Positions 1-64,000 of a stretch of 64,000 bases of DNA are shown here, one piece after another. The notes under the pieces are model-generated. The model saw nothing but the letters and a program-made list of their open reading frames with translations, did not search any database and was not told the origin of the DNA. The position numbers and the translations under genes are program-made. The first letter of the stretch is position 1, and each line of letters opens with the position of its first letter. The stretch is from Lingula anatina (Eukaryota; Animalia; Brachiopoda), in assembly GCA_051362555.1 (NCBI GenBank), contig CM120641.1:14570001-14634000 (forward strand), in the 5' to 3' direction.

Positions 1-316
1 AAAGGTCAAATAAATTCTTATCTCAGATTACATTACACAGTGCCAACAGCCTTGCTTAATGCTATGATTATTATGATGATCCCAATAGCGCACGCACATA
101 CATGTAGATTTAGGAATTCTTTCTCCATTTGCTGATGGAAAATAGTCTGAAAACTGTATTAGGCACCAAACTTTTGTTATTTTTTACAAAAGGGTTGCAT
201 AAAATGACTGAAATATATAAAGTAGAATTATGTAACTTCAAAAAATTTTAATTTCACACATGGAATATAAATATATCATTTGATAAGTTATGTATTATGA
301 TTTAATTGTTTCACAG

Positions 317-1539
317 GGAATGCATCCAGTTGCAAACAAATCACAGCTTCAAGTAGTATGAGAGACGTACAGTGGGCCACTTCTTACTGTACCATTAGCT
401 TCAATACCTGTGGTGAGTACGGCATTGAAATGTAAAGGTTAATATGTGACATGGAACAGATATTTCAAAAGATTTTTTAAGGTAAGATAAAAAGACTAAC
501 TATCTGTTAAATACTTCATTGCAAGGTAGGATATTGATTTGGGTGTTCACTCTTAAAGACTGAATATATTTCCTGTGTGTAATTCTTAGTGATACTTTAG
601 TTATTTTATCAAAGTTGACTTCTTTATTGCTGGTTGATGGCATGGTCTGATTTATGGTGTCTTTAAATCTGTGGTGTAAAATTGATATTTTGGATATTTG
701 TCTGCAGATATGCACTGGTGCTGCAATCATGAGACTAAAATTGCTGCTATATTTCATTGTCAATATTTGAATGTTTTACTGCTGATAAATGAATAACTTT
801 TTTTGTTTCTTTGCACAATATAGAATTTTAGATGGAGGTACCTTTTATATTTATATGGCTTCAGTGCCCCCATGGTATATAGTTATGTGTGTGTAAACTG
901 TTGTATTTCAGGCATCTGGCCAGAGGGAGCTGACGGTACGGATGTCAATGGCAGCAGTCGTGCTCACAAGGCAGATCTCCTGGCTAGTGCTGATGACTAT
1001 GGGAAAGTGAACCTCTACAGATACCCTTCAACACACATTGAGGTGAGAGTGTTTTTAAAGTTCTTTTGAAAATTTGACTGGTGCTGAAATTTTGGTTGGT
1101 GCGAAACTGTGTATTTTGTTCACCATAGCCTATAAATAAATGAGGTGCAGTTTTTTGTATGAAATTGGGCTTATGTTGCATATTTTCTGTTCGATCTCCA
1201 CAAATTGAATAGAACATATTGGTAATTGTGATTATGTAATCTTCAAACGTTTTTATAAATTTTTATAAGGGATTTTGAGGTATTTCAAATAACCTCAGTA
1301 TGAAGGAAATGGTCACCTTTCAGGTAAATGTATTGAATTAAGAGGTACAATTTCTAATGACTATATCTCTTTGCATAGATACAGTCTTTGAATCTGTCAT
1401 TCTATTGTTCTAGGCTGGGCATCGGGCTTATGGTGGCCATAGTAGTCATGTGACTGCTGTCCGCTTCCTTCATGATGATAGTCGTCTGCTTTCAACTGGA
1501 GGGAAGGATGCCGGAATTCTTCAGTGGGAGATTTTATAA
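317..1539 (+). CDS. EML: Echinoderm microtubule-associated protein-like (EML/EMAP family), last three coding exons; gene is 5'-truncated by the window
   Basis: Exons 317-412, 912-1042 and 1414-1539 have AG/GT boundaries and matching phases. They translate to (W)NASSCKQITASSSMRDVQWATSYCTISFNTCGIWPEGADGTDVN...LASADDYGKVNLYRYP...GGHSSHVTAVRFLHDDSRLLSTGGKDAGILQWEIL*, the EML C-terminal WD40 repeats. The paralogue cannot be assigned. Confidence 0.95.
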
Positions 1540-1920
1540 AGATTCTCAAGAATGAGTAATCTGCTTTCTATTGATACTGATAATATGAATGGATTTTCAG
1601 AAAAGAAAGTATACATAATATGACTTGATTAATGTTGAAACAAAAAAGGGTAAGGATGCTAATTAATTGTTAAAAATCATGTCTCCAATGACTGATGAAG
1701 TTATTTCATTGTAGATGAAAATACATGAAGTGAAAGTGTTTGAAGTATTGTGAATGCCATCTTTTGATAGTGGGTTTAACAGTCAGTTTAAGTCCTTTTG
1801 TTTGAAAAGGTTCTCAGATGAAAAACATTAAATCTTGACCTAATACTTTGATATAATAAGAAATGGAATTATCTCATTTATACTTCTAAATATATTTTCT
1901 TTGGCTTGGTCTAAAAAATT

Positions 1921-1946
1921 TTATTTTATTTTTTTATTTATTTATT

Positions 1947-1982
<36 letters not shown>

Positions 1983-1996
1983 TTTTTTTTTTTTTT
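1921..1996. repeat. (TTTA)n/(TTA)n/poly-T simple repeat
   Basis: Directly visible downstream of the EML stop codon. Confidence 0.9.
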
Positions 1997-4900
1997 GAAA
2001 TTTTGATACATAATTTTGTTTTTGTTTAATTACTTGCAGTGTTTCACTTATTATAATAAGACTTGGCCTAAATGTCTTCTCAGAATTCTCAGAGTGAAAG
2101 TGGATTGCTATTATGTACTGTTTTCTTAGAAATTTTGATGGCCCCAAGCTTACTGTACACCAGATAAATTCAGTATTATTGGGGACAGATAGAGCCTTTT
2201 AGATAAAAAGAAAATTTGTGTTTAATGTTTTTCTTCCCATAAATAATAGAAATTAATCTAGCTGTAAAAAGATTTAGAGATTACAGTATACTGTAGGATA
2301 TAGGATAAGGTTGATATGGAATTAGTATTGTATGTGAACAAGATATATGAAAAAGTTCACTGTCAATGATAATAATTATGAATATATTGTAGTCATTTTC
2401 TTTTAAAGATGTTTTTCATATACAAAAAAGCAGTGGATTAACATTACAATGAGCAGATAAAAGTAATTTGAGTATATCATTTGTGTTTGTGTACTCTCTG
2501 TAAAATGACTTCATTTGATATTTGAATTGTTTTTATGAATTTAAAGACCTAAATGTATGCCTCTTATAATATGGCAGCATTTTCAATATACTACTTAAAA
2601 TTATTTTGCATGTTTTCTTCATGTGGCATATTTGTCTGGATTGCTAAAAATCTGTTAATGTTTATATTAGCACTAATAAACAAGTGGTCAACTATCCTCT
2701 TTAAGCATATTTTTATTTTAGGTGTTTTTATTTATGCAAAAGAAAACTCAATCCTTTAAAGTATTTATTTGTTTATTTATTTATTTGTTTATTGAGAAAA
2801 CTAGACAATAAATTCCACAAGAGAGAAAATAAGTTTAGAGTTTTTGATAGTGAACTTACCTATGGTTACTTTATGTAAAAAATAAACCAATGTCTAGATA
2901 TAGCAATCTTTTTTTCATGGAGGTTTGGTATGGCACCTGTAGCAAGATTGAACAAGATCAATCATTAATATAGCCCACCATATATCACAACTGGTATCAC
3001 CTGCTATAGTGTGGTATCTTAATGATGCTATTGCAGTGTCCTTTATCAACCTAATTTGTGTTTTTTTGTATATCTGAGGTTTTGTAGCACACTGTGTAGA
3101 AATAATGTCATAACTTGGAACTCCAAAGATAATCAATACTTTAAATGAAAGAAAAAATACAGGCTATTAACAGTGTGCATAGTTCATATCGGTATTCAAC
3201 CTTCAAATAATTTTTCGCTAAAAAACTGATTTTGTTGCGTGATAGGTGAGGTCTGCAGCTTTCAGTTCATCTCACAAAAAAGGGAGGTGATTTCTATGTA
3301 AAATTATCTTGAACCCAATGGAATAAGATATTTCAACAGTTTTATCATGCTTGATTAACTTTGTCTTCAATGTTAGAGGCATACATGAGAAGATGTGTGT
3401 CAGGTTTCTCCACATGTACACTTCAGTAACACATAACCCACAAATTTCATAGAAGGAAATTAGAAAAGAATCGCAATTGAATAACATTGTGCATGATAGA
3501 AACCAAATAACACTTAGCAAGATAGAAATTGAATAACATGTCTCATGCAATCGTATGTAGTGCTCGTCTTTCATGATATGTGGCATGATATATTTTTCAA
3601 TTTCAAATACATATACAGACACTCTGTATGTATAAAAATCCTGGAATGGTGAGAGTATGTTGTGTAATGAGACATATGCAAGTTGCAACAGTGTGTATCA
3701 TAGCTTTTGGGTGAGCTTGAGATATTCCCCATTTAGCATGACATGATTTATTCCTCTGGCCTTTTCTTTTCATCCATTTTGGCCTCCTGCCAAATTTGCC
3801 TTGCATCAAAACATAATTATTTGTTAGTCCATCATTTCTTACAAAAACAAGTTCATTATCTCATTTGGCTTTGCAGTTTTCCTCCTTATAGTTCTTTGTG
3901 CATATTTTTTTTGTCTTGTTATGTAATTATAGCTGTCTAGTGTGCTCTCTGTACATATGCAACAGTATTAGAGAATTACACCTCAGATAACATGTCAGGT
4001 TATGTTTCAACACTTTCCTGAATGGATTCCTACTATACTCTAAGGAATAAGATGTGCCCAATTACAAGTCATCATATGGTACTATAACCACAGGGTAACA
4101 TTAAGACAGTTACTTGGCTCTAATCTAAATGTTATGCCAATGCTTTTCAAAGCAACCTTTTGCAGATTGAAACTGGCAATATGCTGGGAACCACTTGGGT
4201 TGCTTTATGTTACTCTATATAAAAGTAGGCCTAACTGCTTAACATACCTGTAGGTATAGCGGTTAAAAAGCAAGTGAGGGAGTAACCCACCTGAAGTTTC
4301 AGACAACACAGGAAACTTGGGTCCTTTTTACTTGGTGTGTTACACATGTCATCATCAAAACTCATAGACTTGTTCTAAAATGTACTTGTGCTACTGGGGG
4401 TTTTATTCCCTTTAACAAGTTTGCTTCCAACTTTTTGGACTTAACAAAATTAATTTTGTTATAACTGGCTGTGTCAAGCATGGGGGTTCTGTCTCTTACG
4501 CAGTAGCCAGGCTATTTGGTTGTCCATCTTTCTAAGTTTTTTTGATACAGATAAATGTTATGGAGGATGTGATAAGGGCCTTAAAATATGCTGACAGTAG
4601 ACAGGTGAGTTGCCAGTGTCTGGGGGTGAGAGCAACCCAGCTTGGCCAGGGAATACTTGACCTGGTGTACAGAGGTCATCATGCTCATATTTATAACCTG
4701 GCAAAAAATTGAAAATAACACTATTTGTCTGTTTGTTTAATAATATTTTCTTGTGACAGAAAGATGTCAAGTTTTCAACTTTTCACACAATTACACAATG
4801 GAAAGTAGAAAACTGAAAGACCCAGACCTAATTATCGGCGGTAGTTATGTAAAAGCAGTGGATGTCAAATATCTTGGGTATGACAGGTAGGGTGATTTTT

Positions 4901-7900
4901 TACTTTCATGTTGTGCCATGAAAATGTATAAATTCATGTGCAATATAATGTTTATGGAAAATAAAATGGACTTCACTGCAGTACATACCTTCAATAAATT
5001 ATTTCAATGAAAATCCTGATCGATCTCCATTTTTTGTATTAAAAAAAAAAGAAGATTTTTAAGGTTATAAATTTTGCTTGCTCTTCATTGCAGAGGCAAA
5101 TTTCGAGCGTGGAGAGACTTAATTAAGATATCTCTGTGCAGTATTCAAGTTTCCTTTACCCCATGCAGCTTTGGACAGCGGGGGTTAGTGTAAACTGCAC
5201 AGTTACCCCCACATTAGTGGATGTGGTGCATACATGCCAGGGATGTCTTCAAAAGATATTATCTTCCAGCGGAGATCTAGAAATAATGAGGATGTACAAT
5301 GTACAAATCTGGCAGGTCAGAGTATAATCCAGAAGGGGTGGAGCCCATAAATATTGCATTGAGCTCTCAGAGGAGCACCATTGCATACATGGCAAGTATC
5401 TCAAGAGCCATTATGAATCAGAAATAGAAGTACAGAAACATCTGATACCACCTCTTTCACAATGTATGTACCAATGTAATATTTCCTGAAGTTAGGTTAA
5501 TGGAACCCTTCTAACCTCTTACATAATATTATTTTTTTGCAGAAGCCACCTTATGCCATGGTAATTATCAGTTTATTCAGTTACTTTAAATGTATATATG
5601 TTAAAACCAAAAAACAAACGCTCAGTCACGGTCAGCTCACGACTCCTATCTTCCAATTCAGTAACAGTTAACATAAACTGATCCTGGCATAACCGAGCTA
5701 TTTCGAACAATAAATATCAATTATATACAAGCTTGCGTAATGGGAAGACAGTTAAGCTATTGCTTAATATTATTAGGGCAGGCCATATGCACTTCAGTGT
5801 TAAAAGTTTTCTGGTCTGGTAGCTGTTTGTTTTCCTTTCATACCTAAAACAGCATGAAAATGTCAGTGATGAGTTGGACTGGCATTCAGAGTCATGTACT
5901 CAGTGTACTGGTACCAATAGATTTCCCAAAGTCAATTAAATTAAGGTTTATATATCTTACTCATATATTAAGCTTGGAGAAATGCATGGTGAAAATCAGT
6001 TTAAGTCATTGACCACTGGTTGTGTTCACACCCACTTGATGGCAGAGTTATAGTAGTTCTGTTGTATATAAAAGCAATCTGTCATAATTAATGATATATA
6101 TATGGACATTATAGCAGCAAGCAACTTCCCTTTCCATATGATAACAATTTGGAAGTACTGACTGATGTAAGAAATTAATTCTCAAGCTGGGCATATATTG
6201 TGAGCAGACCCTTAAGTTGGGAGAGATTGATGCATTGCACAAGTCTGGACTGTGTATATTTCTGTTTTTAATATGATGAAGAGGAATGATCTTTGCATGA
6301 CATATGATAAAGCAGCTGCTGGTGGTTGTCAAGAATAAAAAAGAGTTCTATACTGGTACACCTGAGGAGTTTAGTTGATTAATTGGCATATTGAACTTGT
6401 TTTTTTCAAGGTTCAAACTAATTCCTCTGCACCATTGCACAGATATCCCATGGTCAGTAAGCTAAAATTATGCTCCAAGTTTAGTTTCATATCTTCACAT
6501 TGATGGTTTGGTGAACCAATGTTATATCTCCCTATTTGTCAGTTCATTTTTTCATTTATCTATTTTAGTCCTACTACCACAAGGAGGAACTAGTGGTTTA
6601 CAGTCACTGTGCTACATGTGTTCAATTACCATCATATCCTCCTAACCTTTAACAAATGCAAGTACCTGTTCAGCCCAACATACAGAATTTGGAACAGTAT
6701 TCTCTTTTGAAATGATAAATACTAAACTTATTCATCCAACTTCTGAAATGGTAACTAATAGTATTTAAATAGTAAATAATATTTTAAGAATGGAATGTAA
6801 GTAATGCATTTACCATCATATGCCACTTAAGATTTTTTACAGACCCAGGCCAAAACTCTTGGTAGTTTTCCATTCAGTTTTTGGTGTGATATGCTTCTTT
6901 TGAAATTTTAATGAAAAACATTAAACATATTAGAATAATACAATAATAACTATTTGACTCAAGCTAGGAATTAAATTTTTCCTCATGCATACTTTAGCTT
7001 GTGGCCGACCTGCTTGTGGGCCTACACCAGACTGACTTGAGTAAAAAATGGCCTCTATACCACTCAGTGGTCAGTGAATAACAACACCTTCTCACATCAG
7101 TCTGATGAAGGATTACTACATGTACCAGGTTGAACACAAGCTAACTTATGGTGAGAAAAAAATTCTCAGCTTGTGTCTAATAAGTTTTATTTGTATACAA
7201 ATACCAAGCTAATGAACAATTTTACTCAAAATTATCCTTGCATCTCCCATTGTTTATTACAACTTAGGAAAAATTGATATTAGCCTTCTCAAGATTTCTG
7301 CCTTACTGCCAATATTTTGTCTCTTGGGTAACAACTTCTTGTTGCTTGAAAAATCAGCATGATTGAGTAAGCTACATTAATTTTATTTCCCATATCAATG
7401 TTCATCTAGTAATACCCAAGAAAACATTATTTAAAAACTCTGAAACTTGGAGCAAATTTGGGAGAATGTCGATCAGTAATGAGAATCTAAGCCCAGCTGA
7501 CTTGCAATATATTAATTACATAACTGATATATCTGTGATTGGTTTTATATTATGTAATTTCTGACACATATCATACAGTATATGTATTCAAGATCGGATA
7601 CCAGGAACCATTCTCACTTGACATCATCTGAACTCTGAAAGTTCATTCCTCATGGTATGGCTACTTATAAAATTACTGACAGACACCCAGCAAGAAATCA
7701 TCCCTAGGTTAATAGCTTGCATCTCTCTTCCTGTGAAAGCACAGTGTTAGTGCCAAAAGTTCATGTACACCCCCAAAAGAAAAAAAAACTGCAGAAATGT
7801 TCTGCAGAGATCACATTTCTCTCCATCTGTTTTGCAATGCCTGCTATGTTACGGCTTTCTCTGAAGAGGGATGTTAAATATGATAATTACTGAGGATTTA

Positions 7901-8981
7901 TTTTCTTTCAAAGTTTCATTCTTTGTTTTTTTTTCCATCTTTGCTTTTTCTTTTCCTTTATTAAAGCTTGTAAGATGTTAAAGATATAGTGCTCCGTATC
8001 ATTAAAAATTAAGATTAGTTCTGTCATGTTTCTCAGAAATTGCAATCATATGAGCTGGGACAAATTTGTAACCAAATTTATGTGGATGACTTTTAAAGCA
8101 GAACATGGCATTTGTCAGTGTATCAGGTGTGCGTTAGCAAATTGCAAGTAAAGTATTAGGTTTGACATTAAGGTATGTAATTTGTTTAACATTGAGTGTT
8201 AGTAGATTATTTGCAAATTTGTCTTTCTTAGTCATAAAATGATATGAATTTCCACATCTCCTCTCCAAAATATGGTTCGATTATTATTTCATTTCTCATT
8301 TACATCTCTCTGACCTAAGTGAGTTAGAGCTCAATTGGTTTTTCAAAAAGTGACAAAATGATGCCATAGATTTGTTTGACTTGTTGAGAATGCCTTTGTA
8401 AATAATTCAGAAAATAACAAAAGAAAAAAGTCTTAAAGACAAATGAGCAACGGTAAGAATTTTTTCCTTTTTTTACTTATTGATTCTAGATACTGGAAAT
8501 GAAAGCTATTATGGACTCAAGTCTAAAATGCTAGGACTGATTTATCTGAAATAATGATATAATAGAGAAGGTAAATCATGAAAGGTAGACTATCCAGGAT
8601 GAAAATAAACAGATTAGGCTTCACTTGTGCGTCATTACCATGATGGTTTCATTTATGGTTTGTTTCACAACCTGCCCTCCACTCATTTACAGCTGGCATT
8701 TGAACTCGAGATTGAACTTGAGATGATACTTCTACCAGACTGTGATAAGAAATGGAGATCAATCTTGTTGTGATTACTATTTTTCAAGTTTTAATTAATA
8801 TTTTTTCTGTTATTGTTTTATATACATGTTAGGGGCTGTCACAATGTTTTCCCTATTAAAAAAACTTACTTGAAAGGTTGTCTGAGACTCATCTTTGTGA
8901 CAAAAATTCTGACTGTATATCAACTAGTTCTGCCACTAGTTGCAATGGGAATCATATGAGAAATTGCCCAAAAAAAAAAAA

Positions 8982-8989
<8 letters not shown>

Positions 8990-9038
<49 letters not shown>
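8990..9038. repeat. (TA)n microsatellite
   Basis: About 24 uninterrupted AT units. Confidence 0.95.
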
Positions 9039-9042
<4 letters not shown>

Positions 9043-11831
9043 TGAGAATTACAGATATTTAAAGAATCTGAAAGCATATCTACAATATAGTATTTTGAAT
9101 GGATGGGAATGGGAATCATCAGAGATAGCCAAATTGTCACATGGTTTAAAGGGCAGGAAAAGTGCCATAAAACAGATTTTCCTGGGGTAAACGACAATTT
9201 TCCCATACTTTCCAATGGTTAATGAATCCGTTCCAATATTCAAAGTTGTTCAATATTGTTTTCTTAAGTGTGTATTTTTTAATAATCTCTTTTATGGTGG
9301 CATTCCCAGTGCAAAGACTCATTTTTTTTGTAAAAAAACTTAGCACCACCATGTCCAGATCCTTCCACATTTATCTAATTCTGTACCAGGGTATGCCACT
9401 CACTGCTGGCAGCCTCATTTTCTTGCTATCTCAGAAGATTTCCCTTGGTCAATGAATCTTATAACTGATTCAATGATCCTTGACCAACTAGTCCAGGCTA
9501 GCATATTAAGTTAAAAGAAATCAATTCAAGATTAAATACATATCTTTATAGACAGCAATGAATCTTATTCATATGAGTAGTACACATACCCTGTAAATTT
9601 TTTACGAAATAGTGTGGCCATCTCTTTAATTAATAGTTTTGATGGTCAGAGAAGAGTTCAGATATGTCACTTTGATCTTAAGTGAACATTTCTTTCAAAA
9701 ACACAAGTGACAAACTAAAGCATATTCAAAAATATTTTAGTAGGACAGTTAATATCACACGTGAAAAAATAATTTAGTTCTGTTTGTGTAAGTTGCAGGT
9801 AGCATTAACGATATCTTTGATTTTCACACTTTCACAGCAAATGGGTGATGTTGCTTCATGTAAAAGAATTTTTTAAAGTACTTATTAAAATAGAATTAAA
9901 TGTGAACTTTTGAGGTTACTCATAATGACAGATATGGAGGCAAGTTACACAGATGTGTACATCAATTACAAATCAGCCATATATAACATAACCTGAAATC
10001 AATTGACAATTAACCTCTCACCCTTCTTGCAAAATACTGATTACTGTTCAGAATTCTATGTAGAAGCAAGCATTACTTCTTTCACAGGTTCCGTTAGCAT
10101 GATGTATGATCACTTACAATACACAAGAAACCTTAGCAATCCAGGGGTTATCTACTATCAGTTTTCATTTATTTGCTTGTTTTTTACAGTAAAATTTTTA
10201 AGTACCTTGAATCATGTCAGACAAAATGTTTCAAGTAGACAAAAATATAATCTTCAAGTGGAAGAGGGAGATTGATACGAGACACTTGTTATGTTCTGTA
10301 TTTACCTGCTAGGTGATAAATATAATGTGATGAAAAAGAAAACACTAAAAGAGAGAAAGAGTATTACAAAATTGTATAAGCTGATAGAACCACTGTATGT
10401 GCACGAGCACAAACACAATAGGAATTACATAGGGTGGTATTTGCTTTCCTCTTTTTGTCAAAAGCTATCAATTCTGAGTGACTAGTAGCCATTCTGACCC
10501 CATTATTTAATACGAAGAACTGTACATGCAAATTTTTGATTTTTAAATTTTTCATTTGAATGTTTGGAAGAGCATGAATATGTCTGTAAAGAATAATCCT
10601 TAGAATACTGTATCTGCCCCTGCTTTCAGCTACAAAGAAACTAAGGAGCAACATTGCAAGAAAAACAAGATCTGAGATTGAAAATGTGTTTTCAATTGGG
10701 GGAACAGACTCCCCAACTATTTTTGATTCTTTGAGGGGTTAAGTTTTAGTGCTGGGTTGAAGACTGCAGCAATTCCAGGTAATCACTTCCCACCACTTCC
10801 TTGAAATTGCCAAGTGGCTGGTTCCCGATGCACCTGTCTTATGGTCTACTGTAAGACACTGCAGTACCTATAGTTTCAAGTCAGCTTTTCTTAAATGCAT
10901 TACAAAGTATGTTTCTTCAAACTTATTTTACACCAACTAATGATAAACCTGAACTGCAAGTTACAATGATTTCTGGGTACTATTTTTGACATAATAAATG
11001 ATCACTTAATTTAGTAAGTATAGTGTGCTTAACTGTACTCCTTGCATATGTCAGTAAATCATAATAGCTATATTTTGCTCACACAAAGTGCCAATTCTCG
11101 CACAGATTTGCTTGCACTCATATTTCTATAATATGTTACTTTTACTTAATGAATGTTCTTTGAGCAGTATTGCACATGAGGCTGTGTAATTATTGCTTGT
11201 TTTAATATGGTTCAAGTACTAGATTTCCTTGTACTGAACGGCTCTTCAAACTTGCCATGTATGTTAATTAACAGGATAGGATAGCATATCAATAGATGGA
11301 CTCCACAAGCTGATAATTTTAATACATAAAAGTGTGTGAAAAACATAATAAAACTGTTATACTTTTGTTAATGTGAAATGTTCCACTCACATAGTCTGAG
11401 AATCAGTTTAAAAATAAAATAGCATTAGTCATCCATGAGAAAAAAAAATTTAAGTGAATCTGAAGATTACCTGAATTACCTGAGCATGTTTCTACTTGTG
11501 GTAGGTGCAATATACTTGTTTCAGAATAAATCAACCATTTTAATTAAATTTTTTTTTTAGAAAAATATCCAGTAATCACCACAGAGTGAAAGAAAGAGAA
11601 TGTTAAGCTAAGAAAAAAATTAACTGAAATATAGGCATGCTCTTGGAAATCTCTGACATACTGCCTTTAGCTTAATGGCAGGTGCATTGTCTTCCGTTGA
11701 TCGCACGGGAGGTTTTGCAATTTTAGAGCTTTCCCTTTAAGTGGTGATACTGGGGTAGTCAAAAGCTATTGCTAATATCCATAATTTTCACTAATGTGAA
11801 TCAAAATATTAAGAAGAGATGATGTTATTAT

Positions 11832-11994
11832 TCAGAATAGGGGACTAGCTAGTCCAAAGGTCAAGTATAGCCGACCCACCTGAATTAATACTTCCCCATG
11901 GGATATCTATTCAGTGTTTGTTAGCAGATTAGACAGCAAGCTTTGTAGTGGGTCGCCATATTTGACCCTCAGACTAGTTAGCCCGCTATTCTGA
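11832..11994. mobile_element. Degenerate MITE-like inverted repeat
   Basis: The ~48-bp arm tcagaataggggactagctagtc...ccgacccac is an imperfect reverse complement of gtgggtcg...gactagttagcccgctattctga. No clear TSD. Confidence 0.55.
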
Positions 11995-13269
11995 TTGGGG
12001 CCTTGGATTGCGGTCTTAATGGTTTTGTTTCTTGCTGTGAAATTTATTAGCCATTCAAGGACTAGATTGAGTATTTCAAGTTTTGTTTAAAATCATTCTA
12101 ATTAACCCTTGAATTCAATTTTATGTAACATAAGCAAACAGGATGATGCATCCCTGAACCCAGTCAATGTTTCCAAGTGATCTCCGCTAAAATTATTTAA
12201 ATGATATCAGGAGTACTAAGTATTCTTGAATTTTTTCAGTGTGTACCTTCTAATAAAAAAGTAATTACTTTCCCCATTGCTGTGCTGATGTTTGTCAAAG
12301 TTGAAAATCTCACTTTGATGTAGAACTCAAAGCACACCTTTTGGGCATCATCTGAAGTGACATACAATTCTTAGAGATTTAAGCTTTTTGTTATCAAGCA
12401 CTCCCAAGATGATTCTGAGAATATGTCAATATAATACAGCTAAGAATGTGAATTCATCTCTAATAAAGTACGATTTGAAGGATGAGCAAGCAATCAATAC
12501 ACCGAGCTGCAAACCCCAGTTTCCTTGATTTGATAATAGCATTTACTTGGTATCTAAATAGGTTAGACAAAACTCAATATCTTCAAGTTGGACATTGCAC
12601 CTCTTCACAGCTTTATAAATTATAGAGCAAACCAAATAAGGTCAGGCTCTTCTGGCAGATCTGTTCAATCACAACTTTTAAAGTAAAGGTTCATTTTTCA
12701 GTATTACTATTTGCATCCACTAAAGCAGGTTCAATCTTTCCCTTACATCTACTGTTTCCAATTTTACTGTACACAATTCCTTGTGTGGCAGAGGGAATGC
12801 ACATTTATGCAGCCAATTGCTGTAATAGTCTAGTGAGGTTTTTGAAAAAAGGCTCTGCATAAGAGGCAAGGGGCATTTTGGGGTAAAAGTTGGGAACCAG
12901 GCTTATTAGCATAATTTTGGGATGCTGAATCCGATTAACCCGGTTCCCAAGCGAAATTTTGCGTTTTTAACGGTCTAATTTGCAAAAAAACAAAATGGCC
13001 GACAGATTACCTATTTTCTGCAATATCTCTGGAACTAGACAGGCAAATATGACAAATGAAGTGTCTTTACCTATATTTTCAGGGTCGAGGAACATTATTA
13101 AGATGTTTCTGTTAAAATTACATTTACGTAATTTTCCTAAATATGCAAATTAGGATCGCCATTACTGAAAAACCGTTTTACTTCTGTATCTCTGTAACTA
13201 GGTAAGCAAACATGACAAATGAAGTGTCTACACCTATGTTCTCAGGGTCAGGGAATGTGACAAATCAGA

Positions 13270-13800
13270 TGTCTTGTCTGATGGGTAGCACTGACTTTGT
13301 GAATCGTGTCCGAGTAGCACCTTTTATTGTTTCTTCCCTGTATCCGTCAAACACTAGTCAATCTGCTGATAGTTAGAACCTGCCTTCAGAACTGCTCTTA
13401 CGTATGTGTCAGCCAAACTACCAAAGGCCACTGCATTGTCAGGCTTTCCCAGTGAAATTGCCAGTGCTTGCCAATCAATTATAAGGCAAGGTGAGCAGAG
13501 GCGGATCCAGGATTATTTGAAGGGGGAAGTCCGCGGATGCAAAGCCTCCCCTCCACTTAGCAACAGGTTAGGGGCCTGTTGAAGGGCTACGAACAATTTT
13601 GATATTTAAGAGGGCGAACGGTGCCATTTGGTATGGTTTACAACTATGATTCAGCTAGTCAAAATTATAATTTCAAGACAAGAAATTCGAAGGGGGGGGG
13701 GGGGGGGTCAGGGCCCCCTTGAGCCCCCCTCTAAATCCGCCACTTGGTTAGGAGTCATTCAGTTTAATTTCATCAGGGCAGAATACGTCTTCTGTTAAAC
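13270..13800 (-). pseudogene. Fragment of an XPG/PIN-like nuclease domain from an Academ-type transposase, interrupted by a MITE
   Basis: After removing 13496-13745 and one TSD copy, the minus strand reads LTEDVFCPDEIKLNDSSPCLIIDWQALAISLGKPDNAVAFGSLADTYVRAVLKAGSNYQQID, then after a frameshift VFDGYREETIKGATRTR. This fits the IIDG...VVFDRY..SIK..R.RR PIN-fold pattern. Confidence 0.7.
13496..13745. mobile_element. MITE of the CAG(G/T)GGCGGAT...ATCCGCCACTG type with a 6-bp TSD
   Basis: Ends cagaggcggatccag and ctaaatccgccactt. Flanks ggtgag/ggttag match 5/6. Excising it restores the reading frame of the host transposase relic. Confidence 0.75.
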
Positions 13801-14063
13801 TTTCTGTTACAGATTTGGTCTCAACGAAATCGTTTAGAAGCTTGAGATACTGCTCAGACTTGCTATTAATACAGAAATGTTTTCTGTATCGTCAATCATT
13901 TAATTGGATTCAATAGAATATCAGAAGATTAAAGTTAAAATTCAAGAAATTTTGTAAATTAAAATGAAACGATACCAACGGGTAACCAGTAATAATAGGC
14001 TAATGGAAAAATCGCTGAAATGGATGAGGTGAGATGTCATCGTGTACTTAAAGTATACACATA

Positions 14064-15674
14064 CATATTGACATTTAATATGGAATATTTTAGTTCAAAA
14101 GCAAAGTGTTGATAATAAATTAACTTTTTTAGAAAAATTGATCACATACGACAATTGTGATCAGGTATAAGTGTAGCCAGGTGTGTTGGTTATTGTTCAT
14201 TAGGCTGCTTTCTCTGAAGCGCGGTTATATTACGTAATATGTGGCAGTTTCTCTGAGCAGTCCTCTTTGGCGGGTTACAGAATGAGTATAAAAGGGCAGC
14301 AGTGCTGCAAAATAAGTCTCTATATTTCGGCAATGTCCTGTCAAATAGTTTGATATTTTGCAGACTGTTAGCTGATCTTACGGTATGTGAACTAACGGCA
14401 GCAACTTGCCACACTATTGTTGCATTATGCCAGAATGGACTGAAGCAAACTGCTATTGCCAGACAACTGCATGTGTCCCAGGGAGCAGTTTCTAACGTCT
14501 TACAAAAATACGCCCAGACTGGTACATTAACACAGAGACCACGGCCAGGACGTCCTAAAGTCACCACCAGAAGGGTAGACCGCATGCTTCTGCGGTTATG
14601 GCGCAACAACCGGACAAAGACAACTCTTGCTGTAAAAAATGAGTGGCAAATTACCATTCAAAAGCATGTTTCTAGAACTCTAGTGAATGCAAGGCTACTG
14701 TTAGTTGGCTACCTCCATTAACAGAGCAACACTAACGTCTGCGCTGCGTCTGGGGTGGGCCAGACACCATTTGTGGTTCCAGGCAGAGTACTGGGTTCAT
14801 GTAGATTTTTACAGATGAGGCAGGGTTTGAGTTCCACCACCGAGATGGCTGAATCAGTCAGTAGGCTTCCAGACGAGTTAATGCACGAGGATTGTGTCAC
14901 ACTAGAGTGACTTGTGGCCGTGGCAGTATCTGTGTATGGGCCGGTTTCCACACTGGAGCCAAAACACTATTGGTGGCAATTGATGGAAACCTCAACCAGA
15001 TAAAATAAAGGGACATTTTAGAGAATACTTGCTTGCAATTTGCAAGAAGGTGCTTCCAGGACAACTTCATCCTGCAAGATGACAATGCCCGACCACGCCG
15101 TGCCCATGCAATGGCTGCTTTTCTGCAAAACCAAGAGGTAAATTCCCTGACATGAATTCTATAGAAAACCAGTGGGCATAAATCGCTAGCAGAATCAAGA
15201 GCCAACCCGTCCAGCTTACAAATCGGCACAAGCTTAGGCAAGCTCTGACTAATGCGTGTAACACAATACTGGATCAAACTCTCAGAAACCTCTCTGCATG
15301 GATCCCTGGCCGAGTGAGGGCTCTGGTTGCAGCTAGAAGAGGCTGCATGCGTTCTTATCAGTTCCCATTTTTCACATTTGTCTTGATGATTCTGTTGTGT
15401 AAGAGAAAATCCTTACCAACTGATATTCTTGATAATATCGAGTTCATAAGCATTTAATACCTTGTTGTTATCAGCTATAAAATTATCTATGCGCTGTTTA
15501 TAACGCTGATTTGAATACGTATTTAGATTAAATTTTTGATGATGTTTTCACATGGATTGATTTATTAAAGCCATATCGAACATGATAACAAGTGTTTTTT
15601 TCATCCATTACTAATATATGGGAAAAAACCAAAGAAAATATGTTTGAAAAAAATCTATTTAAATGTCAAGTCCG
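14064..15674 (+). mobile_element. Degenerate Tc1-like transposon nested in the Academ-type element
   Basis: Transposase relic inside. A residual inverted match ttgacatttaa/ttaaatgtcaa lies next to TA dinucleotides at 14062-63 and 15675-76. Boundaries are approximate. Confidence 0.7.
14385..15360 (+). pseudogene. Tc1-family transposase pseudogene
   Basis: Paired-like HTH (IARQLHVSQGAVSNVL) and GRPK motif in ORF 14302-14721. FTDE at ~14808, CVWAG at ~14930, LQDDNARP at ~15072, PDMNSIENQW at ~15146. Multiple stops and frameshifts; the D-to-E spacing is only 83 nt, indicating a deletion. Confidence 0.9.
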
Positions 15675-17032
15675 TACATTGCATCACATGAATTACTTGA
15701 TTCAGCAAATCCCTCCATTGCATACATAAAGAAATCTTTTTTAAATTTAGGTAAAAGGGGCAGTTGTGTGATCCAATATGTTTACATCCCAATGGCAGTG
15801 TTTAATTGCAAAATTCAATTCAGATTCGAATAATTGCTACAGTGTGACAGTGTACATGTAGCACTCATTGCTGATTTGATTATAGTGAAAATGTCTGAAC
15901 CACTTTCCCTAACGCTGAAAACATAGGTGTGGGCACTTCATATGTCATGTCTGCTTGCCTAGTTAACATATGAGCAGTTCTGAAGACAGGTTCTAACTAT
16001 CAGCAGATTGACTTGTGTTTGACGGATACAGGGAAGAAACAATAAAAGGTGCTACTCGGACACGATTCACAAAGTCAGTGCTACCCATAAAACAAGATTT
16101 ATCACATTCCCTGACCCTGAGAACATAGGTGCAGACACTTCATTTGTCATGTTTGCTTACCTAGTTACAGAGATACAGAAGTAAAACGGTTTTTCAGTAA
16201 TGGCGATCCTAATTTGCATATTTAGGAAAATTACGTAAATCTAATTTTAACAGAAACATCTTAATAATGTTCCTCGACCCTGAAAATATAGGTAAAGACA
16301 CTTCATTTGTCATATTTGCCTGTCTAGTTCCAGAGATATTGCAGAAAATAGGAAATCTGGCGGCCATTTTGGTTTTTTGCAAATTAGACCGTTAAAAACG
16401 CAAAATTTCGCTTGGGAACCGGGTTAATCGGATTCAGCATCCCAAAATTATGCTAATAAGCCTGGTTCCCAACTTTTACCCCAAAATGCCCCTACTATTC
16501 ATCTTTTGTGGAAATCCCACTAGACTATAAGGTGTGTGCTGTGTGTAGATTTCAGTGGAAGTTCTGATCAGTACCAAGAGCAAACCAACAATCAAGATAG
16601 CAACACTTTCACACTTTTTATTTGGCAATCAGAGAGAAAAAGTCTTTCACGCATTTTGGTACTGCTATCAACATGTATATATGGATTAGATTGTATGAAA
16701 TAAATAGTAAAATTTGGATTCATAAATAGGTTAAGATCTTTTTAGGGCATCTGTTAAAACACTGTTTTCCTAAAACTACCATGTACAACTACCATGTGCA
16801 CTGCCCTGCAATGGCTAAGATTTTGGCACCAAAATGTCTTCATACAATATAAATAGGATGTCTGTTAAGTAGTTCCATCACAGTTTTAAGTTCACTATCA
16901 CAATCAATGCTACTGTAAATGTTTTCAAAAGTAAAACGGCCTTGGTCAAGAAAAGTCCAGCGTTTTAATTCAAGTAGTCAAGAAATAGTTCATATCTGTT
17001 TTTAGATGCATAATTTTTCCAAAAACTGCCAT

Positions 17033-19223
17033 TTACTTCTTTTTTTCTTTTGGGATCAAATCATCAATTGGTTGCTTCTTCTCCAGCTTCTTTTCCATTT
17101 CTATCAGGAGCTTGACGCCATCGATGACAAACTGGCACAGCTCCACCTCAGAGTATCCCAAACGGTCGGCATTGGAGATATCAAAGGTGCCTCCAACAGC
17201 AGCAGTGTCTACACCACCTAAAGTTTTTGATAATTCAAATAATTGGTGAATGAATAACTATTAACTATCTGAAGAAAACCACCAAATATATATTGCTACA
17301 CTGGAATTCACATTTAAACAGGTACAAACTCTCAACGTGAACAATTTATTGTCAAGCTGAAATATCAAGAAGCACCTTTAATTGATAACTGACCATAAGA
17401 AAATGAAAGCAAAAAAGCTAAACAGTTAATTTGTTAATGCAAACTGGGCGAGGTTTTAAGGTTAATAATTGGCTATGGAAATACAATAAAAGGACCATTT
17501 CCACAACAGGAGGCCTGGAGTATGTGAACCGCAACGCAGTGAACGAAAAACAAATTTACCTGTGCCACGTTTCTGAAGACGTAGTTTCTCCAAAATGTCA
17601 TCAAAGCGAGAGTCCTTGGACAGGTTAGGGACCTTGACATGGACACCACCACGCAGACCAGTTCCCAAGTTGCTGGGGCAGGTCAGGATGTAGCCCAAAT
17701 GTTCGTTCCAGCTGTACTCCTTGCCTTTGCTCTTCATGAGAGACTCAACCTTGTGGTTTGAAAATCATTAACATCTTAGACATAACTTTTGATCCTTATA
17801 TGATATATTCTATGAATTAGTTACAATAGTTACAATATATACAATTAATTTAAAAAGAGAGATCAAATCAGTTTTAACATTTTGGAAGTTGCAATTGGTT
17901 ACATATTAAGGCAAAGGCTAAAGTGTGTATTTGAGAGTTTAAGAAAGTGGATTCTCTCCAATAATGACTATTTATGTTTTCCCCAATTGTGTTAAGTTAC
18001 CTTGTTCAGGCCATCACAGAATCTCTTGAAGACTTTCTTCATGTTACCTCCCTTCTCCATAGAGATGACACGGATGTGGTCCTCCTCATTCACCCAGACC
18101 AAGAAGTCTTTGTTTTCATTATGCCTGAAATACATGTACATATTTTACCCTAAGTTTTGCTTCAGTTTGCATGTATTTAACCTTTAAAAAGAATGGTTAG
18201 CAAAGCATCTTAAATGTCAACCAAACTGTGGTTTTGTGCATCTTGTAATAAAGAAGAAGATTTTCATTTATGATATTCATAGCACAAAAACAAGACCATG
18301 CCATCTGAATTTCACTTTTAATGAGACAAAGTAAAAACTCACCAGATACCACGGGCATCAGGCCAGTCACGTGCCATACCAGCACAGGTAAGAAGAGGAG
18401 ACACTGGTTTGTCAAACAGGAAATGGTCTTCAATCAGCTTATCCTGTTCCTCTTCAGTCATGCCAGACAGTGGGTAGTATTTGCCCTTGAATTCTCCATC
18501 CAGGCCATTGAGAGCATCGACAGTAATTCGCTCCACAGCACGCCTCTCAGCACGAGTGCAGTTTGGTGGTAAGCTGTAGCCACGAATGCTACGACCTGTG
18601 CGCACACGTGAGCTGAGAACGTAGTTTGGGTCCAAGTCGTCTCCGCCCTGAAGGTGGTCTGGGTTGAGATCAGTCTTGTGCTTGGCATCCTTAGCATAGC
18701 CACCATGACGTTTGTCAATAATGGGGTCAAAGAGGTCAGCAAATGTTTCATAGCTTTCCTCGTCTCCTGCAGTGGCACCCACAGTCATGATGAAAGGATG
18801 GCCTAAAATTGAATTGTGCACATAAATGTTTTTACTTAATAATCAAATTCCTTTTTCTTTAATTATGTATAAAAACCAAAATTAAATCTTTACTATGTAA
18901 CATTTGGACTAATAGTGAACTTAAGGTATCCTTTATCCAAAACAACATTTAAAAAAGCAGCTAATGTCAAATTTTAAACTACTTAATCAAAACATTTTGT
19001 TTAACATGAGATTAAGTCTCTCTCTCTCATGTACAGTACCTGGATTGTCAACACCAGTCTGGATACATTGGTCCAGAGTGACTCCAAACTTGGTGACCTT
19101 GTCTCTATTGGCCGCATAGATCTCTTTGGTCAGGCATTTAGCCATCCAGTTATTATGCTTGCTGAGTTCAGGATAATCCTGCTCAGGATCAAAATTCTTC
19201 TGGTTCAGGTTGCAGATAGGCAT
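17033..19223 (-). CDS. CK: Creatine kinase, single-domain cytoplasmic type (380 aa)
   Basis: Coding exons 19223-19040, 18802-18343, 18124-18001, 17749-17560 and 17217-17033 total 1143 nt with consistent phases. Catalytic NEEDH and CPSNLGT motifs are present. Creatine-specific residues: [14 protein letters not shown] loop, R in IDKRHGG, V in GTGGVDT. No mitochondrial presequence. Confidence 0.96.
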
Positions 19224-19423
19224 GTTGGTGGGATTTGTTTGGATGTCACTGCTATAAAATATGGCGAGAAAGGTATTTCTTGAAATCTCAAAAATAAGTA
19301 TAATTTTAGGTTGGATTTATAAAATATAATAAAGAATGATATAGATCAGGAGGAATAATTTTAATTTTTCATATTGAATTTTGTCAACTCAATCTGAATG
19401 TAAAACTACACCTTAAGGCTTTA

Positions 19424-19597
19424 CTGGGGTAGCACTAGCAATTTTTTTCACTTGGCCAAATCACTACTTTTTCATTACTTTTTCTGCAGAATGGTTTAAA
19501 TTTGACTAAAACAAGTCAAATCAATCCTATTTTTGTTTAGCCAATTTAAGTCAGTTTTAGCACTTGGCTAAATTGGCGAGTGTTAGCACTACCCCAG
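19424..19597. mobile_element. Small degenerate MITE-like element in CK intron 1
   Basis: ctggggtagcactagca ... tgttagcactaccccag imperfect terminal inverted repeat, with an internal repeated cacttggc(c/t)aaat. Confidence 0.45.
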
Positions 19598-21079
19598 CTT
19601 TATATCTAACCACAGCAAGTTTTCTTTCTTACAAACAATGCTTTGTGTACTAATCATTAACATTGAAATTTATTCAAATATAGTATCATGATCCCTCTGA
19701 CTACAATACATAATTGTGCAACACTGCATCATACGGTATACCTTAGGTATCAATAATACAAATAAACATTTTCCCATCATTGGAATTATTAGATGGTTTT
19801 TATAATATTGGTACATGATTACCTGTAGAAAAGTGATACAGGCATTTGTAACGGCCAAATTGGATCTATACAAATTCTCCCATTTAAAACCATTTTAAGA
19901 TTGCCTCAAGCTCTTTCACTTGTTATGCAATCACATTCTTGACTAATAAATTCCTAAAAAATGCCCTACTGCCTTGCTCAACTTCTACAAATCTGGCAAA
20001 CTTCCCATAAGCTACCTGAAGTAATTCACTACATACAGACAGTCTTAAGCTGCATACAACAAGGTATGTTAAATAAACTAGCTATGGGAATGTTTTCATC
20101 TTGTGCATGTGAAAAATAACTCCACAGCAGCTGACCTCTATATCAGTATATGGTAGGTCTATATAATAAAATAGCCCCTTTGATGAACTAACTAACAGCA
20201 GATTACCAGTGCGCTAGTTTTGACTTATCAAACCCAACATTAAAAAACCTGCTTTGATTAAATGTTTACATTTGTGACTGTTTATACATGGGCTTAAGTA
20301 GTGCAGCATGTTTAACTCTAAAAAAAGCTTTCAGTCTGCCCAAAGGCTAGAGATAACAGATATCCAAATTCAGTTAAGTAACATTACTAAGTATATAAAA
20401 AAAAAAATTCTTTGAAGGTTTACAATAAACATTAAAATTAATTCAACGATCTTAAAATTTATTACCATGATCTTATTAGAAATATTAAGAACGGCATTTT
20501 GTGTACAGAGCAAAATTTTAAATTAAATGTACTAGTACAAGTTCTCACATGATGCACCCAAAACGTGACAATCTGCACGGTCTGTACTGCTGTGTCACAG
20601 TATAATATCCACTTCAATGGCTCAACAATCTTATCAGTGTGATTAGGTATTTATACTTGAGTTAGACTCATAATGCAAACAATAGTCATATCAATACAGC
20701 CTTTGGTTACATTTAAATATGTTCACATTAACTTTTGGCTGTTTTCCCTTGATATTGTCTTTATAAAAGGACATAGTAAGCCTAGGTGAATAAAATTAAC
20801 TTATCTTAAAATTGAGATATATTTCTCATTCATACTCATATTTATATCAGTCCTATGTTATACTCGCAACATTCACGGGTATGCTACCCACATTTCAAAA
20901 TGTTCAAAGTCACATTTTCTATGGCCATGTATATAAATATATCCAGTAAAACTACTTATCATTCCCAATTCAGACCTTGTAAACAATATTACCCCTCAAA
21001 TAAAAATACCTGATTTCAATATTTGTTTCTAAAATGTACCGGAAGACAGGCTTAATTATGGTCAGTCATTTATAACTAA

Positions 21080-21587
21080 GGCTGCGTTCACATGAAAAAT
21101 CTAAATTCTAAAAACCTAAAAATCCATTGGCGGTTTCTAGTGATCACGGTCTGTGCCCTGAATACCCTGTGGCCTAATTAACTAGCAGAGCGAGCGAGTT
21201 ACTTCCAAAGCTGTAATTAAATCTCGGTTGCCCTCGGAGCAAATTCCAATTCCTAGACGCATGTGCAGAGAGAAAGAAAATGACAGTCACGGTTGCTTTG
21301 AAAAATGTGTTTGTCGATTTTGTGCAACAACAATACGAAGAAGATAAGGTCCATATACACATGACAGATATGAGTGCAAACTGTCGAAATCCAGTTTAGA
21401 GATACAACTGCGCATGCGTCCAGGCGTCAGAATCTCCTCGGAGCGCAGCCGAGAATCAATTACAGCTTTGGAAACGACTCGCCCGCGCTGCTAGTTAATT
21501 ATGCCGCGGGGTATTCAGGGCACAGACCGTGATCACTAGATACCGCCAATGGATTTTTAGAATTTAGATTTTTTATGTGAATGCAGC
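21080..21587. mobile_element. PIF/Harbinger-like (Tourist-type) palindromic MITE in CK intron 1
   Basis: ~190-bp inverted arms beginning GGCTGCGTTCACAT and ending ATGTGAATGCAGC, flanked by TAA and TTA (TWA target). Confidence 0.8.
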
Positions 21588-21964
21588 TTAGTTGCCTAAA
21601 TGGAAATGGTACAAAATGGGGTGGATTGGCAATGATTACTGAGAAGGGGAGATTTGCTCATTTTTCTGATAAATATTTAAGCAGGAAAATCCCAGATAGA
21701 ATATATATTTGAAGCTACATTATTGTTACTGCGCTTTTTAAAAATTTCAGTCACATTTTGTATGTGTACATATCTTGCAAAGCCACTAATCTTCCCCAAC
21801 TCAGATGTTAAAAACTATAAAACCCCTCAAATAACTTAAGCATAATTTTAAAAACGAAAATAGTGATTATTCAAAACAAAAATCATAAATTGCAGATGCT
21901 TTTTTAAAACTTGCTGTTGCACCGTCGTGCGTCCGTTAAAAATCCAATTTCACGTTTTCTTTAC

Positions 21965-22050
21965 CTCGATACCGCCTATCTTACAAGCTGCAGCTAGGAT
22001 GCCTAAGCCTGATCTCTACACTTTCTGGGTGGGCACAATACACCAAACAG
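21965..22050 (-). other. CK: Probable non-coding first exon of creatine kinase
   Basis: Donor GAG|gtaaag at 21965/21964 at the edge of a CpG-rich patch. The ATG exon has an upstream acceptor (tag/cag NAGNAG, 19253-19249), so a 5'UTR exon is expected. The 5' limit is a guess. Confidence 0.55.
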
Positions 22051-22643
22051 ACAAATATCCGACTGAGCAAGATACAAATTATGAAAATGCCATGCAGCAG
22101 ACTAATTGTAAATATCAACAAACAACAAAACATATAGTCTAAAAGGCCATCGATTAGTTACACAAAACGCAAAATATTGTCGACTGTTGACATGGCGTCT
22201 CTAACAACGAACCTTTCTTTGTGCAAGTTCACCTAATTTCTAAATAAGACACCTATGAAACTTAAGCGCAAACGCAAAAACGTTTCTGGATGTATTCCAA
22301 ATATTATCTTTTTCAATAATTTGCTATGCAAAACTGGAGAAACTAAAAGATCCTACCTGCTAGTTCGGAAGACCGCTGACAACTCTTCGTGCTGGAGAAA
22401 CTCACGTGAGTCATGTGATTCGCAACACACATTTGATTGGAGGAGAAAAACAATATATCCAAAAAAGGGAATAAGCCAAATGAAAGTACTCTATTTTTTG
22501 CGACAGGAAAGGTGAAATACGACATACGGTAAAATCGCATGAGAGCCTGCGCACTAGAAGCAAATATGGCTGCGCCCATATGAGCGGTGCTTTCAAAGAT
22601 TGTATTACACTTAGGCGTAACCCAAGCGCTAAGAACACAAAAG
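22050..22643. promoter_or_regulatory. Putative bidirectional promoter between CK and TRMT61A
   Basis: CpG-rich ~600-bp gap between divergent genes. Palindrome ACTCACGTGAGT at 22400-22411; YY1-like ACATGGCG at ~22190 and AATATGGCTGC at ~22564. Confidence 0.6.
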
Positions 22644-27737
<5,094 letters not shown>

Positions 27738-29066
27738 ACAGAAGGTAAGAAGAGTAAAGCAAATATGAAATTATCTGAGATCAACAGATTGTCTATTGCA
27801 TTCACATGTAAGGTAAATTTTACTGCCAAATTTCAGCTCTAACTTTGAATGGTATTCATTTAGAAAGGTATTGAGTGGTTTTAAGGAAAACAAGATACCA
27901 CATACATTAAAATATTGCATATATGATAGACATTGAGTAAAGATATATATTTATAGAAATATATGTTAATTATTTGGAAATTTATCTGATTCCAATGTGC
28001 TAGCTTAAACCTCACTGAATAAATGATTGCACATTTGATTTGTTTAGTTATAAAGTCAAGATAATCATTTTAAGAAGCTCTATCATAGGGAAAATTGAAA
28101 TGCTAATTTTTCACAGATATTTTTAAGTAACCCTTTTTTAGCAAAACTCTGGAAGTTTGATTCCTTATTAGATATGGATTGGATTTATTTTAGCCAAGTT
28201 GGAAATTACACATCACTAAATGAAGGGTTTCAATATAAAAAGTGTGTTAGGTGAGAAATTTCTGATTGTGTTAGTCATCACTGGGAATTGTTCTGCAACT
28301 GTTGCCATTGATTTTTCCCATTAACTTTGGCATTTGATTTTTACTTAAACCATTTCAGAATTCTTAAAAGGCAGTTACTTTTGGACCTGATAATTTAGTT
28401 TGAACCAAATAAATAACTGACACTGGTTTCACTCAAGAACAAACTTTGTGTTTGCTAACTAGATGAACTATTTCAGCCAAATAAAAATGACAAACATTAT
28501 AGAAAAGATGGCAAAGTAGGTTTCTCACCACCTTTTGTGAAATGATCAGATGTGCTGTCAGCCTTTGATGCATGGCATTTTGGACATTTATCAATCCACA
28601 AGTCATTCACATAATCTAGCTCCTTACATGGAAGATCAAAATATCATGTATTATATATGGAGAAAACATGTTTTGTCTATTTAGAGATGATTTACTTTTT
28701 AACCACAAAAAAGTTTTCATTTTCTTTAGTCAAAGTAAATTATCTTTGCATTTGGCAAAACGTTTGTATACTTATGTGACCAGCATTTATGAAAATGAAA
28801 GGACCAAAGATGTCATTAAAATTTTGCCATCCATAACAAAGTTTATACTGAGGAGTGTTCCATTATACAGTATGACCTGAATTTTCCTGACACACAAACC
28901 CCCAATGTTTCTTGAATGACCAACCATCAGTTTTTCACTGTTACTGTTATAACTATTAATTAGTTGGTGTAACATTGGGTTATGACTTGTGAATTTGTTT
29001 GTTCCTTATACTTACATGAAAGAGAGAGATTGAAAAACAAAAATAATACCATGGGTTGTGGTGATA

Positions 29067-29072
29067 TTTATT
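29067..29072 (-). terminator. Candidate polyadenylation signal of the NPAS4-like gene (implies a ~2.7-kb 3'UTR)
   Basis: AATAAA on the minus strand followed by T-rich downstream sequence. Inferred only. Confidence 0.5.
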
Positions 29073-29554
29073 ACAATAATTACTGATGAGAACATTATTT
29101 ACATACACCTTGACCATAAAAAAACAATCATTTGAATTTAATCTTACTAATTGCTTTGAGATGCTACAGGCACATATTAAGCCATTACATTTGAATTTAG
29201 AAGGTCAGGGAATTATACAACAGAAAAAATACATATTAGACTTGAAGTACACATTTACTTTGTATGCTATATGTAGTTACCACTTACATAATGCATCCTT
29301 TGTATAAACTAAATATGTCAAGATATCAAATTAAATATATAGTTACCATTTTACAAATTGTATATTGATCCATCATAATGTTAATATTGTTAATTGCATA
29401 CTTTTACATTTATAAGTAATATTAAAATACCACTCTGTACAAGTGAACATGGTTAAATCATATAAAAATTAGAATAAAGTTAAGCACAATAGACAATTTT
29501 TGGTTAAATATGTTCTTATAATATTACTGACTGGACAGCATCAACTAGACATGG

Positions 29555-31199
29555 ATCTTGGCCAGCAAGATAATTGAAAAAAAAATGACAGTCATTGTTA
29601 CCCTTTTCAAAAGCTTGGGTAGTTGCTCACAGTTGTTCAGATATTTGCTATGTAAGCATCTGTTTTTACTTTGAAACTTTCAGCTGATTTAAATATGTCA
29701 GATAAACCTATATTACAATGCTTTACCTATCATTTTCACTATATGTTTATTTCCTAATTCACACATTTTTATGCCTGACCAGCAGGTTCTATGGTTATTT
29801 AATGACTTCATATCATCTGCAGCTCCTCAATGGCATTCATAGTCCTCTATTTTTCTATGTTAAAAACAATTTAACTGCTCTATCTAAAAAAAGCACATTG
29901 CCAAGCAAAGTGTTCAAAAACAATAATTTCCATCAAATGCATGCATCAATTTAAGTTCTTCAATTAGATATCACCCTTCAGTATCCCAGGACTGACTGTC
30001 AAAAACTGAACTTCAACCAGTGAAATTGTGGTTCTTATATTCTACCTTTCCTGACCCAATGAACCAAAAAGCTTCAGAAAAGAGGCTCACATGTGCATGG
30101 TCTTCATCTAATTGAAAAATCACTACATGTTTAAAATCAATATCACCATATTATACATCTACACACCTAAATGTAAATTCTTTAAAAAATGATTTTCATA
30201 ATTATCTTATTCAAATTTGTGGGGAAAAACAAATTTTGTTTATATTATACAAACTTTTCTGTAAATTCCTAGTTTTCAATGAGGGAGGGCTATAGATTGC
30301 TGAAAATGGCTTAAACACTGCTGAAGTATGGCTTCTGTCTCAAAATGATAACATAACCAAAAGATTAATGGGTATATCCAGGTGGCAATCACTACCAGCA
30401 GCTAATGAACACCTGGATAGATGCCCCATATTACCATGGCAACAAACATATTTCTCAATAATTTACATCAGTCCAGTAAGCTGTCCACTAATCCAGTTCT
30501 TAGGTAGGTGATTTGAATTATGTTATATCTAACCACTCTGCCTGCAGAGTGAATACAGAAAAAGGAAATTTGGTATAAATTTGGGTTCGGTTTGTATCGG
30601 TTCATATTTTCAACTCTGCCAGCAGAATTTGACATTACTCTTTGCAACCATTCTAACTACATTTGCAAAATAGGCTGCTGTGCTGTGGTGGCTCCAGAGG
30701 TTTTAAAGTAGTGTTTTCTTTTTTAAAATTTTATTTCTTAATACTGAAGAGATTTTTTTCACATTACTGTTGTATCCATTGTGGTCAAATTATTGAATAT
30801 TTTCACACTTTAAACATGGCCCTTGGATCCACCACCTTGATAATAGTTATACAACTACAAACAGCTCTGCCTGCAGAGTTTTGTATTCTTACTCTACCAA
30901 AGAAAATACTTCAAATGAAAAACTATGAAAAACTGAAAATAATATAACTATACCCTAAAGTATATTTCTAGCTCAGTTAATAGCACACATATAATTGCAT
31001 ATATACTAAATGCAAATATTGTCCCTCGCATAATCTCTTCTTGTAACTGCTCTGCCTGCAGAGCATCCTAATTCTGCAACTTACTTGGCCCACCTGTATT
31101 GAATCAGCACTGTATATACTGAGAATTGCCATATACTTTTGTGGTCTGTGTAACGAATATTCCTGTATTTAAAATATGCATAGTAAAGCCTGCTTTACT
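29555..31199 (-). promoter_or_regulatory. Cluster of ~10 CNGG(N) stem-loops (Smaug recognition element-like) in the NPAS4-like 3'UTR
   Basis: Hairpins at 29555-571, 29774-786, 29978-995, 30009-027, 30371-425, 30534-551, 30612-629, 30856-885, 31048-065 and 31182-199. All have CUGG, CAGG, CUGGC or CUGGU loops on the minus strand. Confidence 0.75.
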
Positions 31200-31729
31200 G
31201 TTGATCTTCATGGAATTAACAACACATCAGTATATAGTCAGCACTGCACGAAACAAGTTCGAAATGCAAGGTGATTCAATAGAGATGGGTGAAGGCAGTA
31301 TCAAGTAACAGTCTTGATCTATGCCAAAGCTTTGGTCTGGTGCAAATAGCACATGGAACATTTGTCCATTTCAGTTCTGCTCTTTCATCCTGGAACTTGG
31401 CAGCAATGCGACCAAAACTTGAACCATCTATCACTGGCAATATGCCTTACAGACATTTTGGCGAAACATAAGATACAACTCCCGATCTACAGGAAGGGAC
31501 ATCTTACTGCATTGTTGGTCCACCTATGGGAAACAAATGAGATAACCTTAAAATTAATACTTATAGGATACTGTGAGACATTTCCTGTATTATTTAAAAA
31601 TATATATTGCATTGAGAAGCTTGGAACTTGTCTATTAATCTGAAAGAATATTGATCACTGTTTAAACTAATGTCTGTTAAGTTTATAAAATTTTAATGAT
31701 TTGTTAAACTTAAAAAGGAGATCATAATG

Positions 31730-34700
31730 TTATTTTTTCAACAATGCAATAAGATACTCACCATAACTTGGTGGAGGGTTTACATCACCGAGCTGTTGAC
31801 TCAGTTCTTGGTTTGAAACAATAACCCCATAACTTGGGGGAGTATTCTGCTGATGGAGTGGACTCCAGGAGGTAGTCGCTGGAAAACAATCTCCAATCAG
31901 GCTGTCACCAAGGACGTTATTAGCATCCATCAGGGACATGGCATCAGTAGTGGTCGTGGGGACAGGGAATGACTCAATAAGAAATGAAATGTCTCCAGTG
32001 AACCCCACTGTTTCAAGAAGATTTTCATAACTGGTTTCTGTTGTGCCAGCACAACTTGGATCTGGAGACATGTGCCCTTGGATTGGACTGCTTCCCATTC
32101 CAGTTGAAGAAGGTCTTGGTGATGCATGGCTTTCAAAGCTGTGAGTGGAATCCCGACTATCATCGTCAAAGTGGTTGAAATAATTTTCAATTTCCATCAC
32201 ATTGATGACAGGTAAGAACTGGTTGGTCTTGTCTTCATCTGTCATTTTGAGGCCATGCGTTGCTGCAGTTTTGGTAGCTTTCTTAGCAACTGATGTGGAA
32301 CAGTTCTGACTAGGTAAGGAGGTCAGCACAGAAGGAGTGCATGATGTTAGTGATTGATTCCTCAGAACAGCTTGGCTTGATGATGTCTTTGAGTTCAAAC
32401 ACTCATCCACCACATCTGCATCAATCACTGGCAAAAGGTGCTTCTCATCATCCTCAAACTTTTCCAAATCAGCGACTGGCTCCTGGCTGATATTCTTTGT
32501 GATGGTGGCAATGACTTCTTCAAGTTGAAATTTTGTTGTCTCTTTGTGGTCCCCTAGAAGAAAATCCCCATGGATGTGCAGAGGTGATGAATCGGGTGTA
32601 AGATAGGAGTCGGGCACTGTTGCAGTCTCAGTGGCAACTGCTTCTTTTGTGGTCTTCAGGGGATGCTGATCTTTAGGAGACTCTGGAGTGGGTGGTTGAA
32701 AGTCTGTAAGAGGCTTAGTGGCATTTGACTTTGCCATGCACATCATTGAAAGTTTAGCTTTTAAGGCTTGCTGTGTTGTTGTTGAGCTTGGATAGCTGTT
32801 CTGTGTTAGGACTTGCATAGAGCCATAGACAAAAGATGTACTTCCTGAGTTCCCTCCTTCTGGTGAACTAAAGAATGGTGCTGACAAAAATGATGCCTCT
32901 GTAGGGAAGCTACCGAAGCCACTTCCTATCCCTCCCATACCACCCTGACTGTCGTCACTGTGTGAGTGACCCACTCTTAACATTTTGGAAGGCTGACAGC
33001 TTGGATGTGGATCTTCAGATTTGCGTTTGATACCACTGGGCTGCTGCAAGGTTTCAGTCACACAAGACTGCAATGGGTCTCCCAGAGTAGACTTCATGGG
33101 GTCAGCCAATGTACAGTGCATGGTATCTGCCATTATACTACTGCCAGGTTGCTCAGGCCAAGAGAACTGACTAGCGGCACTGGGGCTGAAGACTGACTGT
33201 AGTCCTGGAGAGCTTCCTCGGCTGTACTCAGAGGGGCTTTCACTGAAACTGCCCAGGCTCCCCCTTGGTGGCAGAGCAATGTCAGGATGGGTGTAGCTTC
33301 CACTGGTGCTGTCTCCCAGATAATGCTGAGGGGCTGTCCTAAGAGAGAACTGGCCTCCATAGTTTGTTTGATTGGGGGAAGTGGAGAAACCACTACTGTA
33401 TGGATCCATTGTAGCAACTGGCGTTGTGGTTAAAGCATAGGGAACACCCTCTGGTGGAATGGACTGTGAAAGACAGCGCTGTGGGCTGTAGCTGGTGGGC
33501 TGGGAGTACATGAACTCTGAGTTACGGGCCATCTGAGCTGTGTAGATCTGACTTTGCATCTTGAAATATGGAGCTTCATTTTCACTGAAAAAATATAACA
33601 TAAGTAAATAATAAGATGAATTCTTGCAAAGATGTTGTCCATGAAGTATTGTGAAAATCTTTGCTTTGGCTGAAATATTTAAATTTTCCAGTTTTATGTA
33701 TTTCAAAAATTGGCTTTTTATTATCTTGCAAATTTTTGATGAGAACTTGCTGTTATCTGCCAATTTATTTATTTGTTTTGAGAGCCGTGCTTTGCAAGTA
33801 CAGCTATATTTGAAAGATTTGTACAAAAATGCAATTGTCACCATCCCTTCCCTAAAAGTAATGCTCATACAAAATTGTTAACTGTTGATTGCCCTTGTTA
33901 GTTTTTACCTATGCTCCTAATTAACTTACAGAACTTGGGGATGGTTTTTATCATTTTTGTCTGAATTCTATAACGGTAAAACTGTATTGTTATAATGCTT
34001 GCATGAACTAAATGAATGTTTCCTTCTGAAAGCCACATCCTCTCTTCAATACATGTCACTGTGTGTCTACTTGGCTCAGTATTTGAACAATCACTGGTTA
34101 ATAGACCAAGGTGAATGGGATCCAAGCATCTCCAGGGTCATGATGAATGAAGCTTTGCATGCCTTACTAGAGCAGAATAATACTAAGGAAACTGGTTTCT
34201 GTTACAGCGCCATGACAAGTATATTTGCTCATTTTGTCCTTCATGTCTAGCTATCGACTTCGGCTTTCCTGGGAGGAAAGTACTAATTTGATTGACAAAC
34301 TCGGGGTAAAAAGGCATTATTCTCACCTAGAATTGGAATTCTTAGACATATCCTCAGATAGCCATTTATCACCAAAATCTTATCATCACCAAATAACCCT
34401 ATAACTTTTAGACTTGTAAATCCCACTTATAGAGTTGCACTGATGAGCATTGACAATTTGAAGTGTACATTTTTCAATTTATTAGCCCACATGCAACTAT
34501 GCTTGGCACTTTTGATGATTAATAAACCAGCATTCTACCCACTGGAACATGGGTACTTGTCAATCATTTGACACACACCCAATCAAATAATGATAAGCAT
34601 TTGGTTTTAATCTGGTTAGTCTGGTATGTTGTATTTTTGTATACTAATGTTACTAGGACTTTCAAAGAAGAAGAGTTATTGCCTACTTGATGTTTAATTT

Positions 34701-37369
34701 AAAAATAATTATATTTTCCCCTCTGTTCCCATTATTTTTTAGTGACAATTTCTAAATTAATATGGATTTTAAAAGTTAATTCCAAGGATCCAAAGGATGA
34801 GATTTAACCTAAACATTTGAATGGCACATTTAGATAAGCAATTCATTATAAAAGATATCTCAAAAAGGGCTATTTACCTTATGACTTGGTTAATGCACAT
34901 GATAGCAGCTTCTCCATTATCAGATATATAGGGCTGGCGTATGTGCATCACTGTATTCACCCAGATACAGGTGTTGTCGTTCCTTATCAGTCGTACAGTG
35001 AGCATGCACCCCATTTCATGACTTGAATGAATTACTGAAAAATTGAAACATTGGACATGTCAATCATTTGAACCCCTAGAGGGACATGTTCACTTGTCCA
35101 TAAATGTACCAATCCATTAGTCAACCACTCTTGGGTATGTAGTGTTTAGGTGTGGTGAAAGCTACATGATATTTTTGTCAGTTGGGACACAGAATTGGTC
35201 TTCATGTATCGTGCTACGCTTATATTAGTTATATTTTGTGGCAAATAGGTATGGTGCACTAATGGTTGTTCATAATATGGTATTTGTTCTTACAAGAGAA
35301 CTTGCCCTGGCTAAATGCAGCTAGTCTAAAAAAGGTATAGCTTGTAATGTATCATTATATGTGTTATTATTATTGTTATTATTGTTATTATTATTACACT
35401 GCCATAGCTACTTACATTGCACATGCTTATCTCTTGCCTCTTGTGCATCTTCTGGGTGTAAAAGACTATACCAGGACCTGCCTGTGACATCTTCTGTTGT
35501 GACACCAAGATGATGCTCTCCTCTACAACATATATTACACCCACATGTATTGTAAAGATTACACAGCACTTTTTAAAAAGGAACTATACTATAAAAATTA
35601 TCTCTTCGTACTTGTCTAATGTTTTTTTTCTTCTTTAAAAAAGTAAGCACAAGGAAGTACTTTAATTACCTTTGTGAAATCTCCATGTACTTCATGTCTA
35701 GGCTGTGAATTGATTTGAATACCATGGTGTTATTTTGTAGAGCCGTCTCCTTGGTCTCTGGCGTGATGAGAGGGCTGCACAGGGCCAGGAATACAGGCTG
35801 GTTTCCATAGTGGTCTCGTATCATAGGCTGAATGAACTGCCCATGAACATGCATAATCTGAAAACAGGGAAAAAAGTTATTCATTTAACATATAATTCAA
35901 AGAATTAATGATACATCAACTTTCCTGATTTTTGAAGTTTTGTAACATTAGTGATGTGAAATTACAATGCACCTTTTATGAAGTGAGTTTAGTATTCATT
36001 ACATTTCACCACTTACATGTAAACATGTTTCTGATACTGGTAGGTTTCTTCCTGGTATATCAAATTCCTTAACAATGAATGCATTCAAATAATGCATGCA
36101 CACCCACAAAGGCAATGAATTTTTCCTAATTGTGCAGGTACACCTAATAAGTAGCACACCCACGCAGATATGTGATCCCTCTCTCAAAAAAACACACAAC
36201 AGCAAACAAACTTGATGAGTGAAAAAAAAACACACCTTTTGATCACCAATACTACTCTGTCTTCTCAAGGTACGGGCTATGTTCATCCGGCAGAAGAAAG
36301 ATCTAACATTTTGGTTCTGACTCTCCCCAAAAGAAGTTTGCAAGAGCTGTGATTGAACTGTTGTATGGTCTCTCTTATCTATGATATCATATATACTGTC
36401 CCCTTGGGTCATCATGTCCACCTGAAAAAGCAAAGTGCCCAGTAAGCTGACATAATGTCATCATACAAGTGCAGTGTATATATTAGATGAAGAAAGCATT
36501 TGCGTGTGATATTACCAGTGCCTGTGTCTAAAATGTAGTTGCATGGTTGGAATTCTATATAAAAAATTAATATGCACACTACATTGCCTTAGATTAAAAT
36601 AGACCAAAACGTCTCTTTAATTTCTGCTTTAAAAAAGGAAAAGAAGATGAAACATATGAATTAATCATGTCAGCACCTCCAGTGTCATCATGGTCTCATC
36701 ATAATTAGCCTATGGCCAAAACCAGTTTTCAACCAAATTAAAGCAAGTCGTAGCTAGTATGTATATATACTAACCATTGAATGTCCTAAGTATTCTGTAA
36801 CATTTTCTGACAAATATAGCATCTTCCCATCCCTGGTTGCCACCAGAAGGAACCCTGGAAGTGTCTGCAATCAAAGAAAAAAAAAATGTGTGATTTGCAT
36901 CTAGGTACCCATTGTTAACCAGCCATGTAAAACGATTTTTATCAGTTCAAGTTCATTGCACCAAAATACAAAATTTAATGCACTGATGAATTTCAAGCTA
37001 CAATCATAAATGACAATGTCTGAAATGCTCAAATATATGAGACCTAAAACCAGTAGGTTAGGTAAATTTGAGATAAAAACCCGAATTAGGGACAATAAGG
37101 ATAAAAGGCAACATGGGAGACCTATAAGCTAAGGAAATCAGGGTCGTATTGCTTCTTTCACAAAGGAGCGTATGTGCTAAAGCAATACATTTACAGTCTG
37201 GCTTTATATATTTCCTCTAATTTTTGTCATACTGAAGTTTTTTGAAAATTAACCTGTTTCAGCTGAACAGTTAAGGTGTGGCATGCACCAAATATTATCT
37301 TTTAGTCAAAAGAACTTCCATTCTGGTATTGAATCTAGCCTTTCATTTTAACACTGACATTGTCTCATG

Positions 37370-37414
<45 letters not shown>

Positions 37415-40400
37415 TCCTCAATGTCATTTTACTCCTGTGTTTATCCAAATGTTAGTAACTGTTAAGGTCATTGCCAGTTAATTGGTTTGGCATTTCACTT
37501 GATCACACACAGAGGAAATTTTAATTAAATTTTGATTTTGTAGATCAAGGTATATGAGTGCATTTTTTTGCCTCTTGGGAGGTCTTTTGTAATATGCTCA
37601 GATACATGTATGTGACAGTCACTTATGAAATAGCAACTCTTGTACCTGCCCCTTTTCTTGTCCAATCACTGTCTAATACATGATACAGAATAATTTATTG
37701 TTAATATTTATCCTATTCAGTACTACACAAGAGATGAACTTCCACTGACATGTAGCATTTCACAATAAAGTACTCACTACAAATGTTAGTATTGTTACCC
37801 ACTACTTCAGATGAAGTGAGGCGCAATAATTTTCACTTTGTAAATATCACTATCAGATTTTCATGACCTCACTGATGCTATGACGTCCACGTGAATTCAA
37901 TGATTGTCAACCTCCGTACGTCATACGTTTTCGTGAAAAGATGTATGAGCGGAACACTACACTGACGTCATAAGGATCAGGTAAAAAATGATAAACTGTT
38001 TTTATATATTTATTGTATATATATCCTACTAAATAGGGGATGTCTGTATAATTTATTCAAACGGAAGACAGTTTTATTCTTCAAGTAAAATGGATATATT
38101 TTAGGCCTACATTTGTTAAACTTGGTGAAATTTAGGATGTATTTTATTTAAATTAAAACTTTTCTTACTGTACAGCAAGACATTAACACATAGAAAACAT
38201 ACCTGTGCAAATTCGAATGGCCCTTCAACACTATATCCTGGATTGCCGAATACTGAAATGGAAATATTTCTCAGAATTAGAGTCAGCAGGAGTGCCTTTC
38301 ATTTCTTGATTTAAATAGTTACACACAACTGTATCCTAGGATGGATGTTGTCCAATAAATGAAATACTTATCATTTGAAAATATTGTCCATTAAAATTAT
38401 GTTCATTGGCACTTATTTTCAGTCATTACAATGCCTCTCACTGAGGAATGTGGCTTAGCCTGGCTGATAGACAGACAAATAATTCCTGATATTCCCTATA
38501 TTTACAACACTGTATTTGCAATACCTACTGCTGCATATAATATTCAGAAAAATTTAAGGCCCCCCCTCCCCCAAAAGAAAATTGCAAAAGGATAAATGAT
38601 GAGTTATACTTACGTCTTGCAAAATAATTGCTCTTTCTAATGAAAATACATGCTAGGGACATTATCTGAAGTTGAGATAGGCGTTGTCTTGCTGACTCGG
38701 GCAGGGGAAGCAGGTCACGCACAACCAAAATCTCATTATTAATTTGATCCCTTCGGACCTTGGAAGCTCCTTTGGTTGACCTGGAAAATAAAAAATAATG
38801 AGATTTGTTAACTTTATGTTATCACAATGCATGAAATGATTCATCAAATTTGAATGGGGTTATTCTTATTTTCAGAAAGGGATTTTATATCCATCATCCT
38901 CATCAGTTTAAAACTTTAAGTTACAGAGTTTATCTTTTTTTTTCTAATAAGTAGTAGCATAACTATACTATCTGATAAAAACACACATTTCACTCCCCTC
39001 AGGTTTCAACACCTGAGTCTGTTAATCCAAGCTTTTTCTGGTTTCTAACATGAATGCACACAGATTTTACTCCATATTGCATTATCAGCTACTGCTACCT
39101 CCTGTTGGAACTACTGATCCAACAACTAGTACTGCATGCTTGAATTCCAAGTATAAGTAATAGACACCTACATCCGCTTCAAGTTCCTTACTATTCCTGT
39201 TTTATATCCTGTGTGTCCATGAATCAGGATGATTTCAAGAATTAGTTGCCTTATTTGGGTGGCATACTTCCTTTTTAATGTAAAGACTTGTGGCATCTAA
39301 TGGGAGTATGTGTTTGTGTGTGTACCAGATTGATAATAAGGGAGATGTATGGAGAATGTACATGTTATGAATAATGTCAAAAGTATATATTAAAACATTT
39401 TGAAAATGTAATAAATTTAAATTTATTCCCTCTCCATTTCTCGTCCTTGCCTTGATTTATATTATGCCAGATTAACCAAGTCTTAGTATGATATTATTTC
39501 AATCTTTGTAATTATTATTTTGTGTTATTTGATATATAATAGACAGACTGTGTTCTTTTAAGATGTACCTTTAATAACTTATTCATTAAAAAAAATGCTT
39601 TGAAGTGTCGACAGATCACTCTTAAATAATAGCACAAGCTATATATATATACTGAGAACATCACTCCGTCATACTCAGTATTCATAAGTTCCACTATAAA
39701 GGAGGTGCTGTCTCTTCTACTATAATAATGTGGAAGATCGATAGTATTTAGTGTCATAGTCCAAAATATAAAATGAAAAGTGGCTATTGCACCTAACAAT
39801 GGAAGCATTTATCCCAAATATTACCCGAAAAACCTTTGAGAGAAATTTTGTAATCAAAGTTTTAGATAGAAAATATTCATTGTAAGCATTAGTAAATATG
39901 CACTATATGAAGCTTTAGAGTGAACATAGTAAACAATATTTTGTGTAGGCGTTTGTACATGTACTCAGTCTCTGCTTCAGTGGTGTATTTGTCTACAAAT
40001 CTTCTTTTATGACATTAAGACATCAATTTTCAAGTTAGGTCAGCATCCTCTTCCGACAAGTCCCACTTAAATATGCCCCTTCTTTTCTATTGCACAATGC
40101 CTTCCCCTGCTTGTGACGCCAGTGCTATGAATAACAATGCCCAAATCCGTAGGCTAAACATTGACAAAAGTATATGTAGGGCCTCAATGGCTTAAAAAAG
40201 TAGAGCACAAGAATAAATGCTTGGGTCTAAAAATAGATATGAAAGATAGCTGAATTGATTGTTCCAATTGTCAGACAGGTAGAATATCAAGTGGGTTAAT
40301 AAAAATAAAAATAATTAAGATTTAAAAATAAATTCCTTTCTAATTCTTACGCTGTACTTTGAAAAAACTTCTAAAAGGATAAGATTTTATACCGACAAAA

Positions 40401-40854
40401 AGAAGAAAATGATTTAAACTGAATTGCTCTGTTTACACAACAGGTAAAGTGATTTGTGCTAAGTGACAACTTAGTTTTCATACATCGTTCAAATTCACCG
40501 CTTAGGGAAATTATTTACTAGGATAATTTAGGCAGTGAAAATCAATATTACAAATTAGTTCAACAATGTTTCATTATTGAAACCATATTTGACCCCTGAC
40601 TCAAAATATCAGAGTTCACTTAAAATGTCTAAGTCCTTATTCACACACTTAAATCCAATTTATGATTAGTCATCCAATTAATAGGCAGAAATAACTCTAG
40701 CCTCAGAAAAACTGGTAAACTTAGGCAATTAACACATTTTCTTCTATATTTACATACTCTTAGTAATACATGGTAGTTTTAGACTGCTAATTTTTATCTA
40801 AAAGTGCAAAACAACTTTCATTTAAAACAAAAATGAAATTTACCTAAACATCAT
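31730..40854 (-). CDS. NPAS4: NPAS4/dysfusion-type bHLH-PAS transcription factor (936 aa from the MMFR first exon)
   Basis: Exons 40854-40844, 38780-38614, 38252-38203, 36864-36775, 36421-36236, 35857-35670, 35522-35416, 35034-34878 and 33584-31730 total 2811 nt, all GT-AG and in phase. b[18 protein letters not shown]...[17 protein letters not shown]; [34 protein letters not shown]; [14 protein letters not shown]; long S/P/T-rich C-terminus. The first exon is less certain than the rest. Confidence 0.93.
37373..37413. repeat. Poly-T tract (~41 nt)
   Basis: Directly visible, intronic. Confidence 0.95.
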
Positions 40855-40999
40855 GATGTTTTTTGTCCACTGTAATTCCTTTTTTTTATCTCTCAGACAC
40901 AGTCAACATTCTCTGCATGTCTGTCTTGCTGTACGGTAGCTGTGTGAGTATCACACCGAGAAACACACCCCCTTGTGATAGCTTGAACGTCAACGTAAG

Positions 41000-41141
41000 A
41001 AATGTTGTGGGAGGCAAGGTTGGTGTTATTATATATACCACGCACCTATTATTATACTGTCTCCTATTGATTCTACACATACGCAAGCATACTGGTACTG
41101 TATAAGCGTTTACTTACGGATCACATGGTGTGATGACGTCA
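41000..41141 (-). promoter_or_regulatory. Putative proximal NPAS4 promoter: TATA box plus full CRE
   Basis: TGACGTCA at 41134-41141, TATATAA (minus) at 41035-41029, Inr-like CATTT ~32 nt downstream (~41003), then ATG ATG TTT AG|gtaaat at 40854-40844. Confidence 0.65.
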
Positions 41142-42000
41142 AGTTCATTCATCCCTGGGTACTGTAGTGTATCTCTAAGATGCTAGTAAACACAATGCTT
41201 TCACTCGAGAAGGCAGTAGGCTTTTGAGTCCTCAAAATTTGTAGATGTAGCCAAGGGAGGATTAGACGGTGGCCATAACACCTAGCACCTGCCCCAGAAA
41301 CAGTTAGATTTTGTTGGTTTAGCTGAGATTTTTTAAAAGCAATTCTGAGGTTTGTTTAAACAGGCTGTAGTGATTGTTGACTAAATTGGACCCAGTACAT
41401 AGAATACCTTTACTAAAGTTTGCCCCTTTTTCATACCCAGAAGGTATTCCATGTGTACATAAGGGCAGGTGTAGTCAATTGTTGAATCAATTGTTTCTAA
41501 AAATAAAAAGAAGCTGACAGTTGCTAGCCAACAGGGGGTTTCAGTTGGTTCCTATTTTAGTTAATTGTCTGCAATACTTTCCCCCATTATGTTAGTTTTC
41601 AAATGCAATATACAAGACTAGCTGATGTCAGATATTTCCCAAGTCAGGGTGTGTGCCTTGTGTAAGGTTGATTTTATGTGTCTATGTAAAAAAGGCTAAA
41701 AGCTGGTCTTAATCTAAATATTTGCAAGTCCAACTTCTTCTGAAATTCTTATTTTTTCAAGCACTTAAGGATGCCATATAACTTAGACAGGTCTTAATAT
41801 GGGCGATGTGTTTGCTGTTATTTATTTCAAATGTTTATTGTTGTTAGTAAACCCGTTATTTATCTTTATTACTACATATTTCTAAGTACTCCATGGTGAT
41901 ATCATACAGGATATACAGTTATGTGACATGCAGACAGCAAAACAAATAATAATATTTAGTCTGCTATTACAGGTATAATTCACTAAAAGAGGCTGTTTCC

Positions 42001-42092
42001 AAAATAAATAATAATAAAATAAATAAATAAACAAATAAATAAGTAAACAAATAAACAAATAATAAACAAATAAACAAATAATAAACAAATAA
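42001..42092. repeat. (AAAT/AAAC)n low-complexity repeat
   Basis: Directly visible. Confidence 0.85.
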
Positions 42093-45000
42093 TATTTAGT
42101 TTAATTTACTAAAAGAGGCTGTTTCCATTCAATTTAAAAAAGCGATTTACAGGAAGCACTGTTCAATCCTATTTTTTTTAACCTACAAGAGCTTTCATAT
42201 AAATATAGATTTTCTTTCCTACTCTGTACAGGAACATGCATCAATCCTGTTGTTTTCCTGTTCCCTGAAGTGTGCTGTGGCATTTATTTCCATTGTATTT
42301 GTGTTGCCGTGAAGTCATTAGCAAGAAGTTGGGGGAGTTCTATTGTAGAAATGTGTCAGGTTAGTGGTTTGTAAGCTTATAATAGAAACAGAGAAATGTT
42401 TTCTTTCTTTCTCTTTCTTTCTTTCTTTTTTATTATAATTTTTCTATTTTAACGATAAAAGAGAAGTAAAAACTGGAACTGTTTAATGCTAAATCATGCC
42501 CCCCCCCCCCCCCCCTTTTAGATCGTAGACCTGCTGGCAAATTTTTGCACCGCTTTTGGCAGCCTTATCGTCACTTTAAAATCCAGGGTATTGCGAATGT
42601 GAGGAACGGACCGGAAGAGATTAGTATTTCATTTGTTTCATTATGTGTAGCGACTTTTCTTCAACAGTAAGCATAGACTGTGACTTGATCTTTGCCTTTT
42701 TTATCAGCTTAATAAAGATATAGTTGTATACTCATGTTCATTTAATACTTTATTAAATGATATAAGAGATGAATCTTTTACAGAGTGTATCTTGATAATT
42801 TTTATCAGTAGGAGTAAGCCTGTGAACTTTGGAAATACTAAATGACTGGTTCGGTCGATCTACAAGAGCGCAGTTTAACAAGAAAACATTCGTAACCTTA
42901 CCTTTATTACCTTTTGGAAAGATAAGTTAAACATGTTTGTTTTCCTTTAATGCTTAAAGATCGTATTCACCAAAAATCACGGAGTTGATTTTTCGTTTGA
43001 ATTATCTGTTGTGCGTATCCAGTGGTCAAGATTTGATCTCTTGGTTCTGAGAAGACGTTTTGTGTTGGGCTTCAAGAGAAAACCAAACAAAATTATTAAC
43101 ATCCCATTCAATTAAAAAAAAGCCTGATGCCGTATGCGATATGATGGTCAGACACAGCAATATGATTTCGTGCTTTTTATGTGACGTCTCAGTGACTCCG
43201 CGAATTTGAATAACGCAAAACTGAGCTCAATGTTTGTGCTGAGTAAACTCACATTTCTCTGTATCGCCAACACACTCAAACACTTCTGTAGCTAAAATAT
43301 TGTAAGCGTCCATTAATATAAACGAAAAAAAAAAACTAATCGTTGTAGCAGGAATACGTCTCGTTTTAACATGGAAAAGTATATGCTATTTGTTATGCAA
43401 AGACTGTTTTCCCATTTACTCCATCTTTGACAAGTGTACTGTTTGTTTTGATGAGCGACAAGAACAGAAAACGTACACATAACTGTCTAATAAGTTTTAT
43501 CTAACAGTCATCTACCGAACTTTTCAAATGGCATTTTCAACTTTTCAATTGACAAGGGGAAATATGACAAGTAAGAATATAGTGAAAGCTGTTTTGTTGC
43601 ATCTACCTCTGCAAAACACAGATCCGTCAACCTTACAGTTTATACAGTTCATTCACGTACGACTGACTCTGCTACGCTTATAGCTTTGGAATTTACCATA
43701 TTTTAAGAACTCGGTCAGCCCTCCCCCTGCACGTTCTGACCACTTTTCTTGTGCGGTTTTAGCGACAAGCCGATTCCAGCCGAAACGGGACAAGGGTTGG
43801 GCCGTGCGTGGAAGAAGAACAGGTGTTGGAATGGACGGCAAGATAAAAACCTACTAAATTTAGTTGAGGTCCATGGATAAACCAAAGCACATCGTTATCT
43901 CTGCTCCCAGCGCCCTCTGTGATGAACCGCTAAAACCAGGCACTCACAATATCAGAAAACGCATCTTCAAATCAGCATATGCAAGTGGTGGAAATACAGT
44001 GTATTGTAAGAAGAACAAACATTTCCCGGGGTACATCCTTTCTAATTCAAGAGGGTGTATATGAAGAGAACTTAAAGAATAATTCGATGTGTATTTTTAA
44101 ATAGAATTAGACATTGTGCTTGTACCTTGTGTGCACACGGATATTTTGCTCATGCGCGTCATTTCTAGATAACTTAAACGACTCAGATGTGTCTTTCTTC
44201 ACCTTTATCTTTCAAATTTATTCTGAAACCACTAAAAATAAGTTTATTTGGTTATTTTGTGTTGTTGTGCGATGCATCTGTTTGTCGTATGGTATCACTT
44301 GTAAGCCCATTTCGATGGGGAATTCTGCAAACTAGCTACATCGTATGTGGCAGGGTAACTTTTTTTCTATTTCTGTATGTCTTTAAATTTGTCGTGTTTG
44401 TTTCAGAGTTGATTTGTGACACAAACATGATGAATTGGCAACCGTTCTTGACGCAAGGCCCTGACATAATAGCGGAAGAACACGAAAACAATAATGTTTT
44501 CCGATTGCTGTGAGCGTCACAATTGCATGCTGGAAAGCTCATGTTGCGACACCGATGGGCATTTTCTTGTTATTTCAATAATGTGTAATTTGGATAATGT
44601 GCATGTAACTTATCATTATGAGATCCAGTGTAATATTGACCAGAACCCGTTGTTCCTTGAAGAAACTTCCCGCATGCTTGCAAGATGGTCACACAAAGGT
44701 AGACCTGTGTGGTTCATAACGGCAAACTGTGAAATACCTACATCTAACAGCTCAACATACTGGACGCTTGTGTGAAAAACCAGCCCAATATTATTTATAA
44801 GCTCAACAGGCATGGAAAATGAACGTACAATGACTTTGACTCTCTGAGTGTGTCACACGGTCGCAGTTTGCTACTTATATCACTTACAAAATTATACTAA
44901 AAAGATATAAGCTTTTTATTTACCTTTTCGTGGCTCATGGTTTTTTTCATATACATCTAGAAAATTAAGCTCGGGTTTTGACGTTAAAGAAAGTCAGGTA

Positions 45001-45356
45001 AATAGTTCTAGGAGGATCTTCAAAAATACTCTACACTTTTTAATTAAGGTAGTAGACGTACCGCGCGTCTCATTTAAGTTCATGACAGCTATTCTTATGT
45101 GCTGCATCTCCTTTTAAAATCGTAGATCTATTTGAAGCCACGTCATCCAAGGCGTTGTTGGGGTGCTAATGCTTAGATAATCCGCGCACAAAACGGGGAT
45201 ACTGCAGCATACTCTGGAACACGCTCAAAGCATTTGCACGTTGTTGTGCGGCACGGTTATAGACCAACGACAGAACCAATAAGCGTGTTGACAGCAGAGA
45301 TAAATATTACTACGCTAACTTTTAAAGAGGAAATTCGATCATCGACCACTCCTTAC

Positions 45357-45568
45357 CTTAACTCCCCGGCTTTTACATCTTGAAGAGCTTGTTTGTCGTC
45401 AACTATCTGTTGTTCCTGAGTACTTGGAATTAGAAACTCGGTTTTACTGGGGGCAACATCATCAGCGCTGCTATACTCGGGGGCGTTGTATACCGCTGCT
45501 GACTCCATGAGATCAACCTCTTGCTTTATGTAGAAACTGCAACCATGCAGCTGACTACCCACAACCAT
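45357..45568 (-). CDS. NPAS4: Candidate alternative first coding exon of the NPAS4-like gene (long N-terminus)
   Basis: Open frame MVVGSQ...MESAAVYNAPEY...KAGELR ends AG|gtaagg in phase 2, which matches the bHLH exon. A pyrimidine-rich acceptor lies at 45595-94. An alternative ATG is at 45508. Confidence 0.6.
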
Positions 45569-46602
45569 ACTGTTCTGCGTGTCACTCTTAGGCCTAGATC
45601 AAGAAAAGATAGAAACAAGGAAGAAGATAGAAACAATCAGCCTGCTGCCACCGTCTGTTCTTTCTATGATATGCCTTGAATGCGGTTTGGTGGTTTTTGT
45701 ATGAGAACGTTGACCTCCTTGGTTCAAATGTATGGCCGGACAGCGACATCATGAATTCCAAGAAACATGTTAACGCCGTAAGCAAATGCATTATGAATGA
45801 ACTGACAATATAACGTGATTGGAAATAATAATCTCAAATCCAAAAAGTGGGTTAACATATAATAAAATCAGAAAGAGAAAAACTGAATACATCTGTATTA
45901 AAGGAAGGGGCTGCTGTCTTTTTTTTTTTAACGATCGGCTGTGGCATACCGGTGTTTCTTTCTAAAGAAATAGCAAACTTAGTTTTAACACTCTTTACAG
46001 CTACATGCCTTGTGCGTTTCTGTTTCAATCCAAAAAACCGGCCATTATATGTATTATCCCAAACAGGAAGTTAAAACCAAAGTATAAAAACGATTCAGTA
46101 TTTTTTAAAATAGTTTTTTGATAAAATAATGTTTTGATACTTTTAACAGGAATAACGAAAAAAGTCAAGCAAAAGTGACCAATAAATTGCTAAATTTGCA
46201 AGTATCGGATTTCCAAGTTTTTGTATTCATGTTGGTGTTATGGTCCCGATAACATGTTAACTTGGTCTACGGGGTGTAGGTGTTGACATAAGACCCCCTG
46301 GGCCGCATTTATTTTATCAAACTGATACAGTTTAATTCTTAAGTTTTTGCTTTAACCTCGAAAAGTATCCCTCAGTGTAGCCGACATGAAGGGGGGTGTC
46401 ATGTCAAATAAATTATTTCGAAAACGATATACGGTTGATAGCATAAAGGTTGTTTAAAAGGGTAAACATGATATTATCTTATTTCGGTGAGGGGGTAGTT
46501 TTGAAGCCTCCAGTAAGGTCGAATAGATGAAATATACGTACTAAATTTATGATTTCAATGATACAAAACCATCCATCATTTATGATCCAATAAAATTGTA
46601 TT

Positions 46603-46852
46603 CAGGTGTTATAAACGGATTAGGCGTTTACTAACACTACCCGCAGATCTAACGCCCATATTAACTACAATGCTCACAAATTAACCAACACACCGTAAAA
46701 TTATTTAGCACCAAACGAAGTGGTACCTAGCACTAACATTCATCCACTCTGGCAGTGGTGGTTAATTTGTGGGTCTTGTGGTTAATATGGGCGTTAGTGC
46801 TAAAAGATCTGCGAGTAGTGTTAGTAAACGCATAATCCGTTTATAAGACCTG
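46603..46852. mobile_element. Palindromic MITE, CAGG...CCTG ends, probable 5-bp TSD
   Basis: ~90-bp inverted arms (caggtgttataaacggatta... / ...taatccgtttataagacctg). Flanks gtatt/gaatt. Confidence 0.8.
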
Positions 46853-48114
46853 GAATTCAGCTATTGTAATGTAACTTTTGACTCAATAACTCATGTAGCA
46901 TTTTTGTAACACTCGATTGAAAAAGAATGTGATGTACAATTTTTAGAACAATTTTGTACACTGCTCCCAGTTTATTCTTTGTCTACACGTATGTATATTC
47001 TTGACCCGTTCCAGGAATTTATCATACTAAAATTTCAAAAATAAAGGAGTGGCACCAGTAAATCTCCCTTCCTAAGTTCAACTTGATAGCTAGCGCTGGT
47101 TGACTCCCGTTTACGCCACAACTTAGAACATAATTATTAAACATAGCAAATAAATTTATCAAAATTCAAGGTATGAAGGAAAAATTATAAACTAATGTAA
47201 CATTATGTGCCTACAATGGTGCTGTCAAGGATACACTTTCTCGTCGAGACTTTCTCGTCCCCACTGATCTTAAAATCCACTACAAAGAGTTATTGTAAAT
47301 CCAGTAAAGTTTTTTAATGATTTCAAACCCAACTTATGCAAATTTTGACTTAAATGGTAAAGAAGGCTGCCACATCCTGACTGTAAATGGTTGTGGTGGT
47401 CTAGAGAGGGTCATCAGGACTACAAATGCTCAATTTTGGCTTTATATTTTTTGTATTGAACGCCACATAGCTATCAATTCTTTTTGTCTGAACATCGTTA
47501 ATCAAAACTCGGTCGCTCCCTGAATACTCCTCTCGAAAGATTACTAAGTAATTTTAATCACGCGATCTTCATGTTTTCAAAGATGAACATTAAACTAGGC
47601 TTATCGGTAAAATAAGACCCGTTTTTGATGGAATTTGTAAAGTAAATTACTAAATGATATTGATCTTAGTAGTCTTTCATGTCCAAAAGTGTCCTTTAAC
47701 AAACTGAACATTAACAAGATTTTCGAAAACTTGAACTCCATTTAAAAAGATTAATCTTTCATGGCGGATATGAACCAACACAGCTGACGTATTCAGGTGC
47801 CCTCTTTCTCTCCCCTTTCTCTTAACTTTTCTTGCATGGGTAACGGTCCGAAAAGACGACCGCCTGCTATCATTATTTTAATTCACCAAGGAGTACACAA
47901 TTTGAATGCAAATTATCCTTCGGTATCTGTAATGTGCATTTACATCAAACATTACCTCCTCCCTCCCCTCTTTTAGTGACGGTGATTTAGGTAGCTATAA
48001 ATAGACCTTATTCATACAAATACAAACAGCTTTTTATAGCTAGTATATTGGATGTGTTGCCCAACCATTTAAATAATTACATGAGAGAGAATTATGAAAT
48101 ATGTGCGTCTGTTT

Positions 48115-48170
48115 CTGTGTGTGTGTGTGTGTGTGTATGTGTGTGTGGCGTGTGTGCATGCCCGTGTGTG
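48115..48170. repeat. (TG)n microsatellite, imperfect
   Basis: Directly visible. Confidence 0.85.
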
Positions 48171-49181
48171 CGCACGTGCACACGTGAGAAAGCACCAATT
48201 TCAAACCAGACAACGGTTAATCTGCATACGAACATTGACTGAGAAAAATCGTCTGCAACGAATTATAGAAAAGAACAGGGTTGGGAGTTAAAAGGAAAGA
48301 GATTATGTGTGTGGGTGTGTCTGCTTCTCATGTCACCACAGAAGAGAAGAACGCGTGTTTCTGGAGAGTGGTCGCATGATAACAAAAATGCATTATGCGA
48401 TACGAAGACGTAAATCACGCAAATAATCTCTTTATTCAACTGACAAACAACCGGGTTTTTGCTGGAAACTGCAGTTAAAATGGTTGGTCATTTTACATGA
48501 ACAATTAGTGGCACATACATTTTTGTCTGAAGTGCAAATAAATACATGCGTTTCTATACAGTCTCCTCGTGTGATGTGTTGAAGTCGGGGTTTACATTAC
48601 ACCCAGAACAGGTATATGAATGAAAAAACATACTACACCTACACCAAAATAATCGATAAAAAAGAATCGGATTGCAGCTTTTACGAGTTGCCATCAAGAT
48701 AATTTGAGTCAGTATTGTGCGACGTGACCGAACTTCAGACTGAAAACCAAGTAAGTTACTGCCTATTCATTAAAGAAAGTAGTAATCGCCCATTTTATAC
48801 ATTTTAATAGTTAATCAAAACAGAGGCCAGGGAAAAAGAAAGGTTGGTGGCAATTCTCTAAAATACTAATACAATCGTCCCATTTCAAAATCTTTAATCC
48901 TTTAAGTGTTAATGATAACATCATTTAGATGAGTATTCAGACACTAATTGCACGGAGAACATAAACGCATCTTGACATTTTCATATGATGTATAATAAAA
49001 ACTAAAAAAACTAAACCTACTTAACGTCTAGGACTATAATGATAAGTCAAGAATAGCACTGTTAATATACCGGATACAAGCGGATATCAGTCAACAGTAA
49101 GTTTGCTTTTCTTATCACAGAGTTATATATATAGGTAATCAACTACTGTGTGTGTGTGCGAATGTAAACTAGTTCACGTAC

Positions 49182-49413
49182 CTCTCTCCTTGAAGACCGC
49201 TTTCCAACATTTGTAGTAATTGTTTAGCGCGAGATCGCCTGCGATCCGCTTGAATAGTCTAAAATATAACAAAAAATGCGACCAGCGCAGGAGAAATCTT
49301 CTACAGAATCTTTTGTGATTTCCCTCACTAAATAGATGTTTAGTCAACGCACAGGGGATAAGCGACTGCTCTGTGTCTCCGTTGTCACCGCATTTCCTGA
49401 AGCATTGACGTCA
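49182..49413 (-). promoter_or_regulatory. Putative distal NPAS4 promoter and non-coding exon with a full CRE
   Basis: TGACGTCA at 49406-49413 in CpG-rich sequence. The donor GAG|gtacgt at 49182/49181 could splice to the 45593 acceptor. Confidence 0.45.
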
Positions 49414-49826
49414 GCAGGTGAGATTTGTACTGGTGACACGAAGGACCAGTTTCTCTAGGGGACGCCAATGGAAATGTCAATGCTGAAAAACCTTTGGAAC
49501 CAGGCGATGTGTTGACATTGACTTGAAAAACCGACATTCTCTCCGTTAATTGATATTTCTGCTTTGGATTTATTTTCAACTATTTTTACTGTTGAGCTCT
49601 TCATCTTCGAGATTTATTCAAACGACACGATGCTTAAATTTAACACGTTAAAAAGCTAAATAATTTGGTTACGGAAAAGGCCAATAGGTGTTACCTGTCT
49701 GACTCGTCATGTTTGCATTGGCAACAAAACTAATATCGATAGTTTTATTTTGATTTTCAAGACGGAGGGTGTTGGAGAGCGCTGAAAGGAGAAACATTAC
49801 GAACACCCGAAATGGTTCCCCTTGTG

Positions 49827-49999
49827 GGGGCGTCTCGATAGTCCGAAGGTTCATTGGTCCGAAGGTTCATTGGTCCGAAAAGTGGTAACATTTTTATCGA
49901 TTTTTTAATCAAGGGTTCATTGGTCCGAAGGTTCTATAGTGAACATTCGGACCAATGAACCTTCGGACTATTGAACCTTCGGACTATCGCTACGGCCCC
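49827..49999. mobile_element. Mutator/foldback-like MITE with 16-bp subterminal tandem repeats
   Basis: GGGG...CCCC ends. Units of ggttcattggtccgaa on the left and inverted on the right. 9-bp flanks ccccttgtg/cctcttgtg match 8/9. Confidence 0.75.
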
Positions 50000-52900
50000 C
50001 CTCTTGTGACCCCACTCATTTTTGTGGTGAACCTTTTAAAACTTTCCGTTATTTTGTCAAGGGCAATTTTCCAAAATGCAGATCATTTCAATTGTAATTA
50101 CACAATTTTACTCACAATTAGACTGAATGTTGGTGGTCGAATCGACTGGATTTTTCTGGTTAAAATAATAAGTTACAGGCGATTTTGATTGGAGCTACGA
50201 GTCGACCATTTCGATTACCGAAAGAAACAGACAGTCACGTGCGTCACAGGTAATGCGTAGAATAAAACATACATAAGCAACAGGTTAAAATACAACTATT
50301 AGTAACATCACAATTTCCGAAAAATGACACCCACGGGTATTTTGCTGCGACAATTTTGAAATTTTCTCGGAAAAGTACACGAGACATTTCATTTAGAGGA
50401 TGTCTAATTATTCTGGTTTTGTTTCTCACGGCATGCAACCAGATCAACGTGTGTTGCATATTTTTCTCCAAACTACCCCTGCCATGAGAAAGAAACCAGG
50501 TGTGCTTCCAGGGTAGAGAGCAGTAACCACCATTCCTATAAATATCAGCTTGGTCCAGAAAGAGACCTCTGTACAGCTAGCTATGTGAGAGACACTAAAA
50601 TCGCTGGAATCAGCTACTCCCATCTATACTTTTTAAGTTGAAACTCCTAATAAAAAACTTGGTTCTCACAAGGATGATGTTTTTTTTTAATTAATATATT
50701 GCATGGGTCTGTCGCGTCATGATTTGCTTCAGTTACGTGTACACGTGCCCCGAGGTTGAAAATGTACAGGATATTTTAATGGAACATTGACGTCTTTGTT
50801 TTGTCATACACTATGTCTTGACATATTGATAATAATGCACGTCCTAAGTAGTCTCTAGCAATATATGTGCATATCTACCGGTAAATTCATTTTTTCGAAT
50901 ATTGTTTAAAATATCTGTCAAGAAAAGCACTATTTTAAAAATAAACTAGACATTTATTGGCGTATATATGCCTGCACTTATTATCAATGCGGTTTTGATG
51001 TGGAGGTGGAGAGATTGGATAGTTTGGGTCCTTAAACCATTTTGAATATTACTGGATGGCATAGGACACAGCTGCATGTTAAATAGCTATTAGATATAAA
51101 AGCTCTTGTCAGTGCGACTTCTTGAAATCAAAATATACGTGAAATCCAAACATAAATTGTGAGCATTTCTATTTTTATCACTACCTGAATGGGGCTTTTT
51201 AATGAAAGATTTCACTGCTCAGATACTTGAATGCCAACTTTTGATGAAAACGTGAAATGTAGTATTAAAGAACTAGGGTGATTAGAATGTCATTATAGAA
51301 TTAAATCAAAACCCAACTTCCATTAAGGCCACTGTAACAACAATATAAGTGAACCCTTACAAAATGTACAGGATGCTTTTTATATATTTGTCTTTGTAAT
51401 GGGGTTTCCTACCAATAAATTATTTGAATAGACTTTTAAATGCTTCCTGGCTTGCATTTGTACTTGAGGTTCATAAAAATGCCACTCACCATCCAATAAA
51501 TTTAACATAAAAACATGAACTGTGAAAGAATAAACACAATGCTAAATTTTCTTTACTTTAATAAAATATCACATGTAACTACATTGAGACGTTACTGAAG
51601 CCATTTACAAGGTAAACAGATCTCTAACCTGCATAATTCCCCCATTTCCCCTTCAACTGAAATTCATATATATTGCACTTACAGCAAAAATTTTCACAAC
51701 TAGTGATAATAAAAAGCAAGCCCTAATATTGTTACATTTACAAAATATGCATCTTATCTATACACCTATAATGACTTATTAACCCAATAAAGCTTTACTG
51801 CCTTTCATGTTGACCATTTTTAATTTACAAAGACAGAATAAAAATGGTAACTACAGAACTCTTAATATTTCAGGTAAATCATACTAGTAATAGAGGTAAT
51901 TATAAGGACAAACTGCAATCACCCACTTCAACATGGCTCAGTAAAGTATATCTGAATTGTTTGATTGAATTTCACCATTATTTCTTGGCAGATTTGACCA
52001 GGACCCAGTTACATGAAAAACCCAGTTGAATGTAGGCCTTGTCTTTTAGATTGTACCTGTATGTTGTGGTTCACTTTGATCCATAAAGCTGCACTAGTTT
52101 ACTTAAATAAGTAGCTTTGGCTCTAAAAAAAGTCCATTCTAAAAGATGATTTTTTACTTTCTGTAAGACCAGTTCTAGTTTAAGTGAACTTGCATCAATT
52201 TTATCTTTGATCAAAGTAGACTAAATCTTTCAGTCCTAACTTTTGGAATAACTCTCCACTTATATTCTTTTGTAAAACCACTCCAGCACCAGCTATGGAT
52301 AGTCTGGCCACATTTCCAGACCAATAACATCAAACAAAATCAACAAAGGTTTTTGTTTTGACCATAAGAAAAAAATGCCTCATATGCTAATGTGAATAGT
52401 CAGACAGTCCAGACCAAAGTGATCCTCCACTGTCCAGTGAGAAACCCAGTGCAGTGACTAAGGTTCAGAGCAATAGGTGAAGTCAGATAGCCAAGGTTCA
52501 GTGAACATGCAAACATGACTGACCACTATCAAAAAATATGTACCTGATAAAGCTAATAACCAGACAGTAAGTCTAGTGTTATACTCTTCATGTGGTATAC
52601 CGCTAGCGTGCAGTTATCAACCAAAAATGTGAAGATATTTAAAATATACATAGAATTTTAAAGTTGGGACAAATATCCCATCCCATCCCTACATTGTTTT
52701 CTACAAAGAGCAGGTATCACTGCAGAATGAAATATCCATTTTCATCCAAATACGCCAGTCAGTATGCCAGAATCTTACATAATTCACACCTTGGACCAAT
52801 TGAAGGTCAAATAAAATATTCCACTATCTAGCAGAAAAATAAAACACTCAACATTAATACTGTTGATGGCAGATGCTTTGATAAAAAATCTTGGTGTTTC

Positions 52901-53152
52901 CAGCGATTATGCCTTTAAGGTATATATTTCAGCTTCACCTTACATAACACTACATACAAATTCACTGCCATCTCATTGTGATATCACATTTCAATAAGTG
53001 AAAGCATTTTTACAACTTATTCTGTGCACATGTTGTAAACATGAAATACCTTTCATGAAAAACCAGTTTCCGCTGTTCTTTCCTAGCAATATGAACCTTT
53101 TTAATAACATTAACAACAGGCAAAAATCTGAAAAAATAAAAACCATAGAATA

Positions 53153-53380
53153 TTTACCCCCGCTAAGGTGGTTATGTTTTCACCCCCGTTTGTCTGTCTG
53201 TCATCAACATAACTCAAAAAGTTATGGACCAATTTTGATGAAATTTTCAGGGTAGGTCAGAAGTGGGCCAAGGAAGTAATTATTAGTTTTTGGTGGTGAT
53301 CCAGATCAATAATCAATCAATAATATTCAATAATCGCTGCCTTGGTGGAGGTCTGCGCTCTCGGAGTGCTTTTCTAGTTT
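53153..53380 (+). mobile_element. Helentron-associated non-autonomous element (HINE/DINE-like)
   Basis: Subterminal IR cccccgctaagg/ccttggtggagg, short (gtct)n stretch, 3' hairpin gcgctctcggagtgc, then ttctagttt. Confidence 0.65.
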
Positions 53381-54578
53381 GTCATAAAATTACCACCCTT
53401 TCCTTTAAACTGATAGACTAGTTAAAGAGATTCACCAGCATGGCAATACCAAGAGAAACTGCTACATCATCTGCTTAATCAAAACTAATATTGGGTCTCA
53501 CTTTGGATATCAGACACAAGATTGCAGCGGTTACCACATATTATTACCATGATATAATACATTCCCTTTTAGATGTGTTAAGTGGTTCGAAGAGGGGGGG
53601 GGGGGGGGGGACAATCAATTTTCATAAGAATTAACACCCAAAATTTGATGTTACTTTGCATAAACCTCACTAAGCAAATCAACTTGAAGTCAAAATAAAT
53701 TTAGTGCCTATATAAAAAAGCTGTCATTTAAATGCTTTGATGTTTCAGCAGCTTCAAATATAAAAGAGTATATTTGCACATCACTGTACACAAATTCTCC
53801 TTTTCCATAAACATCAGTAATTTAAACAACAATATAATAGTAATAACAAAAAAAAAAAACAAAACAGTACTTATAAAATATGTGATACTTTACAATTTTA
53901 ATTTGTATATTTAACACATAGCAAAGAGCAAATCAGAGAAAGAAACCATTTTGTTCAAAAATAAAAACAAACCAGTTGTCAGGACAAATACACAGAACAA
54001 AAGAACTTGTGTACAACATTTTGATGAAATTCAGGATTCTCTAAAATCTATATTTTCATGTACATTTACCTTTCTGTGATTGAAGGTTTGATGTGTTTGC
54101 AAAAAGAAAATTGTTTGAATTGGCACTGTTTATTCAAAGCGAATTCCTATTTGGCCATTTCTTATTAACTAATGTGTGATCATATTAGGACAATATAATT
54201 TTTCAAATACTCAATTATAATTTATTTGAATCCAGCTCAACACCCTATTTCAAAGTAGACAGCTATGTCTGAATATGCACATTATTACTATCAGCTGTCC
54301 ATGAATACCCCAACACACGAGGAACATTGAGGTAGCATAATCATCCAATAACAACGGTTGTTCCCTATGTTATTGCATCAATACTCAACATATTCAACAG
54401 ATTTAATATTTTTGTTTGTGGATGGTGATATGAACTTTTGTATTAATATTGATACATGAATATATGTGGATGGCTTCTTTTTGTGAAGAAAACATGCACT
54501 TATATTAGAGCGTTGCAAGGAGCCCCACCTCTGGTTTCCTGGATCTGATCATCAGGAGTATCACACAAACTGTTCTTA

Positions 54579-54761
54579 CAACGGGCAGATCCAGAGATAT
54601 TTAGATATTTAGAGTATTATCTTAATTCCAAATTATCTTTGTTGACCCATTCTCCATTCTTGACCGTCTTCTGACAGAAAAATTTGATGCCCATCAATGT
54701 AAACTTGAAAAATTCTGACCGTCTTCCGGAAAAACCCAGACCACAGACTCGTCCGCCCCTG
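54579..54761. mobile_element. Decayed MITE related to the 13496-13745 family
   Basis: Ends caacgggcagatccag and tcgtccgcccctg. No TSD found. Confidence 0.4.
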
Positions 54762-56440
54762 CCTAAAACCTTGGCACAGTCAGCTGTATGCACTCAATTT
54801 GCTATACGAGTTCAGAAATATAAAACTTATTTTGATTCTGTTCTTTTTGCTTTTAACTTTATTTGTACAGTGGCAGCTTAGAATGGTTTATTCTACACCT
54901 GCAGAATCAGTTTTAAGATCCATCTACAAATCAAGGAGTGGCCTGTGAAATCTAATGGGTAGAACAGATATACACACATAATATACACACATTCCAGACA
55001 TCAAAGTGGGCCTTAGTTCAACATCTCCACTTTTGAAGTATTATCTTAATTCTGAGAAAATATGTGTTTTTAAGTTGGCCTCTTACATATACACATCCTA
55101 AAAAAAACCATTTAAGTGCAGTGTACAGATATTCAGTTAAAACATAAAACCATTAAAAATAAAAGCTGTCAATTTTCTAGTCTTACCAGAGTCATCAATT
55201 TATAACCGATGCACTTCACAATTCTAACATATAAAATAGGTGCATGATCAAATGTGAATAACCACTTCCCATATCTAAATAGGAAAAATAATTACACCAC
55301 AAAAATGTTTAGCCTGTGAGAAGTCTTCATGCTGAATTTGACTAATAAAAGATAAGCAGACAGCCACATCTAAGTCTACATTTTATGCAAAATATTTGCA
55401 CAACATACAGAACTGAAAATATATCGCATTAACAAATTTCTAATCATTACACTATCTATGGCACAAGAAAAGCTTGTTTATCTAGTCTTGGGTCCTAACA
55501 GCTTCATGACATATACATGTAGTGCTACTTAAAACCACTGTCTTCATATAATAACTTCACAATTTATATTTCACCATGAGTGACTGCCTCTTATATTCAT
55601 GGCGTGAGGTTAATTTGCTTTCTGTGTATAATGATTTTCCTTCTGCATCATCTCTCTTTTAGAAATTCACCTTTGGTAGGAATTATGCACATAGTCTAGT
55701 CAAGCTTAGTTCATAATGCGGTAATTGCTTATTATCAAACAAAGTGGATGAATTATATTTTTCAAAAAGACAAGTTTTTTTTTGTTTTATATGTCACCTT
55801 CATTACCTGGTTCTAATGCTCCGAAAAACAATGCAAGCTGGGTAATTTCTAGAGAGTATATTATTGTGAGGTATTAAAGGTAATAAAACTTGACAAAAAA
55901 AGTATTGGAGCAAGTCCTGTGTTTGTAGTTTGTGCGTAATTTCCATTAGGGTAATAGTCAGATGAATAGACATGGCAGACCTGGAATATACATTTATGCA
56001 CAGAAAAGGTGACAGCATTAGCATGGAACCACTACAGAGGCAGGTGACACATGAAAGAAAGCCATGACTCATTACTTGTATGAAAAATATTTTACATGTA
56101 ACAGCAGAGATTGTACAGTCATGTTTTTTTTTTCTTAATAACATAAATCTACCGGCACAAGATACGTTGCCTTTTCATTCAATACACCACAAAAACATGA
56201 TCCAAGTCATTTTGTTCTTTTTCCTTCAAATTCTGTTAAGGCATTGGTATAATTCCTCCTCATGTATATGTCTGGCTGTAGTGTAGAATTAAACTGGTCT
56301 TGAGCTCAATGAAGTTTATTCTGTGATTCACTTCATTCTTGCTGCATGCCCAAATTGAGACAGACCAGAATCGCAGAAGAGATTTTCTTCTATAGCTTTA
56401 TTCGACTCTGAACGATATGAGAGATGCAGAACAGAAATCC

Positions 56441-59400
56441 CTATCCATTGGTATTCTGTGGTCTACTTATGCTACTGTTAGTTGTCATTGCTAATAACTC
56501 CCACCTGAAAGAAAGAACACTTTCTATAAAATAATGATTGTATAACAACCATAAATTCATTCCTCACGGTTTCACGATTAATGTTTCCATGTTAAATTTA
56601 TTGGATGGTGAGTTGCATTTTTATATCTGTACAAAACCTTAGGGTGTACATGGGCCGAAGCTGTCCATTTTTTTCTGACATGCTTCCAAATATTTATATG
56701 TAAAGTTAAATAATATATAAAATAAACAATAACCATCTTAGATGTTGATTTAATATAATCAACAATTTCTGTTAAACAGATAGTATTGAAATAAGTTTTC
56801 TCTCATCAAAAAATCTTCTTTAAATCATTTGCATTAAAAACAGAAATAGACTTCACTTTTAAGTTTGAATTAAATTGTGGTTAGCTGCAGTTATTTTTTT
56901 TCTGCCATTAACGCCTTTATTGGTGCATTACTATGATTTCATCACAGGATGCTAATCATTTAAACCAAGAGGCTTCAAAAAACCAATTTGAGGAGAAACG
57001 AGAAAGTTTTGCCATAAGGTTTTTTCTATGGAAATGATTGATTTTTTAATATTCATAAAAAATTAATATTCTTAGAAATTTTCATCTTATCTGGTAATTT
57101 ATACAACCATGTCTTTAATATGAACTAACATTTATTGTAAAAAAATTTACAGTAAGTCCGAGTTCACTTTTTTTTAACAAACATTTCAAACTAACTGTTA
57201 CCTGGAAAATGCCTTGCAGCATGAGACTCTATACTAATACAATTTCACACTGAGAGCATTGGTGGTTTTACCTTATATCCTCCGGCAGGCAGGAAGTATC
57301 TATCTGAGACTTTAGTGCTATCAAGGCACACAGGGTTTTCAGGGAGGGCACTGAAAAAAATGTGCAATAAAAAATGGAGTTAATTACCAAACAAAATAAA
57401 TCTTGGTGATTTTTACTGCTGAATCAAGAATTTAGTTTCTGAATTAAAACAACTTGTGAATGTGAATACATGAAGTGGTTAACAATTAAACATATTGGTT
57501 TGCTTACCAAAATCAAGGACATACAAGTCAGAATGGTCCATGAGCTCAAACTCTGTATTAACCATTTCTTCTTCATCAAACTCAGGGTTTGGACTGCAAT
57601 TGACAAACTGAGAATGTCAGAATCTTTCAGAAATCAAAGTGAGTCTTGCCTTAGTCTTGAGATTGAACAAATATTTAGGCAAATAATAACTATAATAAAA
57701 TTACAATTATGGTCAACCAAAAATAAGCTTTAAAATTGTGGCTTCTTTAAATTTCTGGTTGTGAATTTGACCCATTTATCCCTCCCAACAATTTGTAAAA
57801 GTTTATCTAAATAACGTACATGTAGTTAAGTATGACGCATTACTGCCGTGTATGCATTAGCTCAATAATTCAAATGAGAGTTGGCAAAAATGACTGAGCA
57901 TTAGCAAAGAAAGAAAACAGGAAATATCTGTTCCAATATTATTTTTCAGCAAGTATGAAACAATAACCTTTGGTTTGTCTTTATGTTAAGCTATTTGATA
58001 TATATGGTGGCATTTGGTCTGGTTTAGTGGCAATTTGACATGCCAACTCGCCTCAAATGTATCTTAATGATCTAAAGGCTAGAAATTCCAAGAGAACCTC
58101 TTAGCCCTGAAGTCTAAATTGTCTGTCATATAACACACCAAATAAATATTGCCAATAAATGTCAACTTTATTCCTATATATTCTCCATGACTATCATTTA
58201 TTAATGCAGACAGAAAAACATTTTTGAATTCCACGTTCTCTTGGATGCACAACAGTGTTTTTAACCATTTAGTAGATGACATAAAATAACAGATACGGAT
58301 GTTTCAGTGTTGCCTGTAGCTACATAATGACGTTAATATCATCATACATAGTTACATTACTTAAATGTGGATCCCTAGGCAAAGGCTTATTACAATGCTG
58401 ACACCCTGAATTTCAGACATAATTTGAACTCCCACCACTATAGATAGTACCTCTGTCTTTCCTCTTATTTCTTTTACTGCAGAAAGTTTGAATCACTATA
58501 CAATTTTCAATATATTTAATAATAAATATGTTTTGATGAACATCAATTACTTGAACATGATTTTGAGTTGTTGGAACACTGTAGGAAGAAATGAATCAGT
58601 GGAAATTATGACTGTGGTTCTGAAAGCCCACTAAAGTTGGAAAAATGGTATTAAAAAAAAACAACTTATTTCTGCCTTTCCATATTAAATAAGAAAAAAA
58701 AATCATGTCTGATTACTAAGTCTTTTGTTTATCATTTATAAAATGCCAGCTGAGGGTCCACAGATAGGTAATTGATGAAATAAGTCTGGATCAGACTAGT
58801 GTTGTATAACTCAGGGTAGCTACATGCGTCTAGCAGCTAAATCATCTTGGAAGCTGACACATTCCATGTATGCCCAAAGATGGGGGTAAACAACAGCCAC
58901 AAGAAAACAATTATAGTTATTTCTGTATGAAAGATTGGTAGACAACAATAACAAGAACAACAAAAAAGACTCACTTTAAAGTTTAAAGACAAACCACTCT
59001 CAAATATATGCTTTATGGCTTTCCCTACAATTACTTTATTTTTCACACATTTGGAAAAAATTGATTTTTTAAATGTTTGACAAGTAGACTCAATTTTGTT
59101 TTCTATTACTGTGTTATAAGGCTATGTCTTTTCATTGACGTAATTCTAACAATTAACAAGGCAGAAAAGCTGTCAGCTGAACAGACAAATAAAAATGACA
59201 AAAGCCTTGCCATGAAAACAGATGACTGCCATTAATGAGAACTTGGAAGGGTACACAGAGTTGGGCAAAAATTGGAGGATAAAAGGAATTCTACTGGAAA
59301 AGACAATAGGGGCTAAAGAGGTTAATAAATTGTCTTTTACACTGGTTCAGAAAAATATCAATGGGACGTAAATATAGTGGCTCCTATGGGTGATCCTACT

Positions 59401-62244
59401 CTGCTTGGTTTAATTTTTCTTAACAGGGAAGATTAATCAGTCTACAGACACTCCTGAGACACATGGTATTACAATATCTGCCCAATCCAGGTAAGAAGGC
59501 TCTAGTATTAATCGTGTGGTTTTCAGTATAAAGATTAGTGTACCTCACAACTGTTTAAGGGATAACAACTGTTCGTATGATATCCATATTCCATAATAAA
59601 CACATTATAAACAACTCATAGAAATTAATAAATTCTATTTTACCTCCAAAACAGTGGTTAACGCAATTATTCTGGAATTTTTGCTTGCCATCACATCACG
59701 TGACCTCCATAGATGGCTACACTCTGTAATAATCTCTTAGGAGAATATTACAAAAAACAAAATTTTTAGATGGACTAATGTTGGAATGGATTCATTAACC
59801 ACTGGTAAGTATGGGAAAACTGTTCTTTACTCCAAGAAAATCCATTTTTTGGCCAAAATGAACAACTGTTATCCCTTTAAGTACAGGTAGGACTGAATAC
59901 AAACCAAAATGCACAAGGAGACTTTATCAACAAAACTGCTTACAAAATGTGTCAATCTAAGAATTCAAGAACTGCATGGAAAGGACCATATGTAATAATT
60001 GACAAGGAGGTTGTTTTTGTCCTGTTAGTTTGTGTGTTTGTTGGTTTGTCTGTTCGCAGCATGCAAAAGGTCTGGGAAGGATGTTCATAAAATTCCATGG
60101 TGTGTCAGAGGTAGTCCAAGGAAGAAAAGATTTGATGTTGAACATGGATATGGATAACCACTGAAACATGCTCTGTGTCAAAGCTACAAAAGCAATAATA
60201 AAATACGGCTTGACCTGTGGTATATGTCGCAGATATTATTTGCAAGCTGACATCATCGTGTCACAGGCATACCAACTCTGCATCGGAGCTACGTAAGTAG
60301 TGATAATTTAGTCACACATACATTGGATCTCTTGCTGCATTGGATTGAATGCTTTTTAAATTTTTTTTACATATTGATAACTTTCTTGAAAGTGAAATGT
60401 CAATTTATTATTTATTATTTCTTACAGGTAAATGCCTTGGCAGAGGTTTGCCACTGCTGAGTGCTTAAATTTTAGTTTTATATGAAATTCTAGATTCATA
60501 CATGTATAAGGTGATACATCATGATCTAAAAATGATCTTCCTACACAAAGCACGACTACGACAACTACAAGAAGAGGATTCAAAGTTATCCCAACAATAG
60601 GATGTGCTTAACCATATAAACCTGAGACTCGACTTGAGACAATTAGTTTTGTTCATTATTGTTTATCATGTGTGTGTGTGTGTGTGTGCATGTGTGTGTA
60701 TGCATGTATATTTCATTTGCATAGTTTTTAGCACATTTAAGCAAGTTAGTCATGTGCTACAAAAATGAATTGTACATAAGTATATTTCATAGCAAGTATG
60801 CTAGTTATAGTGAAACCAACAGTGAAATAAATTTAGAATGGGGAATATAAGGATGTTAGCTAGTAGTTCAGTGGTGGGTTGTTAGGTACAGTAATATAAA
60901 GGATTTATCCTAGTCCAGTGTAGTAAGCAAAAACCCACTCGTAACATGTTGCTTAAGGAAGGAAACACACTGGTGCTGTTTTTGTAGTTAATGCTGGTCT
61001 GGTCTAATATGAATGTACAATAGTGGTATTTAAAACCCCACCATTGATGCACAGAAGAAGGAAAATTAAATGTCTCATGTCGTTATATGATTCGGGATTA
61101 AGATCTTTCATTACTGTGTTTTCAGGAAATGTGGTAATTTCAAATGTTTAATAAAAATGTCACTATATTGTATGATCTAGGAAGTGCTTGGCAACTGTGC
61201 CTTCACAGCTTGGAGTGACAAACAAATATCAACTTATTACCATAAAGGTAGAACTTTCATAAATATGCAATGACTGTCTAACTGGACAGAATCCAAGTCC
61301 TATTTTCTTTAGTTTCCATGGGGTACAAGATATGTAACAATAATTTAATGAAAAGCACTTCCACAGAGACCATGTTTATGACCGGAATAAGCAATGATGC
61401 TTCATAACACAGTGATTTAATGGTCCATAAATGGCTTACAGTCTGGGTTTAATTTCACACCACAGAACCCATTAAAGCATCAATAAAAAACAAATTAAGG
61501 TTCTATAAAGTCCTAATCCTGCACAACCTTACATGCAAGGAATAACCAAGCAGTGGAAATGTTACTGCTATTATCTGCCAATACAGATATTTTTGTGCAA
61601 TCACAAGCAAGCGAAAATGACCAATTAATTAATACAGTCTGCAATCCCACAAATATACTCTATACATTTAAAGTAAAAATAAAGTCAATTCTTGTATATG
61701 GCAATCACCCGCATCTTGGTGCAGTTTGAATGAGAAACCTGGTCATTTTTGGCCCTGACACAGACAGCTAGGGTGCTGACATTTTAACCTCACTGTTGAG
61801 GATACAGCCCAGCTGCCTTCTGAGACACTGAAAGCTAACATACAAACATCTTTTACTGCCAGACCAGGAACTTAACCCCTGCATCAAACCCTAAGTACTG
61901 ACTGCCAAGCAGGGATAGGTAGGTCTCTGGATGGGGTTAAATAACCCATGTTCCCCTAGAGGTGGACAATCTGAAAGACCATCCAGTTAGTGGATATGCC
62001 ACAAAAATTAGATGAAATCATTTCTTTGCCAATAGAGAGATATCTTTGTATACAAACAAGCTGTGATTGAAATTATGAATTTAGTCTTAAAAAGCTTAAA
62101 TGTGAACCCACCCACCATCTGCTACAGAAACTTACCTTGTACCTCCAAATAAAAACAGTCTATCTCCTACAACACAGCAACACTGCCGCCTCCTGGCACA
62201 AGGTCCATCACCTATACACTTCACTAAGGACCAATGACAAGTAT
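56441..62244 (-). CDS. KLHDC3: Kelch domain-containing protein 3, last four coding exons; upstream exons not found in the window
   Basis: Exons 62244-62136, 57593-57508, 57350-57272 and 56504-56441 are in phase. They read GPCARRRQCCCVVGDRLFLFGGTSPNPEFDEEE...LMDHSDLYVLDFVPSLKTLCAL...SCLPEDIRWELLAMTTNSSISRPQNTNG*: last kelch repeat, BC-box (SLKTLC) and the KLHDC3-type tail. Absent from the ORF track. Confidence 0.93.
60002..60476 (+). mobile_element. Second, more diverged HINE-like copy
   Basis: caaggaggttgtttttg...(gttt)n...aaattccatgg...gccttggcagaggtttgccactgctgagtgc...tagtt is colinear with 53153-53380. Confidence 0.55.
60669..60699. repeat. (TG)n microsatellite
   Basis: Directly visible. 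Confidence 0.85.
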
Positions 62245-64000
62245 CTGAAACACAAAAAATGGTTGTTTACATAACAAAGCATCTCCTCACATTTCCCTCT
62301 TGATCTGGCTGAGGCCAAGATCTGGCTGAGGCTCCAGTCCAATTTTTAAAAGGGTCTATTCCATTAATTTAAAAGGACATTCTCTACTGAATAAACCACA
62401 TTACTGTGCCACCAGCGTGAGTGCTGGAGGTACACATGGTTTAAGTCCTGACCCGTTTCATCAAAAAAATTTCATCTGTCTTTATCGGAAATACAATACA
62501 ATACAACTAGTTAAAAAAAAGCCTAGTCTTGACCCTCATTATGCTTCAAATAATGGGTTATAATCCAAGAATAAGTATTACTTCACATCCATTTATATAA
62601 TTTTTTTAATACCCAAGTTAATGTCCTCTGTAATTTTCTTTAATCATGCCAAGCATTTATTTACCTAATAAAATATAGAAATAGCTAGAGCATATTTCAT
62701 GTATGGAAAACATACGTTAACCATTTCTTAAATCACAAATACTTTGAAATCAAGCACTATACAGCATATTGTCCTCTTTTGCACTTTGCTGTTAGCTACA
62801 ATGATTTATCAAAGTACCAGTGTCATACCTTGCTAAATATCAAAAATAATGAAAACCTGCCTCATGTTTTTACTATCTACTTAATGACCTCGGGCTCCCT
62901 TTGAACCAGACATGATTTATGTAAAACTAGCTTAGAACCACCTTAACGATTACATACTATGGAAGACCTTGAAATGGCAACCTAAACTGAGGCAGAGCTT
63001 TTAAAAAAGTTCAAAATGAGCCAATTGGAGAAAAATGGATTCAAAATAAAAATTTCAACTTCAATATGCAAATGTTTGTGGATCCCTGACCAAATAAGTT
63101 CCTGCAATTGTGAACAAAGCTTCTTACTTGTGTACTATCAATTACCTCTTCAGGTGCACTTCCTATAAGCAAATCTTATCCTCAAGACTAATCTTCAATA
63201 AATCATCTCCAGTTGTCAAAGAAAAAAGCAGTCACACGTTGACCATATCAAGTACATCTATCTTACAACATGAAGGGATAAGAAGAGCATGTCTATTCTG
63301 TCTAAATTTTTATACCAAGGCTTTTGAGAAAAATTGGAGACCATGCTATCCTGCCTGTTTTTTCATGTATTTGTAATATGCATCATTTCCTCTGTGGCCA
63401 TTAAAGTGAGGAGTGCATAAACTTTGGGGGAACAACATACCTATTGTCAGGGATAGACATTGTGCACAGAATTTTGGTGTGCTGAGCTGCGTTGTCCCTG
63501 GGGGCTGGATGATTTTATTTTTTTAAATACATTTAATTTCTAGAATCTCCTCCTAGACCAAAAGAGTGAGGAGGTTGGAACCTATCAGCAAGATCTGCAT
63601 GGGCAGAAAAGGTAGAAAAGAAAACATGATCTGGTATTATTCAATTTTTGTATCAATTTTAGCAACCCAAAGGTCTTCTTTCAGTGGTTCTTATACATAC
63701 ACAAACAAACATACACACACACATGAAATAATGACACAGAACAACAGCATACTTCGAAGAATACACTTGCTTTAGGCCATCATTTCTTTTCTCATATCAA
63801 AGCTAAAAATATCTAAATAAGTTTGCTTACAACCAAAAACATCAGAAGGCATTTAGTAGGAGTTGGCACCATGTATGTTTCATTTTCTTGGAATCACATC
63901 ACCTCAAAGCATGGTAACTAAAGAAGTAGTCAGCCAACAGCAATCATCACTGATAGCCCAAAGTCTCATGATTAAGTGTAATATTGCACATATAATGACT

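Follow-up and report, generated by a model that had tools for sequence, protein, structure and literature searches.

Smaug and its relatives read short RNA hairpins with a CNGG loop. The consensus for fly Smaug is CNGG(N)0-3 in the loop, with no set sequence in the stem, and the best predictors of regulation by Smaug are a CUGG loop, a G immediately 5' of the loop, and a loop of five nucleotides (PMC4053848). Smaug/SAMD4 recruits CCR4-NOT and translational repressors, and the family has been kept from yeast to humans (PMC9893680). Described targets include Drosophila nanos, whose 3'UTR has two Smaug recognition elements (SREs), Hsp83, with eight in the open reading frame, and the targets of Vts1p and SAMD4 (PMC4053848, PMC9893680). 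In mammals, Smaug has been proposed to control an mRNA involved in neuronal plasticity, that of the kinase CaMKII-alpha, with one putative site in its 3'UTR, and Smaug1 forms foci (S-foci) that dissolve upon NMDA stimulation; according to the same report, the physiological targets of Smaug1 remain to be identified (PMC3246892). A second SAM-type system uses similar RNA. ZCCHC14 binds stem-loops whose pentaloops match the Smaug motif, and the TENT4 that it recruits stabilises the RNA (PMC9282228). The elements described for it, stem-loop alpha of the HBV PRE and stem-loop Vb of HAV, are viral pentaloops that occur singly and either stabilise RNA or help replication (PMC9282228, PMC2275152).

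The NPAS4 mRNA of a brachiopod carries an array of hairpins that compares closely with these elements. As in nanos, Hsp83 and the targets of Vts1p and SAMD4, the loops are CNGG(N)0-3 on free stems, there are several copies per mRNA, and G is preferred 5' of the loop. Unlike in nanos and Hsp83, about ten copies are spread over one 3'UTR of an mRNA for a bHLH-PAS factor, the array persists across three phyla despite turnover of single sites, and the brachiopod loops are mostly tetraloops, half of them CAGG. In contrast to CaMKII-alpha, there are many sites, read from sequence, in the mRNA of a transcription factor. The loop family, including G-CAGG-N-C, is shared with the ZCCHC14-TENT4 elements, but the NPAS4 array is cellular and multi-copy, and its effect may be of either sign. 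SREs are a known kind of element, and NPAS4 mRNA is a candidate new target of a known system.

The NPAS4 gene and the extent of its 3'UTR

We analysed a stretch of 64,000 nt from Lingula anatina (Brachiopoda; GCA_051362555.1, contig CM120641.1, forward-strand positions 14,570,001-14,634,000), referred to here as the window. As originally predicted, it contains an NPAS4-type gene, on the minus strand (31504..40854). The gene has ten coding exons (40854-40844, 38780-38614, 38252-38203, 36864-36775, 36421-36236, 35857-35670, 35522-35416, 35034-34878, 33584-31762 and 31523-31504), with the stop codon at 31506-31504. All introns in this exon model are GT-AG, and its translation of 932 aa has one mismatch to a database protein (P0001) named Lingula anatina NPAS4. 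Pfam domains are bHLH_NPAS4 (88 bits), PAS_11 and PAS_3, and the closest homologues are NPAS4 of annelids and molluscs and arthropod dysfusion. By its bHLH and PAS domains and its homologues, the predicted protein belongs to the NPAS4/dysfusion/CKY-1 group of bHLH-PAS factors, and we refer to the gene as the NPAS4 orthologue.

Mammalian NPAS4 is an activity-induced neuronal transcription factor. Around the brachiopod gene there are full CRE palindromes at 41134, about 280 nt upstream of the first coding exon, and at 37963, in intron 3, and intron 1 has one MEF2-like and one CArG-like site (40227 and 39249). The sites are compatible with an immediate-early gene and are a weak indication of one; the whole window has three CREs.

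The NPAS4 3'UTR is about 2.45 kb long (2454 nt; 29050..31503, minus strand), with an approximate 3' end. We mapped four RNA-seq runs to 27300-33800 (38-387 reads each). In the pooled stranded runs (X12, X15 and X16), coverage of the NPAS4 strand was unbroken from the coding exon to the bin at 29036-29252, a continuity made up of adjoining coverage at low depth, with no single read spanning the UTR. There was no NPAS4-strand coverage below this bin, where a transcript of the opposite strand took over, and RNA depth in another run (X18) rose stepwise at the same bin. The last NPAS4 intron was a splice joint in 13 RNA reads; this and the stranded coverage place the hairpins on the sense strand of the mature mRNA. 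The AAUAAA poly(A) signal that is likely used is at 29067..29072 (minus strand), with further signals at 30735 and 29751, the use of which would remove seven and one of the ten hairpins, respectively. Because stranded coverage is continuous to ~29050 and an AAUAAA lies at 29072, all ten hairpins of the original prediction are within the UTR, as it had claimed, and the transcript does not end near 31200.

The opposite-strand transcript comes from a TRMT61A-type tRNA methyltransferase gene (22584-29035, plus strand; Pfam GCD14) that is convergent with NPAS4. It extends to ~29035, and its 3' end abuts that of NPAS4. In the TRMT61A UTR, a structural polymorphism is suggested by loose ends of reads at 28661-28706. 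Frames in a TRMT61A intron (24293-25304, minus strand) resemble, by eye, a decayed reverse-transcriptase fragment; the piece tested had no Pfam match. The window also contains a phosphagen kinase gene of the creatine/arginine type (~17460-19316, minus strand; Pfam ATP-gua_Ptrans) and an element with terminal inverted repeats (~13060-16300) and a paired-box/HTH transposase-like frame (14257-14721), which we take to be a likely Tc1/mariner-type transposon.

CNGG hairpins in the brachiopod 3'UTR

The NPAS4 3'UTR is enriched for CNGG hairpins on the sense strand. With a working threshold of 4 bp for the stem, G-U pairs allowed, we found 10 hairpins of at least 4 bp, versus 1.05±0.97 (maximum of 5) in 500 dinucleotide shuffles. 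There were 7 of at least 5 bp, versus 0.39±0.62 (maximum of 3), and enrichment was similar with 2000 shuffles. The antisense strand of the UTR had no CNGG hairpins, and the predicted excess over both shuffled and antisense sequence was thus borne out. An ensemble SRE score, based on folding and modelled on PMC4053848, was 4.02 for the UTR versus 0.06±0.17 in 60 shuffles. Seven altered loop motifs were not consistently enriched in the UTR over shuffles.

We compared the UTR with 216 background tiles of 2.5 kb from the window and the loci fetched for the comparison below, a background of mostly introns, exons and arthropod DNA rather than long lophotrochozoan 3'UTRs, and 5 hairpins with stems of 5 bp or longer were the most in any tile. 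With stems of 4 bp or longer, five tiles of 49-56% GC reached 7-11 hairpins, and so the count at that threshold needs composition-matched shuffles. Within the window, no other 2-kb bin had more than 2 hairpins of at least 5 bp, and the ensemble SRE score of the neighbouring TRMT61A UTR was 0.02.

All ten of the predicted hairpin sequences are present on the minus strand, and we number them H1-H10 in the original order, 5' to 3' in the mRNA. Every loop has CNGG, and nine of the ten stems reach 4 bp; H8 has 3 bp. H1 (31182..31199) and H2 (31048..31065) have 7-bp stems and G-CAGG-C tetraloops, with predicted loop probabilities of 0.95 and 0.99. H3 (30856..30885; G-CAGG-C) has a 5-bp core at 30878-30865, and in the predicted folding its loop is masked by a rival 9-bp hairpin (probability of 0.03). 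H4 (30612..30629) has a 7-bp stem with G-CUGG-C (0.62) and H5 (30533..30552) an 8-bp stem with G-CAGG-C (0.64). H6 (30371..30425) is a long stem (z of -3.4) whose top, at 30402-30391, is a weak stem of 4 bp closed by a CUGG loop. H7 (30009..30027) has a 7-bp AU-rich stem, a CUGGU loop and a competing fold (0.10-0.12). H8 (29978..29995), with CUGG on its 3 bp and a bulge, is doubtful (0.008). H9 (29774..29786) has a 4-bp stem with G-CUGGU-C and forms in isolation only (<0.05). H10 (29555..29571) has a 6-bp stem and a canonical pentaloop, G-CUGGC-C (0.32). A weak hit at 31169-31156 (minus strand), absent from the original prediction, is the tenth hairpin in the count at the 4-bp threshold. There is also an SRE-type hairpin of 6 bp with G-CUGG-C in the large coding exon (32040..32055, minus strand; probability of 0.85).

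Predicted folding makes about six of the ten sites credible. Loop probability was at least 0.6 for four (H1, H2, H4 and H5) and 0.1-0.3 for two (H7 and H10), and it was below 0.05 for the other four (H3, H6, H8 and H9) because of competing folds.

Five of the hairpin cores, those of H1-H5, are conserved in a divergent lineage. DNA contigs (X10) and RNA (X18) come from a lineage about 5% diverged from the window. H1, H2 and H4 were unchanged in both, H3 was unchanged in X10, and H5 had no X10 substitution. Over 30525-31215 (691 nt), X10 has 31 substitutions, none of them in the cores of H1-H5, which make up 88 nt and would be expected to receive 3.9 (p=0.013 by a hypergeometric test and 0.025 by circular shift). 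X10 indels, as judged by depth, group at ~30550-30596 and 30700-30800; the fit of X18 reads extends to 30563, past H5. A further run, X11, from another organism, contributed a single piece of 39 nt and no comparison. At H6, loop probability was 0.002 with the window letters and 0.44 with those of X18, in which two changes convert G-U pairs of the SRE register to A-U; the competing register tolerates both changes. At H10, there was no X18 variant among 40 of the 191 differences. We conclude that the hairpin array is a real, selected element of the UTR.

The approximately 5% fixed differences occur under one species label, suggesting that X10 and X18 represent a distinct lineage or cryptic species. 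A stretch of 126 nt that includes H2 (31005-31130) is without any listed X10 or X18 difference; within it, 31079-31106 can pair with 31272-31299 as the arms of an inverted repeat of 28 nt.

Part of the array could have arisen at the DNA level, with H2-H5 being a local duplication, a small dispersed repeat or DNA palindromes in which the CNGG loops are incidental. H2-H5 do share a 20-nt unit with 75-90% identity, contrary to the claim that the stems mostly differ in sequence. The test for mismatches that are G-U on the mRNA strand and A-C on the other gives no proof of RNA-level structure either: the predicted asymmetry was not significant among internal mismatches over the four UTRs described below (10 vs 7, p=0.31), nor in a second design (10 vs 9). 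Against this origin, five of the six copies of the core CUG-CNGG-CAG in the 64 kb are in the UTR, no tandem array was found across the hairpins, and the flanks have changed around conserved cores.

Arrays in other NPAS4 orthologues and their putative reader

We searched metagenome contigs with an NPAS4 alignment and obtained 48 loci, and the scan for hairpins with stems of 5 bp or longer covered all of them. Shuffle tests were done for the eight with a definable end of the coding sequence and at least 550 nt downstream (L022, L015, L018, L004, L002, L036, L011 and L017). Left out were near-duplicates (L008 and L037), UTRs of <200 nt (L003, L005 and L006), loci with the next gene close by (L009 and L045), one with the contig ending before the UTR (L016), and those with no definable stop. 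In a quick IQ-TREE tree without a non-NPAS4 outgroup, L022 was placed among heterodont bivalves with support of 99, and L015 and L018 formed a pair beside annelids, a less sure placement. All three have the layout of the window gene, one large exon followed by a tiny last exon.

CNGG hairpins were enriched in each of these three UTRs, the limits of which are predicted. L022 had 11 hairpins of at least 4 bp versus 1.5 in shuffles, L015 had 7 versus 2.0, and L018 had 12 versus 3.6; in each case, none of 500 shuffles reached the count, and the antisense strands had 1, 1 and 5. Ensemble SRE scores versus antisense were 5.56 vs 0.30 (L022), 3.06 vs 0.01 (L015) and 3.91 vs 0.02 (L018). The six sense hairpins of L022 with stems of at least 5 bp and loops of 4-5 nt in 14.7 kb were all in the UTR, and two of the stems were 10 and 13 bp. 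With the window included, four of the four lophotrochozoan NPAS4 UTRs examined were enriched. These are about three independent lineages, since L015 and L018 are related. Among the arthropod regions (L004, L002, L036, L011 and L017), none of the five was enriched over shuffles at 4 bp or more; L017 was enriched at 5 bp or more (p=0.008), in a region of undefined UTR limits.

The arrays persist as a feature even as individual sites turn over. The window UTR had no detectable similarity to those of L022, L015 and L018 outside a motif near the stop codon (see below), and because it aligns with them at that motif alone, the arrays are not shared sequence. Between the related L015 and L018, a CNGG site was found in three of four blastn blocks. 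A further homologous site had a compensatory change between C-G and U-A. The unrelated UTRs of other phyla have different stems with the same loop and the same U-G preference before the loop. These orthologous arrays largely refute an origin of the brachiopod hairpins in duplication, repeats or palindromes, which we regard as very improbable.

The array might be read by a SAM domain and still be routine, reflecting clearance of maternal mRNA or general Smaug targeting of a kind common in long 3'UTRs. In the fly, 339 genes have mRNAs bound by Smaug, with eight SREs in Hsp83 alone (PMC4053848). However, the low score of the TRMT61A UTR, the scarcity of hairpins in other bins of the window, and the enrichment in all four lophotrochozoan UTRs argue against such generality, and we think it quite unlikely. 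This explanation concerns the purpose of the array and is compatible with the Smaug mechanism that we favour.

The pooled hairpins have the positional preferences of Smaug sites. Among the 40 hairpins of the four UTRs, G was 5' of the loop in 26 (versus 32% in shuffles, p=2e-5), U was at N2 in 24 (versus 36%, p=0.002), and the loop was 5 nt in 21 (versus 24%, p=1e-4), in agreement with all three preferences (G before the loop, CUGG, and a 5-nt loop). In the window alone, G preceded the loop in 8 of 10, CUGG and CAGG were found in 5 each, 3 loops were pentaloops, and 6 were 4 nt; by the fly Smaug data, these mostly tetraloop, half-CAGG loops would be suboptimal (PMC4053848). The pooled preferences point to a SAM-domain reader, as judged from sequence, and they do not decide between Smaug/SAMD4 and ZCCHC14.

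A localisation factor or another protein that reads structure or CUG, such as factors of the MBNL/CELF type, could instead be the true reader. Many of the sites contain CUGC or UGCU words, and H6 sits on a long, stable stem. The enrichment, on the other hand, is specific to C-N-G-G on the 5' side of the loop, with altered loops not consistently enriched, and the positional preferences match those of Smaug, making a reader of this kind extremely unlikely.

If ZCCHC14 or a relative were the main reader, the array would stabilise the mRNA through mixed tails made by TENT4. The loop of the HBV element, G-CAGG(U/C)-C (PMC2275152), resembles the G-CAGG-C loops of H1-H3 and H5, although the ZCCHC14-TENT4 targets described in PMC9282228 are viral. 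Pentaloops are frequent in L022 (9/11) and L015 (5/7) and less so in L018 (4/12), with just 3/10 in the window. The neighbouring YRY-triloop element (see below) fits decay better than stabilisation. So does the expectation that an mRNA of the immediate-early type is short-lived. We consider ZCCHC14 unlikely as the main reader.

We favour Smaug/SAMD4 as the reader because multi-site arrays are documented for Smaug (Hsp83, with eight sites; PMC4053848), because tetraloops fit the Smaug consensus, and because the same UTR holds a likely decay hairpin. The predicted class of element, SRE-type CNGG stem-loops in the NPAS4 3'UTR, is upheld by the confirmed UTR, the conserved cores, the arrays in other phyla and the Smaug-type preferences. 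By analogy with the described systems, the NPAS4 hairpins are probably Smaug recognition elements that confer multivalent repression and deadenylation by Smaug/SAMD4. Several SAM domains of Smaug/SAMD4 would bind the array on one NPAS4 mRNA, and the bound Smaug would recruit CCR4-NOT and translational repressors, giving less translation and a shorter poly(A) tail; the many sites may act additively. Neuronal, activity-gated release of Smaug from the brachiopod mRNA, as with the foci of mammalian neurons, is possible. Among polychaetes, one transcriptome lists a smaug homologue (PMC4462082).

The lists of Smaug-bound and Smaug-repressed mRNAs in supplement files 1-12 and 21 of PMC4053848 do not include fly dysfusion, a negative of little weight given that the data come from early embryos. 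We found no paper linking NPAS4 with Smaug, Roquin or Regnase in a search of literature outside subscription journals, and supplementary lists for SAMD4 or ZCCHC14 may name Npas4. Physiological targets of Smaug/SAMD4 beyond the fly embryo are poorly known, and the NPAS4 array is a strong natural candidate that would also allow a test of Smaug versus ZCCHC14-TENT4 on a cellular mRNA.

A conserved triloop element near the stop codon

Comparing the starts of the UTRs, we found the motif GUAWGGCAUAUUGCC. In the window it is part of a conserved element at 31430..31451 (minus strand) with a core triloop hairpin, GGCA-UAU-UGCC (31446-31436), 57 nt past the stop. Three lophotrochozoan loci, L022, L015 and L018, and one pancrustacean-like locus, L004, have the identical 11-mer 38-133 nt past the stop (motif positions 10883, 5896, 13905 and 2865). 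These were the 4 exact matches in 277,621 nt of loci, all of them after the stop. The mite-like locus L017 has a version with one change and a G-U pair (position 19379), 2.9 kb beyond the last long ORF, and the motif was not found in the remaining arthropod loci. Few 3'UTR sequences are shared in this way by lophotrochozoans and arthropods. We know of no microRNA seed that fits it.

The proximal element resembles the stem-loops of known decay systems. YRY triloops mark targets of Regnase-1 and Roquin (PMC13732794), and the consensus of the Roquin constitutive decay element (CDE) is a YRN triloop on a 6-8 bp stem without G-U (PMC6294493). Like these elements, it is a triloop hairpin in a 3'UTR, and its UAU loop, present in 6/6 copies, agrees with both YRN and YRY. 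The stem is 4 bp in the window, 5 in L004, L015 and L018, and 6 in L022, and the predicted closing-pair probability is 0.28-0.70. We rejected a strict Roquin CDE, since the stem of 4 bp in the window falls short of the required 6-8 bp, and L022 alone has 6 Watson-Crick pairs. Rfam gave no match at gathering score for the window UTR region (five chance-level hits) or for L004, L015 and L022.

Based on these similarities, the proximal hairpin is likely a decay signal of the Regnase/Roquin type. Its sequence is nearly invariant across phyla, more than recognition by shape alone would demand, and because the sequence hardly varies, its fold has no support from covariation. A sequence-specific reader of the motif is equally possible. 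Together, the array and the proximal triloop hairpin would hold NPAS4 expression to a short pulse or a low level. A wider and more tentative reading, which we consider doubtful, is that NPAS4 carries a module predating the split of the protostome phyla, consisting of the invariant triloop and, in lophotrochozoans, a self-renewing array of SAM sites, with the pulse of this activity-type factor timed by signal-dependent release of Smaug or by exchange for ZCCHC14-TENT4. Were that true, NPAS4 would be the first Smaug target of an immediate-early gene programme to show such deep conservation.

Upstream of the proximal motif, at or just past the stop, there is a hairpin beginning with GUAAG in the four lophotrochozoan UTRs (window ~31505-31465, minus strand; L022 ~10850-10867; L015 ~5852-5870; L018 ~13863-13880), and its loops differ among them.
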